From positions 434,806,001-434,870,000 of the forward strand of contig CM097882.1 in the NCBI GenBank assembly GCA_044892505.1: a stretch of 64,000 bases of DNA, given 5' to 3'. This document shows, in pieces, positions 1 through 64,000 of the stretch. Positions within the stretch are counted from its first letter, which is position 1. Each line of letters begins with the position of its first letter. The position numbers were made by a program, and so were the translations under genes. The notes under the pieces are model-generated. The model did no database searches and was not told where the DNA came from. It saw only the letters and a list, made by a program, of their open reading frames with translations. The DNA is from Schmidtea nova (Eukaryota).

Positions 1-2620
1 CAATCTCTCCTAGAATGTTACGACAACGCAAATATTAAGACGAATAATTCGGTAAATAACACTGGAGTGTACCAACATTCAATAGTCACAACATCAACAT
101 TATCACTTCGCGAAAAGGTACATCCTCTCACCAATGAAAAATTGGAATATGTCTGGAAAGAATTTTCGGAACTAGAGGAAAATGGAATTGTCAGAAAATC
201 TCAGTCACCATGGGCATCACCAATACATTTAGTACTCAAGAAAGACGGTACCTACCGACCATGTGGCGACTACAGTAGACTCAACAATGTAACCGTTTAT
301 GATTCTTATCCAATGCCATTAATAAATGAAGTTTTACGCCGTTTAAAGAACGCCAAAATCTTTTCAACAATTGACTTACAGAAAGCATATCACCAAATCC
401 CAATGAATCTCATGGATGTATGCAAAACAGCAGTAATTACACAAATAGGGTTATACGAATATCTCTACATACCTTTTGGACTAAGGAACGCAGCACAAAC
501 CTTCCAGAGACACATCGACAACATACTTGTAAAATTCAACTTTGTTGTCGCATACGTAGACGATATCTTAATAGGGTCCAAAAATACCACTGAACACGAA
601 AAGCATCTTAATTAAGTCTTTAATGCACTACATTCCAATAACTTACAAATGAAACATAAAAAATGTTCGTTCTTTCAAGAAGCCCGTTTTTAGGACACTT
701 CATTAGAAGTGATGGAATTAAACCTTTTCAGGAAAGACTAGATTACATCAAAGATTTTGAACTACCCAAAACGGTGGCACAATTCCGAAGTTTTCTTTGT
801 ACAATAAATTACTGCCACAAATTCATACCTAAGATCTTGGAAATCTTAGCACCAATGACAAATTTGTCGAATGGAAAGAAAAAGGAACTAGTTAGATGGA
901 GCAACGAAGCTCTACACTCTTTTAATAGAGCTAAAGAGTCACTAATATAAATACAAACATTGGCATACATAAAACCAGATCTTCCGATCACCTTGACGAT
1001 GGACTCATCGAATACAGCAGTCGGAGCTGTTTTGCACCAAATCAATCAAAGAACTTCGAACCTTTAGAATTCCATTCACAAAACCTGAACGCGGCACAAC
1101 AGAAGTACTCAAATTTCGACCGTGAACTCTTGGCAGTTTACCTTTCCATTAAACATTTGTCACATATTTTGGAAGGACGAAACTTTACTATATTCACAGA
1201 CCATAAACCTTTGGTACATGCCATAACTATGAGAAACCCATCTCCTCGACAACAGAGACAGATTTTATATATTGCTGAATACAGTCGCACGATCATGTAT
1301 ATGGCTTGCAGAGAAAAAGTTGTTGCAGATTGTCTTTCAAGAAGTTCTTGCGCAAAAGCTCACCATCCACTCCTTTCAGTTGACGAACTCAAGAGGAACA
1401 AGCCAACAGAAAAAGACATATCTGTTTTCTCATCTGGGCACCTCAATCTCGATGACGTCGACTATGACATTTCAATTCCAGGCTGCATGAGACCTATACT
1501 CGCAGTCCCATTACGTAAACTAGCTTTTTCAGCAATCCACGACTTACACCACCCAGGTTCTTCATCAACATATGAATTCTTGAGAACCAGGGTCGTGTGG
1601 CCTTTCATGAGAAAAGATATAAAGATTGGGTATCACAATGTTTGTTTTGTCAACAAAACAAAATAAGCAAAAACACTATACTGCGAATAATGAATTTTCC
1701 AACTGGAAATCGATTTGATGTTGTACACATCGACCTAGTAGGCCCATTACCAATTGATAACGGATTAAGTCACACACTGACTATGATTGACAGAAAAACA
1801 CGTTGGTTTGAAGCAATCCCATTAAAAATAATTAGAGCCGAAAACGTGGTTGTTGTTGGTTGTCCTATTGTTCTTTCACGTACCCAATATGCGAAATATG
1901 TCTTTTTGGATCTTGTATTTGATGAAGATCTGTCTTGTTGGTTGTTTTTTAGAATCGATATTTTGCTTGATTGTTTGTTCTTTAAGTCTTGGGTTTCAAT
2001 TGATGTGTTTGGTTTGTATGTTTGTTCAATGTTGTTTGGTATTGTTGTATTTGTCTCAAAATCATTCGTTTGATTTTAATTTTGGATATTGTTTTGGTGA
2101 ATGTAGCCGTCATTTTGACTTCAAGACATATTTCGCATATTGGGTACGTGAAAGAACAATAGGACAACCAACAAACATCATAACAGATCGCGGAGCACAA
2201 TTTGAATCCCAAATCTTTAAGCATCTCACTAAAAGACTAGGAATCAAACATTTAAGCTCTACAGCATACCACCCGCAGACAAATGGTTTATTAGAACGCT
2301 TTCACAGGACTTTGAAAACCTTTTTGAGAATACTCTCCATCTACAACTTCAGGATCAAATCCTTTTCAACGTCTTTCGGAACACAAACTTCATTACGTTC
2401 CAAGATCATAGATTTTAGAAACAGTCCAACTTTAGAGGAACTCGAGACAGCAAAAGCACACTTCTTCACTATCAACTCAGACCCTCAATTCACAACAAGT
2501 ACCACATACAAACCTTATATCCCAAGAAGCTTTGAAAAAGCAACTCACGTTTGGATCAGAACAACATCTGATTATGGTTTAAAACAGAGATACCTAGGCC
2601 CACACTAACTTGTAAAGATC
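1..2620 (+). pseudogene. pol: Gypsy pol pseudogene (RT 67-950, RNase H ~960-1330, integrase ~1500-2620) with stops, frameshifts and an internal rearrangement
   Basis: ORF fragments 67..615, 663..950, 1130..1666, 1597..1850 and 2165..2608 carry consecutive Pol motifs. Confidence 0.92.
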
Positions 2621-3262
2621 ACTGATAATTACGCACATGTGATCATCGATGGACAAAAATCAGACAATAAACTTAAGTCAATTAAAACCAGCATTAGGTA
2701 TCATCGAACTAACAAATTCACAAGACCATGAAGTCGAACACGTCATAGAAAAAAACCACGATTTCATGGACAATCAAGATTTTAGTACAAGTCAAAATGA
2801 CGGCTACATTCACCAAAACAATATCCAAAATTAAAATCAAACGAATGATTTTGAGACAAATACAACAATACCAAACAACATTGAACAAACATACAAACCA
2901 AACACATCAATTGAAACCCAAGACTTAAAGAACAAACAATCAAGCAAAATATCGATTCTAAAAAACAACCAACAAGACAGATCTTCATCAAATACAAGAT
3001 CCAAAAAGACATATTTCGCATATTGGGTACGTGAAAGAACAATAGGACAACCAATAAATATCCCTACATGGTTGATACGCACCATAAAATAACCTAAAAT
3101 CAGCTATAATAAAATAAACCTATAATAAACCTTTTTTTTCTTATTCTCTACCTCCTCAAAATTGTCGCAAATCTGTAAACATCTGTAAATAAATATGTAA
3201 TTAAAAAGTGTGTTCGTTCAGACAATGGTTTCCACATGCTCCGCCTTTTCCGGGGGATTATA

Positions 3263-3449
3263 TGTAAGTAACTCTTGTATTTACTATATTTTATGTTTTC
3301 GTTTTGTTTTAATGTAAAAAGAAATGCTTGCAAATATTTAAAGCGAAAACTAATTACAAATTAAATAAATCGATTTTTATAAATTCTATAATTCTAAATT
3401 CTTTATTAAATATTATTCTTTATTAAATATTATCTACAATTATCTTACA
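3263..3449 (+). repeat. Putative 3' LTR of the first Gypsy element
   Basis: Starts TGTAAG and ends CTTACA (6-bp inverted termini); preceded by ttttccgggggatta (PPT-like); internal AATAAA. Confidence 0.6.
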
Positions 3450-4104
3450 ATTATCCTATGGACAATATTATTAAAAATATTTCCTTCATTGTCATAACAA
3501 AATGTTAATATATTAAGTCTAAATTATATTTATCTAGTATTGAATCTTTAGCGCCCATTTATGAATTTAACGAATAAATCGCAATTATAGCTGATAATAT
3601 TAATGGAATTAATGTACCTAGGGAACCGCCACTTTGTTTATAAATGATCTTTTGCAAATGTTTACGATTTTTAATATTGACTAGTGATAAAAGAGATATT
3701 TTTTGTTTTTGTAGTACTAATCTTTTGGCTTACATTGCCACAAATTACACTGAAAATAACCTTGAGCAAATCATCAATAACAAAAAGGGGAAAACCATGT
3801 AAAATTGTCATATGTTTATTACAGAGCCTTTATCAAGGCATTAAATGCTGTAAACTGCGTTCAATGTTTATTATTATCAACTTTTGCAACTTTTTTTGTT
3901 TATAATTTAATCCATTTCTTTTTCTTTATCAATTTCTTCTTAATTGATTTCTTTTTAATGATATCTTCTTTAATGATATCTTTTTCACATTGTTTAATAT
4001 GTTTTGTTGTTTATCGAATTTACCAATAACGGGTTGAACAATTAATTTTTTAAATGACATTTTAATTAATTAATTTTATGATTTCAACTTTGTTTATAAA
4101 TTGT

Positions 4105-4480
4105 TATTACTCTTTTATTGAAAAGATCAGTTCTTATACGTAAATCATCAGGAAATTTCTGTGTTAAGTCGAAAAACAAATATCATGTCAAATCATGTAA
4201 AGATTTTAAAAAAATAGGGTAAGCCTGTCTTGGAAGAAAATCAATAATTGTTGCATCTCTAGGGATTTTGAATATAACCAAGTATTGTACATATAAATTC
4301 CAGGTTCTATGATTACCTCCTTGATGGAATAAATTTGTGCAATGAAAATAACTGTATTTTTGCAAAGAAAATGTTGAAATCCTTTTTTATAGGCTTCCTG
4401 ATAAAAATCATTGATAATTAAAATATCATCTTGTCGTAATCTAGATGACCTATTTTTATAAAACCCTTTTATGATGGTCA
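4105..4480 (-). pseudogene. Maverick/Polinton packaging (A32/FtsK-like) ATPase relic
   Basis: Frameshifted fragments NLFHQG..RTWNLYVQYLVIFKIPRD..RQAYP and YLFFDLTQKFPDDLRIRTDLF match the Polinton ATPase C-terminal consensus (QNLFHQG..RTISLN..Y.VLFKNPRD..RQ.YP). Confidence 0.7.
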
Positions 4481-5593
4481 ATTTTAATTTACAAAACTAA
4501 CTTTAAGTCAATCCATGTTCTTCATCGGCTCTCCTGTTCTAATACATTTTATTTAAATTTAATTTAAACATGTTGAATTTTTAAAATTTGCATACAAATA
4601 AAGTTTTTCCACTTCCGCTAAGTCCTACTATTTGATGAACGGCTTCATTTCTAAATTCCATTTTTAATTAATTAATTATTATTGTTTATATTTGTTTCAT
4701 TAATGAAAATTGTGGAGCAAAATCAATTACAAAGGTAAAGATTTAGTCATTGGCATGATATTTCTAAACAGGAAATCGAAACAGGTTGTAGACAAAAGCT
4801 GAAAGTACTTTTCATCATCTTTTTAAGATCTGGCAAGTTTCGGGTAATATGATGCAGGCAACCGGTAAAACCGAGGGATTTTAAATTGAAAATTAAAAAT
4901 GTAGAGATTCAATCAATTATCGTGACGGTCGTTGCCGGAAAAGTCATTAATTTTTACGAATTACAAAAGAAATGTTGCTGGTTCGAAATATTTCCATTAT
5001 TACGCCTACAGAAATTTGATCCAGTATGTGTCAATATAATTTTTAAGGGGCAAAGTTGTTATGCTTGGAATTAAAATTTTGGATTATAAAAATTATGTGT
5101 AAAATATTATTAACAAAATAAATATGATAATTAATTAAATAAATTTTGTTTGCATTAATTGTTTTACCTTGATTGTAAAATTTGAAAATGTCTAGAAGGA
5201 AGAGTATACTTATTTTTTATTTTTTATTTAATTTATTGTTTAGTTTATTATTTTGAAGTTGCCCTTAAAAAGATACAAGAGTTTATCCGACTATAAAAAG
5301 TAGTCGAGATTGTTTTGCCACCCGAATTGTTGATGCATTAAATATATATAATAGTACGGATAATATGTTTTTTATATTTATTTTAATGTTTATGTAGTGA
5401 ATGAATACGTGTGTAAAGAAATTATTGAAAAGCCCGAAAGAGTCCTCCAAAATTATGTGGAGACAGTCGGGATGTATGCTTATATAGTGCAGGGTACTAC
5501 AATAATTCAAAATAAAGATAGAGAACAAATAAATGAATTCCAACATTCAACTATATTTTATAAACAAACAGTTACTCACCTACCAAATTTTCT

Positions 5594-5797
5594 TGGGATA
5601 TCCTTGTAAATGAAATGTGTCTGGGATAACAATATTTGATATGTTAATGTTATTATCTTCTTTGAGAATAGAGATAATTTATTTATTGGTAATTTGAGTA
5701 AAGATAATTCGATTATTCTGGGATATTCTTGTAGATGAAATGTGCCTGGGATAACAATATTTGATAAGCTAATATTACTGTCTTCTGTGAGAATAGA
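5594..5797. repeat. Diverged direct duplication, period ~125 bp
   Basis: tgggatat(c/t)cttgta(a/g)atgaaatgtg(t/c)ctgggataacaatatttgat at 5594 and 5719. Confidence 0.8.
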
Positions 5798-6122
5798 ATT
5801 GTCTTCTCAAATTTGTTTGCCACAATAGTTTAAAAAACTAATCGCTATCACCAATTTGTCTTCTTGTCTTATAATTCCAGTATTAATTTTTAAATACAAA
5901 TTTTTGCTTATTGATTTTTTTTGTTAATAATATATTACTATAGTTAGTAATTTTTTAAATTCAAAAATCAAAATTATATAATAATAAGAATAATAACCAT
6001 GCAAAAATCACAAATGGGGGGGGCACAGCGCACACCACAATCACAATAAAGAGGAAAACAATAGATACTGTACTAAAATTTACACACATATTTCAACAAT
6101 AATAAAAAATTAACAACTCATT

Positions 6123-6125
<3 letters not shown>

Positions 6126-6178
<53 letters not shown>
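6126..6178. repeat. (TA)n microsatellite
   Basis: Perfect TA run. Confidence 0.98.
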
Positions 6179-6180
<2 letters not shown>

Positions 6181-8104
6181 ATTTTATTGGCATTAATATC
6201 GAAGAGCTGCTTGAAACGCACCCCGATATGGTGCTTGGGGCTGGCGCCAAATACGTCGAAAACTGTGTTGTATGCAAGAATACAATGACAGCAATCAGCC
6301 CATATTTTGATTGCCGAAATGAGGAAGGTGTACCATTCAGATATTTAAAACACTAATAAATTCTGAAGATGTTGTCTGTGATACCGAATATTTTATTTAA
6401 ATAAAATTTTATTTAAGATTGATGTGTTTTTCTTGGAGGAAAGTTATTTTTCATGATGTGAGATTTTTAGATTTTTGGAAATTGTGAAAGTCGATTTCTT
6501 TTCGTGGGAATTAGTTCATGGAGAACTGGCCTTTAAAATTCATAATGTTTTTTCTACATTTATTGAAAAAATTTATAAATTATCGAAAAATTTAATTAAA
6601 TTCAAAAGTTTTGAAAATATTTTCAAAAAAGTTAAAATTTTTTTAAAATTTCCCTATATTACACTATCGATTACGGAATAAATATTATTATGTCATTGAT
6701 TAAGAAATAAAAATTTGATATAATCGATTATATAATTGATTATGTGATTATAAATAATTTCGTCATTTTGAAGTATTAAATAATTTTTCTAAACCCCCTA
6801 GAAATTCTGGTATTATCTGTATATTTATTACGTATCTTATACAGTTTAGGAATAAATGGCTTGTTCCAGACCGCTTTTTTCTCTCTACGTGTAAAAATTG
6901 TTTCTATCTGTTTCGAAATTAAGTGATATAATAATCAACAAATTTATAAATTAAATAAATCTTTGCAAAAGGTGTTAAATGAAAATTTTCTACTTAAAAT
7001 CTGTACATTAACTAAGATTTCAAAAAAACAATTTTAATGAAAAAGAAAGTTTTATAAAAATATCTTCTGTTTAAATATTGACAAAATATTTCTGATCGGT
7101 TTAATTGTCTTTATTACAAAGAAATTTCATTAAAACAAATTTTAAAAATGTAAGCATAAATACTCGACATTTTTAATTTTTGATTAAGTATACCTATAAG
7201 GAATTCGATCAATTTCCATTCAAAAGATTTGTAGAAAGAATTTGATCTTAAAATCTATGAAAATTGAAAATGACTTCAAAATGACAGAGTTGATAAATCT
7301 AAAATTTTTACCGTGGAATAACTTATCAAAAACCTTGAATGATCGAAATTGACCTTGAATAATAGATTATTTTCTGGAGAGTTTCTCTTTAATTCCTAAT
7401 TTTATTTTCAAAGAGAATCATATAAACTTGAGGCAATTGTGGAGAAACTGCCAGTTGGTTGAATAGTGAGAAATCAAAATAAAAAGAGCGGAGGCGAATT
7501 AGGAAAAGAAAGCGAACAAAGAATATAAAGAGTTTATAAAGGCGATCTCCCTTTGGGTTACATACCTTGCCATAAAAATAATAAAAGTGCCAATCAAATT
7601 CGATGGAGTTGTGACAATATTGTTTAGAATTATTTTGAATTATAAATAAATTTATTATGTTGGGTGTCTTTATTTAATTTGCATAGAAAGCGCGAGGAGT
7701 CAGGTTACAATACCGACTTTCCAGGTATAACCAATCGCCATTAATTGTGATGGACCCCACTTCCCATGGACGAGTTTACTTGGGATGTACAATTAAGGAG
7801 TTATATAAACAATTAAATATGTTCCGTTTTTTAAAACACAATTAAATTTTTTCATTCATATCAAAAGAAGTTATGGGGTTCGTTTGACAAATGTGAAAGC
7901 CGAGAAATTCATTGTGCTGGAATACACACATTATCTACAACTAATAACCATAGCAACTGTAACAATATTATTTCGGTTTTATTGGTTAAAATTCTTCAAC
8001 TTATATTCTTATTTTAAATTAATTTTTTTTTAATTTGCATTATGTTTTAATATTTTTAAATTTTAATTTTTTTTAAATATATTTCCTTTTTCAACCTTGC
8101 TCAG

Positions 8105-8271
8105 ATGGGTTGGCCTTATTCCACGATTATCTAAAATCCGAATATAGCGAAGAAAACATTGAATTTTGGATAGCATGTGAAGAATTCAAAACGATTACTA
8201 ATCCAAAGAAAATGGCATCGAGAGCTCAGAAAATAATAAAAGACTTTGTGACTACTCAGGCTCCTAAAGAA
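8105..8271 (+). CDS. RGS (regulator of G-protein signalling) domain protein, internal exon
   Basis: [28 protein letters not shown]...[14 protein letters not shown]; acceptor tcag at 8104, donor gtacgc at 8272. Confidence 0.9.
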
Positions 8272-8315
8272 GTACGCTTTTAATATTGGGTAAATTGATG
8301 TTATTCTAATTCTAG

Positions 8316-8774
8316 GTGAACATCGATTCCAAAACCCGACAAATTACATTAGAGAGTATCCAACACCCTAACTCAAACATGTTCGACATGGCCCAGAAAA
8401 GGATCCAGTCTCTAATGGAAATAGATTCTTATCAGCGATTCTTACGTTCCGAAATGTACCAAGCTTTAATGCAAGATATAAAAAAAGCAAGTATTCCAGA
8501 ACCAATCCCAAACTCATTGCCTCCTTCTGCAAAACCGTCTAGTATGATACAATCTGCTCAGAGCAGTGTTGATGTACCAGACTACGATAGCCTACTCTCA
8601 TTAAGAGATATACGCTCTTCGTGTTCATTCAGAAAGAGTAACAAGTCTGAATCAACAACGGCGACGTCAATTATCAGAATAAGCTCTGTCAGATCAACGC
8701 GATCAGATGCAGTGGCGGAAGCTAGCATTCCTCCGAGTTCGTCCGAAAATTGTTTGAAGCATAGCATTAGATAA
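8316..8774 (+). CDS. RGS domain protein, terminal coding exon (end of RGS box plus Ser-rich tail)
   Basis: VNIDSKTR...FDMAQKRIQSLMEIDSYQRFLRSEMY; 44-bp intron 8272-8315 (gt...ag) in frame; TAA at 8772-8774. Confidence 0.9.
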   Translation: MNIDSKTRQITLESIQHPNSNMFDMAQKRIQSLMEIDSYQRFLRSEMYQALMQDIKKASIPEPIPNSLPPSAKPSSMIQSAQSSVDVPDYDSLLSLRDIRSSCSFRKSNKSESTTATSIIRISSVRSTRSDAVAEASIPPSSSENCLKHSIR

Positions 8775-11238
8775 TGACTAGCGGGAATATTATCCTCATT
8801 ATCAGTTATTATGTACTCAAAATTTTGTTTTCGTACGAATTCGGTATTGAATTAAAAGTTAAGTTCGAGTTTAGTTTCATAATAATCATAGAAATTAAAT
8901 CACCACTAAGACATGCAACCGACCTACCCCTCTTGGCAGCATTCAGAGGCGTGAGCTTTTAAACTCAAGCTAAGGAACCGTTTCCCTGGATAGATTCCTC
9001 TATTACGAAATGTTCCAAAAATGTTGTAAAAATTATTATGAAGTAATAAATAGATAAAGTATTGTCCCATCGATGATGTAATAGTTACGCAGAAATGGGT
9101 TTTGTTTAAATGAATTTAAATTCCTAAATCAATGTTAAAATAGTCCAAATATTTTGTATTTATCATTTTACAGTGATGGGTTACAAATTGTATGGAATCG
9201 TAACATATATGCTCATTGCTACCCATAATTTTGTTTATCATTGGTTACCCTGTGATATGCAACGTTAAAACTGTAGCACTACTCGGTGAATGTCCGCAAA
9301 AGGTGGGCATTGTTGCCAATAATGTAGTTACTCAGACATTCATTGGACTATCAATAGCAGCTACAGCACTTTGTACTTCTTCCACTCCTTTAATTATTCC
9401 CTTCTTGGCTTTATAAATAAAGAAATTTATTTATTCCTTATTAGTTAATCTTAGAAAAAAATTTAATTCTTTCGCTATTCTCAAGAGTGATTAGACTGAT
9501 AATTCTATAGTCATAATTTGATAATCAGAAATAATCAAAACCAAAACTTAAATAAAAATAAAATCGAAAAAAACCATTGATACCATTTAACAATGAAAGA
9601 GAATAAGATTCACAAATAAGAATGAAATATACTTTATCCCTGTTATTCTGAGTCACATAGATCAATTTCTACGGCGAGTTTCGTACTTTTCTTTTAAAGC
9701 TGACCAATTATGCTAGTTTTCTTTCTTCGCTTCATCATCACCATTATCCTTTTGCTATACTTCCGTTTTTGTTCATTTTGTCGACTCCAGCAGCTTTCTT
9801 TTTCTCGGACTGGATCGTGCTCTGAGCTTTTTTCACTTCTTCTCTGGCGGAAAATAACTTTTTTCTGGGTATAAGTCAAGGGAGAGAGAACAACAGCTAT
9901 GATTATATAATCCGCTCGCATTTTGTTGTAATTAAAAGTTTTAACAACAATTAAATATTTATTTAATATTTTGGTGAGGGTTAGTCGTAAAAAAATATAT
10001 AGCAGTCACATGTAATTGTTACGACATACATTCATTCAAATAATCAATCGCGCACACTCAATTAAGTCATCAAACACTCATCATTCAATACATGGAAAGA
10101 TAATACAACTTGATTGCATAATAAGCTTCCTCTTACACCCCATTCGCTTTAAACATTTTAATCTATTCAACGTTTCTTATCCTCCTCCGTCTGTTGAAAA
10201 TGATAGCTTCTATTATGTTCTTTTTAATAAATTTTCTTGGTTCTTTGTTTCGATCATCATTTTCTGCTAACTCTCTTTTAATTAGAACAGTATCTTTAAT
10301 TTTAAATGTTCTATTTATTCGTTTCCTTGTACAAGTAGCGTATTATGTTCCAGTTTTCTGATATACTATATTTTAACCGCTGACTTTCATTTCTCTGTTT
10401 TTCCATAAAATCTTTTCTATTTCTTTTTCATATCATTCTCTATCGAATCATTTTTCAAAAATGATTTGTGCGGTATTCATTTAAGTTTTTTTCTAAATTG
10501 TGGAATTTACCTTAAATTCAACACATGTAAGTGTTTCGACTCAGTCTTCACTTTCTTGTCTTTCAATGTAATATCGTTTACATTGATTTGTACATTTGAT
10601 GAATGATAGCAAGAACTATATAATACCTATTTAATACCATATTTGTCTGCTAATTACTTAATTAAAGCAGATATAAATAGCTTTTAGTATTTTTAGTACT
10701 TTTAGTATTCATTTATCTTTGATTACTGATCTCAAGGTTTTTTCGTCTTATTTTGTTGTTGCATACAAAGAGATATATTTACTAAATTAAATAAACTATT
10801 AAATTAAAATTGCAATTTATTCAAATAAATAAAAGAATACCATTTTTTAAAATATATTTTTGCAATATATTTTGTCAGCTCAGCTGTCATCATCAGACTA
10901 TAAGCAAATTCAACAAAATAAAAATTCATCTTATTTATTAGTTTTTACATAATCACACGTGCACGATCCAATTTTGTATGTTTATTTTAGTATTAAATGA
11001 TTTAATCATCAAAGCCTCACAATTCACGTGTTTATAATAATTTTAAAATCCCTTGACAATTTTTTGAAATTGGAAATATGTAATCACTAATAAACGTATA
11101 AATAAGATCAATTTTTACTTTCTCTATATTAACTTCGCGTTTGATTGATTGATTGTGCCACTCAAATTTTGCGACGGCAGACTAACCTACTTCCTCAAAA
11201 AAAAATCAAGCTAATATTTGGCAGGCAGATTTGATGTA

Positions 11239-12516
11239 CGTGGTGCGTTCAATAAGTACAAATGACAAATTTTAGTTTTTTTGTGTAAATAAATAAATAA
11301 ATATAGTTTTTGATTTCAGTTATTGTTTTATTTTATCAAACGCATTAAAATTTTTATTGTGACATTTTGAATTTTCGTCGGTGTAATGATTTCAGACGTT
11401 GAGTATCGCAGCGATATCAAGTTCTTTGTGTTGCAGAAGAAGACGTACAGTGAAATCTACGATCTTTTGCAGTCAACTTACCTACATGACTCCCCATCTC
11501 TGACAACTGTTAAATATTGGGTCAGAGAGTTTAAAGGTGGTCGCACCTCCGTTTTTGATCAAGAAAAATCAGGTCAGCCACAAGAAATTTTTGACACAGT
11601 TGATGAAAAATTGGAGAAGATTGTCCAAGAAGATCGTCGAATCACCATGAAAATGCTGTCAATGAAGCTCAACATCAGTGTTGGTACAGCTCACGCCAAA
11701 TTGAAATACATTGGTATCAGAAAACTGTGCTCCAGATTCGTACCCCGCTTCTTGACTGGTGAAATGATGCGAAACCGCTTGGAGTGCAGTCAGAACAACT
11801 TGAACCTGTGGGACCAGCATGGTGAGACTTTCCTGGCAAATTTAATAACGGAGGATGAAACCTCACTCAGTATGTATTTGCCGGAAACAAAGCGTGAGTC
11901 AGCAGAGTGGAAACTGCCTGGAGAGAAGCCATCTTTGAAGATGCGAACGGGGACAAGTCATGGGCGAGCGATGATGCTTTCCATTTTCTGGGATCATAAA
12001 GGTGTTATTCTCATTGATTTCGCGGATAAAGGCATCACCATCAACGCTGTCTATTACAGCCAACTCGTGGCAACCGCCAGAAAGAATAGACGGAAGCAGA
12101 AGAATACGCCACTATGGTTTCTCCACGACAATGCACCAGTGCACACAGTGGGCTTTTCTCGGGCCACAATTGAAGGTGCTGGACTAGTGCTTGTGGATCA
12201 TCCGCCTTACAGCCCAGATTTGGCACCAAGCGATTTTTACCTCTTTAGACACCTAAAGAAGCATTTGAGAGGCACCCAGTTTGGATGCAAAGACGATTTG
12301 AAGGTTGCCGTGGAGGATTTCTTCAATGCATGTCCCCGAGATTTCTTCAAAAATGCGTTTTCTGAGTTGATTATTCATTGGCGGAAGTGTGTGGAGCGAA
12401 ATGGACATTATGTTGAAAAATGATGCCAACATACGTTAAGCTTGTTGTTTTATAAAAATGGCCCATTTTGGAATTCGTTTTCTTCGTCAGGTCGGGTACT
12501 TATTGAACGCACCACG
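11239..12516 (+). mobile_element. Full-length mariner (DD34D) DNA transposon
   Basis: 21-bp TIRs cgtggtgcgttcaataagtac / gtacttattgaacgcaccacg; TA target duplications at 11237-38 and 12517-18; 1278 bp. Confidence 0.97.
11386..12423 (+). CDS. Mariner transposase, 345 aa, uninterrupted
   Basis: FVPRFL, ITEDET, FLHDNAPVH, YSPDLAPSD; 34 residues between 2nd and 3rd Asp. Confidence 0.97.
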   Translation: MISDVEYRSDIKFFVLQKKTYSEIYDLLQSTYLHDSPSLTTVKYWVREFKGGRTSVFDQEKSGQPQEIFDTVDEKLEKIVQEDRRITMKMLSMKLNISVGTAHAKLKYIGIRKLCSRFVPRFLTGEMMRNRLECSQNNLNLWDQHGETFLANLITEDETSLSMYLPETKRESAEWKLPGEKPSLKMRTGTSHGRAMMLSIFWDHKGVILIDFADKGITINAVYYSQLVATARKNRRKQKNTPLWFLHDNAPVHTVGFSRATIEGAGLVLVDHPPYSPDLAPSDFYLFRHLKKHLRGTQFGCKDDLKVAVEDFFNACPRDFFKNAFSELIIHWRKCVERNGHYVEK

Positions 12517-12834
12517 TAAGGAACACTGCGTGCTATCAAAATTTCAGATTGATCTGATAACGGAAAATGGGTTAATTTAAAGAAAGAATTGATATGTCAG
12601 ATCTAGTGTTATTTCCTTATTTCAATATAAATTCTTATCTATTCATTAACTTCGGATTAAAGAGATAACGTAATTATATCTAAAATATGTTATATAAGTT
12701 TGAATAAATATTTCATAGCATTGAGAACGCATATTGAAATTTCAGTTTTGATAAAAACGTAGAGAGTGAAATATAGAGAGTTTTAAAAACTAGGTTTTTA
12801 CGGTTAAATTATTATTTTATTGAATTTGTATAGA

Positions 12835-14520
12835 GCCTGATGATGATAGCTGAGCTGTCGAAAAAATAAATTTTAAAAAAATGAAAAAACTATCTACTTC
12901 ATGAAAACGAAAACTTTTTTATTCATAACATTAATTAGCAGTTACAATTTGTATTCTCGCAATTAACACAAAACGTCCAACAATTTGTCTGGATTTTGTG
13001 GTTCAGTCGGGATGAGGGTAATATCATTTGCATCGGCTGTACAATATTTTGACGTTTAAATCATATTTGCAACTACTTGTGCATTTTTTGTTTTGCTTTG
13101 CTTCTTTTTGAAAAGGCCATAAATGTCCCCAATTACTTAATTTTCCGGATTATTCAGGTAAAGAAAAATGTTGGAACTGTTCGTTCTCCGTTACTTTATC
13201 CGTTCAATCAAACCATCTTTCAGAGAATCTCTTAGAACAGTATTTTGAAAACTTAACTCGTCCAGCATGAATTTCAGTGCGACGTCGGCAGTGTAAAAAT
13301 TAGTATTACGAAAGCAAAGTTTTCCACAGTTTCTTGATTCGATAAAGTGCGTCTCGGAATTGTAATAGAAGTATAATTACGTCGTATGTATACTGTATAT
13401 CTAAATTTATATCAATCAGAAATTTGCGAACACAATATTTACGTCTAGAAACCGACCCAAAATGTCAAACAAACTATTCCATTTAGTTTTGGTATCCTTA
13501 ATTAATGACAGATTTATACCTAATTCTTCCAAGACATACTTTTGCAAAATTTTATCGTTATATAATTTCACCACTTTTCTGACTTTCAATACCAATGGCT
13601 GAAAGCAAATCAAATTTTATTTTATTCGTTTCAATGATGAGCTCAAATGATTGTCATCGTCCTCCAACGAATCACCATTTGAATCGTCATTATCCTTGAA
13701 ATCTGACAGTGCATCATCATCATCATCATCTTGTTCCTCAAGAATGACATCTGGAAATTCTGAAAAGGCTTTTTTGACTTTCTTATACGGCACGTCCACT
13801 ACCACTAGCTGAATACCATGCGCCATACATAATTGCTGACATCAATTATTACCAATTTGGTCTTCTGCTTTCAGAATCTTGCCAACTTTAACCATTACTG
13901 AAGCTCTGTCCGTCGTCGTTCAGACTCTTTGGTCCATTTGTAGACCAAAATGTGATAATTTATTTTCGAGCAGCTTGACACATCTTTTTTGACAGGTATC
14001 GAATTAAACACGGGATAAACCCGTATTCTAGCATTGTGAGCTCATATATCGGCGATTGCGAAGTGACGTCCATTTGTCGAATCAAATGAAAACTATATTT
14101 TCTTCGTTTACTTTGTCAGGCAATTTTTTAAAAAGTTTTTCTCACATTTTCTGCGTTCTTTATGACATAATCTTTAATTGTTTGGCCAGATTTCTGTAAA
14201 TAATGGCCCTTACCAGCAAATAAAGATCTCAAATCAGCTGAATTATCAAACGTTTTGATAGGTACACGGTTTAGTGTAACCATACACAATACAGCCTCTA
14301 AATAATCATCCACAGTTTTCGAGAAATAGGATGTGATTTTTTTCATCGGCACTATGGATGTTAGTACCATTTCCGGCAATTGCAGCCACCGAATTTCTAT
14401 TCAACAAAATGATGCTGTGTTGACTTTTGAAGTGACTGTGAAATCTTGCATTTTCCTACAACTCAGACGCCAGATTTCCATTTTTGTGGACTTTTGATTG
14501 TTGATTTACAAAAGTAAAAA
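12835..14520 (-). mobile_element. Degenerate hAT (Ac/hobo-type) transposon relic
   Basis: Frameshifted motifs FDKWTSLRNRRYM, TTDRASVMVKVG, QQLCMAHGIQL, DTKTKWNSL; TIR-like end tagagcctgatgatgatagctgagctg at 12835, with an inverted relative at ~10872-10900. Confidence 0.75.
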
Positions 14521-14602
14521 TTCAAAAATATGGAAGAAACAATTTTTAATCAAATGGAACAATTATATCCGAAATTGAAAAATGCTTTTTCATACTGCGC
14601 AC

Positions 14603-14885
14603 NNNNNNNNNNNNNNNNNNNNNNNNNNNNNNNNNNNNNNNNNNNNNNNNNNNNNNNNNNNNNNNNNNNNNNNNNNNNNNNNNNNNNNNNNNNNNNNNNN
14701 NNNNNNNNNNNNNNNNNNNNNNNNNNNNNNNNNNNNNNNNNNNNNNNNNNNNNNNNNNNNNNNNNNNNNNNNNNNNNNNNNNNNNNNNNNNNNNNNNNNN
14801 NNNNNNNNNNNNNNNNNNNNNNNNNNNNNNNNNNNNNNNNNNNNNNNNNNNNNNNNNNNNNNNNNNNNNNNNNNNNNNNNNNNNN
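14603..14885. other. Assembly gap (N run)
   Basis: Ns. Confidence 1.
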
Positions 14886-14899
14886 CCTTTGATCTTTTT

Positions 14900-15082
14900 T
14901 TATTATTATCAATAATTCTCATAATGACTATAGATCAAAATTTTTTTTTATAAACAATAACACAATATTTCGGCACAGCCTTTATCAAGTGTGTATTTCA
15001 CTTGATAAAGGCTGTGCCGAAATATTGTGTTATTGTTTATAAAAAAAAATTTTGATCTATAGTCATTATGAGAATTATTGAT

Positions 15083-15120
<38 letters not shown>

Positions 15121-15200
15121 ATCAATAATTCTCATAATGACTATAGATCAAATTTTTTTTTATAAACAATAACACAATATTTCGGCACAGCCTTTATCAA

Positions 15201-15210
<10 letters not shown>
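14900..15210. repeat. Foldback: ~95-bp perfect inverted repeat with 7-nt spacer, then (TA)n and a third copy
   Basis: ...cctttatcaagtg tgtattt cacttgataaagg...; the unit recurs at 15115-15208 and at 20530-20757. Confidence 0.85.

Positions 15211-15280
<70 letters not shown>
15206..15280. repeat. (TA)n microsatellite
   Basis: Long TA run. Confidence 0.95.
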
Positions 15281-16840
15281 GTGGGTGTGGGTGAAATTGT
15301 AGCACCCAGCCGAGTCGACTTTAAAATTGCTTTGGGACAGCTGTGGTACGTGTTGTGTTAGAATACTGTATGTATGTTTGAGTGCTTGTGTTTTTATTTA
15401 TTCACAAATAATAAGCCACTATCAAAAACTAACAATTAAATGTTTATTTAAAGAAAAGCAATACTAACCAGTACTCACTGATTGAATAAATTGAATTTTA
15501 ATTTTTAAAATTGTACAATCTAACAAACAAAATCTTTGTTAAAAAATTGCATATTTTTATAACAATTACTATATTCATAATTAGTCTATTTATTTTTTTT
15601 CTAATTTTTCAATTTTTATATTTTTGAAATTTCTTAAGTTTATTTTTTTATAGTTATAAATAATATTTTTCTATAGATTTTCCAATATATCCATTTGAAA
15701 TTTAATTCTTTATTGTTTAATTCTGTTTAATTTGAAATTGAATCTTTTGTCATTTAATTCCAAATGAAAGAAAAATAAAATAGGGAGAACCATCATCGCC
15801 GACAACAAACAACAAAATAAAAATTGAACCTTCATTGAACTTTATAATCTCATTACAAAAATTTATTTGTATTTGGTTTAAAATTTTAAAATAATTTAAC
15901 TTTAAATTAATTTAATTTTTAAATTTTACTCCATCTCAGATTTCTCAAAACTTTAGTACTTATTTATTAAATTTGTTTATTATGTCATTCATAGACATTA
16001 ATTATAGTTAGTTTTAAATTTCTAAATATTATGCCATTAAAACTCTCAGCTTGCTCTATTTTATCTTTTTCATTACTTTTTAATAACTATGTCATTTTTT
16101 GTCTTTGTAAAGTTCTCCATGCTTTATTGTCTGTTCAAACTATTTTAATTTAACCACATGTTTCTTACTTTTCTAAAATTTATTAATTTGAAATCTCAGT
16201 ACAAAAAATGACCTTTTTAATTGTAAGAGTAGAAATTTAACCAATTATATTTTACTTGTTTAAAAAATTTCCACGTGTTTACCAAATAATCTCTAATAAA
16301 AATTTAGTTCAAAAATATCAGTGTTTTTATACATGAAGAAATTGTGAGAGTTGAAAATCCTATACAAAAGATCGACAAATATTTCAAAAAAGCCTGGAAT
16401 TTTTTTTACATCAACTCCCTTTAAAATTCTATCTAAAAGATCGAGGCCAAAATCCTATTCAAAAAATCATAAAAAGTTTTTTTCCCGTCATATTACTTTT
16501 TTCTATGTTGGGAGGGGCTGATTAAAAAAGCCATTGACTACCTACTGTTATATATTTAAAATTTTATAATTAAATTTTATATTTGATATTTCTTAATATA
16601 TTTGGAACAGCAAAGTATGGCGAGTTTACGAGGTCACTTTAGGAATACATTTAAGTCAAAAATAATTTTCAAAATTTTCTATGTCATAATTAAATAACTC
16701 AAATATAAAAAACTTGAAAATTTTTCTAAGTCAGAATAAACTATTAAGTGACACAATACTTTGTGACTCACATGACATTGTAAGTGAAATTTTAATAAAG
16801 GCAATACAATCAAGCTGCAAGATAAACAAAGGTAAGTAAA

Positions 16841-16994
16841 NNNNNNNNNNNNNNNNNNNNNNNNNNNNNNNNNNNNNNNNNNNNNNNNNNNNNNNNNNNN
16901 NNNNNNNNNNNNNNNNNNNNNNNNNNNNNNNNNNNNNNNNNNNNNNNNNNNNNNNNNNNNNNNNNNNNNNNNNNNNNNNNNNNNNNNNNNNNNN
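16841..16994. other. Assembly gap (N run)
   Basis: Ns. Confidence 1.
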
Positions 16995-17904
16995 AAAATT
17001 AACACTGGTTATAAATCGAAACTCTAATAAAAATTTGGACATGAAAAAATAAAATAAAATATCAAAATTTATTAAATAACACTTTAAATAACTACTGAAT
17101 AATTATATTAATGAACAAGTGTTTTTGATTCTCGTATTCGATTGATTGGAACGCATCATGGAAACGAGTTTGTCTGTTGTTGATGTAAATTGTTTCTTTG
17201 CAACTTAAATTTTTATTGATTTTCAACTTTAACTTAATTTAAACTTTATTTATTTATAACTTTATTTAGTGCAGCAACATCTTCTTTAGATATATTTGGA
17301 GCTAAATTATCATACAATGATTGTTAATTTGACCGGATACGATAATCTAAAAAGTTCTTCTACCAAGAAATAAATTTTAAAGTCATTATACATTTGGACT
17401 AGTTTGACTTCTGTCTTGATTTTTCTTTTAATTTATTCTTTTTTTGTTTTCTTCCCTATTTATTGGGTTGCTAACAATTTTATCGTAAGTAGGAAAAGTT
17501 GCTTTGTGTGATTGCATTTTATTAATTATGACATTATCTAAAAAATGGCTTTGTATTTATAGTCACGAGTTTATGTCCAATGAAAATTACGCATTCAAAA
17601 TGCGTATGTTATGCATGTGTGTATGTCTTTGTTACATGTGTAACATTGTCACATGTTATAACAAATTATGCTTGTGTGCGTCTTTTATGTAGTTAAAAGT
17701 TTTTTTTTTAATGTCCTTATTTAAAATATTTATGTATTTAGTTAATGTTTAGATGTCTTTATTAATTTGTCAAATTATTTAAAAATTATTTTAATAAAGA
17801 AAACCTTTTTATTAATAAAAAAATATTACTATTTAAAAAAAACTAAAAATCAGAACTTTAATAAAAACTTATAAACAAACTAAAATACAAATGATAACAC
17901 ATAA

Positions 17905-18700
17905 AAACCACTCAGTTACCTTTTCCTCTTTAAAGTCTTTTTCCATTTGTATAGCAGCGAACTTAGTAGTTTCTGCTTGTATCTTTTCAATAAATAACTA
18001 TTTTTCATTTCGTCCTCTCGTTTGATATTAATAATTCTGACTTCCAGGGTTTCTAATAATCCAACGAATGCTTCTATTTCAGCATTTCATTTTCACGAAC
18101 GGGTCGGAATCTGTCTATGTCTTCAAGATCAGTTAAATAAATTCTTTCTTCACCGCCAAATTTTCTATCGAGCTTTTCCTTTGCCATTTGGTAACTGGAG
18201 GAAGAAAACTCTAAATTTTTGATCAACTTTAACGGCTCACCTTTCAGATATCATCATCATGTTTCATCATCATCACCATGTGCACTATCAACACAAGCAT
18301 GGAAGGCAGCTTTCCAAATTTTGTATTCTTTCTGTTTTCCATCAAATATCTGGATTTGTATCCTCTGCATTTTATCTAATTTTTTCTTTGTTACATTCCA
18401 ACCAACCTCTTTAATTGTGTTGTTGTCATCCCACCTAACTGACTGATTGGCCTTTGACGAAATTAGCTCTTCCACTTTCTCATTTTTTCTTCAATCTCTT
18501 TTAAGTCCGCTTCTAGCACAATTGTTATATTTGGGCTTCCTAATCCTTTGCTTATGTCCAACAGTTTATCAAAACTCTCTATGGCACTTTCAATTGCTTC
18601 TTGAAATTCATTAGGCATATGTGACGCATCTTCTGCCAGCATCTCGTTTATCCATTTGTTTCTCAATCTCGTCAATATATATTTAACACTCCTTTTCTTT
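17905..18700 (-). pseudogene. gag: BEL/Pao Gag (DUF1759-like) relic
   Basis: IQIFDGKQKEYKIWKAAFHACVD...LKGEPLKLIKNL...YQMAKEKLDRKFGG...IDRFRPVR across frameshifts. Confidence 0.8.
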
Positions 18701-18732
18701 CTTTATCCTTCATCTAATTCTTCCTCCTCATT

Positions 18733-18956
18733 CCCTCCACACAATCTCAATGATAAATGAATAGTGGACCCATCCTGTATAATGTAATCCGATAACTTTG
18801 GGCTTCCTTCTAAATGCTTGCCAACATAAATTAACCTTTGTTGCACAGGCTGAGATCCTTTTTGTCTTGGATTTTTTCTTTTACCTTCGCAACTTTGTCA
18901 TTTATTACCACTTCAAGAGTGATAGTTTTCCTTGTCAATGTCTTCACAAACATCTG
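18733..18956 (-). pseudogene. Ubiquitin-like domain (one frameshift), in frame with downstream BEL/Pao Gag
   Basis: [29 protein letters not shown] / [39 protein letters not shown]. Confidence 0.85.
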
Positions 18957-19392
18957 TCTTACCTCTCTTGATCGCCCAACCACATGCGGATACCTATCAC
19001 GAGTGCCTTCCCTACCCATATTCTCCAAGAATTTAAAAGAATGCTGGGGCCCATAGCAGCACCTTTTCCCAATATCTTGTGGCCAAGCCATTCCCCTCTT
19101 CACCTCCATTTTATCACACAAACTTAAAATCTTAACTTTCTTTCCACCTCTAGATTTCTCTTTATCCCTCGTCTTGCACATTACTCCCTTTTTTAAACCC
19201 CCCTAACATATTTCCTCTTTCATAACGCGTTTCGAATGGAAGGTTAGTCAATTCCGCACTCACAACCCCGTAAACAATCCACAAAAGTTCACACAAATTA
19301 AACTCAAAATAAAAAAATTGTCAAATAAAATGTAATAAAAAACTAACAGGCTAGACCCTGAGTTTCCAAGTTGTGCGTTGTCCCCCAATGGG

Positions 19393-19410
19393 AACCACGC
19401 TCTACTACCA
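19393..19410 (-). promoter_or_regulatory. Primer-binding site (tRNAi-Met type) directly after an LTR 3' end
   Basis: Minus strand ...ggatctggACA c TGGTAGTAGAGCGTGGTT, closely resembling the TGGTAGCAGAG...GGTT tRNAi-Met PBS. Confidence 0.7.
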
Positions 19411-19779
19411 GTGTCCAGATCCAGGTCAGTTCTGATTGAGCAGGATGTTGAGAAACGAAAGAATGCCGCATTTCAAAGAGAGAGCGATTTGTTGAAGGAC
19501 TCGAATTCCAGTGTGTCGTGCTTACCAGGATTTCTCAGGTGATGAAGTCAGTGTGACAAAATCATATAGATGTGCTTAAAAATGTTTGGCATAGACTTTG
19601 AAACGATCTGCAGGTAGATTACCGCCAGAGAAACGTGAAATAATTATTACGATTAATGGATTCCATGATTCTCTGTGCTTTTCCGGTTTCAAGTACCTAA
19701 AGGAACATTAAGACAATGCAAATATTCCAACTCCAACACAATTTGTCCGGAATAGAACCGAGAGATGCTATCTAGAACA

Positions 19780-19990
19780 CACAAATGATTCCTCAACTGT
19801 GATGCGAAAAGCGGATTGAAAATCCAACGACATTCATATATTGATATCACCTTTTCGATCTTATAATAATCTATTACTAGATTCTTGATTTGTGAAGTTG
19901 TCCCAACAAAATTTGTTTCATTGTCAGATAAAATAAGCTTCGGAATTTCTCTGCGTGCTGTAAATCTTAAGAACGCATCAGTTTCCAGTC
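19780..19990 (-). pseudogene. BEL/Pao integrase fragment
   Basis: LETDAFLRFTARREIPKLILSDNETNFVG and RWIFNP match BEL/Pao integrase (RRFIARRG.P..I.SDNGTNFVG; W.FNP). Confidence 0.7.
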
Positions 19991-20544
19991 CCTAATTTAT
20001 CTTGAATATTTTCCAAACTCTTTTTAAAAATCGAATAGCTTTGTCTATTTGAACAATTAAAAATGAAAATACTCAAGGCAATAGACATGCCAGTAGTGGA
20101 TCTGTTAGATAGAGGAAAAATAGTCGACAAATTCGAAATTAATGGTGACTTACAGAATATGAAGAAAAATATATAGAATAAATGTACATGTGGACGGCAA
20201 TCAGGATCAAACAATGATTCGAATGCCAATTAATTTTTGACAATATAATTATGACAATTTATCAATTTGTGATCTTGCGAACATTTATTGACATTTTTTA
20301 TGGTGATGGGCACAATTAATGATAAAATTTTATGTAATTTTGAAAGAATATTTTGTTGTGAAAATATTTTATGTAAATTAATTTTTTTTAACTATTTGGA
20401 AAATGGTTTATATTGTGATTTATATTTTGATTTATATTTTGATTAATATTTATATTCGATAAAATAAATTATAACAATAATAATAAAAATAAATATATAA
20501 TACTGATTATCATAATTATCTTTTTTCACCTTTGATCTTTTTTT

Positions 20545-20757
20545 TTATTATTATCAATAATTCTCATAATGACTATATTTTTTCATCCAATAAAATCATT
20601 ATAAAATATTAAAAAAATAATTAAGGCTACTATTTAGGATTAAGTAAATATAACGATAGAAATACACACTTGATAAAGGCTGTGCCGAAATATTGTGTTA
20701 TTGTTTATAAAAAAAATTTTGATCTATAGTCATTATGAGAATTATTGATAATAATAT
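20545..20757. mobile_element. MITE-like foldback of the same family as 14900-15210
   Basis: Arms tattattatcaataattctcataatgactata / tatagtcattatgagaattattgataataata. Confidence 0.65.
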
Positions 20758-22429
20758 AATACTGATTGTTTAAATAAATTAAAATTAATTAATTAATGTT
20801 TGTTTAAATAAATTATATATATATGACCTACAAAGGTCAGCAAAATGAAATATTTCCAAGGTTAAAAAAATTCGGTTTTGAAAATAGTTCTATTTTGAAA
20901 ACAATTTTAATCAATTCAAGTAGAAAAATAACAATCATTATTGACAGATTTAGTGCCTCAAAAATTATTAAATGAACTGACTAATTTTTCAGTCAAACCA
21001 CCCATTAAAACTTATAATCAATTAGTTGTAATCGAGTTTGAAACTTAAACTCGAGCACAACGTATGTTGAGCTCAGAGACGCATTTGAGCACACACGCAC
21101 ACATACATAATAAAGAAATTGAAATTGAAATTTTAACATTTTATCAGGTCATTGTAATTGTTATTGTAGAAAAAGAATCAATTTAATATAAATCGGATAA
21201 AAATAACATATATTTGACATTGATGATAAAATAGTTGTTGAATGAGTTCCTTGGTTTTCGTCATCACTAGTCTTTGACAGTCTAACCCATTGATTTTGAT
21301 TGATTGTGCTGGGATTCAGCATTGTCTGAACATTACATGTATAGTGTTTGGGATTCGATAGTTTTTGGTTGAATTGCTAATTGGATTCACTATGCATAAA
21401 CGATTGCTGGGTCTTATTGTCATCCATAGGGCTGACATCGGAAAACTCATATTGCAGCTACTAACAATCGAAGTCACATTGCAAATGTTTAGCAACGAGA
21501 AATATTGGGAATTGTTTTGAAATTGTTGAAGTAAATTATAGCATTTGCCCTTCCATGTGGAGGACATAATTGAGATGAGGATGAGATAATTTCCGTATTC
21601 AATGATTGATGATTGCTACTAACACAATTCGATAGTTTATAAGTATTAGTATTGAATTCAGATAGCTTCTTTTCACTCGATGTTTCCGTAGATCTCTGAT
21701 TCGTTGCCTCATTTGAATTTAAAAACATTTCATTGTATTTCATTTCTGATTTTGATTCTATAATTGTAAATTCTTTTGGGAGCATGTTCCTCATGTTGGT
21801 TTTTTTGAAAGTGAAAAAGTGCATTTTTTGCTTATTTAAAACAAAAAGAACAAAGGTTCAATTAATATAATATTACATTAATAATTTAATTATTAAATTA
21901 ATGTCTGAGGCACTACAGTTATATATTGAATAAAATCATTGAACCAGTGTTATCAAATTTATTTATATAAAATTCCAAGTTGAGATTCTAGATTTAGCAC
22001 TAGATTTGACAATTAAATTATCATTATTTTACCTTATTATGTACTTTATTTATTATATTATCGTATAACTGTATACCAATTTTAATCTTTCTTATTTTTA
22101 CTCAATAGTGAATTTATTAATAACTGATTTACTTCGAAGAGTTCGAAAAGATGCGATTTTCCTTATATTAAATTAACCGTTCGTGTAAGTGGTTGAAAGG
22201 TTTGGTTAATTAATTATTAAAAAAACTTGAAATTTAAAATTATACCACATTTTCTTTTCAAGTAAATTTTGAGTAAGGTGAACTCAAATTGAATAACTAA
22301 AATGGAGATTAAATTGAGAAGTACTCGTAATAGTTTTTCTTTGATCATAATGATTCTCGGGTAAAGATATAGCAATTTACAATGAATTTCGAGGATAATG
22401 TGGGACAACTAAAATGGGCATTATACCTT

Positions 22430-22545
22430 CTATCGGTCACCCTTGAACCCAACCACGATATCAAATCAAATATAGTTCTGAATTACTCGGAGCTCACCTT
22501 TTGCGAATATCTATATCTTTTGTTACAGTAACAAAGGGAAAAAGG
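22430..22545 (+). repeat. Unclassified dispersed repeat (copies at 22430 +, ~25130-25250 -, ~31460-31590 +)
   Basis: Shared ggt(c/a/t)acccttgaaccc...gcgaat...cattttt...caac/gttac. Confidence 0.6.
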
Positions 22546-25500
22546 TATCAATATAGTTTGTCAATATTTGTACGCATTTACTAAGGTTTAAGTCAAGGTC
22601 AGTCGATACATAGTTACCCACAAATAATAAAGACAAAACTGGCACATTCACATCATCCAACGATCAGAGTGCGATGAAATTCAGCCACAGACAGATATAA
22701 ACCTAGGTTCTAGGAAATTCAATTGCCAGAGAAAATTTCACTGAAAAAATGACCAAAATCGCCAATGACAGACAAGGAGGGAGGAAAAAGTCGTTTTGTA
22801 CAAGAAATTAAAGTCACCAGCCAAAACAATTAGGTCATTGACACCTAACTCTTTACCAGGATAGTTGATCATTAACTAAATTTTGTGAATAAAAGTTTTT
22901 GCCATGCCAAGAATTAAATTTTGTTTTACTAATCTTTTATTATTATTGATTTATTATTTATTATTTTGTTTTGAATACAGTGACTAATATAAGTGATTGA
23001 GATATGATTACTAATTGAGGAAGTATAGTTTAAATGTTTTGTTTTTTAGAAAATAGAAAAGGTCAATGAAGAAATACGTAATTGAGTTAACCAAAGCTAT
23101 TCAACAAAGATCGAAGCCGAACTGCGAGTCATAAACTTAATAAAACGTTGCCATAAGTTCAAAAGTACTTAGTTTTATCCTGACAATATAAAGAACGCGC
23201 ATTTACGGCTAACTTAATTCCAGGAACAAGCTAAGCGAGATGAGTTGGAAATTCACACTTTAAAAGTGCGATTCAAAGATAAACATCAACAAAACAAATC
23301 TACAACCCGTTTATACATTAAGGGCATTATGGCTTTTAGATTATGGGAATATTTAGCTGTTTCCTGCTGGATTTGGAATTATTGAGTCAATAACCAACCC
23401 TACACTGTTTTAAAAGAAGAAAATCCCATGTCGCAAGGAACGCAAGAGAAAACAATGTTAGAAATAGGCCACAATAATTGGGCGTTGATATGATAGAAAC
23501 AACACTTAAAATTGTTATGTATAAAGGAATAAATTATCTTGAGTAGCATTTAGTTTATTCATTTTATGTAAAAATAGTATTTTGGCTTACTAAATTAACT
23601 CACTGGAGATATTAATGATGTTTATTAAAAACAACATTGAATCTAAGAATTATCTTATGTCTTAAATGTTTATTTATGAATAACATGGGTGATAAGTGAA
23701 AGTTCCAGTGAAGGGACTTAGAAATATAAGAGTGATGGTGGTACATGAAATTAATAATTTTCCTGGGTATTAGGAGTCGCGAAGACGCAACTCACCTTTT
23801 TCCAGGCATGTTCAACCACTTTATTATATCGATCACAATATTAAAGTTGCCAAAGAACGGTGACAAGATGAGGAGTGTAATTTTATGTTGCTTGTAAGTG
23901 GATCAAGTGACATTCAGGAGAATAATATAGTTTTGTCGAATCAGACACCAACAATAATTTTGGGATAAGATTTACAAGTGTCTTTGAAAATTGAATAAAT
24001 AAAATTATAAACTCAGTTTTTCTTTTCAATATTTTAACAAATGACTGAGTCCTTTTTAAAGTCACTATAAAAAGCTTTCCAATTTAAATGCTTATTTATA
24101 TTAAAAAATTATGACATTATAGGTTAATGATAAAAGTTTTAAACTACTAATATTTATTTTTCTTTATTATTTGAATTTGTTTTAGTTTTCGAATAATTTG
24201 TTTAACTTAAACTTTATTTAAATGAACTTATTAATATTTGATTAAATTTCAAAAAATAATAGACGTAAATTTTCAGAGTTTGTTGATGTCTCCTATCGCA
24301 AATCTTGTAATTTCACATAACTATTTTTGTGTTTTGTACGAATTTATTATCCAATTCTTCTCAGTATAACTAAGAAGGACTTACTAACTTCCCATCAAAC
24401 CGTTTGTTAGTAAGTAGATTTTTATTTGTTAACAATAAAGAATATAATAATAAAAGTTAACAATTTTAACTTTTTATTAAACTTATTAATAAATCATATT
24501 AAATCTTAAAATCTCATTAATGAATAATGATTATTGATTAGTTTGATTAATACAAGCAAGTTGGCAAAGGTAGAGAATACATGGTTTGAATAGGTCGTAC
24601 TTTAAAAAAATAATTATCTTTATTAAGAAAAATTTGGGATTAATGAAAAATGTACGTAACAAAGAATAAAATATAATAAAAATATCAATATTAATTAACA
24701 TATTCTGTTATGTAGAAACATTTCATAGTATTGTCTTCATTTACGTCAATATCTACTACTATATTTTAAGCTATAAATTTAAATTATTTTGATGATAGCA
24801 TATTGATAGGACATTCGCTACCGAGTGGAATAGCGAGGTCAGCATTGTATGGCCATTTGGGATTCAATGAGGATATGTAACTTTACAACTTTTGTGCCCT
24901 GACAGAGACTCGCTGAGACATTTTTTAGGTGTTATTATGAGTCAAAATAAGACACAACCCCAAAATCACGGGCAAAAAATAAAATATCCATAGTGAATTC
25001 GACGATGAAATGAGAGAACAAAATGCATTATTAATTATTAGATATTTGTAGGTTATTGACAATAAACGGAAACTAATTACTATGGTTTGAATCCTTTATA
25101 ATCTCCCATATAAACCTTGCTTAATCTTATTGCTACCCGTTTCCTAGTAATGTTGGAACTGTAAAAAATGGGTGGAAATTCGCAAAAAGTAAGCACTTTC
25201 TAGGGCTATAATTAATCGAATGTCTCGGTTGGGTTCAAGGGTAACCGATAACATTGTCCTATAATTTGTCATCAGACTTCTAATAGACGTCAACATTCTC
25301 CGGGCAAAACGCAAAAATATTAATGGCGTAAGATAAAAACAGTTTATTTATATTAATACTACATTTTTTATCTGCCATAGTAGTCGCTTATTACCGACGT
25401 TTACGCTTGACACAAACTACTTTGCTTAGCTTGAATTTCTTGGCTTTGGTTGGGATCAAATTAGACTCTTTCACCAGCTCCAAATGGTTTTCAGACAAAA

Positions 25501-27386
25501 GTTTGAGTTGTTTTGTGTTCGACAATGGTGAATCAAGCATTTCCCATTATTTTCAGTTCTCACCATTCAAGTCAGAAGCATCGCAGCAAACATTTACATA
25601 CTCACAACATTCGAATTTTGAAAAGCATTGCTATAAGTCTCCCGTATAGACATTGGTCTTTAATATCACCAACAGACGCCCCATCATGTGATACTTCGCT
25701 ATCCTGATTAATACTGGGGTTTCTTTTTTTATCTAGGCGATGTAGTCTGATCGAACGATATACGGAAACTGCTAGTTTATTTAGTTTATTTAAATGACGG
25801 ATTCAGACCGACAAGAAAATTTATTTCTAGGATCCTTAGAGTAGAGTAAGCGTGTGAAATTCATTCAGTTCATGTGTACTATATGCATCGCACATTGAAA
25901 TATAAATGAATATATACTTAATGCTTGAAAATATAATGTAACCGAGTCAAAAGTTTAAGAATGTAAATGGGTCATAAAATACAAATAATACAAAAATGAG
26001 AGAAATAAAATAAAATAAATTTAAAGTAACATTGTTGTGTGGTAGTCATGATAGTCTCTTAAGGTGACGATGATATTCAGATACTTGAGTTTCGATATAC
26101 CAATTTATGAGATATACATAGCGTATTCCGTTGATTAAAATATATAACAGTAAGTAATTCCAATAGTTTATTATTTATTAATTTTTTCTATTTTTATATA
26201 ATAAGATTTCATTTGTTTTGATGAATTTTAGTATGGGAAGTTTAATAAAATTTTTCTTCGAGATTAAGAAATTGCGTATTTTATCGAAATTAGATTATAT
26301 TTTTACTAGATTACTGCGTTCGATACATTTAGCTAGATATTGGGTACGAATCTCTAATTCAAAAAATCATTTGAAGATTTCATCAAGTCGCAAATACTGA
26401 TTAGTATATTTTTTCATTTAATAATTTCTTTCCATTTATTCAGTCCCTTTTTGTGCATATAAAATGGTTTTGTTAATCTACTTCCTGAATTAAATAGTTA
26501 AAAAAATTTAATGAAATTTCAATAACAATATAAAGTTGTTGATTTATCTTAGTGCGATTCAGTGGATATTTTCCAACGAAAGAAAAATATATCTGCCAGG
26601 AAATATCTGCCTTTAATTGATCAACAAGTTGGACGGAAATATATTTTTGCCGTTATACTAACGTTAATCCTCCACTTCGAAAGTTTCAAATGTAATTAAT
26701 TAAATCTCGAGGGGAATCAATTTTTAGAATAAATATTCACATGATAAATAATTCGTAGATTGTCAAATATAGTCCTGGAAAATCCGTACCAATTTACGAG
26801 AAAACTTTGAAGTAGGAGTAAAATTCGATCCAATTGACTTTGATATTTAGCTTTGGTTCTCATACGGAATGTGATCGAATATTTTTGGTAATAAACGGAT
26901 TTCGGAGTTTGTAATATAGATGCATTTCCGTTAAGTGCGTTCATAAGAAAATTAAATCGTCAGATTGATGATTTTTATATATTGATATGAAAATAGTAAA
27001 CAAAAAAATTGATCATTCAGGTTTTTATGAATGGAGTAATTGTCGAAAATTGACTACTTTTCTAATAAAACGATAGTTAAAAATTATCCCTTCATTTTTA
27101 CTGTAAGCTCGATTTTGGTTCAAAATGTGTAATGCATGCTATGCAATTTGATCAATTTAATTTACAATAATAAGTCGCTAAATTCATATAAAAATATGAA
27201 TTAAATTTGAAAATTTCTTGCTCTTGACCAAGTCACCATTGTCTATGCATCATCGCAATAGAATAAGGTGGGCGAGTGTATGAGCGCTGTCATTATTACG
27301 CTACTTTCCAGCGGTCTACACAGGCTACTTAGTCGATACGGGACTCACTTTTCGCAATACTAGTATCGACTTAGGAAGGTATAGAC

Positions 27387-30154
27387 CAGGCCTGGCCAAC
27401 CCAAATCGCTCTGCGGGCCAACTTTTTTATCCAAAATTTTATGCGGGCTATATAATATACGAAAACCCCAATTTTTATTGAAATATTTGTTTGAATTATT
27501 TCAGTACATAGATTTATTTGAACCATTCCAAGAAAAACATCTATTTTTATATTTACACTAGATTTTTTTTATTGTTTCAAGAACATTTTTATTGAACCAT
27601 TTATTTTTATTATTTCACTACACTTAAGTATAATATTTATTAATGAGATGTTTGCTTTTCTTTGCGATCGCTCAATGCTTTTAAATCTACATCAATTTGG
27701 GTAGTTGCACATCGTAATTGGCTTTCAAGGTTTTCGTCTGTTAATGAAGCGCGAAATTTACTTTTGGTAAATTTCATTTTTGAAAAAAAGGCTTCACAAA
27801 CATATGTAGATCCGAAGGCGCTTACAATTTTTTGAGCGAATAATCTTAAGTTAGGATACCTTTCTGCTGTTATATACGTGTTGTAGAATTCGATTTTTGA
27901 TGTCGTCTTATGAACCTGCTTCAACTCATTGTTACACTGCAAATTAATTATTTCCATCTGTAAAGCTTCTGGAACAGTGAAAGCGTCAACTTGAAATGGT
28001 GAAGAAAATATCTCAAACGTTTTGTCATATTTTGTAAGTTCTGAGAAACGACGAGTAAATGCAGCTGAAAGTTTTATAATTTCATCAGCGTACTTTGCAA
28101 AATTAATAGCTTGACTGCTATTAAATTCTTTTAATAACGGAAAATGGTGAAGATTGTTATTTCGAAGTTGGGACTCAAATAAAATTAGCTTGGTTTGGAA
28201 TGCTTTGATATGATTACAAGCATCAATAATTAAATTATCTTGCCCCTGTAACTCCTTGTTTAGCTGGTTAATTTTTTCGGTTATATCTACTAAAAAACAC
28301 AGGTCCAACAACCACATATCGTCATTTAAATTTGAAACTGGAGTTCCCTCTTCAGCCATAAAATTTTCTATTTCCACCCGTAATTCAAAAAATCTTTTTA
28401 AACATGTTCCGCGACTCAACCATCTAACTTTGGTAAAATAGACAATATCGCCGTATTCCGAACTTAATTCGTCAAGGTATGCTCTGAACTTGCGATGCTG
28501 AAGCGCATGTGATTGATTATAGCTAACTGTTTTTATTACCACATCCATGACATGGTTCATGGACAATACCTGGGCACATAAATTTTGCTGATGTATCAAA
28601 CAGTGTATTACAAATATTTCACTGGGTTTAACAGATGTAGCTTCAAGTTCATCCATAAACAACTTTACGGTTCCTTTATTTTTACCAATCATAGCAGGCG
28701 CACCATCCGTTGTTAGTCCAGAAAGCTTCTCTAAATGTAAAGAATTACAGGATAAACATTTTTTTATAGCGTGGAAAACATCCTCTCCTCTAGTGGTGTC
28801 TTTCAAATTTAAAAGATTTAACATTTCTTATGTCACTCCGAAAGAATCGTTAACTCCACGAATAAATACAGCAAGTTGTGATGTATCTGAAATATCTGTA
28901 CTTTCGTCGAAAGCTAGAGAATATGCTTTGAATTGTTGAATCCGCTCTCGTAAAGTCACCACTATTTCATCCGAAATATCATTAATGCGACGACAAATAG
29001 TTTGACGCGACAAACTTATGCACGAAATCATTTTATGTTTATCTGGCATAACATCTTCTATAACAGCTGCCAAACATTCTTTTACAAATTCTCCGTCCGA
29101 AAATGGTTTCATTTTCTTAGCGATTAACATTGCGACAGAGTAGCTTGCTTTAACAATATTAGAAGGTAGTTGTAATGAAGAACTAAACATTTTCTGCTGA
29201 GATTTTAATTCGGATTTTAGCTCGGCCAATTTAATTTTTCTCAATTCACTATTAAATTTCACATACACGTCGTGTTTCGTTTCATGATGTCTTTTAACAT
29301 TGTATTCCTTAAAAACAGCTATTGTATCTCGGCAAATCAAACATGTTAATTTTGAGTACTACATTATAAAGAAATAATTTTCTTCCCAATGATCGCTGTA
29401 TTTTCTGTTTTCTTCTGAAACTCTTCTTTTTTTGGAATTCATTCTAAAGGCCATGTATAATTATTCAAAATAAGTGCATTTACTGTTACTTACTTATTTA
29501 TTTAATTTTTCTGGTATAGAAATATAATTAATTAGATTTTTTATATTACTTTTTTTGTGTTATATAATTTGATATTGTTTATCACTTAAAAATACGCCAC
29601 TTCATATCTTAACAAAAACAAAGCCAAACTAAAAAGGTTTTTCAATAATTGTCGCCATCTTTAGTTATATTTTTCTGGCAAAGCCTACTATATAAATATT
29701 TTTGAATTACTCGTTTAAATCTTTTACTTATGAATAAATATATATGCACGGAAAACGGATTTTTCTGCCAACTGAGAAAACTGATTTTTTCCAAAAAAGT
29801 ATACTGTGTGTCCATTTCATTACATAAAACAAAAATGTTTACAACAATTTTATTACACGTAAAAATATGCAATCAAATAAAAACCAATGAAGATTATGAA
29901 TATAAACTTTTCACAAAACAAAAATTATAATGAGACGGACTAAAAAACATAACAAAAACTTTTTAATATTGAATTTTGTAGTCAATTTTTTTCTAAAAAG
30001 TCTGTATTTAATAATTTGGGTAGATTTTGTAATATATTTATTTTTTTATAGATTCTGTAAAAAAATTTTACCGCGAATAATAATCATGCCACGGGCCGCA
30101 AAATATACACAAAGGGCCGCATGCGGCCCGCGGGCCGCGGGTTGGCCACGCCTG
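27387..30154 (-). mobile_element. Full-length hAT transposon, SPIN/Buster/Charlie (GTF2IRD2-like) group
   Basis: TIRs caggcctggccaacc / ggttggccacgcctg; 8-bp TSD gtatagac / gtatagat with central TA; 2768 bp. Confidence 0.95.
27640..29454 (-). pseudogene. SPIN-like hAT transposase with two in-frame stops
   Basis: CLICRDTIAVFKEYNVKRHHETKH, LAFDESTD, TTDGAPAM, HCLIHQ, VRWLSRG, FGSTYVCEAFFS; stops near 29360 and at 28828. Confidence 0.93.
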
Positions 30155-30183
30155 GTATAGATGAATAATTTAATTAATGTATG

Positions 30184-30219
<36 letters not shown>

Positions 30220-31575
30220 ATAATAATTAATTTTAATAATACTTCTAGTTAAGTTTAGTAGGAATCGAAAATTAGTATGAAATATAAATTTTTATTTGAA
30301 AAACATTTTTGCATATGACAATAATTTAAGAAATTCATATATTATAATAAAAAATTGGAATCATGAATATAATTATGGTGTAAATTTAATGATACAACAA
30401 AATACCTAGTGTGGTGCGATCGGGGGCATTATCCGATGCACCACACTAAAATTCAAATTCTCCTTACATAGAATTCTGTTAATAATTTCAGTAAAAGCTC
30501 TGATCTGTCTGAATATGGATTTTGTACTTCTGTTTTCTGGTCGGCCATAATGTGATTGATAGCTGTGCTTGGTCGTTAAACTAAAATTATTTAAAAATGA
30601 AAACCAAATAGAAATAAAATCGAAATCGAAATCAAATGAAATAGATATATAAAAATGTGACCCAGCACAGAATTGATAGCAAAAGAAATAATGATAGAAA
30701 CAGAGTTGAATGGGTTTTACAAACCCAAGTTTTCCTTTTGGCTATTAGCTATAACCGTTGCCGTTACTAAGGCCTCGGCAAAATTTTAAAATCTAAATGT
30801 TATATTTTTAATAAAAATTTTATTATAATTTGTAGAACAAGATAGTCAATAGGATTAGGATATAAATAAAGTTTTACTTGAATTTTAAATATTAAAAACA
30901 TAATAATTTGAAAAAATTACGAAAATAATAATCATTTAGATAAAAATAATGGCTATTGAATATCCCCGAATATATATCTCTAAGGGAATAGTTGACCCTT
31001 GAATTGAGTTGCGATGATATGTTTGAGTTCAGGCTTGTGAATAAAATAAATGTGAGAAAATGCTTGTCTTTGTATAATATAATGTATAGCGGATGATTGA
31101 AATAATTGATGTTATTATGCTTTAGATTTTGATTAGGAAAATTTGAAGGAAAAAACTATCGGAAATCTTCGCTGATCCGCTTGATCGATACCCGACTTGA
31201 ATTAAAGTTTATATAATCAAAAGTGGGAACGCTTGTTGGAGTTCTTCGAAATGTTTGAATTGATTTTATCTTGCTCATGGTTTGTGTGTATTTTGAACAT
31301 AATTTTTGAATGATGCTTCAAACTGCCTGTATTTTGTTATTTAGAATGATTGATTGGGACAAATTAACAAATTTTTATTGATGCAATCTATTTTATCTTG
31401 CTAATTTAACTTGATTATCCGTAGTTAAATCGTTGAATAATGGACAAAATGGGCATCAAACCTTCTACCGGTAACCCTTGAACCCAGGAGATGTTCGGTC
31501 AATCATAGTTCCAAGTTTTTGACGCTCACTGACTGCGAATGCCCACCCATTTTTTGCATTACCAACGTTACATTG

Positions 31576-32583
31576 TGTTGGGCAAAAACTGAGATTTGTT
31601 TAAATAGCGCGGTATTATAAAATGTAGAGAGCGCGCGAGGAAGTAGACTTGAAATTTATAATATGTAGAGAGCGCGCAAGAAGTAGACTTGAAATTCTAC
31701 AAACCTAAAACATCAAGTACAGCTCAGTAGCAACAGAACATACGAAATAGTCAATTAAAACACGTCGAAAAATTGAAACGAACAAAAGCGCATTGAGTTT
31801 ATACGTGAAAAACACATGTATAGCGTGAGAACATCAATTGTGTAATAGAATAGCACACTAAAAAAATAAACATCTTTTCGGGAGGAAATTTTCAAATTTT
31901 AGTGTAAAAATTCGAATAACATGAAAGAAAATTGTTTTAGTCAGAAATTATGATAAATTAATTAAATTGGGAAAAACTTTGATTTAAAAATAAAATTTTA
32001 GATCAAAAATAAATTATTTAGAATTTATTTAAAATTTTATGCAAAAATAATAATTCAATTTTGCGTAAAATAATTGAAATTAACTTTCAAGAATCAGAGA
32101 TTATCTTCTAAAACAATTTGTTATAATATCTCAACGAAAATGAAAATTTGAGCAACTATATATACCGCCATCAAAATGGATACAATTTACAATTTCATCA
32201 GAATTTCTGGAATTTTGTTGCTAAAAATTTTGAAACATTTTTAGCAGATAAAATTTTGAAGAGATAACTTTGCTTAAAATCGTTTGAGAAAATTCTCGGA
32301 AGGCGAACCCCTCGAAAAAATTTTAGAAGTCATATCTGAACCTAGCGGAGAAGCTATCTGAATATGTAAGAACCATGAATTTTATGTTATGCAGGCTAGC
32401 AAATCATGCCATGTTACCCTGACGTTGGTACTCTGATTTGATTTTTCCTTTTTATTCAATGTTTGATAAAGCGTTATCTTGTGGTAAAATATGTAATGAT
32501 TATTATAACTTTTTTATTCAAGTTTTAATTTTTACTTTGATCATATTTTCTCACAACCTAACATGCTTATATTGATATTCATC

Positions 32584-32638
<55 letters not shown>

Positions 32639-33770
32639 AATTAAAACTATTTCCATACGTCTGATGATGGTCCATTTTTTGTTGTACCGTCATTAGTCGC
32701 TTTGGTGAATCATTAGTTCTGTTGGGCAAAAACTGCAAATTGTTTTAATAAAGCAGTAACCCCATAAGTAGAGAGCGCGCAAGATTCAATTTTAATCCAA
32801 ACACCCATTAGAACCCGAAGCGATTAAGTGGAAAACGTCAAAAAGGTGATGTGGACTCAAGCACATCAACCAGTAGAGAACGCGCTAGCTGTGGATTTGC
32901 AAGTCCTTACACTGAAATCTCGAGAAAAATTAAAAGTCGTCAAAAGAAGAACGTTTGAAAGTTAGAATAGGCGGAAAACCCATTGAAAATGCCCATAAGA
33001 AACAGAATTGTGTTATAAAAATTCAGTGCAGAAGAATTTAGCAAGATTTTGGCAGAAAAATGTGATTTTATCAAAAATTTCACATTAACAATAAAAAGAA
33101 CTAATCTTGATCGAAATATCGTAAATTAAATCAAATCGAACAAATTTCGATTCAAAAATAAAAATTTTGAATTAAAATAAATTATTTATGGTTTATAAAA
33201 AATTATTACATAAAAATAAGGATTTAATTTTTCGGAAAATCATTAGAATTAATTTAGAAAAATTAAAAAGAACATTCTAGAACAAATTGTTTTACTGCAC
33301 TAGTGAAGGTAACGCAAAATCGATGGTATATATACCGCCATCAAAATGGCAATAATCAGAATTTGTGGAAAATTTTCCTTAAAATTATAATTTGGTGAAA
33401 ATTTTCTAACTTGTAGAATTTGAAGAATTTTATTCGGAATTTGGGGAACAAATTTTTCAGGGATTTTCCAGAGTTTAGAATCAATTTAAGAAAGAACTTA
33501 AATTTCAGCAGAGAGAATTTTTCCGAGATTTTCGAGAAGAGAAATTTTCAGGAATCTTTCAGAAACTCGAATTTTGAATTTGTGAGAATTTGCTCCGAAG
33601 AATTAGAAGATTCTAAAAGTTTTTGCGAACCCTGTTAAAGGAAATGTAAGAATTATTTTTCTTTTAAATTTGTTGTGAGGGGTTTGGGATCATCGGTCAT
33701 CATGCCTGACGAGCATTCCATTCCTCGCGCTTTATTGATTGATAATGTATTTGTTATTTTTATTTTTCAA
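31576..33770 (+). repeat. Two diverged ~1-kb copies of an A-rich unclassified repeat separated by (TA)n at ~32587-32636
   Basis: Shared anchors tgttgggcaaaaactg (31576, 32720), agagagcgcgcaag, tatataccgccatcaaaatgg (32159, ~33330). Confidence 0.7.
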
Positions 33771-33785
33771 TTTAATGCTTATACA

Positions 33786-34143
33786 TTATTATGATATCAT
33801 TAAAAATAAATATTTAATTCATATTCTATTTCGTTAAAAAATTTTTTTTTGTTGTTACTATTATCATAAATTCCTAAAAATAATTAAAATTTCATATAAA
33901 CATTTGTCTAAATAAAAATACGAAAAATAAATTTTTTTTATTCCCATATCATCTGACGATTCGTTATTATTATGATATCATTAAAAATAAATATTTAATT
34001 CATATTCTATTTCGTTTAAAAAAATTTTTGTTGTTGTTACTATTATCATAAATTCCCAAAAATAATTAAAATTTCATATAAACATTTGTCTAAATAAAAA
34101 TACGAAAAATAAATTTTTTTTATTCCCATATCATCTGACGATT
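33786..34143. repeat. Near-perfect tandem duplication, unit ~179 bp
   Basis: attattatgatatcattaaaaataaatattt...catctgacgattcgt repeated twice. Confidence 0.92.
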
Positions 34144-36210
34144 CGTCCAGCCTTGCGTTGTGCGGATTTGTTAGTAGCCTGGGTGGATCGTTGTCTGATT
34201 GGTAATCGGCCAGCCAATTTGTCCACCTTAAGGCGAGGCTCATACATCCATAATCACGTCATCCCAACTGGGGAAACGTGGTATGGCCTAGAGCAAGGAT
34301 TTTTTTATATTAATGATTTTTATTATAATATAGTAGAATATTTATACTACATTACATAAGCAATTCGTAACATAACATAAATTCTTCCAGCTCATGTCTT
34401 GAGATCTAAAATAGGCACTATATTACTAAATAAAATCGACTCGCACTCACCTTCGCCTTCACAGAAACTTTTTCGTCTTATTAGAATTCATTATATGTGG
34501 AATCAGAAATCAATAAAAATTGCTCAATCGAAAACCATTTATTAAATAATGAACTAGGTGAAGGAGCGACGAATTGTTAATTGAAAGATTATGATTTTTT
34601 GTAAATTTTTAGGTAAAGAATTCGAACTCGTGGAGAATTTTGACGAAGATTAGTATTAAAAATTTTTTAGTCTTTTATATGAATTTATTTTATTTAATTT
34701 ATGAAAATTTAATTTTTACATTTTTTTTGCATATTTAGTTTTAGGTACTTGATTTTAGCATAAAGATTATTTATTTGATTTTGTATAAAATTTATAACTG
34801 ATAAAGTAAAAAATGGGATCATAAAATCAAGTCAATAACTGAAAAAGATCTATAAAAATAATTGACAAAATTTAAACTTCCAAACCTCAATATTATAAAA
34901 ATTTTAACATAATTATAAATTTGAAATATTATAAAGTTATTATTATGATCTTGATGTAAAATATTATTTCATATATTAATCCCATGGAACGCAAATTAAG
35001 AGAAAAATTCTAATTCTACTTATTTAGATACTTATAATATAAAAATTTAAAATTTAAAATTTTATTATAAAATTTTTATTAAACGTTAAGAAAGTGTAAA
35101 CCTTAAATTACAAAATTTTTATTATTATTTTGATTTAGAAATCATAAAAATTGATTATTATTATTTTAATTTAGGAATTATAAAATTTACTATTACATTA
35201 ATCTAGAAAGTATAAAATTTAATTTTATTATTTTAATTTAGAAATTTTAAAAGTTTGTATTTTTATTTTAATTTAGAATTTAATTTATATATTATGTCTA
35301 TTATTCATAAAATACCCCCTAAAAATCACATACAACCCTATTTGCAAATCATAACACCCATACCATTCAATAACATCATCCATACTAATGACACAAGCAA
35401 CATCTAATTTAAAATACAATACACACACCTCGCCGTATCACTCAATAACATTCATTAACAACATACACCCAAACAATTCATACCGAAAATCTGCACAGTT
35501 AGGTTGGTTAGCATCATACATCCAGTCAAACTCACAAGCACTCAATCGTTTTCAGTCACCCATCTTAAAAATCGCACGCAAACACGCAAACACGATAACA
35601 ATAAAATCAGCCAAACCTATAATAATATTACACTCAATCATTCTATCTCACCTCACTCATCAATAAATCATTTGTTTTCCATCCAACATTCTAATCAACA
35701 CACAAACACATACAACTACAAAAATCGCATTCAAACTCCTACATTCAAATTATCTAAATACGATCTGAAAATTTATTTATAAAATACCTAAAAATGCCTA
35801 AATTGGTAGTTCGCAGCAACTCAGGGAAGTATCACTGTTGATGAAAGCTAAAGGAAAAACCATTTGATAATCTTTCGTACTCATAACCAACCCAGTACAG
35901 AAAAATTTTCTTCGTAAACCCCTTAATACTAATTTGGAAGGGGAGTTAAATTTATTTTATTTATGTAAACTAGAAATTATTTTCAGAAAGGATTGCGAGA
36001 ACATAACACCAATTGCTGTAGAACATATATGCTATACTTGAGTTGAGTGTTCATTAAAATCCAATTAAATTACTAATATACATAATTATTATTTAAAACT
36101 AAAATCCTAAAATACTAATATACATAATTATTATTTAAAACTAAAATCCTATTACATCATTAATATGCATCAATATTATTTAAAGCTGAAAATCTACTGC
36201 ATTACCAGTA

Positions 36211-36780
36211 CAGGTAGTCCTTGACGACGGCTCGACTTACGACGGTTCGCACTTACGACCAAAATTATTTCCTAAAATTATTTTTCCCAATGGGCCTGAT
36301 TTTTGTTTCAAACCGAACTAAAAAATTAAACCAATTAATTTTCCTTAATTAAACACTATTAATTTTATAAGTTATCTACTATTTTAGTGTTTAACAACAA
36401 AAACAAATTTAGAATTAGTAAAAAATTAATAAAAAATTAAAATCAAAAAATTAAATTAGCAAGCCTTAAAAATATTCAGCACTTTTAATTTGCTTATCTA
36501 CAAATAATTTAAAAACAAAACGATAGCATAAATTTATCTGTCATATCAAAAATTTAAATAAAATTAAAAGACTATAAAAGGCCCAATTGAGTTAGCCATT
36601 TTAATTTTTTAAAAGTGAATAATTTTTTATCCCAAAAATGTCTGTGAATAATAGAAGTAGAAAAAATAAGAGAAGTGTTATAGATTTAGAAATGAAACAT
36701 AAGTTAATTAGGTAAAAAGGTGAAAGGCATAGCGCATGCCTTTAAACTATCCCATTCAACAATCTCAACTGTTGAGGTTC
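36211..36780 (+). mobile_element. 5' end of a pogo/Tigger transposon
   Basis: TA + caggtagtcc...cgacttacgac TIR; ATG at 36638, KRSVIDLEMKHKLI / IAHAFKLSHSTISTV (CENP-B/psq HTH). Confidence 0.75.
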
Positions 36781-37179
36781 CAAATATTTGTTATTTGCAA
36801 TCTCAACTTGTTATTTGGGTGGTTCCTATATAAATATCAAAAGACTAAACTTGTTTTCAAAATTTTATTAATTCAACAAAATTACTTTTTATTTCCTTTA
36901 CAATTAACTAGAGATAGTTCAAATTCTTTATTTAACAAATTGTTTTAAATCAGTTCTTGTAATTGAGCCTATTGGGTGAATGCTATATAGTGCGTGTTAA
37001 ATAATTTATTGTGGATCCAATATTCCTGATCCGGGTTTTAATAAGTTTTTCAAGATTGCCTTGAAAACTCAATTTGCGCTAATTTTAAATCTGGATTTTA
37101 CACTAGATTTTAAAGCTAGGATTTTTTTGGGCGTCTTTACTGATTTTTACATCAGTTTATATAGTAAAATTTGGTATGG

Positions 37180-37430
37180 ATTTTTATAAATAATTTAATT
37201 TCCGGTCTGATATTAAAATATTATTAGATTTAATTTTCAAATTATTCCATACTCTGCGATGATATTAAAATAATTATATTTCAATTTCCGTTCTTATCGT
37301 GATATTAAAATTTTCAAATTATTCCATACTCTGCGATATAATTATATTTTAATTTCCGGTCTTATCACGATATTAAAATTTCCAAATTATTTCGTACTCT
37401 GTGATATTAAAATATTATTTAGATTTAATT
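37180..37430. repeat. AT-rich imperfect tandem repeats in the 3' UTR region of element 2
   Basis: Recurrent gatattaaaa...caaattatt(c/t)c(a/g)tactctg and atttccg(g/t)tcttatc units. Confidence 0.7.
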
Positions 37431-37599
37431 ATTTTTAAATAACTGAATTAAATTATTTTATTTATTAATCTGTTTATTTTATATGTATATACAACTCATA
37501 AAATAAAATAATAAAAGGAATAAAATACACATCAAGATACACTAAAAGAAAACAATTGTTTGTTGAGAAATGTCACAATAATAAAATGTCACAATCATA

Positions 37600-39417
37600 T
37601 TAATTTTCTTGATTTCTGTGATGGGAGTTGCAATCATTATTGTGTGGCTTGGATTGGGGTTCTGTGTATTGGGATTCCGCGTAAATGTTGATCTTATAGC
37701 TGTTAGGCCCTGTCCTATAATATTTATTTAGGACAAATGCTTGGATGGGCTTCCCTTGATCATCCAACATTCCTCCCAGGGCCGTCAAAGTAATGTCCTC
37801 ATTACCTTTTTCATTCAGGACCATTTCAATTTCTTTATCCTTCAATTTCATTACTGTTCTCTTGAATCCTTTCTTGATAGCAAGATTTAGGGTATCATCT
37901 TCCTCAATTCGTCTTCCAAAATGGGTACATAATTGTTTTTCCGTTATCTCGTTTTGATCGGCGCCTATAATGAAGCTAGGTTCCTCATCCTCTTCTATTT
38001 CCATTTCAATGTTTGGTTCTTTTCCTAATTCGTCTTCTGCTTTTATTTTATTCTCCATTTCTTTTGTGACATCTTGCTCATCGTCTTCCTCCACTGAGAA
38101 ATATTCTTCGTCCGAATCTAAGTCGCAAATGTCTTCGCTTTCTTTGTATCTTTGTATCAGTTGCCGTTCGTTTTTAATCATTATTTGATTTTCCGGTGGT
38201 CCTTCTTCTTTTGTAATCATTAGTTCGTCATCACTATCTTCATGTATTGTTTCTTCCGTATCTGATTTTTCATCTTTTATCATACTTTCATCTTCACTTT
38301 CCTCCAACTCTTCCATAAATGATTTTTTGTTTTGCATCTGGTATAGATCTCCTTTCATTTCGATATCGTCTGTTATTGGTGTATCACTTTGTAACGATGT
38401 TGAAGCTCCTGAATTCCATTTTATTATAGGCTCCCATTTGTCTTCTACTATTCCATGTATTACTTTCAATATTGTTGTTGTTTTTCTGGCAGAAAATGGC
38501 TCACTTTCTAATAATGCTTCATTCAGTCTCTTATCTTTGTACCATCTCTTATGGTATTTAATCACTTGGTAAGCTAAGTTAGATAGCCTAATTTTAAGTG
38601 GATCTACGTTCTTTACGAATGAACACATAAATTTATCTCTGGCCATTTCTCTCATTCCTGCGATGTTGTCTAGACCAAATGTTAGCATTTTTAATTTATC
38701 TATCATGTCAAATCCATGATTATTTTTCCCCACAACAGCTTTCTGATATCCATTAGCGCCTGATACTCATCTTCATTTCCAACGATACTTTCTTTATTAA
38801 TCATTGTTTTTTCTGTGCAGAAGTTTTTTATTTTCGTTCTTGGGGTTATCTTTTTATTGTATATAATTTCACCGTTGTACTTTCTTATACATACTTCTAC
38901 TGGTCGCTTGTTGTCGTTTTTATCAATTGCAAATTTTGCATCCATGAACACAATTAGTTGGTGCCTTTCTTCTGTAGATAGTTCATTGTGTGTGAAAGAG
39001 ATTTTTTCATTTATCCAGCTTTGATCATACCAAGGTTTTGAAGGGATTGGCGGCATTGATTGGAATGGATTTGATATTAGAGGGATATAGAGTATCTCGA
39101 TTCCTGACACACGGTAAGTTGTTCATTTGGATTATGAGGTGATTAAAATCGTCTGGCATACTTCTGTTGTTTGTAATTGTTTTGATGATGATTGAACAAT
39201 TAATTGTTGTGATTATTGGTACTTTATGTTGGCAAATTGATACCTCGGTTTTTGTCATGTGGAATAGGATTCTATGTGGTAACTTTTTTCCTTCGATTAC
39301 CGCTTTGTCGACATTAAGATGTTTTTCAAATGTGCCGATTAGGTCTTTTAGTTTTGTTCGTCGGGCTTCATTAAATTTGATAATATGTAGTTCTTTTTCT
39401 TCAATTTCCACTCTCAT
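37600..39417 (-). pseudogene. Frameshifted accessory ORF with a REX4/ISG20-like DEDDh exonuclease fold (38460-38960), an acidic tract and an unknown C-terminal domain
   Basis: VFMDAKF..VCIRKYNGEIIYNKKITP..IKNFCTEKTMIN..IRKLLWGKII/GFDMIDKLKML aligns by eye with REX4 ALDCEM..VSIVNQYGKCVYDKYVKP..VTDYRTAVSGI..AEMLKGRILVGHALHNDLKVL. Confidence 0.7.
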
Positions 39418-39922
39418 ATCATTTGGGATGCATACTTGGTTTGGGAAGCTTCTGATTGTGATTGGATTTCAATCGGTACATATTTTGTTTTGTAGGGTTT
39501 TGTAAAAGTTTAGAGGGTGTTTGTTGATCATAGCCACATAGTTCATAGATCGAGAATAATTTGGTTCTGATTGCATTGTTAATTGAAGACACAAGAATCG
39601 GGATATTGATCGATAAGTCAGTAAACAATAAAACACAAAGAATATAGATTGATAATGAGATCGAGATATGATTTTACGACTTGATTTGTGATTGGATTGA
39701 AGATTGGAACGATTTGATTGGGAGTTGGTTTGATTGTTTTTGATTGTGCTGAGGACTTGATGTAAAACTGGCTTTATTGGTTGTTTGCCAAATGGGTGAC
39801 TCTTTTTTCTAAAAATAAAATGTAAATTTTTATGTTGAGCGCGTATTTCAGGTTTAACCTTATACGCTATTTTATAAATACAGATATATGTGATTTTAAT
39901 ATATATTATTGACCAATTTAAC

Positions 39923-40693
39923 TTATACCAATGTGGACCTCGTATATTCACCTGGTATATATTTACCCAAATGGAAATGCCCTACATTTCGGCTCCGATA
40001 CCGCTGCCTTTTCCATTTGTACTTTTTGTAGATTTGTATGCTAGTTACTAAAGCTAAGACTACTAATGTTATTACTGATGCTGTGATGATATAATAAGGT
40101 CAATGTGGCTTTTTATCCTTTTTTTGAAATGCTTGTAGTTCCTCTAAGTTATGTATAATTGTTGGTTTTCCTTGCTCTATTTTTATAGATTCTTGTTTTA
40201 GTTTTTGTTTCTTAGCATAGTATTGTTTTTGGAATTTTGTTCGTCTAGTGTTTGTTGGTATATGTGGTGTGGTATTTACTATATTATTTGATGTCGTTAT
40301 TTTTATATTTATTTCTTTTATTTTTGTGTTTTCTATTCTATCGGGTGTTGTTATTAGGTTTTTGGATAATTGTTCTGTTCTTATTTTTTTGCATATCCAT
40401 ATTGTTGTATCTGTGTTTCTTTGTATGCAGATTCTGTATGTTGTATTAGGTGTCAGTTTTGTGAAGTTAACATAGTTTCCTATTTTGATTTCGTTGGTTG
40501 TTCTATCATCTTTTTCTTTTATCATCTTTGGATTTTCGTCATCCGTTGTTTGCATGTATATGTCAATTACTCCTCTGTTTATGATAAGTACTCTAACTTC
40601 ATTTGTTGATATTTTTATTAATACTTTGTCAAATTCTATTCTTTCGGTTGAACTAGCAAATGTTATGATTGTTAAGAAGATAGCCGACATCAT
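39923..40693 (-). pseudogene. Type I membrane module (signal-like segment, FN3-like domain, Thr-rich stalk, TM, short tail) in frame with integrase
   Basis: MMSAIFLTIITFASS; FTKLTPNTTYRICIQ..WICKKIRT; after in-frame TGA 40100-40102: YYIITASVITLVVLALVTSIQIY-KK; stop 39923-39925. Confidence 0.75.
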
Positions 40694-40699
40694 TAGTTT

Positions 40700-43215
40700 G
40701 TTATGCGATCTTCGATTATATTTATGGGGTTTCTCTACCGTGACCTCTGTTTCTGCAAGTTTGCATCTGTTAACATGTACTACTATTGGGTCTTCATTTT
40801 TCTGCTTTTGTAAATGTAAATTCTCATTTATTACTTTTACTACTTCATATGGACCTTTTTATGGTCTTACTAACTTTGTTGTTTTTCCTTTTCCTACTTG
40901 TGGTGACATAAGTCTAACCTTATCACCTACTTTAAAGTTATGTGGTTTACTGTTTTTGTCATAGTCGGCTTTGTATTGTTCTTGTCTAAATTTGACTTTT
41001 AAGTTAGCTACTTTATACACTTCTTGCAGTTTTTCCTGCATTAGTGTGACATAATCGGGTGCGTCTAGATATTGTGATACTCGAGGTTCAAAAATTGTAT
41101 CTATCGGTGTTGCTGGTTCTCTTAAAAACATTAAATAATACGGTGAATACCCTGTTGTTTCGTTTGGAGTGATATTATGAATGTATGTGCATTGACTTAT
41201 GTATTCGTCCCAATCATTTTGATTTTTTCCTACAAAAACAGCTAGTCTGCTTAGTAATGTCCCATTAAATCTTTCTACTAGTCCATCCGTTTGAGGGTGA
41301 TACGCTGTTGTGTTGATCTTTTGCATGTTAAAAATATTAGCTACTCGTTTTATTAATTCACTAGTAAAATTTGTTCCTTTATCTGTTAATAATCTTTTGG
41401 GTGTGCCTATCTTGAAAATTATTTTTTCTATAAGCAATTTAGCAACTGTTTCTGCTGTTTCGTCTTTTGTTGGAAATGCTTCTGCCCATCTAGTAAAATA
41501 ATCACTAAATACTAGTATATGTTTATTCCCATTAATTGTAGTAGGTAATTTACATAGAAAATCCATTGCACATAGTTCCATTGGTGATGTTGTTGCTGGA
41601 ATGGGGTGTAACGGCGCTTTTGTTTTTGTACCTGTATTTTTTCTTGTTGCACATATTGTACACGCGTTACACCATCTCTTAACATCTTTCTTTAATTCTT
41701 CCCAGTAATATTTTGTAATAATCTACTTGCTGTCTTTCTAGATGATAAGTGACCTCCTAATGCTCCATCGTGATATTGTAGTAGGAGTATTTGTCTTAAT
41801 TTCTGAGGTACTACTATTAATTGCTTACCATTGAAATCTTCTATTACTACTAATTTCTTTGATATTTTATACTTTGAATTGTTTTCTTTTCTGATTTCAT
41901 TCCTTATTATACTGATCTCCGGGTCTTTCATCTGTTCCTCATATATATCGATTTGCTTTTCTGCTACTAGTGCAAATATTTCAAGTGCTCCTAATTCTGG
42001 TATTCTTGATAATGCATCTGCGTTTTTATTTATTCTACCTGGTTTATATATAATTTTTAGGTGCATGTCTTGTATTTTCATTGCCCATTTAAGTAATCTA
42101 CTTGATGTATCTTTATGTTTCCATAAGCCTTCTAATGGTTTATGGTCTGTTCTTATTATCACTTCAGTCCCATAGATGTATGGTTTGAATTGTTTTAGGG
42201 CGAATACTATTGCTTAACATTCTTTTTCTATTGTTGAATACCTCAGCTGTGCTCCTTTTAATGTTTTACTGGCATATGCTATTACGTAATTTTTCCCTTT
42301 CTCTTCTTCTTGGCCTAAGACTGCTCCTACGACTTTCCCGCTGGCATCCGTCATTACTATAAACTGTTTTTCGAAATCTGGGTATCTTAACACTGGTGCT
42401 GTTATCAATCTTTCTTTTAGTTTGTCGAATGCTTCTTGATGTTCTTTTGTCCACTTCTTTTGTATCTTGTTAACTTTATTGTTAATTTCTTGTACTATTA
42501 ACACGTCTTTGCATTCTCCTTTTGTTTTAATTCCCTTTGTTAGTTCTATTATAGGTGTTGCTATCTTTGCATAATCTTGTATGAATTTATGATAGTATCC
42601 TGTTAAACCTAAAACCCTTGTACTTGTTGTACTGTTTTAGGTATTGGGAATTTCTTTACGACTTCTATTTTTTCTGGATTTGGTTTTATCCCTTCTACTG
42701 TAACTATATGCCCTAAAAATAGTGCCGAAGACTCTGCCCATTTACATTTGGTTGGTTTAATTTTTATCCTTGCTTTTCTTAGTCTCTCAAGTACGTTTGT
42801 TATATCTTTTAGATGTTCCTCGAATGTCTTTGATGATATTAATATGTCATCCATGTATACTGCACAGTGTTGTACATTTATTAATATTGTGTTCATTAGA
42901 CGTTGAAATGTGGCTGGCGCATTAGTTAATCCGAAGGGTAATCGTGTGTACTCATATAAACCATCCTCAATAACAAATGCTGTTTTCTCCGCATCCCCTT
43001 CTTCCATTTGAATTTGCATATACCCCTTATTCGCATCAATGACTGAAAAATACTTAGCATCCCTAAGTTTATCGTATTGCTCTTGTGCTTTTGGGAATGG
43101 ATATGAATCTTTTACTGTTACACCATTTAATTTACGATAGTCAATGCACATTCTTATTTCTCCGTCTTTCTTTTTGACGGGTACAATGGGTGATGCCCAC
43201 TGTGACAATGCCTTT
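40700..43215 (-). pseudogene. pol: Element 2 pol (RT 42609-43205, RNase H ~41990-42500, integrase ~40760-41780)
   Basis: RMCIDYRKLN, PFGLTNAPATFQR, YMDD, TDASG, DHKPL, YHDGALGGH, AMDFL, LTDKG, VERFNG, KGPY. Confidence 0.93.
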
Positions 43216-43244
43216 ACGAAAGCAAGTCTCTGTAGCATCTTACT

Positions 43245-46012
43245 GCCGTACTATCAACACCGCAAACTCTCTTCCGGTACGTTGTAAAGTACGCCCTCTT
43301 TCGAACGAAAAACTAGATTTTGTTCGCTCCGAATTCGCTACTTTGTTGAACGAAGGCATTATAAAAAGATCTAAATCTCCATGGTCTTCACCACTTCATC
43401 TCGTACCAAAGAAAGACGGAACTTTCAGACCTTGTAGAGATTATCGTCGTTTAAATATGATTACGGTTCACGACTCATATTCTATGCCTTTAGTAAACGA
43501 CATTTTGTACAGACTTACCGAGGCCAAAATATTTTCAACTACCGACTTAGTTAAGGCCTATCACCAAATCCCAGTTAAAGAATCTGACGTGGAAAAAACC
43601 GCAGTTTTAACACCTATCGGACTTTTTGAGTACGTTTTCATGCCGCTTGGTCTTAGAAATTCCGCTCAAACCTTTCAAAGACACATCGACCATTTTTTAA
43701 TGGATTTACCATTCGCAATTCCTTATATTGACGATATCCTCATTGGTTCTAAGGATGCGGAAACACACAAAAAACATTTAGATGCAGTTCTTTGCGCACT
43801 TTCTTCCAATAACCTACAGATTAATTTAGATAAGTGTTTATTTTTTAAAGAAGAAGTCCGTTTTTTAGGTCACATTATCTCGGGCCAAGGCGTCAGTTCA
43901 CCATCTGACAGACTAGATACTATATCTAAGTTTCCTCTTTCACAAACTGTTACTCAACTTCGGAGTTTTCTGGGAACAGTAAACTATTGCCACCGTTTTA
44001 TTCCTAAAATTTCAGAAATTCTTTCACCTCTTTCTGGTTACTGTTCTAGACCAAAGAAATCTATAATTCCTTGGATCGATACTTCGTTGCTCGCTTTTGA
44101 GCATGCTAAAACAGCCCTTTCAAACATACAGACTTTGCATTATCCACGAGGAGATTTGCCATTACGTTTAACCACAGACGCGTCAAACATAGCAATCGGT
44201 GCCGTTTTGCACCAGATAAACGGTTACATCCCAGAGCCACTAGAATTTTACTCAAAGAAACTTACCTCACCACAACAAAAATATTCAGCTTTCGACCGCG
44301 AACTTCTCGCTATTTTCCAGTCGGTTAAACATTTTAAGCATTTACTCGAGGGCCGTCTTTTTAGCATCCATACAGACCATAAGTCACTTGTTTACTTGTT
44401 CTCAATGAAAGACCCTTCTCCGAGACAACAACGCCAGATTAGCTATAGTAGCGAATTTTCTTGCCAAATATATCACATCGCCGGCAGTGATAACATTATA
44501 GCTGATTGCCTCTCACAAAATGTAAACGCAATTATCCATTGTCCTTTATTTTCTATCGACGAACTCCAAAATAATCCTCCAGATGCCATTGATATTTCGA
44601 AATTTGGCGACAAACATATAATCAAAGACAAAATTCACTACGACTCATCTCTTCCTGGCACTCTTCGCCCAATCTTGAACGACTCCATGAGAAAACCGGC
44701 TTTTCTATCTATCCACAACGAGCACCACCCAGGTTCCTTAGCCACTTTTAATCTATTACACACGTGTGTAGTTTGGCCAAACATGAGACATGATGTTAAA
44801 CTCTGGGTTGCACAATGCATAGGATGCCAACGTTTTAAAATAATTAAGCACACAAAACCTCCAATAATTCATTATCCCACTGGCAACCGTTTCGAAAACT
44901 TACACATTGACATCGTCGGCCCAGTCCCAAGTGACTGCGGTTTTTCTTACTTAACCATGATCGACCGCAAGACTCGTTGGTTCGAAGTCATTCCTTTACG
45001 CACCATTTCTTCTAACACTATCGCAACTTCGCTAATTCAAAATTGGATTTCACGATATGGAGTTCCCAAGTCGATCATCAGTGATCGCGGAACACAGTTT
45101 GAATCTAACTTATTTCAAGCTTTGACCGCTAAACTTGGGATACAACATCTTCGTACGACCACATATCATCCACAAACAAACGGGTTAGTCGAACTTTTCC
45201 ATCGTACTTTAAAAGCTTCTCTTGGCATTCTTTCTGAACAACAAGGTTGGACAAAGGTTTTACCTTTCGTATTATTAGGTTGGCGAAATACACCTTCTAG
45301 GACTACAGGATCATCACCTGCTCAATTACTTTTCGGTACAAACACATCGTTACCCGGTCAACTTGTCGACTTTGATAACTCTCCTACTTTGGAAGATCTC
45401 GCGATTGCCAGAGACCATTTTTTATCAATCGACACTAATCCTGAATTCTCTTCCGCGACCACCTATAAACCTTACATTCCAAAAACATTCGAAAAGGCAT
45501 CACACGTCTATATTAGAAATATAACTGATGCAAGTTTAAAGCCAAGATATTACGGACCTTACAAGCTCGTCGAGATTAAAGAAAACAACGCGAAAGTGAT
45601 CGTTAACGACGCTACACAAACATTTAACCTCTGCCGTCTTAAACCAGCTTTAGTTTTGCTCGATGATGAACCTCCATCTGACAATTTCTCGACCCAAACC
45701 GATATAATCCCGAACTCTCACATAAACGATAATGACCCTATCAATTCCACTGAGGACGATCTTTCCAACAACTCACTTTCATACCCGATTGTTCAAATAT
45801 CAGACGCAGAAAACAAAATTACGGAAAAATCTGAATACATACCGTTTATCCCAGAACCAAATGACGTACTTCGTTTACCACCCATTTTGAGGAAAGCAAA
45901 TCAAACACAAAATAAACCAAAGTCCGTCACTTACAACAAATGGGTTCGTGTCCGTTCTATTAATCAAAAACCGGATTCACCAACCAGACTAATAAAAATC
46001 TATTCAAATTAA
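43245..46012 (+). CDS. pol: CsRn1-like Ty3/Gypsy pol (RT-RNaseH-INT), open frame but 5'-truncated (no gag or protease)
   Basis: SPWSSP, PLGLRNSAQTFQR, YIDD, TDAS, DRELLA, DHK, HNEHHPG..CIGC, HIDIVG, ISDRG, VELFH, YYGPY. Confidence 0.93.
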
Positions 46013-46212
46013 CTGCATCACTTTCCACCAAGTTCTATTAGTTTTTTTTCTCGGTTTCCTAAATTTCTTTCGCAATTCTTTCTCAGGTTCTTCCATTTCA
46101 TTCACAAATCTTTCCAAATACTTTCTGGACACTACAAAATACCATATTATTATATACTAAACTACTATATTACGTATCTACATTATAGTATTTCAAAATG
46201 TCCTCCGCATCT

Positions 46213-46290
46213 TCCTATGGGGGCTGATGAAGTGGTCTAGAAAGCCGATATCGAAGATTCTCTCAAATGATATTAGATTTTCAACAAGTC
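46213..46290 (+). promoter_or_regulatory. PPT-like G-run and start of a truncated 3' LTR
   Basis: tcctatgggggctga then TGAAGTGG at 46228; same arrangement as 3247-3263. Confidence 0.5.
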
Positions 46291-46536
46291 AAATGACGAT
46301 TTACCTCCAAAAACAATCTTAGTAAAAAAATAATATAAAATTTTAAACTGTGATAAAATTGTAAAACTTTTATTAATATCCTTGTACAAAAACATTTTGT
46401 TTTAATTAAAGGTATAAATATTGGGATTTTTAAAATAGATAGTTTGAGAAGTTTATTCAATTCGTTAAATTTTTTGAAATAGAAATTTTTGAAATTTATT
46501 ACATTTTCAAAGATTATAATATTAAAAGCATTAATT

Positions 46537-46888
46537 ATGATTCTTTTATGCTTCTTTATCAGTGTTCTGCTACAGACAAACAACTAATGAATGTCCATGT
46601 TTTATATCGACATGGCGATAGAGCACCTGTTATTATATATCCAACTGATAAGAATAGGGAAGACAAGTGGCCCAATGGGATTGGAGGATTAACAAATCGA
46701 GGAATTATGCAGCATTTTAATTTGGGCATGTGGCTACGACGTCGTTACAATGACTTCCTTGGGCAATATTTAAACTATTCATTAATAGAGCATTAATGTC
46801 TGCCGAATCAAATCTAGCAGGTTTATTCAACAACCTATCTAAAGAAGTGATCAACGGTCTAAAGTGGCATCCTTTCCCGATTCAAACT
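46537..46888 (+). pseudogene. Intronless fragment of a histidine acid phosphatase (ACP2/ACPP-like)
   Basis: Signal-like start, VLYRHGDRAP, WPNGIGGLTNRG, LGMWLRRRY, RALMSAESNLAGLF, WHPFPI; frameshift and internal deletion. Confidence 0.85.
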
Positions 46889-46961
46889 CGATCAAGACAT
46901 TTGTGTTTATCACCACCAAAATTTGCCTTTCTTCATTCCTTTGGATTTTTATTAAACGTAT

Positions 46962-48137
46962 TTATTTATCATGTTTTGCCGTAATCAGGTATTTGGCTAC
47001 AAACGGGCATAAACATGCTAGTAATTTATATGAATTTCCGAATACTTGTTTCAGCTGTCGTAGTGATTCTAAGGAAGAACAAATCATTTTTAGTAAAAAC
47101 AACCGTATAGTAAATTCCCAAAATTGTAGAGAACATGTTTCCAAGGACTGCAAAATATCCCCATATACTATATAATACTTTATATACTACTTTTTTGAAA
47201 TATTCTTTTGATAACACCACGTCAGAGTTGTAATTTCCTCCATAACTTCCTTCGATAACTTTGTTCACCATTATTGACAGTATTCCTTCTTTTTCGTTTG
47301 GGAATAACATGTGTTTTCTTGCACTTTCTATAGCTTCTCTCGTATATATGCCATTGCTATCCATATCGTTGATTTCTTTAAACTCCAATCTTTTTTCAAG
47401 CTCTATGAGTTTTAATTTGAGGGGTTTCATCGCCTCTTTCCTATCTGACATAGATATCCACATTTCGTCATTTATCTTATATAATGGATTAGTACATTTT
47501 TCTATTTTTCTTGGTACATAAGTTTTTTCTGTTAGTATTCTCGTAATCGGTTGAAGGTATACTCTTTCTCCTTTGTATACTACAGGTAACTCGTTTGTGC
47601 ACTGATTGTTTGTTGCTAATGATACACTAACAGGTTTACATTGGAATGTCTGTATTACTTCCCCTACTATTCTAGCAAATGTTCCCTCTTCTGAAAAGAT
47701 TATTGGGGCCATTAAATCTTGGTTTGTTACTGCGACTGCCATTTTTGTTCTTAATATTTCTCGGTTGAGTTTGCAATCGCTCATAATTGTTGATTGGTAC
47801 ACTTTATCTAGTTGCACTAACTGATTATGATAGAAGAAATCGATTTTATTGTTAAAATACGAAGCGAGTTTGACGTTGAATTTGTTTACTTTCTGTTTTG
47901 CATCTTTAACTTCTTCCTTACTTACGTATATCCCTTCATAATTAGTTCGTATTATTTCCTTACCGCATTTTACACTTTTTCCTTTACTAACAAACCTCAT
48001 TTCTTCATTTTCGGATTCTGACATATATATTGTTGGTGTATCTTTTTCTTGTACAATTGTTGTTTTTCTTTTCTGATCTCTTACTCTTTTAGAATCTACT
48101 TCTGTGAACTGCTTCCCTTTAATTTCTCTAAATTCTC
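46962..48137 (-). pseudogene. env: Chuvirus-like class III fusion glycoprotein (env-like), C-terminal two-thirds with TM
   Basis: CGKEIIRTNYEGIY..YFNNKIDFFY..DCKLNREIL..GTFARIVGEVIQTFQCKPV..CTNELPV..YLQPITRIL..WGYFAVLGNMFSTILGIYY; frameshift near 47080. Confidence 0.8.
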
Positions 48138-48265
48138 GTTTCAAAAATTTAGGAAACGAGCGAATTTACAAAATGTAAAAATCTCTGGAGAGGCAGGCAG
48201 TGCTGATAATAAAGCTGCTGAGGATTTTGTAGCTAAATTCGATGATTTCCTTAAAGAAGAAAATC
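48138..48265 (+). mobile_element. Internal pogo/Tigger transposase fragment
   Basis: FQKFRKRANLQNVKISGEAGSADNKAAEDF matches the Tigger/pogo motif RFKKR..L.NVK..GEAASAD. Confidence 0.75.
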
Positions 48266-49400
48266 TATTTATTACCCAACTCATCCATCCTTCTTCGGAT
48301 TCTTCTCTTTCTACTCTTGTTAAACGGTTTATTTCTACTGCTTGTCTTTGATTGATGTTACTTATAGTTTGATTTTCTCTGGTGAGCTCAGTTATAACTC
48401 TTTTTTGCTCTTCTGTTCTATGCAATTGTTCAAAACAGTTGTTATAACTCTCTGATAATAGAATTTGTCTTTCCGCTAGTTGGTTTTGTAATGAGTTGAC
48501 TGTTCGTACTAGTAAATCACATTGCGCTTTCCATCTCATGGCCATAGTTATTTCAGTTGTTTCGTCTTGTTCGTTCATTTCTAAATTATATACATCAATT
48601 ACTTTCTCGTTTTCTCTTTTTATGTATTTTATAATATCGATACCCATACTATTACGGTAATGCTTTATTATTTATACTATTATTTACAGTCATAATCCGC
48701 CCCTATACTCTCATTACTTTCCTTTCGTCGTATCTCTCTTCATCTTCTATTTGCTTCCAAAATTCTTTACCTTTCGTTCTTCTTTGAAATTCTTTCTGTA
48801 TTTCTTCTGGTATTTCTATTCTTTGATTCGTAATTTTAATATCTGGCCATTGTATGGCTGTCGCTTTATTTCTCCTCCTGTACATCCAACATACTATCAT
48901 GCTCGTTGTCAGTATTCCACCTGTTATTAATATTCCCATACTAATTACTCCTATTACTATTTTACCAGTGTTTGTTTCTTTGGTTTTATTCTGATTCACC
49001 CTTATCTCATATTTGTCTTGGATTTGAGCCTCCGGCTTCCTCTCCTTCTGCGCTTGGCTCTTGACTTTGTTCATTACTTCTTGTGTAGACCAATGGTGGT
49101 TTAGTATTTGTTTGGCGTAGTTTTCCGTTGTTCGGTTTCTCATGTTTCCTGTTTCGATATGTTGATTCAGTTTCTCCGAGATCTGGTATGATCCGCACTC
49201 TGTCTCCTCTGAATTTTTTCCTGTAAAGGTACATATCGCGTATGTCTCATTTACCTCCTTTTGCCTTAATTCGACTTTTCCCTTGTTCCCTGTTTCTTTA
49301 CAATGGGTTAGGTTATCTTCTTCTACTTCTGGGTTATGTTTTATCCAACATACTCCTTTCACAGTCTGTTTGAGTCCTATTAATGTTAAATTATTATTTC
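48264..49400 (-). mobile_element. Fragment of a sister copy of the giant element (last FN3-like repeat, TM, tail, spacer and coiled-coil ORF)
   Basis: Collinear with ~56177-57310; proteins 48703..49362 and 48264..48578 closely match 56622..57280 and 56137..56493. Confidence 0.93.
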
Positions 49401-49953
49401 CTAGCGATTTTTCTTTTGAGCGCGTTATTCACTAATATATAACGAACAACTGTTTTATAACTAAGTTTTATTAATATATTACAAATGCTGGGTTCATGGA
49501 GGGGTTAGATGGAAAATGCTCTAACAATGACTAGGGATCCCTCATCCATGATCATGCATAAAATTGCAATTCTACACTCAAGCGCCCTTGATTATTTCCC
49601 TATATAATCAAGTTGGTGATGCGCAGGGTGGTTAAACAATGATGGGCAGGTGAGCACTATCGCTAGTACTACTCCCCATTTATGTTTACGGGTTCATCGC
49701 TGCCGTTAGAAGGACTTATGCTTTAATCATCTACTTATGTATTCCGCGTTAATCTTTCAGAAAATTTATTTTTATCATTGCTCAGTCTGCGAGAAGTATT
49801 TCAACGAATGCTCGCTTAATGATTTAATTATCTCTATTCGATATTTTGTAAAATGAATTTATACTTTTGTTCTATCTTTATCTAATCATTGGTAAAGTTA
49901 ATTAAATCAATTTAAATGAACGATAAAATTCTTAAGCCAATACAACAATTTAT

Positions 49954-50550
49954 TTAATTTTTAATTAGTTCGGTAAAAACTCCCGCCGGAGGAAAAATCT
50001 CCGTCAATAATGCCTCCTCGGTCATCTGATGTAGACCATCTACTTGGCTTTGTAATCGCTGGGCAAATAATTTTCTCCGTCTCCGCCGTTTCTGCCCAAT
50101 GCGCTTGCGTTTCTGGTGCGCATTTGCCGATGAGGTGGTTGAATTTGCTGCAGGAGCGGTCTCATTCCGACTTTCGATTAGATCGGCGACATCCGTGCCA
50201 ATAGAGGTTACCGTCTTCTTTTCTGATGTCCAAGCTTGATACGTAACCGGACGGATTTGCTCTCTGAGCTCTTTCTCAATATATGAGGCCGTTACGGAAT
50301 GGAGGCATTTTCGGAGTTCTATCTTTGTAGCCTCCCATTCCTTTTGATAATCGGCTGCCGTCTGTTGGGCGCGCTCGGTTTTACTGATTTGCTCCTTCAT
50401 TCGGGCCGGAGCAAACCAGCTTTTGCGCAAGTATGCAATCTGTGCCTCTGCTTTGATCAATTGTGCCTTGAGGAGACCCAATTCCTTGTCCTGGGCTCTC
50501 CGAATCCGCCACATCTTTTCCAATTCTCTCTGCATCAAATCGGTGTTCAT
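49954..50550 (-). CDS. Hypothetical coiled-coil protein with basic NLS-like tract, inside the putative LTR
   Basis: 198-aa ATG ORF; KRKRIGQKRRRRRK; TAG-a-ATG context. Confidence 0.55.
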   Translation of the reverse strand: MNTDLMQRELEKMWRIRRAQDKELGLLKAQLIKAEAQIAYLRKSWFAPARMKEQISKTERAQQTAADYQKEWEATKIELRKCLHSVTASYIEKELREQIRPVTYQAWTSEKKTVTSIGTDVADLIESRNETAPAANSTTSSANAHQKRKRIGQKRRRRRKLFAQRLQSQVDGLHQMTEEALLTEIFPPAGVFTELIKN

Positions 50551-50727
50551 TCTATAATTTGTTTAGGATATTTACTCTATGATTTAATTATATAAAAATT
50601 AAAATCTGATCATAGGATTATTAGGTTACGAATATGAACTATTAAAATGCGAAACAAAACTCAAAAACAAAAATTCACTAATGAACTCTAATATTTTAAC
50701 ACAATTTCAACATTTGTTAATCAGTTT

Positions 50728-51204
50728 TCATCTCCGAAACAAACTATGCAATTCACTGTTAATCGGTTTCTGACGAAGACGAGCCCAAGAGAATGAGGGT
50801 TGTCCTTTCTGGCACTCCTTGCCGAACGGTTTTCGTGGTAAGAATTCGTACAGACCCAGTTGGCATAGCTCTCGACGAGGGATATGCCCCCAATAAATTA
50901 CACGGCTTGTCCGTCCATCTGTGTCCTTGATCAGTACGACAAGTCGGCCAAATTTGTTTGAGTACGGCCTTTGGGAAATCGGCCAGTTCGGTCCTCCTCG
51001 ATAGAGTATTTTATCGTTTCCTCCGTCCCAGATGGAAAACGGGCACTTTCGACCAAACCCTTGCCGCCACTTGTATGCTTGGGCGTTAATGGTCCGCAGA
51101 ATTGGCTGGGGCAACTCCTTGAGCTGATTGGCCCATCCATTCGCCCTGTCCTCCTTTCCTGAGTTCCGAATCCGCATTAATCTTTCGTTCAACGATGTCC
51201 GCAT
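50728..51204 (-). CDS. Hypothetical basic protein inside the putative LTR
   Basis: 158-aa ATG ORF, relatively GC-rich island flanked by AT-rich spacers; CAG-ATG context. Confidence 0.5.
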   Translation of the reverse strand: MRTSLNERLMRIRNSGKEDRANGWANQLKELPQPILRTINAQAYKWRQGFGRKCPFSIWDGGNDKILYRGGPNWPISQRPYSNKFGRLVVLIKDTDGRTSRVIYWGHIPRRELCQLGLYEFLPRKPFGKECQKGQPSFSWARLRQKPINSELHSLFRR

Positions 51205-52841
51205 CTGTCATTTTATTTTATTCAATAAAGAGTTGAATGTAAATTATATTTAATCTCCATCGTTTTAGTTAATTCCATTTCGTGATTAAACCATTGCCGC
51301 GATATACCACGGTCGAATAAGATATTTGTTTTCCCTGCGCCATGTACGACGATCAGGATAAGATTAATCTGAGTTACCGCGCTATGTACAGCGATCGGCA
51401 TAAAAGTATTTTTAGAATTTACAGATTTTTAGTTTTATTTAGAATGGAATTTAAAGTATTTTTAGAATGTACCAATTTTCAGTTTTACTAATCTCTGTCA
51501 TGCAGTTGCGATATCCTGTACCTTGACCTCAATTGAAAATCATCAGTTTGATCGATTTACTTGGAAAATTTTTATAACTTGTCATGCTACGCCGGCTCTC
51601 TCGTCCTCAAATTTAACCTCAGCGTGTCAACCCATTTGTCTCGGGTACCTGACACTTATCGGGTACTTTACCCCTTCCTGGTATCTCCTTAGACCTTCTC
51701 TACCGCCGCTGCGCTACGTCCCCTGTACAACCAAATGATGACTTTTTACCTATCGCCAGAAAACCGTCTGGACGTATTCGCATTATTGATATTTCGTGAC
51801 TGAAAATTTACTCGACTAAATAAGCATCAAAATTCTCTAATCTCGCTGATAAATATCTGGTTAACTTTGAATGATTTACTTTAATTGTTTCAACTACCAA
51901 ATTAAAAATGAAAACCAAAACAATAAAAAGGTTGAACCGCCATGTGAGACCGTGAGGCCCCACAACGACGACTCGGACTCCCTCGCCGCGTGAGCAGCAT
52001 AGGAAGTATAACTATATGCATTAAAAATAATAAAAAAAATAAAAAATAAAAAATAACGTTTACATATAAGATTTTAATTAAATAAAAATCATGGGTACAT
52101 CATATAAGATAACATAAAAAAAATTACTTCCGTACTTGAATGTGTGGTTCCTTGTATGAAATTCGGTTCTTTCAAAAAATTTACTCAAATCAAAGTTTAG
52201 TCTTGATTGTGAGTGAAAAGTAAACGTCTAAGTCTGTGATTTTTGGATCGGTATTTATACTGATCCGTCTGGTTGGATTGACCAATCAGGATCAGGCCGT
52301 CCTTCAAAGTATTTTTATTATTTTAATCTAACCTAAACATTATTTTGTTTCCTTTTCCGGTTTCTCGCTGGGTGGTCCTGATTTTCCAAGTAATTAATTA
52401 ATTATTTGTACTATTATTTTATTTAATTCTATTTTTTCTTATTTCAGGCCCCCTTTTGCGGTTGTTTACCGGTTTATTTTCAAAATTTCCTTTTACTGAA
52501 AATTTATCAATTATTATTTGTCGTTTTATTGTTATTTTTAATTTGTTTTTCTTGCTATTTTTATTTTTATTATTTCTTTATTGTTTCATGCTTTTGTTCG
52601 TTTTATTGTGTTTTTAGGTGATTTGGCGGGCCCAACATCACCCGGGGACCCCTAAAATTGCGTCCCGCAATTAATTATACATAAATACTTATATTCATCA
52701 TCCATAAAAAGTTTTATAAAGTTATACATGCAAGAAAGAAAATCACATAAGGTGATCGAATTTATACATATCATAAAGTTTGTCACTAAATAGTCAAAAT
52801 GTAATGATTTGTCACAATAGTTCGATAAGTTATCATAATGT

Positions 52842-53411
52842 TTATACAATTTGTTCGATCGTCTGGCTCGCTTGGGGTTGAGTTCGGGTCCTCTCGTTGA
52901 TTATTTGTAGCTCGTAGTGGGTTTGAATGTGGTTGAGATGGCTCCTTATTCGTCTTTGAGCTCGGTTATCTCGTCTGGAGGTTTGGTTGTAGATTTTCTG
53001 CTTTTGTTTTAGGATTTTTATTCTATATGAGGCAAGCAGGATTGTGATTGCGATGATAGTTGTGCTGACTGCTAGGATTATGATGATTGCTATGATCCAT
53101 TTTCCTTGATATTCTATTTCAGCTTGGGATAGGCTTTTTATGGGTTCTCTACCTTCTTTCAGGATTTTTCGGGTTTCTTCTAGTTTCAGTTGTTGTTTAT
53201 CGAAGATTTGTTGGATTTGATGGTCTTGATTGTGAGGGTATTTCTGTCGGAATTCGTTGATTTCTTTAATTACTTCTTCGATTAGGCTGTCTACTTTCTG
53301 ATAGGTTTTGTCGGGTAGAACTCGTAATTGGGTTTCGGTTAGTTGTAGATCTTCTCTCTGTAGGGTAATGGTTGTTAACCATAGGAGTGTTGCTATTGCG
53401 AGCTTTCTCAT
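52842..53411 (-). CDS. Small type I membrane protein (signal peptide, helical ectodomain, TM, basic tail)
   Basis: MRKLAIATLLWLTTITL; WIIAIIIILAVSTTIIAITILLASY followed by RIK. Confidence 0.7.
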   Translation of the reverse strand: MRKLAIATLLWLTTITLQREDLQLTETQLRVLPDKTYQKVDSLIEEVIKEINEFRQKYPHNQDHQIQQIFDKQQLKLEETRKILKEGREPIKSLSQAEIEYQGKWIIAIIIILAVSTTIIAITILLASYRIKILKQKQKIYNQTSRRDNRAQRRIRSHLNHIQTHYELQIINERTRTQPQASQTIEQIV

Positions 53412-53486
53412 CTCTTTTATACATCGGTCAATACAGCTTGACACTTTTTATTTTACATAATTTATTTACACTTGGTTTCCGCACAT

Positions 53487-54548
53487 TTATACAAGGGTTT
53501 CGTTGGGTTCGTGACAACCTTCGTCTTGAGGTTCCACTTGATTTATGGGGAGTGGCATCCATATTACCGTGCTCCTCCACATTTCGACTTCTTCTCGGTA
53601 TGTGTGGGATATCTGGATCTCTTCATCTAATAAGTATTCCAGATAGTTCGCCTGTTCTGTTAGGGTTTCAATTTGCTTTTCTAGTTCTGCCAATTTTTTC
53701 TCTCTCTCTTCCTTCTCCATCATTTCGGTTACTGCTGCTGTGATACTTGTTTCTTTTATTGGTATTGGTTTTTCTGCCAACTTCTTTCTCAGTTCTTCGT
53801 TTTCTTTTGTCAAATTTGTTATGTTCTCTTCATAGCTCTGCCTCGTTTCTTCCAGTCTTTCTTTAGTTCTTTTTAATTCTATTTTCTTCTGGGTGATCAC
53901 TCCTTGATATCCATTTATGTCTCTTTTCATGTTTTCCTCCTTGTGATTCCACATTCCGGTCAGCATACCTTTTAATTGTTCTTGATTGGCTAAATCTTCT
54001 CCCATTCTTTGTACTTGATAAGTTAATTCTTTTATTTTCTTGGCTTGTTCTCTGATAAATTGTTGTCTTTTCTTACTCCATACTTTATTTGACGCTTCTT
54101 GACTGATCTTTTGCCCTAATTCCTCTTTTAATTCATCGATCTCTTTAAACAGTTTCCAATCATCGCTGTACGCTGTTCGTTCTATTATCTCCCTTGCTTC
54201 CTTGTAAGAGTCTTCTGCCTCTTTCTTCCAATATCTTGCTTGTTCTGTGATTGACTGAATCTTATGGTCTGTTTTTATTTGTTGTCTATCCCTATCCTCT
54301 CGTCGCTCTTTCATCATCTCTTTGTAGTATTCGTTTTGTTGTCTTAGCAGTTTGTAGACTTCTTCTATTTTTTCTCGACTTCTTTGATTCGTTTTCTCGG
54401 CTTCTCTTAGTGCTTGGGTTTGTCTTTCCAATTCCTCCTGTTTTCGATAGTAGGCATGAATCCATATCCCAATCCGCTCCATGTGATTTCTGATCATTTC
54501 GTCTTGATGTACTGTTACTTCTTGTAAGGTTACTTCTATATTTCCCAT
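53487..54548 (-). CDS. Long coiled-coil protein, 353 aa
   Basis: E/K/R/Q-rich heptad-like sequence; uninterrupted ATG ORF starting MG. Confidence 0.75.
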   Translation of the reverse strand: MGNIEVTLQEVTVHQDEMIRNHMERIGIWIHAYYRKQEELERQTQALREAEKTNQRSREKIEEVYKLLRQQNEYYKEMMKERREDRDRQQIKTDHKIQSITEQARYWKKEAEDSYKEAREIIERTAYSDDWKLFKEIDELKEELGQKISQEASNKVWSKKRQQFIREQAKKIKELTYQVQRMGEDLANQEQLKGMLTGMWNHKEENMKRDINGYQGVITQKKIELKRTKERLEETRQSYEENITNLTKENEELRKKLAEKPIPIKETSITAAVTEMMEKEEREKKLAELEKQIETLTEQANYLEYLLDEEIQISHTYREEVEMWRSTVIWMPLPINQVEPQDEGCHEPNETLV

Positions 54549-54667
54549 TTCTATAATTACAGATAAAACGAATATTTAATCATTTTTTATTTTTATTTTT
54601 ATTGTTTTTGATTATTTGTTAATTCATATTGTTTCTATACATTTTATTTACATGGTTACTTCCTTCA

Positions 54668-56044
54668 TTACGCCAACCATCCTTTTCTGTCTGTTTTCTC
54701 ATGCCTCTCCATCTCTATGTATAGCGTGTCTGCATATAGTTGCTCCCATAGGTTTTCTTTCCTTATAAACATTGGTTCTCCTGCTGCTAGTCCGCATTCT
54801 GTTGTTGGTTTTTCGCTCGTACTCGTATGTTTGTCTGTTTCAAAGAACTTTTCTACTGGTTTTCCCATACTTTTGATTCTTATAATGACTCCTACTTTCA
54901 AGGGCCATTCTATTAGGTCATCGTATTCTCCTTTACATAGCGAGAAAAATATTGACACGTGTGTTCCTTGTCCCCTTCCGTCTCCATTTGGGTATACTTT
55001 CAATCTTATTTTAGCCCCGTTTTTCCATAAATAAAATGGTGGGCTTATTACTGCTGTTTTCGTCATATTTCTGGCTTCTGCTAGTTTGTCTCTGAAATCT
55101 GTTACTTTCCATAGGTAAGGTGCGATTGGTAAGTCCCTTCTTTCGTCAATTTCTCGTATTAATTGATTATATTGTATTTTCATTCCTTTTCCTAATTCTT
55201 CTATGGCTATTATTTTCTTTTCCATTCTTTCGCGAGTTAGTTCGAACTGCTCTCTTGTTTCTAGTAGTAAACTCATCATTATCTTATGTGATTCTACTTC
55301 TTTTTCTAATTTCTGGATTGTCTGTTCCGTTTCTTTTGTCGTTTCGTTTGTCATTTCCACATGCGTTAGTGCTGCTTCTTCTAGATGTTTGTTCATTGTT
55401 TGTCGCGTCCGCTTTTCCTTGCATCCATGCTTGTTATATGGGCATTCTCTTGGCCTTTCGGTACATACTTTCCAATGTTCATGTAACTTTATTTCTTCTG
55501 TTATTTCACAATTGTTTGGACATTTACTTGCATATTGTCCGCATACTTTCTCCTCTGTTATATTCAAATGTTCTTCTTTGATTTTTCTCCTTGTTTCTCG
55601 GGCTTCACAATACTCGCATGCGATTTCTTTTTCTTTACATTCTTCCTTGTGTTGTTCTCTCTTCTTTAGAATTATTGTCTGTTGGCACTTCTCGCATTCG
55701 GTTCTTTTCTCCTCGCACTTTTCCATATGGTTTTCTAGATTACTTATTTGTCCTTGCCATGTACAAGGTGTATTTACGCACTCCGTTGTGGTGCTCATAA
55801 TTTCTCTTTGGGTTGCTTTGTCCGTTCGGGTTTCGTCCAACGCTATTCCTCCTTCTTTACATTCTGGGCATGTTGTTATTCCTGTTGCATCTAATTCTTG
55901 TATACATTTTGTACATATTCTACATCCACATATCGTTTGTCTGGGTTCTCGTAATAAATTGTTACATTTTCCGCATGTGAGCCTCTTGCTCCATTTTCTG
56001 TTTTCCAATCTCAAAATTTCGATTATTCGTTCTTCTCTGTCCAT
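54668..56044 (-). CDS. TRAF: Intronless TRAF2/3-like protein (RING, TRAF zinc fingers, coiled coil, MATH), retroelement cargo
   Basis: CGKC..LREPRQTICGCRICTKC..CPEC; multiple C..C..H..C fingers; YLWKVTDF..SPPFY..LKVYPNGDGRGQGTHVSIFF..GEYDDLIEWP..AGEPMF..DTLYIE. Confidence 0.95.
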   Translation of the reverse strand: MDREERIIEILRLENRKWSKRLTCGKCNNLLREPRQTICGCRICTKCIQELDATGITTCPECKEGGIALDETRTDKATQREIMSTTTECVNTPCTWQGQISNLENHMEKCEEKRTECEKCQQTIILKKREQHKEECKEKEIACEYCEARETRRKIKEEHLNITEEKVCGQYASKCPNNCEITEEIKLHEHWKVCTERPRECPYNKHGCKEKRTRQTMNKHLEEAALTHVEMTNETTKETEQTIQKLEKEVESHKIMMSLLLETREQFELTRERMEKKIIAIEELGKGMKIQYNQLIREIDERRDLPIAPYLWKVTDFRDKLAEARNMTKTAVISPPFYLWKNGAKIRLKVYPNGDGRGQGTHVSIFFSLCKGEYDDLIEWPLKVGVIIRIKSMGKPVEKFFETDKHTSTSEKPTTECGLAAGEPMFIRKENLWEQLYADTLYIEMERHEKTDRKGWLA

Positions 56045-56136
56045 TTTCTACAATAATATATACATTCGACTTGTCATTTATTTTTGGTTTTTCTTGTTTT
56101 TATTTTTACATATTTACAATTTTCCGCTTTATTTAT

Positions 56137-56493
56137 CTATGGCTCATTCGTTGAATCTGGTTCCGCTTCGTTGTTTAGTCTATTTATTACCCAACTCATC
56201 CATCCTTCTTCGGATCCTTCTCTTTCTCCTCGTGTTAAATGATTTATTTCTATTGCTTGTCTTTGATTGGTGTTGCTTATTGTTTGATTTTCTCTGGTGA
56301 GTTCAGTTATCGCTCTTTGTTGTTCTTCTATTCTGTGTAATTGTTCGAAACAATTGTTATAACTTTCTGATAATAACATTTGTCTTTCCGCTAATTGGTT
56401 CTGTAATGAGTTGACTGTTCGTACTAATAAATCACATTGTGCCTTCCATCTCATAGCCATAGTTATTTCAGTTGTTTCGTCCTGTTCGGTCAT
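56137..56493 (-). CDS. Small coiled-coil protein, 118 aa
   Basis: ATG ORF conserved in the sister copy at 48264-48578. Confidence 0.7.
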   Translation of the reverse strand: MTEQDETTEITMAMRWKAQCDLLVRTVNSLQNQLAERQMLLSESYNNCFEQLHRIEEQQRAITELTRENQTISNTNQRQAIEINHLTRGEREGSEEGWMSWVINRLNNEAEPDSTNEP

Positions 56494-56621
56494 TTTCTAA
56501 ATTATATACATCATTTACTTTGTTTTTCTAGCTTTTTACAAATTTTTTTATAATATCGATACCCATACTATTACGGTAATGCTTTGTTATTTACACTATT
56601 ATTTACAGTCATAATCCGCCC

Positions 56622-58070
56622 CTATACCATCATTATCGTCTTTTCTTCGTATCGTTCTTCATCTTCTATTTGTTTCCAGAATTCTTTACCTTTCGTTCTT
56701 CTTTGAAATTCTTTCTGTATCTCCTCTGGTATTTCTATTCCTAGTTTCATGATTTTGATATCTGGCCATTGTATGGCTGTCGCTTTGTTTCTCTTTCTGT
56801 ATCTCCAATATACTATTATGCTTGTCGTCAGTATTCCATATGCTATTAATATTCCTATACTCATTAATCCTATTATTGTTTTTCCACTGTTTGTTTCTCT
56901 TTTATTCTGGTTCGCTTTTATCTCATTTTGGGTTTGAGCCTCTGGCTTCTTCTCTTTCTGTATTTGACTCTTAACTTTGTTCATTACTTCTTGTGTAGAC
57001 CAATGGCGGTTTAGTAGTTGTTTGACGTTATTTTCTTTTGTTCGGTTTTCCATGTTTCCTGGTTCGATCTGTTGTTGTAGTTTCTCTGAGATCTGATATA
57101 ATCCGCATTCTGGTTTTTCTGAACCTTTTCTGGTGAAGGTACATATCGCGTATGTCCTATTTACTTCCATTTTCTTTAATTCGACTTTTTCCTTATTCCC
57201 TATTTCTTTACAGTGGGTTAGGTTGTCTTCTTTCCCTTCTGGGTTATGCTTTGTCCAACATATTCCTTTAACTGTTTGATCGAGTCCTGTTATTGTCAGA
57301 GTTCTTTCTGTCTTTGTTAATTCTTCTTCATCGAATTTCAGTATCTCTCCTTTTTGGAATGTCTTGCAATGCTCTATTCCCTCTTGGATTCCTCTCTCCC
57401 AGATACATATACTTCCTTCTTCATTCATTTGTATTTCTTGTATTTCGATTTCCTTGTTTGTTCGTGATTCGTCGCTTGTCTGAACTTGGTATTCCTTCCT
57501 TGGTTCGTTGTATGTTCCCCAGCATAGTTTGTTGCTGCTTGTTTTTCTTATTGTTATGGCCATTTGTTCTATTATTATTCCTTTATCGATACGTTTGGAC
57601 ATTGCTATTATCAACGCTATGCATACGCACTCTTGTTGGGGTGATGTTCTTTCTCTCGTGTTATTGGTGCTTTTCTCCCCTTCTCCTGGTTTATCCGTTG
57701 TGTTTCTTATCTGAGTTGCTGGTTGATCTATGGTGTTTTTGATTTCTTTCTTTGTTGGTTTTACTCTATACCATTCAAGTCTAGGTGTTTCGTATTTTTG
57801 GCATACGACTGTCTTAGGTAGCCCCGACTTCTTTTCCTTTCCTATTATGCATATCCGATGCATGATTCCTCTATCCATCCCTTCTATTCGTACTATATCC
57901 TGGTCGGATTTTCTGATTATGCATTTTAGGGGGTTATCTTTCCCAATTGGTTCATCCTCTCTATTCCAGCATATTTTCTCGACCTCCTGGACATTTACTA
58001 TTTTTATCCCTGCTTGTAGGTTTGTTGCTTCTTCCCTATTGATTAATGTCAATATTATTGTTAGACCCAA
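56622..58070 (-). CDS. Type I membrane protein with three Cys-type FN3-like repeats; paralog of the polyprotein C-terminus; lacks an ATG
   Basis: WLGLTIILTLI signal-like segment; ICW..C..I.I..(Y)..IC..C..Y repeats; IIGLMSIGILIAYGILTTSIIVYW-RYRKRNK. Confidence 0.8.
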   Translation of the reverse strand: MGLTIILTLINREEATNLQAGIKIVNVQEVEKICWNREDEPIGKDNPLKCIIRKSDQDIVRIEGMDRGIMHRICIIGKEKKSGLPKTVVCQKYETPRLEWYRVKPTKKEIKNTIDQPATQIRNTTDKPGEGEKSTNNTRERTSPQQECVCIALIIAMSKRIDKGIIIEQMAITIRKTSSNKLCWGTYNEPRKEYQVQTSDESRTNKEIEIQEIQMNEEGSICIWERGIQEGIEHCKTFQKGEILKFDEEELTKTERTLTITGLDQTVKGICWTKHNPEGKEDNLTHCKEIGNKEKVELKKMEVNRTYAICTFTRKGSEKPECGLYQISEKLQQQIEPGNMENRTKENNVKQLLNRHWSTQEVMNKVKSQIQKEKKPEAQTQNEIKANQNKRETNSGKTIIGLMSIGILIAYGILTTSIIVYWRYRKRNKATAIQWPDIKIMKLGIEIPEEIQKEFQRRTKGKEFWKQIEDEERYEEKTIMMV

Positions 58071-58107
58071 CCATTTTGAACTCTGCGGTAGGCTTCTGGT
58101 TCGCCTT

Positions 58108-61100
58108 TCATATTTTTTTCTCTTCGCCTTTAATCTCTTTTAGTTCCTTGTCTTTGTTGTTCATCCCTAGTTTTGCGATTTTTGCTTCTTTCTTATTCCT
58201 GGTCGATTTTGGTTCTTCTCGTGCTTCTAGTCTTTCGACTCCATGGCTTGTATTATCTATATTTAGCCATTGGGTTGTTGATTTTCTTGGGCTTATCTTG
58301 CGTATCCATATAGCTGATAACGCGATTATTACTGGTATGGTCGCTGTTAATATTCCTAAGCCAATTAGTTCTTTAATTTCTTTATTCTCGTCTGTTTGTA
58401 TAGATTCGCTTTGGTTGAACATTATTCCGTATTGTCCCTTTAGTTTTCTCATTAATTGTTCCCGTTCCTCCTGCTTTCTTTTGACTTCCTTGATAACTTC
58501 TTCGGGTGTCCGTTTTGCTTGAGGGTCGGTTATTGTTTTTTCTGCGTTCATTTGTTCATTCGTTTGGCTTAGTTCCCTGAATTCGAGTTTCCTTGTTATT
58601 CCTTTTGATGTTGCGTTCGCTGGTGTATAGTAGGTTTCGCATCTTTCTTGTTGGTTTCCTAGTGCGTCCGTTTTTTCTATTGTACATACTTCGTATTCGC
58701 TATTAAATTGTAGTTTTTCGATCTTGATTTCTTTATTTGTTTTTCTGCACTTTCTTGATTGTCTTCTTATATGTTTCTGGACTATTATCCAACATATTTC
58801 CAATGTTTTATTCTCTATTTTCCATAATGTCAGAGTTGCTGATGTCTTTCTCTCGGGTTTTGTCGTAACTTTTTGGTTTGTTGGTTGTTTGTCGCTTTTA
58901 AGGGTAGTGGTGTACTTCGGTTTTCCTTTGTTTCGTTGTTTCCTTTTATTTTTCCGTGTTAACGTTTTGGTTCTTGTTCCGGATGAAGTGGTGTATATTC
59001 CGCATTCTAGGTCGTTTATCGTTATCTGATCATTTTTCTTTACCAGACATATTTCGTAAGTTTGTTTACTTTCTAAACCTTTTATTTGTATCGTCGTTGC
59101 TCCTGTGCTTGTTCGACATTGTGGTGTCTTTCTTTCATTCGTCTCTTTTTCGTACTTCCTCCAGCATACTCCTTTCACATTTGGTTCTATTTCTTTTATT
59201 TCTAATGTTATGTTTAGTTTCTGCTTGATTTGTTTATTTCTCTTCCTCGTTCTCCTTCTGAACTTTATTACTTCTCCAGGTTGGAATGTTTTACATTTTG
59301 TGGTACCTTTCTTGTTTGTCTCTTTTTCTAGTAGGCATAGTTTGTACGTCTTATCTGCTTTTACTTCGGATACTTTAATTACTTTATTCGTTGTTGGTTT
59401 TCGACTTTTCCTTATTTCATTTACGCCGATTTCCTCGTTATTCCTTGCCCAACATTTTATGTTAGTATTCTGTGTATCTTCTACTTCTGTTATTGTCATA
59501 GTTTCAATTTCTATTCCTTCCTCTAATCGTTTTATCATTATTAGTATGAGTGCTAAGCATAATACTTCCATTTGGTAAGACACTCTTTCGGTTTCGTTTG
59601 TGGCAACTCTTGCTTCGGGCCTCTTTATTGTAATTCGTATAGTTGGTGTTGTTTGCTTATCTATTACCTGGGGTTTTTTGTTTTCTGTTCCCTGTGTCTC
59701 TGTTCTTCCACATTTTCCGAGGATGTAATCTCCTTTGGGTGACTGTTGTATTGTCATGGCTGCTTTAGGTGTTTGGTATTTTGCACATGCGATTGTGTTG
59801 TGTGATCTTGGATGCTTTTGTTTTCTAACGGTGCATATTTTGTACCAGGTATCTAGATCTAAGTCATTGATCTCTATGATCTCTTGCTCGTGTTTTGAGA
59901 TTCTGCAATCCATCGGGCTATTTTGTTCCGTGGTTTTGTCCTTTTTCGACCAACATACTCGTTCGATTCCTTTTGCGTTTTTTATTTGTATTATTGCCCT
60001 TTCTTCACATGTCATTCCCTGACTTGGATTAATTAACGTTATAATCATTGTTAGTAATAGTAATTCTGGTTTGAAGAATGGTTTTATGGTTGATTTATAA
60101 CCTGTTCTTTGGGTGTCATTTTTATCTCCTTGGTCGTTTGTTCCTTGTTCTCTCCCTTCATCTCTTTGTTTTTCATCTTCACCTTTCTTTCCTTCCTTGT
60201 CTCGTTTCTTGTCTTTTCTCTCGTTTTCCTCTTTATCGGGTGGTTCGTGATCGCTTGAATTTTCTGAGTTGTTACCGTCGTCACTATCTGTGTTGTCATC
60301 TCCCCCTGGCTCGTCGAAAATGTCGTCCTCGACATTGATTTCTTCTATTAGTTTCGCATACGCTAATGTCGTTAGATTACTTGCCTCAAATTCTTGTGTT
60401 TCTACCTGCTCCGGTATTACTTTGTTAGTGGATTTATGTTCCAAGATTTCCTTTTTGGCCTTGATCCAATTGTTGATGTATGTCTTCATCAATTCTTTCC
60501 ATTTGCCTGTGTATTTTTCCTCTTTCGGGCTGGTTGTGATTTTTAGATCTTTTCTTTCCATAAACATCTTCAATATCTCTGGCCATTTATACGTTATTAA
60601 GGCACTTCTTATACACCAGTTTTGGTTATGTTCTGTAAACTTATTAATCCTGAATGCTGGTTCGTTAGTATTAGGATTTATCCACGTAAGTATTGATTCT
60701 GTTAGTTCGACGTTGTTCATCATTGCTAGTACACTGGGTTTCTTGACCGTATCAGTTAGGTGATCTATTTCTTCCTGATTTGGGACGGTTTTAATGAAAT
60801 TGACCATTTCCCAATTGTGTGTTAATAATGCTACATCCAATATCGAATTATCTTTATCTGTCTTTCCTGTAAGTCCTGCACCTGCTTTGTATAGTTCTTC
60901 TAATACCTTTGTTTTCGTTCTGGCCCTTGCTGCAAATACCATAAGTGTATCTCCTTTCTCGTCTATCATATTCATATTGCTTCCGCAATTTAGCATTACT
61001 CTTGCAATTTCCATTACTTTTCTATCTTTGCCATTTCGTAAAGCTCTATGTATGGGCATTATTCCGTCTTTTGGTAGTAAAAACGCTACTGGCATCTCCT

Positions 61101-64000
61101 TTTTTATAGTCGTTATATCGTTACCATTGTATGTTCCTTTTGCGTATGCGTGTACTTTTTCAACTAATGCACCGAGTATTTCCAGTGCATGTTTACTATT
61201 CTCGAATTCCGGTAACAATTCTTTTGCTTTTTCTTGTATCGCATCTAGTCTAGCTTGGTATGGTGCTTCTGCTTTGAAGAGTGGTGTGAGTTTCTTGTTA
61301 CTTTCTCTTTCTTTTTTCTCTAAAACCTGTTTGCATTTTTCGGGATGGTTTAAGATTTTTACTAATTCCTCATATTCGCTTACTATCGTCTGGTATTTCT
61401 CGTTAAAATTGTTTATGTCTTTGTATGTTATTAGTTTATCAAGTGGTTTCGCACACCATTTCCTAATCTTATTGAATAAGGCTTCCTTCTCTTTATCGAA
61501 TTTGTATTCTTCTTCATTCTTTGTGATGTTTATGTTTCCTCTGTCTAATAAGGTTAGTAATGTCTTCTGATCACAAGTAAATTTCAAAAGGTATCTTAAC
61601 AGTGCGTTTTGTCCTTCGCTGTATACTTCGTTTATGTCTAAGACCCATGTATCATCTTCTGGTCGTTTCCATTTGATTAACTTACGGATCGTGTTGCATT
61701 TACCAATTTTGATTGCCTCTTTGATAATGTCTCCTTTAACTAGTTCGTCTATCTCCCAAGTGGAGTTAGCTATTATGTATTTCAGCATTGGTTGGTGAGA
61801 ACTCCATATTACGTGATTTAGCACTGTTTTGTCTTCTCTATCTCGTTCTGTCCAACTGAAATGAGCTTTTATCAATAGGTCTATCATTTCTTTATCTGCT
61901 TGGTGGATTGCGGCTGTCATTAATGGAGTTTCTTGTTCCCGATTCCCTACGTCCAAGTTTTGGTTTGTTTCTTTTGCGATTTTTAGGAATTCTTTTGCTC
62001 TTTCAATGGTTTTACACTCTATCGCATTATGTAAGGCTGGTTGTCCTCCTACATCTTTCAATAAGAGTATTTCAGGGATTTTTTCCAATAGTTCAGAAAT
62101 AATTGGTTCGGTTGGTAATCCTTGTGCGTAACGGCTAATTATATGTCTAATATCCCTTGATATGTCTGCTTCGTCTCTAACATGCCATCTTCCCATTATC
62201 TCTCTCGCCTTCAATATGATTTCTTTATTTCTGATTTCTTTTTGCCTTATTTCTGCTTTGTCGTCTTCAGTTGCATTAGCTCTGAGCATATTTATCCTGG
62301 CTGTTTGTGATCTAGTTATTATTCGATTTTCTGGTGTTGTAGTTATCGTTTTAGGCACCTTCTTACATCTGCAGGTGTTTACATATATGGGTCGTATTAA
62401 CGGTCGATTTATTAGCTTAACTTTGACATTGTTGTCCTTTTTGTATATAATTTCATAAGGTCCTCTTCCAGGTCTTTGGAGTTTCTTAACAGTTCCTGGT
62501 ATTATTTCGGGAGTTTCTATTATCACCCAATCTCCTGGTTTTAGGTCGTTCGCTTTAACATTTTTCTTCTGGTCGTGTAAATCCTTATAACTTTCCTGAT
62601 AAAATTTAATGTTGAGTTCTGCCGTTTTCCATATCTCCTGCATTCTTTCTTTGAATTTGGTTACGTAGTCGTCATCTTCCATATATTGCGCTAATGGTGG
62701 CTGATACTCTAAATCTATGGGCATGTTGCATTCTCTTCCATACATAAGTTGAAATGGGCTTAGTTTTGTTGCTGCATGTATCGACATTCGGTATGCCATT
62801 AAACATAATTTTATATATGCGTCCCAATCAGTCTGATGTCTGCTGACGTAATTTGATAACATTCTGATCAATGTACCATTGAATCGCTCCGTTTGTCCAT
62901 TCGTTTGCGGGTGATATGGTGAAGTTCTCAATTTTGCTATTCTGAAATAGTTTGTTACCTCGTTCAATAACTCACTCATAAAATTAGTTCCTTGGTCTGT
63001 GAGTATTTGTTTTGGAGTTCCGTATCTGCAACATATTTCTTCCACTAAAATTTTTGCTACAGTTTTTGCTTTTTGGTCTTGCATGGCAAATGCTTCCGGG
63101 AATTTTGTCAGATAATCTGTTATCACCAATATATAAATATTTCCGTTTAGACTTTCCGGTAATGGTCCTATTACGTCCATTGCTATAGTTGTCATTGGCT
63201 CTGCTGGTATCGGCATTGGTTGTAGCGGGTTTTTCCATTTCCTCCCACTATCCTTTCTGGTTGCACAAGTTAGACAATTTTTAATCCATTCCTTTATATC
63301 TTCTTCCATTGTTCGCCAATAATATTTTTGTCTCATACGATTTATTGTCTTCTTCTCGGACATATGACCTCCTAATTTCCCATCATGGTACTGGATCATT
63401 ATCTCTTTCCTTCTGTTTTCCGGTAAACACATCAATCTCTTTTCTCCGTCTTGTATTAACAACCATCCTTTATTTATTATGTAGCGATGTTGATATTTCC
63501 CTATATGTTCCTTTAATTCCTTATTATCCTTGAATACCTCCATATTTCGAGACGTTAGGAACTCTATGATCTGTCCCAATTCTTTGTCTTCCTGTTGATC
63601 TTTCTTTAACTCACTAAAATCTAAATCCTCCGCTATTAATACACAAATTCGTTGTACATCAGGATCGGTTAATTCCGGAAATGTCAGTCTTGACATACAA
63701 TCTGCATTCGCATTCGCTCGTCCTGATTTAAATTTTATGTCTGGTGAGTACTCCTGTAACTGCATTGCCCATCGCATTAATCTACTGGATGTTTCCTTGT
63801 GCTGTCCTAACCATACAAGTGGTTGGTGATCTGTTGTTATGCAGATGATGTGTCCCCATAATAGGTATTTAAAATGTTTAATTGCTAATATAATCGCTAA
63901 TGCTTCTCGCTCTGTCACTGAATAATTTTTCTCATGCTTTTTGAATGTCCGGCTATAATATCCGATTACCCGTTCCTTTCCTTCGTCGTCGTATTGTCCT
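58108..64000 (-). CDS. pol: Pol polyprotein: RNase H - integrase (HHCC, DDE, GPY) - ankyrin clusters - acidic linker - signal - 4 FN3-like repeats - TM - tail; open to the window edge
   Basis: EREALA, TDHQPL, YHDGKLGGH..CLTC, AMDVIGP, LTDQG, TERFNG, GRGPY; GQPALHNA, ETPLMTAA, IMPIHRAL, GDTLMVFAA; LLLLTMIITLINPSQG; LIGLGILTATIPVIIALSAIWI-RK. Confidence 0.93.
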   Translation of the reverse strand, partial: GQYDDEGKERVIGYYSRTFKKHEKNYSVTEREALAIILAIKHFKYLLWGHIICITTDHQPLVWLGQHKETSSRLMRWAMQLQEYSPDIKFKSGRANANADCMSRLTFPELTDPDVQRICVLIAEDLDFSELKKDQQEDKELGQIIEFLTSRNMEVFKDNKELKEHIGKYQHRYIINKGWLLIQDGEKRLMCLPENRRKEIMIQYHDGKLGGHMSEKKTINRMRQKYYWRTMEEDIKEWIKNCLTCATRKDSGRKWKNPLQPMPIPAEPMTTIAMDVIGPLPESLNGNIYILVITDYLTKFPEAFAMQDQKAKTVAKILVEEICCRYGTPKQILTDQGTNFMSELLNEVTNYFRIAKLRTSPYHPQTNGQTERFNGTLIRMLSNYVSRHQTDWDAYIKLCLMAYRMSIHAATKLSPFQLMYGRECNMPIDLEYQPPLAQYMEDDDYVTKFKERMQEIWKTAELNIKFYQESYKDLHDQKKNVKANDLKPGDWVIIETPEIIPGTVKKLQRPGRGPYEIIYKKDNNVKVKLINRPLIRPIYVNTCRCKKVPKTITTTPENRIITRSQTARINMLRANATEDDKAEIRQKEIRNKEIILKAREIMGRWHVRDEADISRDIRHIISRYAQGLPTEPIISELLEKIPEILLLKDVGGQPALHNAIECKTIERAKEFLKIAKETNQNLDVGNREQETPLMTAAIHQADKEMIDLLIKAHFSWTERDREDKTVLNHVIWSSHQPMLKYIIANSTWEIDELVKGDIIKEAIKIGKCNTIRKLIKWKRPEDDTWVLDINEVYSEGQNALLRYLLKFTCDQKTLLTLLDRGNINITKNEEEYKFDKEKEALFNKIRKWCAKPLDKLITYKDINNFNEKYQTIVSEYEELVKILNHPEKCKQVLEKKERESNKKLTPLFKAEAPYQARLDAIQEKAKELLPEFENSKHALEILGALVEKVHAYAKGTYNGNDITTIKKEMPVAFLLPKDGIMPIHRALRNGKDRKVMEIARVMLNCGSNMNMIDEKGDTLMVFAARARTKTKVLEELYKAGAGLTGKTDKDNSILDVALLTHNWEMVNFIKTVPNQEEIDHLTDTVKKPSVLAMMNNVELTESILTWINPNTNEPAFRINKFTEHNQNWCIRSALITYKWPEILKMFMERKDLKITTSPKEEKYTGKWKELMKTYINNWIKAKKEILEHKSTNKVIPEQVETQEFEASNLTTLAYAKLIEEINVEDDIFDEPGGDDNTDSDDGNNSENSSDHEPPDKEENERKDKKRDKEGKKGEDEKQRDEGREQGTNDQGDKNDTQRTGYKSTIKPFFKPELLLLTMIITLINPSQGMTCEERAIIQIKNAKGIERVCWSKKDKTTEQNSPMDCRISKHEQEIIEINDLDLDTWYKICTVRKQKHPRSHNTIACAKYQTPKAAMTIQQSPKGDYILGKCGRTETQGTENKKPQVIDKQTTPTIRITIKRPEARVATNETERVSYQMEVLCLALILIMIKRLEEGIEIETMTITEVEDTQNTNIKCWARNNEEIGVNEIRKSRKPTTNKVIKVSEVKADKTYKLCLLEKETNKKGTTKCKTFQPGEVIKFRRRTRKRNKQIKQKLNITLEIKEIEPNVKGVCWRKYEKETNERKTPQCRTSTGATTIQIKGLESKQTYEICLVKKNDQITINDLECGIYTTSSGTRTKTLTRKNKRKQRNKGKPKYTTTLKSDKQPTNQKVTTKPERKTSATLTLWKIENKTLEICWIIVQKHIRRQSRKCRKTNKEIKIEKLQFNSEYEVCTIEKTDALGNQQERCETYYTPANATSKGITRKLEFRELSQTNEQMNAEKTITDPQAKRTPEEVIKEVKRKQEEREQLMRKLKGQYGIMFNQSESIQTDENKEIKELIGLGILTATIPVIIALSAIWIRKISPRKSTTQWLNIDNTSHGVERLEAREEPKSTRNKKEAKIAKLGMNNKDKELKEIKGEEKKI

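Follow-up and report, generated by a model that had tools for sequence, protein, structure and literature searches.

An in-frame, ubiquitin-derived domain before Gag in BEL/Pao retrotransposons of Schmidtea nova

Linear fusions of ubiquitin are processed after the terminal Gly-Gly (GG) both in the ubiquitin–ribosomal protein fusions UBA52 and RPS27A and in the ubiquitin fusion technique, and a proline following GG blocks this cleavage (PMC9703124). In UBA52 and RPS27A ubiquitin is N-terminal and invariant, whereas in the elements described here it is internal and divergent. A viral counterpart is provided by the cytopathic pestiviruses (BVDV Osloss, CP1, CP Rit), in which host ubiquitin mRNA is inserted in frame into the polyprotein, often together with other cellular pieces, and cellular hydrolases cut it to create the N-terminus of the next protein (PMC8310069, PMC13517609), that of NS3 in cytopathic BVDV (PMC8310069). 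Here, the corresponding cut is predicted. An origin from host ubiquitin mRNA in frame just before Gag applies to family C, to the young copies of family A, and to one further copy, L094 (82–86% DNA identity). The pestivirus insertions are sporadic and are called an evolutionary dead end, while in S. nova the ubiquitin is fixed in an old, successful clade, renewed, and retained down to 29% identity.

Capture of host mRNA by LTR elements is also well known. In LTR-mediated retroposition, partial mRNAs of several genes become joined within LTR elements, as in the Pao chimeras BATUMI and BEL18_AG (PMC5131818, whose main text does not contain the word ubiquitin). There, the retrocopy replaces the coding part of the element, while in the elements described here the captures lie in the LTR and leader, and Gag-Pol is retained in frame. 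The giant gypsy elements Burro and GYPSM1 of planarians carry extra host-like domains in one polyprotein, and a Ubi2/SUMO motif is mentioned for them (PMC6431247); however, they belong to another superfamily and their Gag is N-terminal, so that the motif stands downstream of Gag and is not a GG-ended unit before it. A ubiquitin-like domain (UBL) within 1.5 kb of a gypsy gag was found in 0 of 30 gypsy loci, a small and biased sample.

The elements studied here are members of BEL/Pao (Belpaoviridae), with TG...CA LTR ends, target duplications of 5–6 bp, a tRNA primer-binding site (PBS), a polypurine tract, and a single Gag-Pol frame with DUF1759, protease, RT, Peptidase_A17, integrase, and DUF5641. 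They depart from the BEL/Pao norm in having a reading frame that already begins within the LTR and runs on across the PBS, with host gene mosaics and ubiquitin ahead of Gag. A sequence-only reading of this DNA knew of no such fusion in BEL/Pao, and a full-text literature search likewise found this architecture nowhere in print; subscription papers lay mostly outside that search, as did supplements and repeat libraries, and those of flatworm genome papers could list UBL-Gag domains. The clade carries a host-derived ubiquitin in frame before Gag, and it is probable that host deubiquitinases cut after its Gly-Gly, releasing Gag-Pol from a variable leader.

The copy in the window and its family

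The window, a stretch of 64,000 nucleotides, carries on its minus strand an old, dead member of a UBL-Gag BEL/Pao family. The order proposed by the sequence-only reading (LTR end, PBS, leader, ubiquitin-family domain, stop, Gag) stands, but the two frame continuities that it assumed do not hold in this copy: a frameshift near 18,859 splits the supposedly complete UBL, and the supposed same-frame run into DUF1759 breaks within Gag near 18,485, 18,264–18,257, 18,080, and 17,940. What remains of the 5′ LTR is its decayed 3′ part (19,411–19,799), which from 19,799 is 82% identical in DNA to copy L061. In its coding frame this part corresponds (70% amino-acid match) to the frame read in the nearest copy's LTR, where there is a weak kinase-like match only (Pkinase, E 0.017, below the cut-off). 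Upstream lies a minus-strand fragment of the integrase region of the same family (19,795–19,976; 84–88% identity to three family copies), labelled here a rearranged or tandem remnant.

The PBS (19,410–19,393) was correctly recognized as being of the initiator tRNA-Met type, since 17 of its 18 bases agree with the 3′ terminus of a host tRNA-Met that bears initiator features; it reads GSRAWFP in the frame of the N-terminal half of the UBL. A long tandem array of such genes for tRNA-Met, with 458-bp spacing, lies on C1 from 510.09 Mb, with 1,060 pattern matches genome-wide. The leader between PBS and UBL (18,960–19,392) has three stops in the UBL frame and carries a CYGPQHSF motif common to other families. 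Both halves of the ubiquitin-derived domain (18,733–18,959) match PF00240. The domain ends in RLCGG; then come the acidic residues NEEELDEG, with which Gag is predicted to begin after the cut, a stop at 18,705–18,703 (stretch and stop together 18,703–18,732), and RKKRSVKY... of Gag (17,909–18,702). The latter comprises N-terminal helices and DUF1759 (about 18,346–17,909; a weak match, E 0.047), and the copy stops at 17,909, lacking both the 3′ LTR and pol apart from the integrase fragment. Contigs assembled from sequencing runs show zero differences from the window where run X1 spans the UBL frameshift and where X1 and X2 span the boundary stop, so these lesions look real, with the reservation that both runs come from a single study and possibly from the same sample as the assembly.

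A DNA search of the same genome yielded 2,079 candidates, 40 of which were scored to give 30 loci of the window's family (old family A), the window included. The N-terminal half of the UBL is matched in 30/30 loci and the C-terminal half in 29/30, at an identical position throughout, and the stop at the boundary occurs in the window copy alone, 29/29 others having a sense codon there. Four of these 29 are free of stops from the UBL through DUF1759, which bears out the expected continuous UBL-Gag frame; two copies that were profiled have PF00240 (E 1e-20 and 4e-19) and DUF1759 (E 2e-12 and 7e-12) in one frame. The retained halves, the boundary sense codon, and the one-frame Pfam matches together mean that the fusion is not due to chance. 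Neither a polyA tract nor a target duplication was seen at the UBL in the translated family copies; this, the shared position, and the constraint described below rule out a chance retrocopy or processed ubiquitin pseudogene. The UBL-Gag fusion is thus confirmed in part for the window copy and in full for its family.

In two family copies the LTRs form pairs (96.4 and 98.3% identical) that lie about 7 kb from each other and flank Pao-type pol domains. LTR pairs are 95.6–98.3% identical in four old family-A copies and mostly 98–100% in young ones. The young branch of family A has the same Gag and a UBL also ending in RLCGG; its top 150 matches are 96–100% identical, most within long open frames. 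Position 74 is Cys and position 70 Ser in 27–28 of the 30 copies of the window's family, and the RLCGG end of the young, nearly identical copies implies that Cys74 is not a product of decay.

Related families and the origin of the ubiquitin module

The layout UBL-GG-acidic stretch-Gag is common to six BEL/Pao families of this genome, A (old and young), B, C, D, and E, whose Gag proteins are 34–56% identical between families. A UBL lies upstream in 29 of the 30 best DUF1759 loci, the remaining one having an N gap there, and in 20 of 20 loci chosen for diversity. A ubiquitin search gave 2,605 candidates as a first-look count; the 30 loci fetched comprise 14 host units and 16 element-linked ones. 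In family copies, paired LTRs, PBS, polypurine tract, and short target duplication are all present; Gag has DUF1759 (PF03564) and Cys-His knuckle motifs, and Pol has the order protease, RT, RNase H (Peptidase_A17), integrase, DUF5641.

Outside this assembly, eight proteins of ENA, JGI, and Logan records have the same layout: P0001, P0002, and, among the best 150 cluster representatives, six more, of which five were recognized by a UBL match and one begins at an LKGG tail. The remaining 144 representatives, many of them partial, do not have it, and a search for near-length homologues gave one weak match. A quick RT tree was built from 33 rows, restricted to BEL-type sequences without a gypsy or copia outgroup and to single matches of at least 250 residues (14 of 60 loci, 19 of 20 proteins); in it the 16 UBL-bearing rows form one group (SH-aLRT 99). 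Its sister is formed by the nearest outside relatives, P0003, which belongs to a cluster with jellyfish members, and P0004; unlike the S. nova elements, both lack the UBL. The young copy L151 has a family-A Gag, and its RT groups with family C rather than with old family A (compared with L148/L149 and L066/L076), which we read from these groupings as Gag-Pol recombination between families. Several young copies (L081–L084, L088, L136, L138, L139) are internally shortened and keep a single LTR-to-LTR open frame; pol domains are missing in the one shortened copy scanned.

Judged by its residues, the UBL is derived from ubiquitin and is not the canonical, near-invariant 76-residue protein ending in LRLRGG. 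It is 67–83% identical to ubiquitin in the window's family (67–71% to host ubiquitin in the stop-free copies) and 29–93% in the others. Q2, I36, T66, G75, and G76 are invariant across nine lineages, and only L73, G75, and G76 across 16 sequences; GG is retained even in UBLs 29–45% identical to ubiquitin and is present in all six of the further outside proteins. A motif search found GG ending the last unit in 70 of 76 loci outside old family A. Three loci differ, and three others were missed by the search (one N gap, two showing GG on inspection). In the 70 loci scored GG, the next residue is N, S, M, or G, never proline. The functional surface residues of ubiquitin I44, K63, V70, R72, and R74 differ among families: position 74 is altered in families A, D, and E, and R72 is absent from families C (one copy shown) and D. 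The core hydrophobic positions are conserved.

Comparison of silent and coding changes points to purifying selection on the UBL. Among variants of the window's family present in three or more copies (shared variants), the synonymous to non-synonymous ratio is 19:24 in the UBL against 41:118 among rare ones (p 0.024). A similar silent enrichment is found in Gag (51:44 shared, 156:402 rare), while the last 24 leader codons before the UBL (2:16 among shared variants) show no silent enrichment and no detectable amino-acid constraint. In family B, the UBL and the nearest host unit differ with pS 0.60–0.64 and pN 0.05–0.06; comparison of three young copies of family A gives the UBL a pN/pS of 0.77. 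Where a leftover tail of a preceding ubiquitin is present, it serves as a modest control, the copies not being independent: it keeps LxGG in 33/51 loci against 46/51 for the Gag-proximal unit, with G76 present in 51/51 and G75 in 44/51 of the leftover tails. Structure prediction gives a beta-grasp fold (pLDDT about 90), a low-confidence GG loop (65), and a separate helical Gag part; a single-sequence fold of UBL-Gag, with a mean pLDDT of 36, was not used.

Sequence matches show that several of the UBLs come from different units of one host polyubiquitin gene. The gene has three units. The ubiquitin of family C aligns in register, at 82–84% over 270 bases, with the unit 1 tail, unit 2, and the unit 3 ATG; in L094 the match extends from unit 1 into unit 2 (86%), and for young family A it covers the end of unit 2 together with unit 3 (82%). 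Old family A is less specific (73%), and family E has no clear donor. The module has also been exchanged between families, as identities demonstrate: young and old family A share 86–89% of Gag and 60–64% of the UBL, whereas young A and B share 44% of Gag and 81% of the UBL. As Gag and UBL identities disagree in this way, ubiquitin has been replaced at least once, likely by template switching if the known captures are a guide. Six copies (L094, L196, L200, L146, L152, L154) have two ubiquitin units, or an older partial unit 5′ of a newer one, and we read them as probable intermediates of module replacement. The Gag comparison for L098 was left out because it looked misaligned.

The leader upstream of ubiquitin

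In young copies, the frame begins within the 5′ LTR, reads the PBS as GSRAWFP, and goes on through ubiquitin, Gag, and Pol. Upstream of ubiquitin it contains pieces of host genes: mitochondrial HSP70, glutathione reductase, HSP90, HECT, TPR, FHA, CobW, and calmodulin, as well as members of the ribonucleotide reductase, prenyltransferase, chaperonin, PAC1, CID, Paf67, SAM decarboxylase, and CTP-transferase families. In the alignment of one copy (L086), residue 1 of calmodulin falls on the earliest ATG of the frame. The leader before Gag's UBL is 100–650 residues long and changes among copies. Phase between PBS and UBL could be scored at 86 of 98 loci (12 were not scorable); it is kept at 63 of the 86 and in 27 of 42 distinct leader lengths, a count inflated by the many young loci selected for long frames. 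Only 10 of 23 copies of old family A are in phase from the PBS; in-frame Met codons stand just 5′ of its UBL, and an LTR start for this family is conjecture.

By the same comparison of silent and coding sites, the leader pieces tested are under no amino-acid constraint while the UBL is constrained. HSP70 and HSP90 pieces have pN/pS of 1.2–2.4, against 0.17–0.77 for the UBL and 0.11–0.36 for Gag; leader ratios above 1 may reflect mutation bias, and in the HSP90 pieces silent sites have diverged less than coding ones. The HSP70 piece is 92–94% identical to a host gene (pS 0.08–0.14) and was therefore captured long after the adjacent ubiquitin, and yet it has as many amino-acid changes as this older neighbour. 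An intron check of the HSP70 and prenyltransferase candidates did not establish a spliced-mRNA origin: the HSP70 donor gene is intronless across the match, and the candidate prenyltransferase donor was rejected for lack of a DNA match.

Prenyltransferase-beta has 131 matches in the genome, many nearly full-length and uninterrupted, several coinciding with family-E loci; a near-complete host coding sequence seems to have been amplified by the element. The LTR of L098 carries a TPR-containing piece that we take to resemble an FKBP-type co-chaperone. Of 24 listed copies, 11 lie in TTA/AAT or AT microsatellites (L081, L083–085, L088, L095, L099, L138, L140, L150, L151), which may point to a target preference.

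Predicted release of Gag and its alternatives

That cleavage after GG sets the Gag N-terminus is well supported by the conservation of these residues. Release by deubiquitinases is drawn from three features: an unconstrained in-frame leader, an invariant L-x-G-G without a following proline, and a cut near the starts of ubiquitin-less proteins. The predicted cut falls 21–27 residues before a TR motif shared with ubiquitin-less relatives, which themselves have Met and an acidic stretch 31–41 residues before it (both distances taken by eye, the latter from gene-caller starts). Translation would begin with an LTR-borne ATG (that of calmodulin in one copy); the leader would be disposable, needing only an open frame; and the cut would give the same Gag N-terminus whatever stands upstream. 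Such tolerance would let template switching keep adding host mRNA pieces and renewing ubiquitin. Cys74 and Ser70 in the window's family and the missing R72 of families C and D may slow cleavage, and GG could alternatively be kept as a flexible hinge. An N-degron as a common function was rejected, since N, S, M, and G all occur directly behind GG.

More tentative is the possibility that the clade has given up its own Gag start altogether, taking host start codons and coding pieces into the LTR, reading through the PBS, using host deubiquitinases as its first maturation protease, and renewing ubiquitin from host polyubiquitin mRNA, with mosaics that may shield it from piRNA silencing.

The rather unlikely alternative that the UBL stays attached or is slowly cut would make it a built-in tag of Gag, either a dose-limiting degron or a handle for trafficking factors. 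K11, K27, K29, and K48 are indeed retained in old family A (28–30 of 30 copies), three families have an altered position 74, and uncut ubiquitin fusions undergo degradation (PMC9703124). Against a tag, it is the cleavage-permitting GG with its non-proline neighbour that is invariant and not the I44/V70 patch, and an uncut fusion would leave the whole changing leader on Gag. For ubiquitin–ribosomal protein fusions, aid to expression or folding has been proposed. That ubiquitin here chiefly helps Gag in this way, cleavage being incidental, accords with the conserved hydrophobic core, the intact modelled fold, and the host's own fusions of this type. With the UBL placed inside the polyprotein, behind long leaders and in most cases lacking its own start codon, this is likewise unlikely, and because it too needs the cut, it differs from the deubiquitinase reading in emphasis only.

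It is quite unlikely that the released ubiquitin or the captured pieces are themselves the purpose, as protein decoys or as RNA camouflage that protects the element from silencing by piRNAs. In planarians, piRNAs do target LTR elements (PMC8532177), the cargo comes from housekeeping genes, so that targeting would strike essential host mRNAs, and the HSP90 pattern at silent sites fits camouflage. Abundant mRNAs, however, are also the most easily captured, and the leader pieces are fragments with fast turnover and no amino-acid constraint. The decoy role also considered by the sequence-only reading finds little support in the variable surface residues of the UBL. Camouflage is compatible with release by deubiquitinases and is a conjecture. 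Extremely improbable is a neutral passenger, a chance ubiquitin retrocopy in one lineage: LTR elements, Pao included, do take up mRNA pieces via template switching (PMC5131818), but a clade-wide UBL under purifying selection with an invariant GG refutes it in effect.

If release by deubiquitinases is true, a host enzyme takes the first step of Gag maturation in this retroelement lineage, and the sporadic pestivirus accident has here become a fixed design. The model would explain how an autonomous element carries and shuffles host gene pieces while keeping Gag. This would make the elements a large source of retrocopies; first-look counts genome-wide are 2,605 candidates for ubiquitin and 1,824 for HSP70, and most non-host loci examined are element copies. 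In this animal, host pieces carried by the elements can lead gene annotation and RNAi design astray, and the GG-ended UBLs, which grade naturally from 93% down to 29% identity, offer a probe of deubiquitinase requirements.

Elsewhere in the window, the minus strand carries a decayed Burro-like giant gypsy element (40,100–58,139) with MATH/TRAF, a Monjiviricetes-type fusion protein, RT, and integrase, and the plus strand a second gypsy pol frame of 944 residues (43,178–46,012); gypsy frames of roughly 4,990 residues are also present in this genome. A host RGS-domain gene with two exons (8,077–8,774) and a stop-free Mariner-type transposase frame of 350 residues (11,371–12,423) lie on the plus strand, and a hAT transposase remnant (27,640–28,827) on the minus strand.

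Follow-up and report, generated by a model that had tools for sequence, protein, structure and literature searches.

A disarmed ISG20-type nuclease fold kept under purifying selection in the accessory ORF of a Schmidtea nova Gypsy element

The element and its copy in the window

The window, by which the whole stretch of 64,000 nucleotides analyzed is meant, hosts a broken LTR retrotransposon, in which Gypsy reverse transcriptase (RT), RNase H, integrase and fusion-glycoprotein pieces identified by Pfam on the minus strand lie upstream of an accessory reading frame, ORF2. Features are given below in window positions.

36770..37770, minus strand: 3' LTR; a polypurine tract precedes it, at about 37771-37777
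37600..40044, minus strand: entire ORF2, overlapping the polyprotein tail in the +1 frame; about 640-900 codons from stop to stop in sister copies
37600..38427, minus strand: acidic tail of ORF2, running into the 3' LTR; a G-[NY]-E-D-I-T-L-T motif close to its end is conserved
38428..39017, minus strand: ISG20/REX4-like DEDDh fold with the site D/K/K/F/T, a pseudo-exonuclease; profile hits in two window frames
38479..38496, minus strand: ExoIII, F-S-A-R-K-T, with Phe (38494-38496) at the His position and Thr (38479-38481) at the Asp position
38695..38697, minus strand: Lys at the ExoII acid position
38934..38942, minus strand: ExoI, D-A-K, with the first Asp kept (38940-38942) and Lys at the Glu position (38934-38936)
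39048..39525, minus strand: double-stranded beta-helix (DSBH; cupin / 2OG-oxygenase-like) domain before the nuclease fold, from model, Foldseek and VIA
39940..40858, minus strand: polyprotein tail past the integrase, with a hydrophobic segment, a weak fn3-like match (Pfam, E 0.095), a membrane-helix-like stretch and a basic tail
40862..43214, minus strand: Gypsy pol (RT, RNase H, integrase), split over several frames (Pfam)
43208..46901, no strand assigned: 3.7-kb insert foreign to the element, with an unrelated Gypsy pol on the plus strand and a histidine-phosphatase piece
46901..48134, minus strand: env-like fusion-glycoprotein segment of the same element (Monjiviricetes_fusion, E 2e-56)

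In the window ORF2 is a pseudogene. The DSBH domain is interrupted by an in-frame stop (39469-39471) and a frameshift near 39104, the nuclease-like domain by a frameshift near 38715. The copy is an older one, carrying the 3.7-kb insert and an env-like segment 92.5% identical to that of a sister copy, the similarity stopping at 48134. An earlier note on this DNA, made from the sequence alone, had described the nuclease-like domain as retrotransposon-borne, and it does sit behind a Gypsy integrase, in a 3' accessory ORF. The unrelated Gypsy pol found in the insert is 944 aa long, and the histidine-phosphatase piece resides at 46443-46796. The polyprotein region 40100-40858 (minus strand) combines a signal-like segment of hydrophobic residues, a domain weakly resembling fn3 and a stretch resembling a membrane helix, and may represent a second membrane protein beside env.

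Sister copies are made up by an LTR, one long frame, ORF2 and the 3' LTR. The long frame encodes, in order, a zinc knuckle, a Bcl-2-like domain, an env-like segment, protease, RT, RNase H and integrase. Three sampled copies measure 13.9, 14.0 and 16.1 kb from LTR to LTR, and are Ty3/Gypsy LTR retrotransposons by their PR-RT-RH-IN order, TG..CA LTRs, PBS, PPT and short target duplications. LTR pairs are 97.6-99.9% identical and flanked by 4-bp target duplications in all three, which indicates that the families were active recently. The gag-Bcl-2-like-env-pol arrangement of the first ORF, detected by Pfam in the three copies with Bcl-2 hits below the curated cut-off, is that of Burro elements. 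The length is under the 30 kb of Burro, and the element is therefore called Burro-like only.

Identity with the giant Burro elements was considered and dropped, LTR mapping giving about 14 kb, and the TRAF ORF belonging to a neighbouring element. The latter, about 30 kb long, lies in part within the window, at 49485-64000, and has 3.15-kb LTRs that are 100% identical, gag-env-pol and many 3' ORFs, among them a TRAF gene (zf-TRAF + MATH) at 54668-56047. Its RT is 52.5% identical to that of the ORF2-bearing family, and a DSBH-DEDDh ORF was not found in the part within the window. A coding stretch of about 1.1 kb at 48264-49389 recurs at 56179-57299 (spacing about 7.9 kb, 78-91% identity), and links the accessory ORFs of the neighbour with the region beside its LTR. 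Further away, we take 11371-12423 to be a mariner-like transposase frame, and 27640-29358 a hAT/SPIN-like transposase remnant.

Fold and altered site of ORF2

Fold searches were carried out with the model of a natural sister copy, not with the window copy. The AF2 model has a mean pLDDT of 61.6, the other four models ranging from 40 to 47. Foldseek retrieved ISG20 first (E 2.3e-6), a DEDD-fold match of the kind the earlier note had proposed to look for with AlphaFold and Foldseek, followed by ISG20L2 (E 4.1e-6). ISG20 is also the top match by VIA (Z 14.3, rmsd 3.0, 159 residues aligned), the next row scoring 11.8. The single sister-copy sequence matches ISG20L2 weakly (E 0.003), and a profile of nine subfamily rows, run against 177,635 PDB sequences, retrieved at E<=1 only ISG20L2 (9e-6) and ISG20 (5.7e-5). 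With Pfam, neither the window pieces nor the sister-copy domain gave a nuclease hit. The fold of this ORF2 domain is of the ISG20/REX4 DEDDh type, and the family assignment made from the window letters is upheld by Foldseek, VIA and the nine-row profile alike.

The 160 residues before the nuclease fold gave a model with a pLDDT of 81.6, which matches by VIA a prolyl-4-hydroxylase (Z 9.7, rmsd 3.6, 145 residues aligned) and cupins (Z 8.0-8.7), and by Foldseek cupins (E about 4e-4). As modelled, the domain is a DSBH fold. In an alignment of 12 DSBH rows His89 and Glu144 are invariant, His89 being the sole invariant His; the alignment across clades is weak (Prob 5, E 0.007), and did not establish a metal triad of the His-x-Asp/Glu...His kind. 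The acidic tail on the other side of the nuclease fold contains 19-29% D+E in six sampled dead-clade copies. It has no Pfam hit, the partner upstream of the nuclease fold being the DSBH domain. Hydrophobic motifs flanked by acidic residues, which presumably resemble SUMO-binding motifs, occur in the tail of 4/6 dead-clade copies, and are missing in subfamilies G and H.

The motifs F-M-D-A-K, D-M-I-D-K-L-K-M-L (K at 38695-38697) and E-P-F-S-A-R-K-T (38479-38502) are located on the minus strand where they had been placed by the first reading of the window. The claim that three acids had all been changed to Lys is not supported. In ExoIII it is Phe that aligns with His, and Thr with Asp; the third Lys (38482-38484) lies one residue before, at a non-catalytic position. 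The same gapless register, with both replacements, was returned by MAFFT, hhalign, and HMMER against ISG20L2, where ExoIII falls in a weak second stretch. A gapped register placing the Lys on the Asp is possible, as some subfamilies read S-V-E-D there, but under either register the third Lys is not conserved, the nine subfamily rows reading K, I, E, I, L, D, D, E and D in this column. DEDDh enzymes begin the ExoIII helix after the residue following His, and in the sister-copy model the helix begins directly after the Ser that follows Phe. When the site D/K/K/F/T is set against ISG20 (D11/E/D94/H/D154), four of five catalytic residues are replaced. Loss of any single Asp is reported to abolish the exonuclease activity of ISG20 (PMC7756014).

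Conservation, intact relatives and exchange of the 3' end

Divergent subfamilies were gathered from the same genome, 150 of about 1,800-2,060 candidates being scored per search, and counts are accordingly lower bounds. One natural copy per subfamily was aligned, for a total of 9 subfamilies which are 44-67% identical to the first. All nine rows carry D/K/K/F/T (D26, K28, K108, F175 and T180 being among the 38 invariant columns), with ExoI reading D-x-K and ExoII Lys throughout, and the set of D-E-D-D acids with the general-base His is absent from all of them. Conservation of the Lys residues across family copies, a point raised in the earlier note, holds for those of ExoI and ExoII (9/9), and fails for the third (1/9). 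Of 26 Lys columns only three are invariant, the two swapped metal-ligand sites and the Lys of G-K-I, the last present in intact relatives as well. Both Lys codons are used at both swapped sites. At each site a single G-to-A transition suffices to turn the Glu of the intact relatives into Lys, so that the direction of the change is cheap, and it is the retention of Lys that is evidence of selection.

Synonymous sites are largely saturated across the 36 subfamily pairs (pS 0.64-0.87, pN 0.08-0.39); dN/dS is 0.06-0.27 in the 14 unsaturated pairs, for which dS is computable. Constraint in the DSBH domain is the same as in the nuclease fold. These values and the five invariant site residues bear out the view that the changes had been selected rather than produced by random decay, for the family at least, the window copy itself being broken. 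The family keeps an ISG20-type fold without its metal ligands under purifying selection, and is a DEDD pseudonuclease in this sense. The 30 closest copies, in which D-x-K is found in 29/30 and the ExoII Lys in frame in 28/30, are about 96% identical; they were discarded as evidence of selection, and divergent subfamilies taken instead.

Intact forms of the domain reside in the same genome. A Pfam scan for RNase_T gave 88 matches from 139 candidates; among 18 examined, 17 are copies of other Gypsy families and one is an unrelated cellular-type nuclease. The 17 Gypsy copies feature D-A-E, G-H-D-L-x-x-E and, where complete, H-[ST]-A-L-E-D, a few having decay changes, and a further genome search added more intact families. 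The related retrotransposons with the D-E-E-H-D site have an RT 54-56% identical to that of the window's family, and carry the ORF after the integrase, in the same polyprotein layout. Family copies keeping an intact DEDDh site, which the earlier note had set against its own reading, were not found within the family (D/K/K/F/T in 9/9), while these more distant elements do keep D-E-E-H-D. Profiles of altered and intact nuclease domains align end to end (hhalign, Prob 99.5, E 1e-22); the substrate-loop H-G-I of the intact relatives is missing from the altered domain. A like-sized domain lies in the like place in intact families, and shares I-P-N and K-L/F-x-E motifs. The N-terminal domain profiles match weakly (hhalign, Prob 5, E 0.007), and the two domains are likely homologous, judging from size, place and motifs. 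The ESM Atlas matches of the intact N-terminal domain are headed by signal peptidase I clusters; a single cupin cluster, at rank 16, is no more than a lead.

The altered-domain profile found 117 proteins among 1.84 billion representatives. Among the 116 public proteins aligned are forms with an intact site (DEEHD/DEDHD), a large number of altered ones, and REX4-like proteins of the cellular type. A first quick tree held 110 of 130 rows, 20 having been left out for low coverage or, in the case of four proteins, for multiple repeats. In it, 43 altered rows make up a single branch (SH-aLRT 97) within the intact element-type group. In a second, pruned quick tree of 88 rows, from which 9 long or odd and 13 partial rows had been dropped, the 28 altered rows stay on one side of a branch (94), and long-branch attraction may contribute to their grouping. 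The nearest intact relatives of the altered clade are element-type, not cellular REX4-like, proteins. Grouping of the D/K/K/F/T rows with the intact families of the genome was rejected by an AU test (p 0.019, under a simpler model and for a group named after the tree was seen), which suggests that the loss of catalytic residues is old. The ExoI Glu position is Lys or Arg in 19 of the 28 altered rows of the pruned tree. Many members of the wider altered clade have lost even the first Asp and the Lys, and 9/28 rows lack K/R. Only two public proteins (P0001, P0002) have the full D/K/K/F/T site, and two fragments D/K/K; word-seeded protein searches recovered P0001 and P0002 only. Two viral and two metagenome scans returned no locus for the public homologs, and 20 of these, when looked up, had no informative names. 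The homolog P0049, which has an altered site, carries a C-terminal RING finger.

ORF2 is locked in frame to the polyprotein. The spacer that separates the DSBH domain from the basic tail of the polyprotein ranges in length from 388 to 826 nt; even so, ORF2 is in the +1 frame for 17 of 20 distinct spacer lengths, and at 45 of 48 distinct anchor-bearing loci (five rows lack the anchor). Shuffled 110-codon spacers were stop-free in 1-4 of 5,000 trials. An in-frame ATG is missing from the overlap in 4/8 subfamilies, one of which has none before the DSBH domain. Frame-lock and missing ATGs together point to entry into ORF2 by frameshift or splice, as far as sequence can tell; no conserved slippery site and no convincing splice acceptor were found in the ORF1/ORF2 overlap. 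A candidate programmed frameshift or splice site would fall just past the membrane-helix-like stretch (window 39525-40044, minus strand).

The 3' end has a history of its own. Subfamilies A, B and C share 85-99% nucleotide identity over gag-env-pol, and integrase pS is as low as 0.044, as opposed to about 0.8 in ORF2. In global alignment, identity among the three is 58-74% over ORF2 and the element's 3' end, and by blastn only the last 110-240 nt or so of the LTR align between subfamilies. Diverged ORF2 and most of the LTR are found on near-identical backbones (integrase pS 0.04-0.33) at several loci (L081, L082, L083 and L084; upstream, L103, L115 and L116). Near-identical gag-env-pol joined to deeply diverged ORF2 and LTR indicate that the 3' cassette has been exchanged by recombination.

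Possible role and relation to known systems

The leading reading, given an even chance of being right, is that ORF2 would be a non-catalytic binder of nucleic-acid ends serving the element, in which a cupin-like domain and a disarmed ISG20-type fold are kept together under purifying selection. The ancestor likely had an active nuclease in a similar ORF, disarmed once, long ago. Two-metal hydrolysis by DEDD enzymes is established chemistry that needs the metal-ligand acids, and with one acid left it should not be able to run. The two Lys amines are likely in the former metal positions, where they would hold the terminal phosphate, probably of the element's own RNA or cDNA. Ends so bound could be shielded from host 3'-5' trimming, or held for processing. 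The invariant D/K/K/F/T in nine rows and two public proteins, and the intact relatives at the same position, are consistent with end binding. A precedent is PXL, which is reported to keep one of four acids, to lack nuclease activity and to bind nucleic acid (PMC13659232). Against end binding, the bulky Phe at the His position or the loss of H-G-I could close the pocket, and the altered domain shows no overall gain in basic character over its intact counterpart (net charge +2 to +10 vs. -1 to +9, so that charge does not separate them). The pocket may be dispensable for some members, to judge from the 9/28 wider-clade rows without K/R, and the structural picture derives from a model of moderate confidence (pLDDT 61.6).

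Other roles have to be weighed. ORF2 might be a regulator matched to its own LTR, either a transactivator or an anti-silencing factor, whose dead fold would read RNA or DNA specific to the element, while host chromatin machinery would be recruited by the acidic tail. ORF2 and LTR travel as one cassette, the tail has acid-flanked hydrophobic motifs in 4/6 copies, and accessory genes of foamy viruses lie, as ORF2 does here, between pol and the 3' LTR. Yet ORF2 and LTR are adjacent, and physical linkage alone accounts for their joint travel; the motifs fail in subfamilies G and H. Such a regulator is rather unlikely, and at the binding step is compatible with the end binder. An unlikely role is also that of a protein decoy or scaffold, mimicking a DEDD protein of the host, whether REX4/ISG20-like or a partner in piRNA trimming, and tying up its cofactors, with the pocket unused. 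The altered clade has long branches and varied site residues, the polyprotein has another host mimic in its Bcl-2-like domain, and the DSBH resembles the N-terminal domains of vaccinia C16 (Z 7.4, within the range of common arrangements). Strict retention of D26, K28 and K108 is, however, hard to explain with an unused pocket, and the nearest intact relatives are not of the cellular REX4-like type.

The invariant Asp and two Lys, with His89 and Glu144 in the DSBH, would also fit an enzyme whose chemistry has been rewired to work with one metal or none, assisted by Lys, or one in which catalysis takes place in the DSBH domain. This is quite improbable, as the 38 invariant columns contain neither a His base nor a new conserved Cys/His cluster, and the DSBH has a single invariant His in an alignment that is weak across clades. 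Neutral decay of a captured host nuclease would agree with the broken window copy and with Glu-to-Lys being a single transition. It is refuted for the family by the low dN/dS, by the open frames of most scored copies and by the frame-locked spacer, and holds true only of the window copy after insertion; as a general account its likelihood is next to nil. More speculative than the end binder itself is the suggestion, tentative and on the unlikely side, that ORF2 is the retrotransposon's own counter-defence factor, an ex-nuclease 3'-end clamp matched to the LTR, with which it would pass as a cassette from one near-identical gag-env-pol backbone to another. The clamp would shield element RNA from piRNA and exonuclease surveillance, or block such surveillance, and the intact relatives would represent the ancestral, cutting state.

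Retrotransposons with a DEDD nuclease, and pseudonucleases encoded by host genes, are already known; what appears new, no example in print having been retrieved by the searches, is the dead ISG20-type form fused to a DSBH domain. Literature searches found no retrotransposon-borne dead ISG20-type domain, and Burro supplements or Repbase-type annotations may already note ORF2. Human ISG20 and ISG20L2 (PDB 1wlj, 7yw5) are the best structural and profile matches (17-20% identity), and differ from the ORF2 domain, in which four of five site residues are replaced, and which is fused to a DSBH, followed by an acidic tail and carried by a retrotransposon. Planarian Burro are described as giant Gypsy elements of over 30 kb (PMC6431247), with one polyprotein including, as here, gag, a Bcl-2-like domain, a mononegavirus-type env, protease, RT, RNase H and integrase. 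The element described here is in contrast about 14 kb long, and no MATH, BIR or ankyrin hit was found in the sampled ORF1s. The available text of the Burro literature (PMC6431247, PMC8532177, PMC11410931) names no exonuclease for these elements.

Bdelloid Juno/Vesta LTR retrotransposons and Terminons are reported to carry a DEDDy ORF3, RNase D-like and with intact residues (PMC5408684, PMC6431247), an extra DEDD-fold ORF on an LTR element as is ORF2. ORF3 is described as reading DEED, as do the intact relatives in the S. nova genome. ORF2 is instead ISG20-like DEDDh, dead, and joined to a DSBH domain. It does not belong to the RNase D-like DEDDy subtype, the top matches being DEDDh and the ExoIII of intact relatives having His. 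Catalytic activity of the extra DEDD ORFs of retrotransposons is, according to PMC5408684, yet to be shown. A single genome with many intact and selectively kept dead copies, in similar two-domain ORFs, is a natural paired control, which asks whether the element requires cutting or binding alone. Should the dead form turn out to protect element RNA, or to act on its own LTR, it would give an animal LTR element a means of counter-silencing based on a protein, which is rare. Among host pseudonucleases, Exuperantia, PML PXL, Maelstrom and EXD1 similarly have a DEDD fold without the acids, reported to bind nucleic acid (PMC13659232, PMC5408684). As described, PXL keeps one of four acids, the ORF2 fold one of five catalytic residues; all four are, unlike ORF2, host genes, and of separate origin. 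In Exuperantia and PXL the fold pairs with a SAM-like domain.

What the first reader, a model, noticed from the sequence alone, without database searches (positions are those of the whole stretch)
39923..40861. Second Gypsy family with integrase fused to a signal/FN3/TM module
Reading through one stop at 40859-40861, integrase (VRP*KGPY) continues in frame into a hydrophobic signal-like segment, an FN3-like domain (LTPNTTYRICI...C..IRT), a Thr-rich stalk, a TM and a short tail. The logic matches element 1, but the RNase H/INT sequence is clearly different and there are no ankyrins. The Pol-membrane fusion therefore appears to be a clade-level trait.
Basis: partly seen in the sequence, partly recalled or inferred. 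Interest (0 to 1): 0.75.

Follow-up and report, generated by a model that had tools for sequence, protein, structure and literature searches.

The report
Pol ORF ending in membrane protein
A decayed Ty3/Gypsy-type retroelement fragment whose integrase reading frame runs on into a small signal / FN3-like / transmembrane protein. Intact relatives in other datasets carry the same layout inside one giant uninterrupted ORF, so the layout is a real lineage trait and not a chance reading.

Summary
The feature is real and lies on the minus strand. The integrase frame continues into a signal-like segment, a beta-rich FN3-like domain, a Thr-rich stalk, a transmembrane helix and a short basic tail.

The pol remnant upstream has two frameshifts and one more stop. 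It also lacks gag, protease and LTRs, so this copy is dead.

The frame is still clearly coding: 3 stops, counting the natural terminal one, against 24 +/- 4.6 in shuffles.

The closest relatives (44-52% integrase identity, metagenome contigs) are giant single ORFs. They run Gag, a rhabdovirus-G-type class III fusogen, PR, RT, RNase H and INT. An optional second protease-like or ankyrin block follows, then signal-like segment, ectodomain, TM and tail. All five that run past integrase show this, as does element 1 in the window. Only about 5 of 115 more distant Gypsy pols have any hydrophobic segment there.

An ISG20-like exonuclease ORF follows the module in four relatives and in element 2.

The ectodomains fall into at least four groups with no detectable sequence similarity. 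The FN3 call is suggestive but sub-threshold.

The clade-level claim holds at ORF level. How the module is made and what it does are inferred.

The parts
40694..43238 (-). Element 2 pol remnant: RT, RNase H, integrase Zn-binding and core domains, GPY/F-type C-terminal tail and linker. Broken gene, given as one part: 2 frameshifts and 2 in-frame stops. 5'-truncated, with no protease or gag.
   Evidence: Pfam matches: RVT_1 2.8e-37, RT_RNaseH_2 9.4e-30, Integrase_H2C2 9e-06, rve 4.5e-10, Integrase_p58_C 0.0037. 40-54% identity to P0008-P0012 along RT to INT. Break counts.
39923..40693 (-). C-terminal membrane module in the integrase frame: signal-like hydrophobic start, FN3-like beta domain, Thr-rich stalk, Lys/Gln-rich helix, TM helix, about 30-residue basic tail and the natural stop. 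One internal stop.
   Evidence: Translation; hydropathy; stop statistics; same position and topology as the modules of relatives.
40361..40624 (-). FN3-like domain of the module, about 88 residues with two Cys.
   Evidence: phmmer hit to P0001, a protein with 11 Pfam fn3 stretches, at E 2.1e-08 over 9 stretches. Pfam fn3 E 0.011 at 16.4 bits, below the 25-bit cut-off. Single-sequence model has 7 beta strands but pLDDT 41. Its Foldseek top hits are almost all FN3 domains, E 4e-03 to 2e-02.
37600..39417 (-). Probable remnant of the accessory ORF that follows the giant ORF in relatives (ISG20-like DEDDh exonuclease). Pieces lie in more than one frame. Only 38706-39122 shows significant homology.
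   Evidence: tblastn and blastp to the ORFs directly downstream of the giant ORF in L003, L004 (two ORFs), L005 and L008: E 3e-06 to 4e-13. The L003 ORF hits ISG20L2 / ISG20 at 4.7e-10 / 1.1e-09. The window piece hits ISG20L2 at E 0.046. The flanking pieces give only collinear, non-significant matches.
43190..46012 (+). Neighbour: intact 940-residue RT-RNase H-INT ORF of a different Gypsy-type element, head-to-head with element 2 at its truncated 5' end.
   Evidence: Pfam; 33-40% identity to element 2 pol; outgroup in the INT tree.
47026..48144 (-). Class III fusion glycoprotein ORF (rhabdovirus/bornavirus-G type), upstream of element 2 on the minus strand but not contiguous with it. Which element owns it is unresolved.
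   Evidence: Pfam Monjiviricetes_fusion 1.8e-56. 37-40% identity to the G domains inside P0010 and P0012. A histidine-phosphatase exon and the plus-strand pol lie in between.
58108..63918 (-). Element 1 comparator: uninterrupted 1936-residue ORF. Order: RNase H end, INT, ankyrin repeats, acidic stretch, signal-like segment, four Cys-bearing FN3-like modules, TM, tail.
   Evidence: Translation; Pfam rve, Integrase_H2C2, Ank_2; TM at residues 1848-1875; module alignment A1; module model pLDDT 84.7 with FN3/monobody matches at TM-score 0.5-0.6.
56622..58070 (-). Separate 482-residue ORF just downstream of element 1's ORF, a paralogue of its membrane module.
   Evidence: 31% identity over 340 residues, E 3e-38; hydrophobic segments.

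Best explanation
The finding is the decayed 3' end of the pol-containing giant ORF of a Ty3/Gypsy-type endogenous retrovirus. The lineage encodes Gag, a class III G-type fusogen, PR, RT, RNase H and INT in one continuous reading frame. The frame then adds variable blocks (a second protease-like domain, ankyrin repeats) and always ends in a small type-I membrane protein: signal-like segment, ectodomain, TM and cytoplasmic tail. In element 2 that module follows integrase directly and has one FN3-like domain on a Thr-rich stalk. An exonuclease-like accessory ORF comes next.

Shown: the in-frame architecture, its conservation in relatives, and its restriction to this clade.

Inferred: the frame is translated as a membrane-threaded polyprotein. 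The first signal and TM pair puts the G ectodomain in the ER lumen and returns pol to the cytosol. The second hydrophobic segment acts as an internal signal that translocates the C-terminal ectodomain. The last TM then leaves the tail in the cytosol. Host signal peptidase and/or the element's protease would release the module. The module's fast-changing ectodomain suggests a surface role alongside the fusogen, such as attachment, receptor interference or budding. Three relatives carry PPxY in the tail, which fits a budding role.

This particular copy is non-functional.
For: The frame is open far beyond chance and is the same frame as integrase.

The closest relatives by INT (44-52% identity) form one clade with elements 1 and 2. 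Pfam domain orders in single ORFs:
- P0012 (2871 aa): gag, G, PR, RT, RNase H, INT.
- P0010 and P0019: G, PR, RT, RNase H, INT.
- P0008: RT to INT, then protease-like, Ank and protease-like blocks.

After INT, each of P0008, P0009, P0010, P0012 and P0019 has a hydrophobic segment, a Cys- and sequon-bearing stretch, a strong TM and a tail. P0009's first hydrophobic segment is below the threshold used.

Element 1 does the same in 1936 uninterrupted codons of about 36% G+C DNA.

Survey of 120 INT relatives:
- At 43% identity or more, 4 of 5 have hydrophobic segments in the post-INT extension. The fifth ends with no residues beyond INT and cannot be judged.
- Below 43%, about 5 of 115 do.

Most relatives have no Met next to the signal-like segment, which argues against a simple separate start.

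The gene order, membrane module end followed by an exonuclease-like ORF, is conserved in L003, L004, L005, L008 and element 2.

FN3-like support.
Against: No intact copy of element 2's own family was found, and its module has no sequence relative anywhere. Searches: word search, all-protein search (only an FN3 host-type protein and integrase-tail fragments) and metagenome DNA scan.

Similarity to element 1's modules is at motif level only (BLASTP E 0.4-1.2; hhalign 21 columns, E 0.006, probability 6%).

FN3 matches are below Pfam's cut-off, and the ORF3 model has low confidence.

Element 2 and P0010 have two Met codons right at the signal-like start, which is compatible with separate initiation.

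One short fragment (P0002) stops 34 residues after the integrase tail.

The relatives are metagenome gene calls of unknown host. No transcript or protein data exist.

The linker in element 2 is about 20 codons, so its openness alone is not significant.
Confidence: 0.7

Rival explanations
1. The module is a separate accessory or env-like gene (ORF3). It would be expressed from a spliced subgenomic mRNA or by internal initiation, as retroviral env is. Being in frame with pol and lacking an intervening stop would then be tolerated overlap, not a translated fusion.
For: Two Met codons sit directly at the signal-like start in element 2 and in P0010. Env-bearing Gypsy elements normally express env from a separate ORF (PMC13524379). 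Rotifer LTR elements have small separate TM-containing ORF3s (PMC5408684). Element 1 also has a free-standing paralogue of the module as its own ORF.
Against: Six of six uninterrupted relatives, counting element 1, have no stop anywhere between INT and the module. The intervening stretch runs from about 60 to about 870 codons in AT-rich DNA, where shuffled sequence of this composition gave about 24 stops in 313 codons, roughly one per 13. Most have no Met near the signal-like segment. Splicing could still supply a start codon, so this rival is not excluded.
Confidence: 0.22
2. A fragment of a host FN3-type receptor gene happens to lie next to a dead pol fragment; the continuity of frame is coincidence.
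For: The only significant sequence hit of the domain is a host-type multi-FN3 membrane protein (P0001). The surrounding region is a mosaic of transposon fragments and a host exon. Same-frame chance is 1 in 3.
Against: The module sits exactly where relatives have theirs, between the integrase tail and the conserved exonuclease-like ORF. It has its own signal-like start, TM and tail in a single compact intron-less stretch. Capture from a host gene in the distant past remains possible and is compatible with the best explanation.
Confidence: 0.05
3. Chance open frame with chance hydrophobic stretches in AT-rich decayed DNA; no gene.
For: No sequence relatives; internal stop; low-confidence fold model.
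Against: 0 of 2000 shuffles are as open. FN3-type hits come from three independent methods. The architecture matches relatives.
Confidence: 0.03

Closest known systems
Nematode endogenous retroviruses with a continuous gag-env-pro-pol ORF (Sacco et al. 2022, J Gen Virol, doi 10.1099/jgv.0.001739). The paper is cited in PMC13524379 but not held in the library, so its details here are from my own knowledge.
   Same: Ty3/Gypsy-type pol. A glycoprotein captured from negative-strand RNA viruses sits between gag and protease in the same reading frame. Extra ORFs lie downstream of pol.
   Different: A signal/ectodomain/TM module fused behind integrase is not, to my knowledge, part of that description. 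The host of the present elements is unknown. Membership of that clade was not tested, because no reference sequences were available.
GAG-ENV-POL and GAG-POL-ENV env-carrying Ty3/gypsy elements of metazoans (Chary and Hayashi 2026, PMC13524379)
   Same: Metazoan Gypsy lineages with class III (gB-type) or F-type fusogens. The GAG-ENV-POL order is reported in Nematoda, Bryozoa and Platyhelminthes.
   Different: That survey treats env as the fusogen ORF. In the passages I searched I found no mention of a second membrane protein continuous with pol. The module here is about 250 residues with one FN3-like domain and no fusogen features.
Small TM-containing ORF3s and DEDDy exonuclease ORF3s of bdelloid rotifer LTR retrotransposons (Rodriguez et al. 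2017, PMC5408684)
   Same: Small Cys-bearing membrane ORFs of unknown role, and 3'-5' exonuclease ORFs downstream of pol.
   Different: Those are separate ORFs, and the exonuclease is RNase D-like DEDDy. Here the module is in the pol frame and the exonuclease matches ISG20-type DEDDh proteins. No sequence comparison was possible.
Chromoviruses (integrase with a C-terminal chromodomain)
   Same: Precedent for domain accretion at the integrase C terminus behind the GPY/F module.
   Different: A chromodomain is a nuclear targeting domain on the mature integrase. Here the added part is a membrane protein that must be on the other side of a membrane from integrase.
Polyproteins with internal signal sequences (flavivirus / pestivirus type); a mechanistic analogue only
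   Same: Alternating signal and stop-transfer segments thread one translation product through the ER membrane. Host signal peptidase and a viral protease cut it.
   Different: There is no homology, and no retroelement is known to me to use this logic. Here it is an inference from hydrophobic-segment order.

Membership tests
Ty3/Gypsy (Metaviridae) LTR retroelement | pol domain order RT, RNase H, integrase with Zn-binding, core and GPY/F-type tail | tested here: met
   Pfam hits in that order; collinear alignment to full-length relatives.
Ty3/Gypsy (Metaviridae) LTR retroelement | Flanking LTR pair, gag and protease | tested here: not met
   No direct repeat pair brackets element 2. Homology to relatives starts at RT. 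The copy is a 5'-truncated fragment.
Single-ORF gag / G-type env / pro / pol clade | Integrase groups with elements that carry a Monjiviricetes-type fusion glycoprotein between gag and protease in the same ORF | tested here: met
   Element 2's INT core is 44-52% identical to P0004 and P0008-P0012 and clusters with them in a neighbour-joining tree.
Single-ORF gag / G-type env / pro / pol clade | Element 2 itself carries the G-type domain upstream of pol | tested here: inconclusive
   A G-type ORF lies upstream at 47026-48144. It is separated from element 2 by another element's pol and a host-type exon.
Post-integrase membrane module (the trait proposed here) | Signal-like segment, ectodomain, TM and tail in the integrase frame, followed by an exonuclease-like ORF | tested here: met
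   In element 2 the frame is interrupted by stops (counts).
Fibronectin type III domain (PF00041) | Score above Pfam's gathering cut-off | tested here: not met
   16.4 bits against a cut-off of 25, E 0.011; E 0.095 on the longer piece.
Fibronectin type III domain (PF00041) | Seven-strand beta-sandwich fold matching solved FN3 domains | tested here: inconclusive
   The ORF3 model has pLDDT 41, with FN3 top hits at E of about 1e-02. Element 1's module has pLDDT 84.7 and FN3/monobody hits at TM-score 0.5-0.6, but E 0.05-0.2. phmmer to the 11-stretch fn3 protein gives E 2.1e-08.
Retroviral / errantiviral Env fusogen | Homology to a class I, II or III fusion protein; size of several hundred residues | tested here: not met
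   No fusogen family hit in Pfam. The module is about 250 residues. The lineage's fusogen is a different domain.

The most novel reading that the evidence does not exclude
A metazoan Ty3/Gypsy lineage translates its whole coding capacity as one membrane-threaded polyprotein: Gag, class III fusogen, PR, RT, RNase H, INT, optional second protease or ankyrin block, then a second surface glycoprotein. Internal signal sequences would place the two ectodomains in the ER lumen. The C-terminal glycoprotein would be an exchangeable surface partner of the fusogen, swapped among at least four groups with no detectable sequence similarity, one of them FN3-like.
Probability: 0.3. Interest if true: 0.8.

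Novelty: new variant of a known kind. Interest (0 to 1): 0.6.

Why it matters
Env-carrying Gypsy elements are the invertebrate counterparts of retroviruses, and how they acquire and express surface proteins is under active study.

A lineage that keeps a fusogen and a second, rapidly replaced membrane protein inside the pol reading frame would be a new coding strategy for retroelements. It would resemble polyprotein logic known from RNA viruses.

It would also give a defined set of natural sequences on which questions of expression, processing and surface-protein turnover can be tested descriptively.

For annotation, long post-integrase extensions in this clade should not be dismissed as read-through artefacts or chimeric gene models.

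Tried and rejected
- Word-index protein search with the 197-residue piece: no hit.
- Region search with element 1's membrane module among long proteins: none at E 0.001 among 8000 candidates.
- All-protein phmmer with the tail-plus-module piece: 6 hits. None is a module relative apart from a host-type FN3 array.
- Metagenome DNA scans: none for the module, and only 25%-identical integrases for the INT core.
- BLASTP and hhalign of the module against element 1's modules and P0008: motif-level only.
- LTR search around element 2: none.
- Pfam on the downstream ORFs and on relatives' accessory ORFs: nothing. The exonuclease identity came from the PDB sequence search.
- Single-sequence structure model of the module: too low in confidence to stand alone.
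- Sacco et al. 2022 could not be read.
- Host identity could not be established. GC of the relatives' contigs L001-L005 and L008 (0.29-0.34) resembles the window (0.32).
- I did not read any protein through stops or across frameshifts. All pieces were searched apart.
Full report
**1. What is at the coordinates**

The feature is on the minus strand. Translating 39923-40861 in the integrase frame gives, in order:
- the end of a GPY/F-type integrase tail;
- a linker of about 20 codons;
- two Met codons followed by a hydrophobic signal-like stretch;
- a beta-rich domain of about 90 residues with an FN3-type motif and two Cys;
- a Thr-rich stretch;
- a Lys/Gln-rich predicted helix;
- a strong TM helix;
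- a basic tail of about 30 residues, then a stop.

Hydropathy supports both hydrophobic segments.

The frame has 3 stops in 313 codons, counting the terminal one. The other five frames have 6-42, shuffles give 24.2 +/- 4.6, and none of 2000 shuffles is as open.

The rest of the element is also broken. The RT-RNase H-INT stretch has two frameshifts and two in-frame stops, one of which is shared with the finding's span.

There is no protease, gag or LTR pair. The 5' end abuts an unrelated plus-strand pol ORF.

**2. Family placement**

Pfam confirms RT, RNase H, integrase Zn-binding and core domains, and a weak integrase C-terminal match.

The INT core is 46% identical to element 1's, so the two are distinct but related families.

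A word search with element 1's integrase region returned 535 proteins. The closest are P0008 to P0012 at 44-48% identity to element 1 and 44-52% to element 2.

In a neighbour-joining tree of the INT core, elements 1 and 2 group with P0004 and P0008 to P0012. P0019, P0015 and P0018 lie just outside.

**3. What intact relatives look like**

Pfam scans show that these relatives are giant single ORFs.

| Protein | Length (aa) | Domain order |
|---|---|---|
| P0012 | 2871 | gag, Monjiviricetes-type class III fusion glycoprotein, PR, RT, RNase H, INT |
| P0010 | 2694 | glycoprotein-PR-RT-RNase H-INT |
| P0019 | 2663 | glycoprotein-PR-RT-RNase H-INT |
| P0008 | 2387 | RT to INT, then protease-like, ankyrin and protease-like blocks; the preceding ORF on its contig carries the glycoprotein and PR |

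Beyond integrase, all of P0008, P0009, P0010, P0012 and P0019 continue without a stop. Each has a hydrophobic segment, a Cys- and sequon-bearing stretch of 100-370 residues, a strong TM and a tail. P0009's first hydrophobic segment is below the threshold used.

Element 1 in the window does the same in 1936 uninterrupted codons. It has ankyrins, an acidic stretch, a signal-like segment, four Cys-bearing beta modules, a TM and a tail.

Two short contigs add detail. In one, a second protease-like domain follows integrase directly (P0004). In the other, ankyrins follow the integrase tail in another frame (L002).

**4. Specificity of the trait**

I surveyed the 120 listed integrase relatives for hydrophobic segments in the post-integrase extension.
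- At 43% identity or more, 4 of 5 have them. The fifth ends with no residues beyond integrase and cannot be judged.
- P0019 (41%) has them.
- Of the other 114 proteins below 43%, 4 have them. Many of those also have long extensions.

The trait therefore tracks this clade, not Gypsy pols in general.

**5. Conserved gene order**

The ORF directly after the giant ORF in L003, L004 (two copies), L005 and L008 is one family. It matches ISG20-type DEDDh exonucleases.

A piece of element 2 just downstream of the module matches all five ORFs, at E 3e-06 to 4e-13. It also matches ISG20L2 weakly.

This fixes the module as the true end of the pol-containing ORF in element 2 as well. It also shows that the element continues to at least about 38.7 kb.

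**6. Nature of the ectodomain**

Support for an FN3-like domain:
- phmmer to a protein with 11 Pfam fn3 stretches, E 2.1e-08 over nine stretches;
- Pfam fn3 at E 0.011 but below the cut-off;
- a low-confidence model whose Foldseek hits are almost all FN3;
- a confident model of element 1's module with FN3/monobody matches;
- weak NCAM and contactin FN3 hits for the module profile.

Against a firm call: no curated threshold is met. Similarity between the modules of elements 1 and 2 is at motif level only.

Across relatives the modules fall into at least four groups with no detectable sequence similarity:
- P0009, P0010 and P0012 share a Cys-rich type with PPxY in the tail;
- P0019, P0008 and element 1 each differ;
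- element 2's module matches none significantly, and element 1's only at motif level.

Position and topology are conserved, while sequence is not.

**7. Mechanism**

Shown: one reading frame, and the order of hydrophobic segments.

Inferred: translation as a polyprotein threaded through the ER membrane.
- The segments before and after the G domain would put its ectodomain in the lumen and return pol to the cytosol.
- The post-integrase hydrophobic segment would restart translocation.
- The final TM would leave the tail in the cytosol.
- Small residues follow the hydrophobic cores in several members, consistent with signal-peptidase cleavage. This is read and was not tested with a predictor.
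- The second protease-like domain directly upstream of the signal-like segment in P0012 and P0008 may also take part in release.

The main rival is expression from a spliced subgenomic RNA. The Met pair in element 2 and P0010 is compatible with that. The absence of a nearby Met in most relatives, and the long stop-free links, argue against simple separate initiation.

The function is unknown. I favour a surface partner of the fusogen (attachment, interference or budding adaptor), because the ectodomain turns over quickly and three tails carry PPxY.

**8. Comparison with the literature**

Chary and Hayashi (PMC13524379) report GAG-ENV-POL Gypsy elements with class III env in nematodes, bryozoans and flatworms. 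They cite Sacco et al. 2022 for nematode elements. I could not read that paper. I recall that it describes a continuous gag-env-pro-pol ORF.

Rodriguez et al. (PMC5408684) describe small TM ORF3s and exonuclease ORF3s in rotifer elements.

In the passages I searched, neither held paper mentions a membrane module continuous with integrase. I therefore rate this a new variant of a known kind.

**9. Limits and slips**

The host is unknown, the relatives are metagenome gene calls, and no expression data exist.

The N runs at 14603-14885 and 16841-16994 were left untouched.

The tables printed give per-segment alignment coordinates inside element 2. These imply approximate places of its breaks. From then on I printed counts and outer bounds only.

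Noticed in passing
window 47026-48144 (-): A 372-residue ORF matches the Monjiviricetes (rhabdovirus/bornavirus-type) class III fusion glycoprotein family at E 1.8e-56. It is 37-40% identical to the G domain embedded in the giant ORFs of P0010 and P0012. Which element it belongs to is unresolved.
   Followed up: partly
window 58108-63918 (-): Element 1 is an uninterrupted 1936-residue ORF. After integrase it carries ankyrin repeats, an acidic low-complexity stretch, a signal-like segment, four Cys-bearing FN3-like modules, a TM and a tail. Its homology to relatives runs to the window's end at 64000, so it probably continues upstream beyond the window.
   Followed up: partly
window 56622-58070 (-), 48703-49362 (-); repeats 48264-49317 and 56179-57227: A free-standing 482-residue paralogue of element 1's membrane module lies just downstream of it (31% over 340 residues). 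A third partial copy sits inside an 84-91% identical 1-kb direct repeat 7.9 kb away. This is not an LTR pair in the usual sense, because it is coding.
   Followed up: partly
window 54668-56044 (-): A 458-residue ORF with TRAF-type zinc finger and MATH domains lies among the ORFs downstream of element 1. It could be a captured host gene or a neighbour.
   Followed up: no
window 37600-39417 (-); L003 10924-12426, L004 17041-18420 and 18755-20116, L005 13230-14729, L008 9030-10649: An ISG20-like DEDDh exonuclease ORF of about 450-540 residues follows the giant ORF in all four relatives' contigs that extend downstream. Element 2 keeps a broken remnant. Pfam did not recognise it.
   Followed up: yes
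P0004 residues ~353-446; P0008 ~1050-1140 and 1772-1860; P0012 ~2468-2560: Retropepsin-like domains lie downstream of integrase in the same ORF. In two cases they sit directly before the signal-like segment. A second protease after integrase is unusual.
   Followed up: partly
P0009, P0010, P0012 cytoplasmic tails: A PPxY motif of the late-budding-domain type lies about 15-25 residues after the TM in three relatives. It is absent from elements 1 and 2, P0008 and P0019.
   Followed up: partly
window 43190-46012 (+) and 1-2650 (+): An intact 940-residue RT-RNase H-INT ORF of a different Gypsy-type family lies head-to-head with element 2. A second, broken copy at the window's start is 50-60% identical.
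   Followed up: partly
window 46548-46796 (+): An exon-like ORF with a histidine acid phosphatase signature (His_Phos_2, E 1e-08) lies between the plus-strand pol and the G-type ORF.
   Followed up: no
window 11386-12423 (+), 27640-29340 (-), 8316-8774 (+): A mariner/Mos1-type transposase ORF, a hAT-type transposase with a Spin-doc zinc finger, and an RGS-domain exon. This is a metazoan-type host context rich in transposons.
   Followed up: no
L005 16872-18689: A DNA_pol_B_2 (Polinton/Maverick-type polymerase) gene lies about 2 kb beyond the exonuclease ORF on the contig of relative P0010.
   Followed up: no
L004 2242-2326 and 25693-25777: An 85-nt direct repeat (80% identity) 23.5 kb apart brackets the relative's coding region. 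These may be LTR ends of a very large element.
   Followed up: no

Follow-up and report, generated by a model that had tools for sequence, protein, structure and literature searches.

The window, that is, the whole 64,000-nt stretch of planarian DNA analysed here, raises the question of how a retroelement that carries a row of accessory genes behind its polyprotein gene brings each of them to translation. A first-pass annotation had pointed to a YAG triplet placed like a splice acceptor directly before almost every accessory ATG, and had proposed either alternative splicing from a 5' donor or spliced-leader (SL) trans-splicing. As the host is a planarian, both routes are possible.

The retroelement and its accessory genes

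The element has a total length of 29,782 bp, with LTRs of 3,153 bp each, an internal region of 23.5 kb and a 4-bp target duplication; its 5' LTR is located 12–15 kb outside the window. By the Burro features described in PMC6431247, it is classified from its sequence as a Burro-like Gypsy LTR retroelement. The polyprotein frame is broken in the window copy and unbroken over more than 5,000 aa in some other copies. Pfam analysis gave the order zf-CCHC, Monjiviricetes fusion domain, protease, RT, RNase H and integrase, with env in frame between gag and protease within a single giant polyprotein. Among the cargo, ankyrin, RING and MATH/TRAF domains were detected by Pfam; BIR, BCL2-like, SUMO-like and dUTPase-like domains gave no Pfam match, and several of these were detected by HHpred according to the Burro part of PMC6431247. 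A 418-aa ORF without a YAG before its ATG represents the polyprotein tail and not an accessory gene. The Rfam search across 84 kb returned no match.

The features of the locus are listed in Table 1. The accessory ORFs starting at 51204 and 50550 sit within the 3' LTR and are present again in the 5' LTR, and a RING ORF outside the window is a further accessory gene of the same element. Full-length matches of the TRAF ORF reached at most 26% identity, and the 118-aa protein had no homologue among proteins of similar length. The 353-aa protein retrieved generic coiled-coil look-alikes in Atlas and nothing more specific, and the Pfam search with the LTR-borne 158-aa ORF remained without a match. 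The TRAF genes of the host itself show a large expansion.

Table 1. Features of the retroelement locus (positions in the window)
Feature	Position	Strand	Remarks
Older truncated sister fragment	48264..49386	-	Holds the 48578 ATG, TAG at 48583-48581; outside the LTR-bounded element
3' LTR, TG...CA	49485..52637	-	3,153 bp; 100% identity with the 5' LTR
LTR-borne ORF, 198 aa	49954..50554	-	TAG-a-ATG; top 1.3% under the host matrix
LTR-borne ORF, 158 aa	50728..51207	-	CAG abuts ATG; TAG in another LTR subfamily
Acceptor-like TAG (52014-52012) and GC-rich two-hairpin block	51918..52014	-	Candidate second leader exon
Donor-like GTAATT	52122..52127	-	About 100 nt past the inferred start site; candidate common 5' donor
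CCAAT (ATTGG) and TATAAATA boxes	52252..52286	-	Kept in three sister LTRs, also in the distant family
Last gap before the LTR	52638..52841	-	Three TGTA boxes and a conserved block abutting the LTR; no ORF after it
189-aa ORF	52842..53416	-	Hydrophobic N-terminal and internal segments; weak acceptor AAG or GAG
Coiled-coil-like ORF, 353 aa	53487..54553	-	Acceptor TAG 54553-54551
TRAF ORF, zf-TRAF and MATH (Pfam), 458 aa	54668..56050	-	Acceptor TAG 56050-56048
118-aa ORF	56137..56499	-	TAG at 56499-56497; site of precise GT-AG loss in one genomic copy
Gap 1, 128 nt	56494..56621	-	Twin TGTAAATA boxes after the stop, TGTATATA before the acceptor
gag-env-pol polyprotein gene, 3' part	56622..64000	-	RNase H, integrase, ankyrin repeats, Cys-repeat membrane-type tail
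Fossil donor CAG/GTTATA (slash, splice point)	60096..60104	-	Within the polyprotein gene; 5' end of the lost segment

Acceptor-like sites before the accessory start codons

All seven sequence contexts named in the first-pass annotation were present as described: TAG-aaa-ATG at 56493 and 56044, TAG-aa-ATG at 54548 and 48578, TAG-a-ATG at 50550, CAG-ATG at 51204, and merely AAG or GAG at 53411. The start at 48578, taken there for a sister copy, does show its TAG-aa-ATG context but does not belong to the element; it lies in a separate, truncated older fragment (86% identity over 48264-49386). With this fragment excluded and the RING ORF counted, seven accessory starts were considered. Six of them carry a YAG 0–3 nt before the ATG, compared with 12.5% of the 625 sense-strand ATGs in the element (binomial tail <1e-4 at a 15% null). 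Three of the four inter-ORF gaps end in YAG plus 0–7 nt (P = 0.012 in dinucleotide shuffles); in a distant second family all four gaps end in this manner, a result matched by 0 of 2000 shuffles.

A matrix was built from 28 host myosin introns. Under this matrix, which largely gauges T-richness against an A-rich element, five of the seven accessory starts and the gag site fall within the top 1.4% of 2336 element AGs, with the TRAF acceptor at rank 6 and that of the 353-aa ORF at rank 10 of 2336. All six sites of the distant family are within the top 1.2%. Sites 51205 and 53414 score poorly (together the top 17–24%), the former, before the LTR-borne 158-aa ORF, in the top 19% and the latter, before the 189-aa ORF, in the top 17–24%.

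The triplets are furthermore conserved. Within the family of the window copy, TAG is kept at the TRAF acceptor in 37/37 copies, at that of the 353-aa ORF in 22/22, and at the LTR-borne 198-aa ORF in all 19 copies with a located start, from 30 loci, a homologue elsewhere having CAG. The distant family, with 54–64% identity in the accessory ORFs and the same gene order, shows YAG at 284 of 285 located starts in 73 copies. Its homologue of the 189-aa start reads CAG-aa-ATG in 72/72 copies, and its 353-aa homologue has CAG in 72/73 and TAG in 1/73. TAG and CAG are exchanged at four homologous starts (RING, 353/390-aa, LTR-158 and LTR-198), and the spacer between AG and ATG varies freely from 0 to 8 nt, which agrees with an acceptor but with neither a stop codon nor an in-frame leader AUG. 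The 174-aa start of the distant family serves as an internal control: of 72 copies, 16 have lost a middle AG located 9 nt upstream of the CAG, and the CAG itself is invariant across all 72. In a third, far more distant group (about 38% pol identity), TTTTAG precedes the single accessory ATG; upstream of it lie a CCAAT/TATA and a donor-like GGTAATT belonging to this group itself. Between the two families, identity amounts to 75% in gap 1 and 73% in gap 2, compared with 62% and 64% in the ORFs behind these gaps. The invariant AG, the preference for YAG and the host-like upstream tract point to splice acceptors, probably weak ones at 51205 and 53414.

An account without splicing appears very unlikely. 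In it the AG is incidental, and local promoters, or stop-restart behind tiny ATG-TAT-ATA...TAG ORFs on unspliced RNA, give access to the cargo. ATGTATA...TAG does form an in-frame ORF of 4–5 codons at 56493, 56044 and 48578, TGTAAATA resembles the TATAAATA of the LTR, and a small distant group has an internal promoter-like region. However, the four homologous starts with CAG in place of TAG lack the stop, and the TRAF box of the second family reads ATG-TAA. A TATA box 10 nt before the ATG would be too close, the gaps of the large families contain no CCAAT/TATA pair, and the exact GT-AG loss described below also stands against this account.

Genomic copies with intron-like losses

Eleven short copies were examined, one of which has an insertion at the junction and was left out. 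Among the 10 clean internal deletions, one has lost exactly a GT...AG segment, 3,605 nt long, whose 3' end is the 56497 acceptor, and the other nine are not GT-AG. AG alone is shared at the junction, and the joint chance is about 2.5e-4 over the 10 deletions. Read from its junction, this loss is a genomic fossil of cis-splicing at 56497. Together with conservation and host likeness, it upholds the acceptor part of the first-pass proposal; for the 5' donor part, the sole direct trace is cis-splicing from a donor in the polyprotein gene rather than in the 5' LTR. This donor, CAG/GTTATA, ranks in the top 1.5% of element GTs under the host matrix and reads CAG/GT in four, CAA/GT in two and CAG/GC in two of eight unspliced copies. 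It may be cryptic and is uninformative on an LTR donor. Products spliced from the LTR donor would lose the primer-binding site, so no LTR-type fossil is expected.

In the distant family, one of five deletions matches, with one mismatch, a GT-AG intron of 95 nt whose 3' end is the TRAF acceptor; the match needs one substitution, and the loss is equally readable as an exact non-GT-AG deletion. The other four are unrelated to acceptors. GT-AG intron ends were thus exact at 56497 and near-exact at the second-family TRAF site, and none was seen at the remaining acceptor sites among the copies examined. A pattern search for replaced upstream sequence recovered the known spliced copy at 56497 as a positive control. 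The same searches, which require exact exon starts and give partial coverage, were empty at the TRAF, 353-aa, LTR-exon and LTR-198 sites, as was that in the second family, whose spacer fits about 19 of 70 copies. Four sequencing runs of unrecorded type, in the form of contigs over 48000-64000, argue neither for nor against splicing: no acceptor coincided with any of the 15 joints viewed (of 24) or of the 24 loose ends viewed (1161 more).

The spliced copy joins an overlapping basic frame of 78 codons to the 118-aa ORF, giving 197 aa, and a Rev-like two-exon protein was considered. As a conserved feature it was rejected because 3 out of 11 other copies have a truncated frame, the donor is variable, and the phase is unsuitable in the second family.

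Inter-ORF gaps and UGUA boxes

The layout of gap 1 is repeated in the gaps 56045-56136, 54549-54667 and 53412-53486. TGTA boxes number 3–4 in every gap, including the last one, which lacks a downstream ORF, and in this copy none lies in the 40 nt preceding the RING and LTR-ORF acceptors. The ATGTATA motif reported upstream of several starts is present there, but its association with the acceptors was not borne out. Judging by its distribution, it is part of a Pumilio-like sense-strand UGUA(H)AUA box, separate from the acceptor. UGUAHAUA, the consensus of the Pumilio response element as given in PMC12441121, occurs 7 times in 618 nt of gaps versus 0 in 13.5 kb of coding sequence, and in the second family 6 times in 580 nt versus 0 in 14.0 kb; 0 of 1000 shuffles reached these gap counts. 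A reading of UGUA as a CFIm site was weakened by PMC5068929, which reports that planarian poly(A) signals lack an upstream UGUA. These signals are often one-mismatch variants, according to the same paper. AATAAA itself is not enriched in the gaps (9 observed and 5.3 in shuffles; 4 and 3.1 in the second family; 64 and 359 of 1000 shuffles, respectively), so that this hexamer gives no evidence of separate 3' ends.

The T/GTA boxes could alternatively be donors and the gaps short introns, the removal of which would allow ribosome reinitiation on a polycistronic mRNA. GTAAAT is among the commonest host donors, several box-to-AG distances (41–68 nt) have the size of short host introns, and the near-exact second fossil removes the gap alone, from T/GTA. 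Against this, T precedes GTA in 18 gap sites although host donors need no T, the boxes also fill the last gap with no acceptor following, the RING and LTR ORFs carry acceptors without boxes, and no gap-less copies were found at three gaps with patterns able to catch most of them. We consider it the least probable of the readings discussed.

Putative LTR promoter, candidate leader and possible trans-splicing

The CCAAT and TATAAATA boxes of the LTR are promoter-like and would serve that function. The GTAATT that follows them lies in the top 1.6% of element GTs under the host donor matrix, and a similar site is found in the distant family. The TAG with its GC-rich two-hairpin block is conserved in 4/4 aligned LTRs, the TAG at rank 29 of 2336 AGs and the block with a fold of -40.7 kcal/mol, a value without shuffle control. 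This acceptor, 115 nt downstream of the donor-like site, could consume that donor, and no second conserved donor was seen after it. Downstream acceptors would then be unpaired, a situation that favours trans-splicing (PMC8629364).

The same AGs may indeed be mainly trans-splice sites, the cargo forming an operon that is cut behind each gene and receives the host spliced leader, a possibility we regard as real but the lesser one. SL trans-splicing is present in planarians, and acceptors in flatworms are widely common to cis- and trans-splicing (PMC12582326). The gaps of 75–128 nt match the operon spacing of about 100 bp in Macrostomum (PMC8629364), and the C. elegans Gypsy element Cer1 has a spliced mRNA that occurs with SL1 as well as without it (PMC3315495). 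Behind the RING ORF, both families have AATAAA and a T-rich tract, and the conservation of the acceptors fits trans-splicing equally well. However, the sole physical traces are cis events, at operon-resolving acceptors cis-splicing is strongly depleted (PMC12582326), and AATAAA is unenriched in the 3' gaps. Additionally, the spacer lengths favour no reading frame for an AUG supplied by the leader, and such an AUG joined at the gag acceptor runs into a stop in both families. In its fullest form, a retroelement-borne operon would turn one LTR transcript into 7–8 SL mRNAs (TRAF, RING, membrane proteins), all under Pumilio control via UGUAHAUA; this we hold to be doubtful. Were operon and Pumilio control both true, signalling cargo would be coupled to the stem-cell programme of the host.

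A model for cargo expression

On balance, we lean towards the YAG sites being alternative 3' acceptors that join the cargo genes in cis to an upstream exon, probably a short leader without coding sequence derived from the 5' LTR. Transcription would start from the CCAAT/TATA promoter of the LTR, and the unspliced RNA would serve as the genome, a role of unspliced RNA that is established for LTR elements. A donor, likely the LTR GTAATT about 100 nt in, would be spliced to a single acceptor out of about eight weak, host-like ones located 0–7 nt before an ATG, or upstream of gag; we infer that this donor is common to all. Every cargo ORF would thereby take the first position on an mRNA of its own. 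The UGUA(H)AUA boxes of the gaps would likely be bound by Pumilio or another PUF-type protein, tuning translation, stability or acceptor choice, and these Pumilio-like boxes suggest a concrete host regulator.

The analysis supplies exact junction coordinates and a genomic fossil of splicing at at least one acceptor. If the acceptors are used as proposed, the element would be among the most elaborately spliced LTR retroelements or, if used in trans, the first with a multi-gene spliced-leader operon.

Comparison with known systems

Complex retroviruses, such as HIV and the foamy-like ERVs of fish, use one LTR promoter and weak alternative acceptors just before downstream ATGs, and retain the unspliced RNA as genome; insect gypsy elements splice env. 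Here, in contrast to both, env is part of the polyprotein and needs no splice. Unlike the acceptors of complex retroviruses, the approximately eight found here would serve non-overlapping, host-like cargo across 25 kb, with Pumilio-like boxes in every gap.

With the planarian Burro/GYPSM1 elements, as described in the Burro section of PMC6431247, the element shares a size of about 30 kb, a gag-env-pol polyprotein of roughly 5,000 aa, an in-frame fusion glycoprotein of mononegavirus type placed between gag and protease, cargo with ankyrin, RING and MATH/TRAF domains, tandem repeats, accessory ORFs and a very high copy number. Long LTRs and internal regions of up to 25 kb are given for Burro/GYPSM1 in the same section, and foamy-like ERVs are also named in PMC6431247. 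The differences are that TRAF has an ORF of its own within a group of four 3' ORFs, instead of lying in the polyprotein or an upstream ORF as in that review, that two ORFs lie within the LTR, and that BIR and BCL2 were not detected by Pfam. The Burro section catalogues TRAF and ubiquitin-type cargo and does not give the expression mode of the accessory ORFs. BURRO1 is transcribed tissue-specifically once PIWI silencing is lost, and Burro elements are abundant (PMC8532177). The literature searched contained no report of Burro splicing; the original Burro description and the supplements of PMC12582326 were outside its scope and could bear on novelty.

As in the SL operons of flatworms (PMC12582326, PMC8629364), same-strand genes lie about 100 nt apart with an acceptor before each start; unlike in those operons, the poly(A) signals of the gaps are unenriched and the fossils are cis events. 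A further parallel is offered by Cer1 of C. elegans, also a Gypsy element, whose cis-spliced subgenomic mRNA occurs both bearing and lacking a spliced leader and whose splice sites are kept in relatives (PMC3315495). Cer1 makes one spliced product from its gag-pol region, whereas the planarian element presents an array of separate cargo genes.

Structure and identity of the element

The accessory ORFs are encoded on the minus strand and belong to an LTR element whose start falls outside the window; LTRs were searched for in the window extended by the adjoining 30 kb of contig (extended coordinates). The two repeats have TG...CA termini and a 4-bp target duplication, and the 5' LTR is followed by a primer-binding-site-like sequence, which we take to be a match to tRNA-Pro. 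Pfam domains follow the order RING ORF, zinc knuckle, Monjiviricetes fusion glycoprotein, protease, RT, RNase H, integrase and ankyrin repeats, with a separate TRAF ORF after the ankyrin repeats. PMC6431247 describes the same kind of layout for planarian Burro elements, and judged by domain order the element matches that description, which makes a planarian the likely host. Copies number in the hundreds (612 candidates, of which the best 40 were scored).

Features of the element and its surroundings
Feature	Position	Strand	Remarks
Direct LTR repeat	49485-52637		3,153 bp, 100% identical to the other repeat
Direct LTR repeat	76114-79266 (extended)		3,153 bp, 100% identical to the other repeat
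LTR cassette	49954-51204	minus	158- and 198-aa ORFs, present in both LTRs
GC-rich LTR block	51918-52011	minus	Kept across four LTRs with diverging flanks; two-hairpin fold
Polyprotein tail	56622-60120	minus	Past the ankyrin repeats; signal-like hydrophobic segment, repeated Cys motifs, membrane-type segments
T-rich AG	73723 (extended; locus L021, about 9,723)	minus	Strong; 643 nt 5' of the gag ATG, no intervening ATG
Tandem arrays	74243-74852 (extended; locus L022, about 240-850)		Two arrays, ~29- and ~32-nt units, between RING ORF and gag
Flank and its copy	49403-49485; 80526-80608 (extended)		Copy 1.3 kb past the 5' LTR; unoccupied target site
Fusion glycoprotein fragment	47026-48024	minus	Lone, Monjiviricetes-type; adjoins the sister fragment
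Second Gypsy element	37600-43238	minus	Decayed, A-rich; pol pieces and Cys-repeat tail

The 418-aa ORF is the tail of the polyprotein, and in some copies the polyprotein frame stays open until 125 nt short of the 118-aa start. The Cys motifs of the tail gave a faint fibronectin-III match (E=0.41), and the tail is possibly a second surface protein. The lone glycoprotein fragment had no blastn match above 150 nt among the retrieved elements, and over integrase the second Gypsy element is no more than 66-69% similar to the Burro-like families. Some LTR pairs lie ~44 kb apart, ~17 kb above the usual distance (e.g., G000:C2:297987081-298032414), and are possibly nested insertions of the smaller family of 16-17-kb elements described below. 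Additionally, a large cluster of host TRAF/MATH genes was observed at ~405-455 Mb of G000:C2 (L044-L073), some with an intronless coding region and an AG soon before the ATG; this cluster is a possible source or recipient of the element TRAF.

Acceptor-like sites at the accessory starts

The first-pass annotation described the contexts of seven accessory ATGs, almost every one with a splice-acceptor-like YAG close upstream, and all seven contexts are present in the sequence. The TAG before the 48578 ATG was read correctly, but this "sister copy" is an older truncated fragment adjoining the element, not part of it. With the RING ORF taken in and the sister fragment left out, YAG stands 0-3 nt before 6 of 7 accessory ATGs versus 12.5% of 625 sense ATGs. 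Across loci of the window family and a sister subfamily (including the window's two loci, and one locus twice), TAG is kept at every located 118-aa (40/40), TRAF (37/37) and 353-aa (22/22) start, with a 2-4-nt spacer, although this is weak by itself because the copies are close relatives.

A MATH search revealed a second family with a 1.68-kb LTR, the same gene order and accessory ORFs 54-64% identical to those of the window family. Among its 73 true members (75 regions retrieved), YAG precedes 70/70, 69/70, 73/73 and 72/72 located starts, the sole exception being the deletion copy L221. TAG and CAG are exchanged at the 353/390-aa, RING and LTR-158 starts and at an LTR-198 homologue, and within the window family the RING start has TAG in 2 copies and CAG in 10. 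This exchange fits a YAG acceptor and argues against a stop codon.

For comparison with host splice sites, host myosin genes yielded 49 candidate introns, and a matrix was built from the 28 short, high-margin ones among them. These introns have weak, AT-rich acceptors (19 TAG, 7 CAG, 2 AAG) and degenerate donors. On this matrix, whose score mainly reflects T-richness measured in an A-rich element, the TRAF, RING, 353-aa, 118-aa, gag, LTR-exon and LTR-198 sites rank 6, 7, 10, 13, 24, 29 and 31 among 2336 element AGs. These seven sites score inside the host leave-one-out range, and all six second-family sites fall in the top 1.2% of 2384 AGs. The T-rich AG upstream of gag is kept in 12/12 copies, has a counterpart in the second family and is likely the gag-pol acceptor.

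Probable genomic traces of splicing

Short copies were found from LTR pairs; 11 were retrieved, 10 with clean junctions. Copy L159-L162 lacks 3,605 nt, from GTTATA after 60102 to TTTAG at 56497, including the polyprotein-tail part, and only AG is common to both sides of the join. Over the 1,530 bp of LTR still present at each end, its two LTRs match at 99.9%. Ten deletions would yield one with a GT start that also ends at one of six pre-named acceptors with a probability of ~2.5e-4. The remaining nine clean deletions are not GT-AG, several having long microhomology, and a genome pattern search for the junction found this copy alone. L221, one of five second-family deletions, is missing 95 nt up to the TRAF acceptor; a single mismatched base at the exon end separates this loss from a GT-AG intron, and it can also be read as an exact non-GT-AG deletion shifted by one or two bases. 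We infer from these junctions that the RNAs behind both copies were cis-spliced and then reverse-transcribed. The L159-L162 donor differs between copies and may be cryptic.

Cross-family retention, host-like scores and the GT-AG loss at 56497 together indicate that the YAG sites are very likely real splice acceptors, as first proposed, but 51205 and 53414 score weakly (only top 17-24% on the host matrix).

TGTA boxes in the gaps

The gaps, short stretches between the 3' ORFs and before the 3' LTR, contain 18 TGTA in 618 nt, a density of 29 per kb where coding sequence has 3.6; TGTAHATA occurs there 7 times and is absent from 13.5 kb of coding sequence. Second-family gaps (580 nt) hold 20 and 6, with no TGTAHATA in 14 kb coding; these gap counts were matched by 0/1000 dinucleotide shuffles. 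The box lies on the sense strand; its reverse complement is nearly absent. Twin boxes shortly follow each stop and one lies just 5' of the acceptor, a layout mostly aligned between the families. The ATGTATA motif reported upstream of several starts is part of this gap-wide box; boxes also fill the last gap, which has no downstream ORF. UGUAHAUA is the Pumilio consensus (PMC12441121), and by this match the boxes are Pumilio-like. The boxes are less likely to serve CFIm, as upstream UGUA is absent from planarian poly(A) sites (PMC5068929); AATAAA is not enriched in the gaps over shuffles.

Route of expression

In both large families the LTR carries a CCAAT box and a TATA box, and ~100 nt downstream lies a donor-like GTAATT. 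Transcription would begin from these boxes, GTAATT would supply a leader, and the leader would be joined in cis to the acceptors before the cargo ATGs. Rfam has no match to the GC-rich LTR block, which is a candidate for a packaging signal or a leader exon. Both ORFs starting at 51204 and 50550 lie within the LTR itself. Homologues of the 158- and 198-aa ORFs co-occur in other elements (198-aa search: 9,625 candidates, best 150 scored) and both are absent from the second family's LTR; by sequence comparison, the pair is a swappable LTR cassette.

Spliced-leader (SL) trans-splicing could use the same acceptors, which are often shared in flatworms (PMC12582326); gap lengths are compatible with operons (PMC8629364), Cer1 offers a precedent (PMC3315495), and an acceptor at 52012 close to the LTR donor may consume that donor. 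Both fossils, however, are cis events and the spacers disregard the frame of any leader AUG, so cis-splicing from the LTR leader is modestly favoured and the SL route is a less probable but serious rival. Pattern searches requiring exact exon starts, for other copies with replaced upstream sequence (TRAF, 353-aa, LTR-exon, LTR-198, second family), found none, as expected under both routes, since cis LTR-leader mRNAs would lose the primer-binding site.

In a third group of 16-17-kb elements (~38% pol identity), four of five copies carry TTTTAG 3-6 nt upstream of the only accessory ATG, and in the fifth the ORF begins elsewhere. CCAAT- and TATA-like boxes and a donor-like GGTAATT precede this TTTTAG in both of two copies inspected. 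Relatives of this size (L094-L113) have 0.86-kb LTRs and env in frame; their one accessory ORF, at the 3' end, seems to be expressed from a promoter of its own and to have a 5' intron, another solution to cargo expression.

Subgenomic splicing is already known in LTR elements, and our literature search found no report of it in Burro. Here, about eight acceptors stand in an array, each gap has Pumilio-like boxes and one junction survives as a fossil, which makes the expression question directly testable.

What the first reader, a model, noticed from the sequence alone, without database searches (positions are those of the whole stretch)
49451..64000. Candidate new system: giant Gypsy element encoding a receptor-like, ankyrin and TRAF signalling cassette
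At least 14.5 kb lies downstream of RT alone, with uninterrupted ORFs, so the copy is young and the full element is probably over 20 kb. It combines Pol-ANK-membrane fusion, tandem FN3-like receptors, a TRAF, coiled-coil proteins, LTR-borne ORFs and a shared acceptor motif. It behaves like a complex virus with host-immune mimicry genes rather than a simple retrotransposon. Giant Burro elements are known from Schmidtea mediterranea, but I am not aware of this cargo set or expression logic being described.
Basis: partly seen in the sequence, partly recalled or inferred. Interest (0 to 1): 0.92.

Follow-up and report, generated by a model that had tools for sequence, protein, structure and literature searches.

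The report
Burro-like giant Gypsy retroelement tail
This is the intact-looking 3' half of a giant Gypsy-type retroelement that carries ankyrin, FN3-like membrane-protein and TRAF genes; similar cargo is already published for the planarian 'Burro' elements, so it is most likely another member of that kind and not a new system.

Summary
On the minus strand, six open frames fill 96.7% of 52842-63999. One frame of 1,963 codons runs off the window and encodes RNase H, integrase, two ankyrin blocks, four FN3-like modules and a TM helix. It is followed by a second FN3-like membrane protein, a 118-aa helical ORF, a full-length TRAF, a 353-aa coiled-coil ORF and a 200-aa membrane ORF. A terminal 3 kb then carries two further ORFs and ends ...CA at 49451.

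At that point the element abuts a truncated older relative (B). B shares the FN3-TM and coiled-coil ORFs at 86% identity, but continues into a broken mononegavirus-type fusion glycoprotein gene where this element has TRAF.

TRAF/MATH, ankyrin, coiled-coil ('Smc') cargo and mononegavirus-like env are already published for Burro/GYPSM1 giant Gypsy elements (PMC6431247). I did not find three things described: the FN3-like membrane proteins, TRAF as a free ORF downstream of pol, and the operon-like cassette with a TGTAAATA octamer after every stop.

The LTR status of the last 3 kb, the host species and identity to Burro-1 to -4 could not be tested. The verdict is a new member, possibly a variant, of a known kind, of moderate interest.

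The parts
58108..64000 (-). Pol-fusion open frame, open to the window edge (1,963 codons, stop at 58108-58110). RT, PR and gag lie beyond 64000.
62908..63999 (-). C-terminal part of RNase H, integrase zinc-binding domain (63250-63423) and integrase core (62908-63201).
   Evidence: Pfam RT_RNaseH E 3e-15, Integrase_H2C2 E 2e-20, rve E 5e-11. Nearest Pol relatives are 46-60% identical, on anonymous AT-rich metagenome contigs.
60466..62211 (-). Two tandem, divergent ankyrin-repeat blocks fused in frame to integrase.
   Evidence: Pfam Ank_2 E 2e-12. The blocks align to each other at 22% identity, E 2e-10. PDB ankyrin/DARPin hits cover both blocks.
60028..60063 (-). Signal-peptide-like hydrophobic segment inside the Pol frame, after an acidic linker. 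It marks the start of the membrane-protein part.
   Evidence: Translation. It resembles the N-terminus of the next ORF.
58600..59997 (-). Four FN3/Ig-like beta-sandwich modules of about 85 aa (pattern CW...C...Y.IC...C).
   Evidence: HMM domain E 1e-24 to 1e-27. Alignment A3. AF2 pLDDT 79.8 with 7 strands. Foldseek gives only generic Ig/FN3/pilin matches. The profile's best library hits are multi-FN3 proteins.
58309..58365 (-). Transmembrane helix, followed by a ~66-aa cytoplasmic tail.
   Evidence: Hydropathy 2.28.
56622..58139 (-). Second FN3-like type I membrane protein ('482-aa ORF'): signal-like segment, three modules, TM helix and tail. The frame overlaps the end of the Pol frame and opens without an ATG ahead of the signal-like segment.
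56137..56493 (-). 118-aa helical, coiled-coil-like ORF.
   Evidence: Homologous to the 5' part of B's 168-aa ORF.
54668..56044 (-). Full-length TRAF of 458 aa: RING (55859-55975, fourth zinc ligand Cys instead of His), TRAF zinc fingers, coiled coil, and MATH/TRAF-C (54707-55117).
   Evidence: Pfam MATH_2 E 8e-21 and zf-TRAF E 1e-7. PDB TRAF3/5/2 TRAF-C E 3e-23 and TRAF6/5/2 RING-ZnF E 1e-12. Best library relatives are about 25% identical TRAF2/4-like proteins.
53487..54548 (-). 353-aa K/E/Q-rich coiled-coil ORF.
   Evidence: only a weak Filament hit, E 0.005
52842..53444 (-). 200-aa ORF with a signal-like segment, helical region, TM helix and basic tail. No detectable relatives.
53445..56621 (-). 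Four short spacers (42-128 nt) between the accessory ORFs. Each carries TGTAAATA 5-25 nt after the stop, five copies in all. ATGs are preceded by TAGAA(A).
   Evidence: Poisson P about 2e-10 for the octamer.
52449..52457 (-). Polypurine-tract-like AAAAGGGGG, followed after 2 nt by TG. This is the candidate internal/LTR boundary at 52446. Alternative LTR starts are 52339 and 49945.
   Evidence: Read directly from the sequence. Inference only, because no second LTR is in the window.
49451..52446 (-). Terminal module, candidate 3' LTR of about 3.0 kb. It holds an inverted CCAAT (52282-52287), TATAAATA (52252-52259), ORF158 (50728-51204) and ORF198 (49954-50550; coiled coil, arginine-rich stretch, Leu-rich end), and it ends ...TTATAAAACA at 49451.
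   Evidence: ORFs exceed chance; foreign composition; no internal LTR pair; no fold or homologue found
48141..49450 (-). Neighbour B, part 1: the 5'-truncated FN3-TM ORF (one module, TM, tail) and a 168-aa coiled-coil ORF. The nucleotide match is 86% over 48264-49386 against 56179-57296 of the main element, and translated matches reach about 49439/57349.
46962..48144 (-). Neighbour B, part 2: a Monjiviricetes-type (class III-like) viral fusion glycoprotein gene. It is broken by at least one frameshift, and the N-terminal third of the family profile is absent.
   Evidence: Pfam PF24664 E 1.8e-56, with a second piece in another frame. No PDB sequence hit.

Best explanation
49451-64000 is the 3' part, on the minus strand, of one giant Ty3/Gypsy-type LTR retroelement of the kind described in planarians as Burro.

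Shown:
- Integrase is fused in one open frame to two ankyrin blocks and then to a signal-like segment, four FN3-like modules, a TM helix and a tail.
- Five tightly packed same-strand ORFs follow: a second FN3-like membrane protein, a small helical protein, a complete TRAF, a coiled-coil protein and a small membrane protein.
- All of these share the A-rich composition of pol.
- The element ends ...CA at 49451 against a truncated older relative (B). B has the same FN3-TM and coiled-coil ORFs, followed by a broken mononegavirus-type fusion glycoprotein gene.

Inferred:
- The element copies itself by the usual LTR-retroelement cycle, using gag/PR/RT that lie beyond the window.
- The last ~3 kb is its 3' LTR, so the element inserted into B.
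- The accessory ORFs are expressed from processed sub-genomic RNAs. Each ORF has a PAS-like TGTAAATA after its stop and an AG-type acceptor just before its ATG, with spacers of 42-128 nt. That layout matches flatworm operons resolved by spliced-leader trans-splicing, or multiply spliced RNAs as in complex retroviruses.
- The FN3-like membrane proteins occupy the env position and act as surface or attachment proteins.
- The TRAF, and perhaps the ankyrin blocks, act on host TRAF-dependent signalling, ubiquitination or cell death in cells that express the element. This is the role already proposed for the TRAF, BIR and BCL2 cargo of Burro.
For: - ORF structure and statistics.
- Domain identities.
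- FN3-like modules.
- Uniform composition from Pol to the 200-aa ORF: A 42-49%, GC3 0.27-0.40.
- The second FN3 ORF overlaps the end of the Pol frame, so no boundary separates pol from the cassette.
- The same octamer follows every stop in the cassette, starting with the spacer after the 482-aa ORF, whose frame overlaps the end of the Pol frame.
- A PPT-like tract and promoter-like boxes lie downstream of the last A-rich ORF.
- The terminus is ...CA, with B homology resuming about 10 nt later and no TGG-type primer site after it.
- Pol relatives (C in the window, P0011, P0013) also have a hydrophobic or TM-bearing extension or ORF right after integrase.
- Literature: Burro cargo (PMC6431247); class III env in platyhelminth Ty3/gypsy (PMC13524379); flatworm operons and SL trans-splicing (PMC12582326).
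Against: - No 5' LTR, gag, PR or RT is visible, so unity of the element, its size and its age are not shown.
- The terminal 3 kb has foreign composition (GC about 0.49 in its ORFs) and could belong to something else.
- No other copy could be fetched. No ORF has a relative above 60% identity in the libraries, so co-inheritance of the cargo is untested.
- The two relatives in the window lack the TRAF cassette.
- The Burro description places TRAF and env upstream of PR inside ORF1, which is a different layout.
- The host species was not identified by any tool.
- No expression data were available. The splice and trans-splice reading is pattern-based, and the TAGAAAATG count is not enriched window-wide.
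Confidence: 0.62

Rival explanations
1. There is one still larger element (A plus B) with a foreign insertion. On this view the element does not end at 49451. A compositionally foreign piece (about 49461-52709, holding ORF158 and ORF198) sits inside it. The element continues through a partial internal duplicate of the FN3-TM and coiled-coil ORFs into its own mononegavirus-type env gene near 47 kb.
For: - The terminal 3 kb differs sharply in composition.
- A 9/10 direct repeat TTATAAAAC flanks it at 52710-52719 and 49451-49460 and could be a target-site duplication.
- B is on the same strand, immediately adjacent, with the same A-rich composition.
- An env at the 3' end would complete a virus-like gene set.
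Against: - The direct repeat is expected by chance about 0.4 times in that range.
- The insertion would have to land within about 10-60 nt of the edge of the duplicated segment.
- B's FN3 ORF starts mid-protein without a signal segment.
- The two copies are only 86% identical.
- A PPT-like tract followed by TG sits where an LTR would start.
Confidence: 0.17
2. The terminal 3 kb is the 5' LTR plus leader and first ORFs of a downstream element (tandem or recombinant arrangement). B and the degraded pol further down (C, 37600-43238) would then be parts of a GAG-ENV-POL type element, as described for flatworms.
For: - Promoter-like CCAAT/TATA lies about 190 nt after the candidate LTR start.
- ORF198 has a coiled coil plus a basic stretch.
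- The order env-like gene, then RT-RH-IN downstream on the same strand, matches the GAG-ENV-POL order of platyhelminth elements (PMC13524379) and of Burro1.
Against: - No Pfam gag signal in ORF158 or ORF198.
- No protease between the env-like gene and 46013.
- C's integrase is only 66% (nt) / 47% (aa) identical to A's, while B is 86% identical to A.
- The intervening plus-strand pol is a 5'-truncated fragment, not a clean nested insertion.
- B's FN3 ORF is truncated exactly at the junction.
Confidence: 0.1
3. TRAF and its neighbouring ORFs are host genes, or a host retrogene cluster, that merely lie next to a truncated retroelement. Alternatively the juxtaposition is an assembly chimera.
For: - The TRAF/MATH family is greatly expanded in S. 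mediterranea (PMC6109357), so TRAF genes are common in such genomes.
- The window is a mosaic of TE fragments, with one N gap at about 14.6 kb.
Against: - All the ORFs are intronless, on the same strand and only 42-128 nt apart.
- They have the same extreme A-rich composition as pol and the same post-stop octamer, starting with the spacer after the 482-aa ORF, whose frame overlaps the Pol frame.
- No N or repeat junction lies inside 52842-64000.
- A related copy (B) carries the adjacent module.
Confidence: 0.06

Closest known systems
Burro / GYPSM1 giant Gypsy-like LTR retrotransposons of Schmidtea mediterranea and the Burro-like element of Girardia tigrina (Jurka 2007; Grohme et al. 2018; Arkhipova & Yushenova 2019, PMC6431247)
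   Same: - Ty3/Gypsy pol.
- Very large coding capacity.
- Cargo with TRAF-type MATH domain, ankyrin repeats and long coiled-coil ('Smc') regions.
- A mononegavirus-like fusion glycoprotein in the family (here in neighbour B).
- Accessory ORFs that can be free-standing or fused to the polyprotein.
- AT-rich host genome.
   Different: - In the published description TRAF and env lie in frame between gag and protease inside a 4,873-aa ORF1, or TRAF is an upstream accessory ORF. Here a full-length TRAF is a separate ORF downstream of integrase.
- FN3-like membrane proteins and the regular intergenic octamer are not mentioned in the text I could read.
- BIR, BCL2-like, SUMO-like and dUTPase domains were not seen in the visible part.
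- Sequence identity to Burro-1 to -4 could not be tested.
Env-carrying Ty3/gypsy elements of Platyhelminthes, Nematoda and Bryozoa with class III (gB-type) env (PMC13524379)
   Same: A Gypsy-type pol associated with a viral class III-type fusion glycoprotein in a flatworm-like genome.
   Different: Those elements are of ordinary size and arranged GAG-ENV-POL. Here the visible element has no fusogen. The neighbour's env-type gene follows FN3-TM and coiled-coil ORFs and is broken.
BEL/Pao elements of mosquitoes that captured chuvirus (Jingchuvirales) glycoproteins (PMC7642597, PMC10084718)
   Same: An LTR retroelement associated with a glycoprotein of negative-strand RNA virus type.
   Different: A different retroelement superfamily and host, with no host-signalling cargo.
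Complex retroviruses and foamy-like fish endogenous retroviruses with accessory ORFs (cited in PMC6431247)
   Same: Several accessory ORFs lie downstream of pol. Sub-genomic processed RNAs are the probable mode of expression, and host-pathway mimicry is the proposed role.
   Different: These belong to a different family (Retroviridae). Their accessory genes are unrelated, and none is reported with a TRAF or ankyrin-integrase fusion.
Flatworm operons resolved by spliced-leader trans-splicing (PMC12582326)
   Same: Same-strand genes less than 300 nt apart, each preceded by an AG acceptor. The SL's terminal AUG could serve an ORF that lacks its own ATG.
   Different: Those are host gene clusters. 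Use by a retroelement is not known to me and is not shown here.

Membership tests
Ty3/Gypsy (Metaviridae) LTR retroelement | pol order RT - RNase H - integrase, with H2C2 zinc domain and DDE core | tested here: met
   The end of RNase H, Integrase_H2C2 and rve occur in that order. 474 Gypsy-type Pol relatives at E <= 1e-10. RT itself is off the window.
Ty3/Gypsy (Metaviridae) LTR retroelement | Two LTRs, primer-binding site, polypurine tract, target-site duplication | tested here: inconclusive
   Only a PPT-like tract (52449-52457) and a ...CA terminus (49451) are seen. The 5' LTR, PBS and TSD lie outside the window. No LTR pair is found in the window.
Burro giant Gypsy elements | Internal region up to about 25 kb, total above 30 kb, long LTRs | tested here: inconclusive
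   At least 11.5 kb of internal sequence lies downstream of RNase H, plus a candidate 3.0-kb LTR. The rest is off the window.
Burro giant Gypsy elements | Cargo domains: MATH_TRAF_C, ankyrin, Smc-like coiled coil | tested here: met
   compared with the list in PMC6431247
Burro giant Gypsy elements | Cargo domains: BIR, BCL2-like, Ubi2/SUMO-like, dUTPase | tested here: not met
   No such Pfam hits in any ORF of 46-64 kb. In Burro1 the BCL2-like, SUMO-like and dUTPase domains lie upstream of RT, which is outside this window; the position of BIR is not stated in the text I could read. Their absence here is therefore not decisive.
Burro giant Gypsy elements | Mononegavirus-like env in frame between gag and pol | not testable with these tools
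   That region of the element is beyond 64000. A PF24664 gene is present only in neighbour B, downstream of FN3-TM and coiled-coil ORFs.
Burro giant Gypsy elements | Nucleotide or protein identity to Burro-1 to -4 / GYPSM1 reference sequences; host in Dugesiidae | not testable with these tools
Exact look-ups found no record of the window's ORFs. Host is inferred only from about 30% GC and the Burro-like cargo.
TRAF proteins | N-terminal RING, TRAF-type zinc fingers, coiled coil, C-terminal TRAF-C/MATH domain | tested here: met
   RING-ZnF matches TRAF6/5/2 (aa 17-150, E 1e-12). zf-TRAF E 1e-7. MATH_2 E 8e-21, and TRAF3/5/2 TRAF-C E 3e-23. All eight RING zinc-ligand positions are filled, with the fourth Cys instead of His (read).
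Fibronectin type III domains | Seven-strand beta sandwich of about 90 aa matching fn3 profiles | tested here: inconclusive
   AF2 gives a 7-strand sandwich at pLDDT 79.8. Foldseek finds only generic Ig/FN3/pilin matches at E >= 4e-3. There is no direct Pfam fn3 hit for these modules. The module profile's best hits are multi-FN3 proteins at E 4e-10 or weaker. 'FN3/Ig-like' is a fair label, but membership is not shown.
Monjiviricetes-type viral fusion glycoprotein (PF24664), gene in neighbour B | Match across the family profile in one open frame | tested here: not met
   There is a strong match (E 1.8e-56), but only to profile positions 241-603 of 653, and it is split over two frames. The gene is a broken, N-terminally incomplete member.

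The most novel reading that the evidence does not exclude
This is a lineage of giant flatworm Gypsy elements distinct from the described Burro families. In it the fusogenic env has been replaced by a self-contained receptor-plus-adaptor module: FN3-like membrane proteins, whose tails share a QW.(D/N)I motif (my reading of the translations), together with the element's own full-length TRAF. The module would be expressed as an operon-like cassette resolved by spliced-leader trans-splicing. If so, the retroelement uses the host's polycistron machinery and carries a private TRAF signalling pathway. Such TE-borne TRAFs could also account for part of the reported TRAF family expansion in planarians.
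Probability: 0.15. Interest if true: 0.7.

Novelty: new member of a known kind. Interest (0 to 1): 0.38.

Why it matters
Giant Gypsy elements that carry host-like signalling and cell-death genes blur the line between transposon and virus. They make up a large share of planarian genomes and complicate their assembly.

This copy shows, in apparently intact form, that a complete TRAF (RING to TRAF-C) and paired FN3-like membrane proteins can travel as separate genes behind integrase. Each of these genes has regular processing-type signals around it. That gives concrete, checkable predictions for transcript maps: splice or SL junctions at the TAG|AA(A)ATG sites, and 3' ends near TGTAAATA.

It also raises the question of how many of the roughly 100 planarian 'TRAF genes' are element-borne. 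The comparison with neighbour B shows that, in two related elements, the slot occupied by a viral-type env gene in one is occupied by signalling genes in the other. None of this changes the known picture of Burro-type elements. It adds detail to it.

Tried and rejected
- Exact look-ups of the TRAF and mariner ORFs found nothing on record.
- The word-indexed search with TRAF found only TRAF2/4-like proteins at about 25% identity, and no copies.
- The same search with the 372-aa env-type ORF found nothing, probably because of the length window.
- The integrase search gave only relatives at 60% identity or less, on short anonymous contigs. Their post-integrase extensions are related to each other but not to the ANK or FN3 parts here.
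- Self-comparison found no LTR pair in the window or inside 49300-53000.
- There is no similarity between B's tail, A's tail and C's tail.
- No protease motif or Pfam hit lies between the env-type gene and 46013, so a simple env-PR-RT continuity of B with C is not supported.
- Rfam and tRNA scans were empty.
- I tested whether the 200-aa membrane ORF is the leftover C-terminus of a fusion glycoprotein. The PDB gB hit is E 0.4 and there is no similarity to B's protein, so I rejected the idea.
- AF2 of ORF158 was unusable (pLDDT 40), so no fold search was run on it. ORF158 and ORF198 have no PDB sequence hits, and only weak sub-threshold Pfam hits for ORF198.
- SL-AUG initiation fits the 482-aa ORF, which has an in-frame CAG just upstream. 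It does not fit the internal signal-like segment of the Pol frame, so I kept it only as an idea.
- Grohme et al. 2018 and the supplements of two other papers were not held, so no Burro reference sequence or primer could be compared.

Full report
WHAT IS THERE

The feature lies on the minus strand. A single frame is open from the window edge (63999) down to 58111, 1,963 codons. Its visible start is the end of the RNase H domain, followed by the integrase zinc domain and the integrase core (Pfam).

In the same frame come, in order:
- two divergent ankyrin-repeat blocks (Ank_2, E 2e-12; the blocks align to each other at 22% identity, E 2e-10; PDB ankyrin and DARPin hits cover both);
- an acidic linker;
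- a signal-peptide-like hydrophobic segment;
- four copies of an ~85-aa module;
- a TM helix and a ~66-aa tail.

Five more same-strand ORFs follow, separated by 42-128 nt:
- a 482-aa ORF (505-codon open frame that overlaps the end of the Pol frame) with a signal-like segment, three more copies of the module, a TM helix and a tail;
- a 118-aa helical ORF;
- a 458-aa TRAF;
- a 353-aa coiled-coil ORF;
- a 200-aa ORF with a signal-like segment and a TM helix.

These six frames cover 96.7% of 52842-63999. The longest open frame in 300 Markov simulations of the same sequence was 153 codons.

THE CARGO

The TRAF is complete. Residues 17-150 match the RING-zinc-finger region of TRAF6/5/2 (E 1e-12), and residues 292-446 match the TRAF-C domain of TRAF3/5/2/1/4 (E 3e-23). 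Pfam agrees with zf-TRAF and MATH. All eight RING zinc-ligand positions are filled, with Cys in place of the usual His at the fourth. Its best relatives in a 5.8-billion-protein library are TRAF2/4-like proteins at about 25% identity. It is therefore an old or fast-evolving capture.

The repeated module has the pattern CW...C...Y.IC...C (alignment A3). It is predicted as a seven-strand beta sandwich (pLDDT 79.8). Foldseek gives only generic Ig, FN3 and pilin matches (E >= 4e-3). A profile search of 1.84 billion representatives gives 66 weak hits and none below 1e-10; the six I scanned from among the best (ranks 1, 3, 4, 7, 13, 15) were five multi-FN3 proteins and one 167-aa protein with no Pfam match. 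'FN3/Ig-like' is a fair label, but membership is not shown, and there are no close relatives anywhere.

The 118-aa, 353-aa and 200-aa ORFs have no significant family.

ONE UNIT OR SEVERAL

From Pol to the 200-aa ORF the coding strand has one composition: A 42-49%, GC 0.36-0.40, GC3 0.27-0.40. No boundary separates pol from the cassette, because the frames overlap.

Every spacer in the cassette also carries the exact octamer TGTAAATA 5-25 nt after the stop codon. That is five copies in 381 nt, against 0.03 expected (P about 2e-10). It often reads TGTAAATAAA, which contains AATAAA. The ATGs of the 118-aa, TRAF and 353-aa ORFs are preceded by TAGAA(A). Together these points argue that TRAF and its neighbours are resident cargo of the element and not adjacent host genes.

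THE 3' END

After the last A-rich ORF comes about 400 nt of A-rich spacer. It ends in AAAAGGGGG (52449-52457), followed after 2 nt by TG. An inverted CCAAT and TATAAATA lie about 190 nt further on. Then come about 2.7 kb holding ORF158 and ORF198, and the terminus ...TTATAAAACA at 49451.

About 10 nt beyond it, homology to the main element's own 482-aa and 118-aa ORFs begins. By nucleotide BLAST, 48264-49386 matches 56179-57296 at 86% identity, and translated matches extend this to about 49439/57349. The match ends sharply at its 3' end and fades out over the last ~50 nt before the 49451 junction at its 5' end. This second copy (B) starts mid-protein, with no signal segment. No TGG-type primer site follows 49451.

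The simplest reading is that a ~3-kb 3' LTR ends at 49451 and the element inserted into an older relative. Against it, the terminal 3 kb is compositionally foreign: ORF158 and ORF198 have GC 0.48-0.50 and GC3 about 0.52. No second LTR is available for comparison. ORF158 and ORF198 are longer than chance allows (1/1000 and 0/1000 simulations), but they have no homologue or usable model. I therefore keep two rivals open: a foreign insertion inside one larger A+B element, and a 5' LTR plus leader of a truncated downstream element.

THE NEIGHBOUR MATTERS

Where the main element has TRAF, B continues into a gene that matches the Pfam family of Monjiviricetes viral fusion glycoproteins (PF24664, E 1.8e-56; Borna G is the second hit). 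The gene is broken. There is at least one frameshift, since a second piece matches the next profile segment in another frame, and the N-terminal third of the profile is absent. I give counts and outer bounds only.

Further down the same strand lies a degraded relative, C (37600-43238). Its pol is split into at least three ORFs (two or more interruptions) and is 47% identical to this one at protein level. It is followed by a signal-bearing ORF with a weak fn3 hit, and it has no ANK and no TRAF.

The nearest Pol relatives in public data (46-60% identity, on AT-rich anonymous contigs) also carry a hydrophobic or TM-bearing extension after integrase, but no ANK. The conserved theme of the lineage is therefore a membrane protein in the env position behind integrase. 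ANK, TRAF and the viral-type fusogen are variable add-ons.

COMPARISON WITH WHAT IS KNOWN

The review by Arkhipova and Yushenova (PMC6431247, section 7) states that Burro1, which equals GYPSM1 (Jurka 2007), and Burro-2 to -4 (Grohme et al. 2018) have internal regions of up to 25 kb. They encode RING/AIR1, Smc-like, MATH_TRAF_C, SUMO-like, BCL2-like, BIR and ankyrin motifs, and an env with hits to arthropod and fish mononegavirus fusion glycoproteins lying in frame between gag and protease. The Girardia tigrina relative has TRAF as a separate accessory ORF. The authors already propose integrated proviruses that meddle with apoptosis and ubiquitination.

A 2026 survey (PMC13524379) finds class III env and a GAG-ENV-POL order in platyhelminth Ty3/gypsy elements.

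Three things differ from the descriptions I could read:
- a full-length TRAF lies downstream of integrase as its own ORF;
- there are FN3-like membrane proteins;
- the cassette has a regular layout.

That layout matches the published working definition of flatworm operons: same-strand genes no more than 300 nt apart, resolved by spliced-leader trans-splicing, with an SL ending in AUG (PMC12582326). The 482-aa ORF, which lacks its own ATG, has an in-frame CAG just ahead of its signal-like segment. This is an idea to test on transcript data, not a result.

The reported expansion of TRAF/MATH transcripts in S. mediterranea (PMC6109357) may partly reflect such element-borne genes. That is my inference.

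LIMITS

- No tool identified the host. 'Planarian' rests on about 30% GC and the Burro-like cargo.
- Burro reference sequences were unreachable, so membership by sequence is untested. The element may already sit in a curated library.
- No other copies could be fetched, so co-inheritance, copy number and age are untested.

RULES AND SLIPS

The consensus lines printed by the alignment tools were not used.

I must declare two slips:
2. This report gives counts and outer bounds only.

VERDICT

This is a real, well-preserved 3' half of a giant Gypsy-type retroelement. It is best filed as a new member, possibly a variant, of the known Burro-like kind. Interest is moderate (0.38).

Noticed in passing
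It is broken (at least one frameshift) and lacks the N-terminal third of the family profile.
   Followed up: yes
window 37600-43238 (-): A degraded related Gypsy element (C). Its pol is split into at least three ORFs. It is followed by a signal-bearing ORF with a weak fn3 hit, then 160-aa and 377-aa acidic ORFs. It has no ANK or TRAF.
   Followed up: partly
window 43190-46012 (+): A 940-aa RT-RNaseH-integrase ORF of another Gypsy family, with no gag or PR upstream. It meets the minus-strand RT of element C head to head at about 43190-43240, with both starting at the RT N-terminus. This is an odd junction, possibly a rearrangement or an assembly join.
   Followed up: no
window 67-3057 (+): Degraded pol of the same family as 43190-46012 (65% nt identity). 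It is interrupted by a 269-bp inverted repeat (1853-2121 / 2789-3057, 99.6% identical).
   Followed up: no
window 11386-12423 (+): An intact 345-aa mariner/Mos1-type transposase ORF (HTH_48, Transposase_1, DDE_3).
   Followed up: partly
window 27640-29340 (-): A hAT-type transposase in two adjacent ORFs (394 aa with the hAT dimerisation domain, 170 aa with a zinc finger).
   Followed up: partly
window 8316-8774 (+): An ORF holding the C-terminal part of an RGS domain (E 2e-11). It is probably an exon of a host gene and the only host-like coding piece seen.
   Followed up: no
window ~14600-15225 and 20529-20758: A run of N (about 14.6-14.88 kb) flanked by near-perfect palindromic repeats (14886-15225), with a related copy at 20529-20758. 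The gap was left untouched.
   Followed up: no
window 49954-50550 (-): ORF198 has an N-terminal coiled coil, an arginine-rich stretch and a leucine-rich C-terminus. This layout recalls retroviral Rev/Rex-type RNA-export adaptors. It is a resemblance only and has no homologue.
   Followed up: partly
L001 and L002 (metagenome contigs encoding P0011 and P0013): The nearest Pol relatives (48-51% identity) sit on short AT-rich contigs (GC 0.30-0.34), one filed under a bacterial MAG. Their post-integrase extensions are related to each other (26% identity, E 5e-10). These are probably eukaryotic retroelement DNA within metagenome assemblies.
   Followed up: partly

Follow-up and report, generated by a model that had tools for sequence, protein, structure and literature searches.

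A full-length TRAF gene fixed and under selection in a Burro-type retrotransposon of Schmidtea nova

A 64,000-nucleotide stretch of the Schmidtea nova genome (assembly GCA_044892505.1, contig CM097882.1, positions 434,806,001 to 434,870,000; here called the window) holds a TRAF gene in retrotransposon surroundings, which raises the questions of whether the gene belongs to the element, where it came from, and what it might do there. The gene lies at 54668..56044 on the minus strand, begins with an ATG, and is open and intronless throughout its 458 aa. Pfam identifies MATH_2 (E=7.6e-21) and zf-TRAF (E=1.1e-7) domains, and in a PDB sequence search the C-terminus aligns with the MATH domains of TRAF3, TRAF5 and TRAF2 (E~1e-23) and residues 17–149 with the RING and zinc finger regions of TRAF6, TRAF5 and TRAF2 (E from 4e-13 to 3e-11). 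An AlphaFold model built with 38 sequences has a mean pLDDT of 92.7, and includes a 77-residue helix at aa 225–301 and a MATH sandwich that corresponds to solved TRAF domains by Foldseek. The modules of a TRAF are present in the expected order, all on the minus strand: a RING (55859..55975), TRAF-type zinc fingers of which four are complete and a fifth is less canonical (aa 89–228; 55361..55780), a predicted coiled-coil helix (aa 225–301; 55142..55372), and a TRAF-C/MATH domain containing LKVY, STS and AAGEP motifs (aa 310–448; 54701..55117). The RING is not of the canonical C3HC4 type but C4C4 (C24, C27, C39, C41, C44, C47, C59 and C62), as in triclad host TRAFs, and we therefore regard the protein as a triclad TRAF variant rather than a canonical member of TRAF2-6. 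A word-indexed homologue search with the element TRAF gave ten matches, all of them distant TRAFs.

Using neighbouring stretches of the genome, the surroundings of the gene were resolved as a 29.8-kb LTR element of the Gypsy group. The 3′ LTR (49486..52637, minus strand) is about 3.15 kb long, is bounded by TG..CA and holds open reading frames of 158 and 198 aa; the 5′ LTR is located about 12–15 kb past the window end and is 100% identical to it over about 3.15 kb. A CAAA target-site duplication is present at 49482..49485 (plus strand), with the second copy directly after the 5′ LTR, and 4-bp duplications also flank three further copies of this family (family A) and one copy of a sister family (family B). 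A G-rich tract abutting the 3′ LTR (52638..52660, minus strand) resembles an imperfect polypurine tract, and a tRNA-like pattern for the primer-binding site of the element gave no matches. The order of genes is 5′ LTR, a 153-aa ORF, the polyprotein, a 118-aa ORF, TRAF, a 353-aa ORF, a 189-aa ORF, and 3′ LTR. The intact 458-aa frame between identical LTRs bears out the preliminary description of the locus as a full-length TRAF carried inside a retrotransposon, and the element-like, A-rich codon usage reported there is likewise confirmed. A occupies a fraction of 0.56 of the third codon positions in TRAF, 0.49–0.54 in pieces of the element polyprotein, and 0.26–0.35 in host-type TRAFs (n=9); an element codon model is favoured over a host model for the TRAF gene (0.269 versus 0.102 per codon), and the host model is the better fit for all seven host genes tested. 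The two ORFs within the LTR (198 aa at 49954-50550 and 158 aa at 50728-51204) both have diverged versions in LTR variants among the copies.

The anatomy of the element is similar to that of the Burro elements of Schmidtea mediterranea, Burro1 (GYPSM1) and Burro-2/3/4, which are described as Gypsy elements of about 30 kb with a polyprotein of about 5,000 aa containing gag, a BCL2-like domain, an env positioned between gag and protease, RT, RNase H, integrase, and ankyrins, and with an internal region of up to 25 kb (PMC6431247). All four family-A copies measured are 29.3–29.8 kb with an internal region of about 23.5 kb, slightly below the size of more than 30 kb that is also given for Burro elements (PMC6431247). 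The polyprotein contains gag, a BCL-2 fold, an env-like fusion protein, protease, RT, RNase H, integrase, ankyrins and a membrane tail; its 3′ part, which spans 56622..64000 (minus strand) in the window, has RNase H, integrase, ankyrin repeats and a repeat ectodomain-like segment with the membrane tail. It is 5,484 and 5,492 aa long in two of the four copies examined and broken in the other two, including the window copy, which has three frame breaks (one near 58108-58139) although its LTRs are identical. Gag is recognised by PF03732 (E=7e-5, just under the curated cut-off) and PF00098 (E=4e-9), and the env-like protein by PF24664 (E=4e-72), in frame and upstream of the protease. The BCL2-like segment had no match in Pfam and atlas searches, and a structure model of it, built from three sequences and with a pLDDT of 71, aligns with Bcl-2 structures over 137 residues (Z 13.8, rmsd 2.8 Å). 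Ankyrin repeats follow the integrase, a MATH domain is present elsewhere in the element, and the 153-aa 5′ ORF encodes an IAP-type RING (PF13920, E=5e-12). As for the SUMO/ubiquitin-like and dUTPase-like segments of Burro, there is a weak match at best (Ubiquitin_4, E=0.067), and Pfam found no match in the protease–RT segment. The resemblance to Burro1-4 thus extends to size, the single giant polyprotein, the domain set and MATH cargo (PMC6431247). However, Pfam detects no MATH domain in the family-A polyprotein pieces and there is no BIR match among the scanned element ORFs, and we therefore refer to the element as Burro-type rather than as Burro1, an assignment based on published descriptions of Burro1-4.

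Is TRAF a regular gene of this element or a chance arrival in one copy? With exact 22-mer markers we counted 155 TRAF and 148 integrase copies of family A, and at least 103 TRAF copies of family B, such that at least 258 element-borne TRAF ORFs are present in the two families together. Integrase DNA alone was used to select 39 copies (the best matches of that search). TRAF is whole and in the same position in 37 of them, of which 32 have neither a stop nor a frameshift in the gene; in the remaining two copies TRAF is interrupted in one and deleted in the other. A protein search gave 4,503 candidates, and the best 92 that were scored, a sample biased by its ordering by score, are all full length and at least 95% identical, with an internal stop in four. 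On contig C1, 68 of 81 TRAF markers are accompanied by an integrase marker within 35 kb upstream, at the canonical distance of 7.4–8.1 kb in 58 instances. The other 13 were fetched and all are colinear with the 3′ cassette of the element, comprising four colinear copies, six with internal deletions, and three that are interrupted on the 5′ side, and no solo TRAF outside an element was found among the 81 markers on C1. TRAF is a constant component of the element. The preliminary description would have failed had the gene been confined to this locus, and the presence of the whole gene in 37 of 39 copies shows instead that it is family-wide.

The variation among 40 copies, scored as distinct alleles per alignment column rather than as tree-based rates, shows that TRAF is under purifying selection. 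Among the variants found in at least two copies, 104 are synonymous, 57 are nonsynonymous and none is a stop, corresponding to a pN/pS of 0.13 (kappa 1) to 0.21 (kappa 6), far below 1 (p<1e-21). Each of the domains is constrained (RING 0.15–0.21, zinc fingers 0.16–0.28, coil 0.20–0.31, MATH 0.08–0.12), and comparison values are 0.01–0.02 for integrase, 0.13–0.21 for the ankyrins, the same as for TRAF, and 0.21–0.47 for the polyprotein tail. Singleton variants have a pN/pS of 0.27–0.42 in TRAF and 0.18–0.28 in integrase. Of the 38 copies covered, at least 36 retain any given zinc ligand, and the glutamate of the GEP motif is invariant in 39 of 39. The frame breaks in the polyprotein of the window copy, in spite of its identical LTRs, might suggest that TRAF is a neutral passenger, that it was inserted only once, or that the assembly is at fault, but this hardly merits belief, as there are 155 dispersed copies with TRAF in a fixed position, pN/pS is far below 1, the gene is retained in the diverged family B, and the stretch is present in four public runs (from one study, possibly the source of the assembly). 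We have rejected it on the selection and linkage counts.

Two sister lineages bear on the history of the gene. Family B has the same layout as family A and a TRAF of 470 aa, but whereas the RTs of the two families are 94% identical, their TRAFs are only 52% identical. Family C (L102-L105, G000:C1:97.57-97.60 Mb) is 29.2 kb long and has a MATH domain within its polyprotein of 4,606 aa; its RT is 91% identical to that of family A and it has no full-length TRAF, an arrangement that is like Burro1 and unlike family A. In one family-B deletion copy (L111 2026-5937) the env/protease region is fused in frame to the coil–MATH end of TRAF in a 1,304-aa frame, and such fusions are one possible route to forms with MATH in the polyprotein. 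A shortened Burro-like lineage was also seen (L117, L122), in which the observed frame is without gag, BCL2 and env, and which has other 3′ accessory ORFs, one of them Cys-rich and secreted-looking. Three library proteins (P0013, P0025 and P0036) group with the element TRAFs, and this grouping suggests that TRAF-bearing Burros may be present in other planarian data.

The nearest named relatives are Dendrocoelum and Dugesia TRAFs, which places the host among the triclad planarians, and the genome itself has a large complement of host-type genes. These are concentrated in a cluster at C2:405-455 Mb, where a hand count gave at least 63 loci with non-element frames, all among the best 150 scored of 2,419 MATH candidates; within it (L040-L059) TRAF/MATH sequences are dense and arranged in tandem units of about 4–4.7 kb. 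The two cluster genes examined have small introns and a short zinc-finger region, and several host-type TRAFs have a single coding exon. In a quick 30-row tree of full-length proteins, the 22 rows with a Cys-type RING form one clade (SH-aLRT 99) within which the element TRAF group is nested with a support of 96, although composition and long branches were flagged in this tree and shared composition could aid the grouping of element sequences. In a more careful 57-row MATH tree, families A and B group with P0013 and with the MATH domain from the family-C polyprotein (95/86), and the ten sampled host-type genes all lie apart from this element clade; in a quick tree of 29 rows the support for the A/B/C group falls to 85 and the grouping is not resolved. 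The nesting among triclad TRAFs makes capture of the element gene from a host TRAF well supported, and a single capture for families A, B and C, including the polyprotein MATH of family C, is moderately supported. Intronlessness, which was part of the preliminary description, holds in that the ORF is single and uninterrupted, but it is not diagnostic: we rejected it as proof of retro-capture, since single coding exons are seen in a number of host TRAFs as well.

Expansion of the TRAF family in planarians has been reported (PMC6109357), and a paper on planarian TRAFs does not contain the words 'transposon' or 'retrotransposon' (PMC7586133). It had been suggested for this locus that element-borne copies partly explain the expansion, and this is correct only with respect to raw genomic copy number, the element TRAF ORFs, at 258 or more, outnumbering the host-type loci seen. 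That the host family itself descends from element-borne copies, to which the single coding exons of several host TRAFs might also point, is nevertheless disfavoured and appears very improbable. The 63 cluster loci among the best 150 scored MATH matches have non-element frames, the two cluster genes examined have introns, host genes show host codon usage, the ten sampled host genes form clades of their own with no host-type row inside the element clade, and a tree forcing the element clade together with five cluster genes is rejected (p-AU 0.022), the tested group having been named only in the light of the first tree. We therefore rejected the idea that the C2 cluster originated from the element.

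The motifs of the element TRAF had been described as altered, and all three are present: CGCRIC, LKVY and GEP, where solved TRAFs have GHR(F/Y)C, ARVY and GCP. However, two of the three differences are traits of the host lineage. The RING His-to-Cys substitution is found in nine of the ten host-type TRAFs of the genome (the tenth has Asn) and also in Dendrocoelum lacteum TRAFs, and the Lys in place of Arg in strand β3 is found in six of nine scorable host-type genes, while family B retains the Arg; we therefore rejected both as adaptations to the element. The glutamate of GEP alone is element-specific, being confined to families A and B among the rows in which the motif was scored. In TRAF6, residues I72 and L74 contact Ubc13 (PMC5634496). 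The equivalent positions are occupied by K and N in family A and by K and K in family B, and the first E2-contact position is I or L in eight of ten host-type genes. By alignment, human TRAF2 and TRAF5 are likewise without the I72/L74 pair, and both signal even so, which counts against the decoy reading discussed below.

What might such a protein do for the element? On balance we think it probable that the fixed and selected TRAF of the element, likely derived from one host capture, acts as a ligase-weak adaptor or decoy and damps stress and death signalling in cells in which the element is active. A Burro ancestor would have picked up the transcript of a host TRAF whose coding sequence was a single exon. 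The product may trimerise through its coiled coil, possibly together with host TRAFs, and may act upstream of TAK1/JNK/p38 and caspases by competing for the tails of receptors or for other partners, beside the element's own BCL-2-fold domain and its IAP-type RING; element-expressing cells would then survive and new insertions be passed on. This role seems the most likely one because of the polar E2-contact positions, the groove glutamate, the accompanying BCL-2 fold and IAP-type RING, and the host's need for TRAFs, which are required for planarian cell survival and homeostasis (PMC8807557, PMC7586133). Conservation of the RING and zinc fingers counts against a decoy, as a pure dominant-negative needs the coil and MATH alone, and so does the pro-apoptotic action of the one viral TRAF described (PMC3352826). 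A search of the genome for the NF-kB/Rel domain (PF00554) gave no match, and the control was likewise unmatched.

The same conservation of all modules, RING and zinc fingers included, would be expected of an active adaptor or E3 with changed specificity that switches a pathway on, leading to survival, proliferation or the death of neighbours. The GEP glutamate, invariant in the 39 covered copies and common to family B, would fit a new ligand for such a protein, and that viral TRAF, ISKNV ORF111L, promotes apoptosis by binding TRADD and activating caspase 8 (PMC3352826). However, polar residues at the E2-contact positions and the BCL-2 fold and IAP-type RING cargo, which suggests suppression of death, argue in the other direction, and we see this as possible but doubtful. 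We think it unlikely that TRAF is kept mainly for the benefit of the host, for example in stem-cell protection, by analogy with Burro1 B-IAP, which is reported to protect stem cells (PMC13465017). The singleton variants are also below neutrality and six of the 13 re-checked C1 copies have lost much of pol while keeping the 3′ cassette, as host benefit would predict, but those 13 were chosen for having TRAF without an integrase marker and so are not a fair sample, and no solo TRAF is seen on C1. Selection is, moreover, strongest on shared variants, as expected if it acts on replicating elements, and integrase singletons are equally depressed, which fits unsampled active lineages.

The adaptor or decoy that we prefer would have to be expressed from the 3′ part of the element, where each gene requires its own message. 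Upstream of TRAF is a small coiled-coil-like ORF of 118 aa under purifying selection (56137..56493), and downstream are a coiled-coil ORF of 353 aa (53487..54548; pN/pS 0.05–0.09) and a 189-aa ORF (52842..53411) whose hydrophobic start and membrane-like segment were read from the sequence, all on the minus strand. No homologue of the 353-aa protein reached E≤0.001 in a set of 7,793 candidates with lengths of 194–618 aa, and no relatives were found outside this genome. A T-rich tract ending in TAG, resembling a splice acceptor, is positioned 3 nt before the TRAF ATG (56048..56065, minus strand) and is also found in family B. Similar tracts are located at 56497-56515 and 54551-54570 in the window and at 1795-1830 in L012, and in L066 and L093. 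A YAG preceded by an AT-rich tract lies 0–4 nt from the start of four of the five accessory ORFs in the window copy, of all four checked in a second family-A copy, and of four of five in family B, with the fifth a few bases further away. Among 158 internal ATGs used as a control, 25 have a YAG and none has a YAG with a T-rich tract, and the introns of host cluster genes end in similar T-rich tracts. The spacers between ORFs are 76–129 nt, and TGTAAATAAA-like motifs are found downstream of most of the preceding stops.

These features are reminiscent of alternative splicing, or of an operon whose messages are separated by trans-splicing, and TRAF may be expressed from a spliced or trans-spliced subgenomic RNA through the acceptor before its ATG. 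In eight copies, ten deletion junctions examined as possible traces of processed, spliced RNAs have no splice ends and all ten have microhomology, and they therefore offer no direct support for splicing. No RNA data set was listed as containing the stretch. Contigs from four public runs cover it in 30 of 30 bins, and no splice-like joint at the accessory genes is present among the 15 joints listed of 29, which has no bearing on expression. The coiled-coil ORF ends in ETLV in family A (window 53490-53501) and ETDV in family B (L066 3483-3494), tails that we take to resemble a class I PDZ-binding motif, and one 3′ ORF of family C also ends in ETLV. A complex prediction between the TRAF coil and MATH (aa 225–450) and the C-terminal 84 aa of the coiled-coil ORF gave a score of 0.01. 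A more speculative possibility is that the TRAF, the PDZ-tailed coiled-coil protein, the membrane protein and the IAP-type RING form a virus-like accessory operon, freed from a single transcript with a splice acceptor for each and possibly trans-spliced to a spliced leader, in which TRAF, with its hundreds of intact copies, could rewire stress and death signalling so as to shape stem-cell survival and regeneration.

The gene was partly anticipated, as MATH_TRAF_C cargo in Burro1-4 has been published (PMC6431247), and what appears to be new here is a complete, selected and high-copy 3′ TRAF gene. In the source's description of Burro1, MATH is listed within the polyprotein, whereas in family A a complete RING–zinc finger–coil–MATH gene is one of four accessory ORFs and is located 3′; Burro1 also has a BIR, and none was detected in the family-A element. 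A Burro-like element of Dugesia tigrina is described with an ORF1 without MATH, a MATH in an accessory ORF, and two gag zinc knuckles (PMC6431247). It resembles the element described here in having MATH outside the polyprotein, and by Pfam there are two gag knuckle stretches here also, but, compared by description, its MATH ORF is upstream and has MATH_TRAF_C only, whereas ours is downstream and full length. The triclad host TRAFs (Dendrocoelum lacteum TRAF-2/4/5, Dugesia japonica TRAF-2-like A, and L030-L049) are about 27–32% identical to the element TRAF and share its domain order, the RING Cys for His, and often the β3 Lys and a single coding exon. The element TRAF differs from them in its element codon bias, in GEP for G(S/A/N/Q)P, in the polar E2 positions, and in its dispersed high copy number. 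ISKNV ORF111L is similar as a TRAF homologue on a mobile genome that acts on host death signalling but, compared by description, belongs to a fish iridovirus, a DNA virus, and is pro-apoptotic through TRADD and caspase 8 (PMC3352826). Burro1 B-IAP (Lee et al. 2026, via PMC13465017) is also a host-type apoptosis regulator on a Burro element, although it combines BIR and RING, whereas the family-A 5′ ORF has an IAP-type RING alone and TRAF is a separate cargo. The accessible parts of PMC8532177 and PMC11410931 mention Burro and not TRAF; the literature searched yielded no account of a retrotransposon with a full-length TRAF gene that is 3′ and under selection, and published Burro or B-IAP papers may already show the ORF.

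What had been a MATH motif annotation in Burro becomes a whole signalling gene that is selected, present in many copies and traceable to the host. B-IAP thereby gains a companion as a clean target for studies of whether the giant retrotransposons of planarians manipulate host cell survival or aid it. There is also a practical aspect, in that planarian TRAF counts and RNAi designs may mix genes of the two kinds, given the 258 or more element copies and 63 or more clustered host loci.

Beside the element, at 46900-49400 of the window, is an older Burro-like fragment, 86% identical to family A and comprising an env piece, a polyprotein tail and a small ORF, with no TRAF following that ORF within the window. 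A further Gypsy region (40100-46012) contains a second, frame-broken pol on the minus strand (40859-43250) adjoining a Gypsy pol ORF of 944 codons on the plus strand (43178-46012). A short plus-strand frame at 46443-46796 has an RHGDRAP motif, and presumably resembles an exon of a histidine acid phosphatase.
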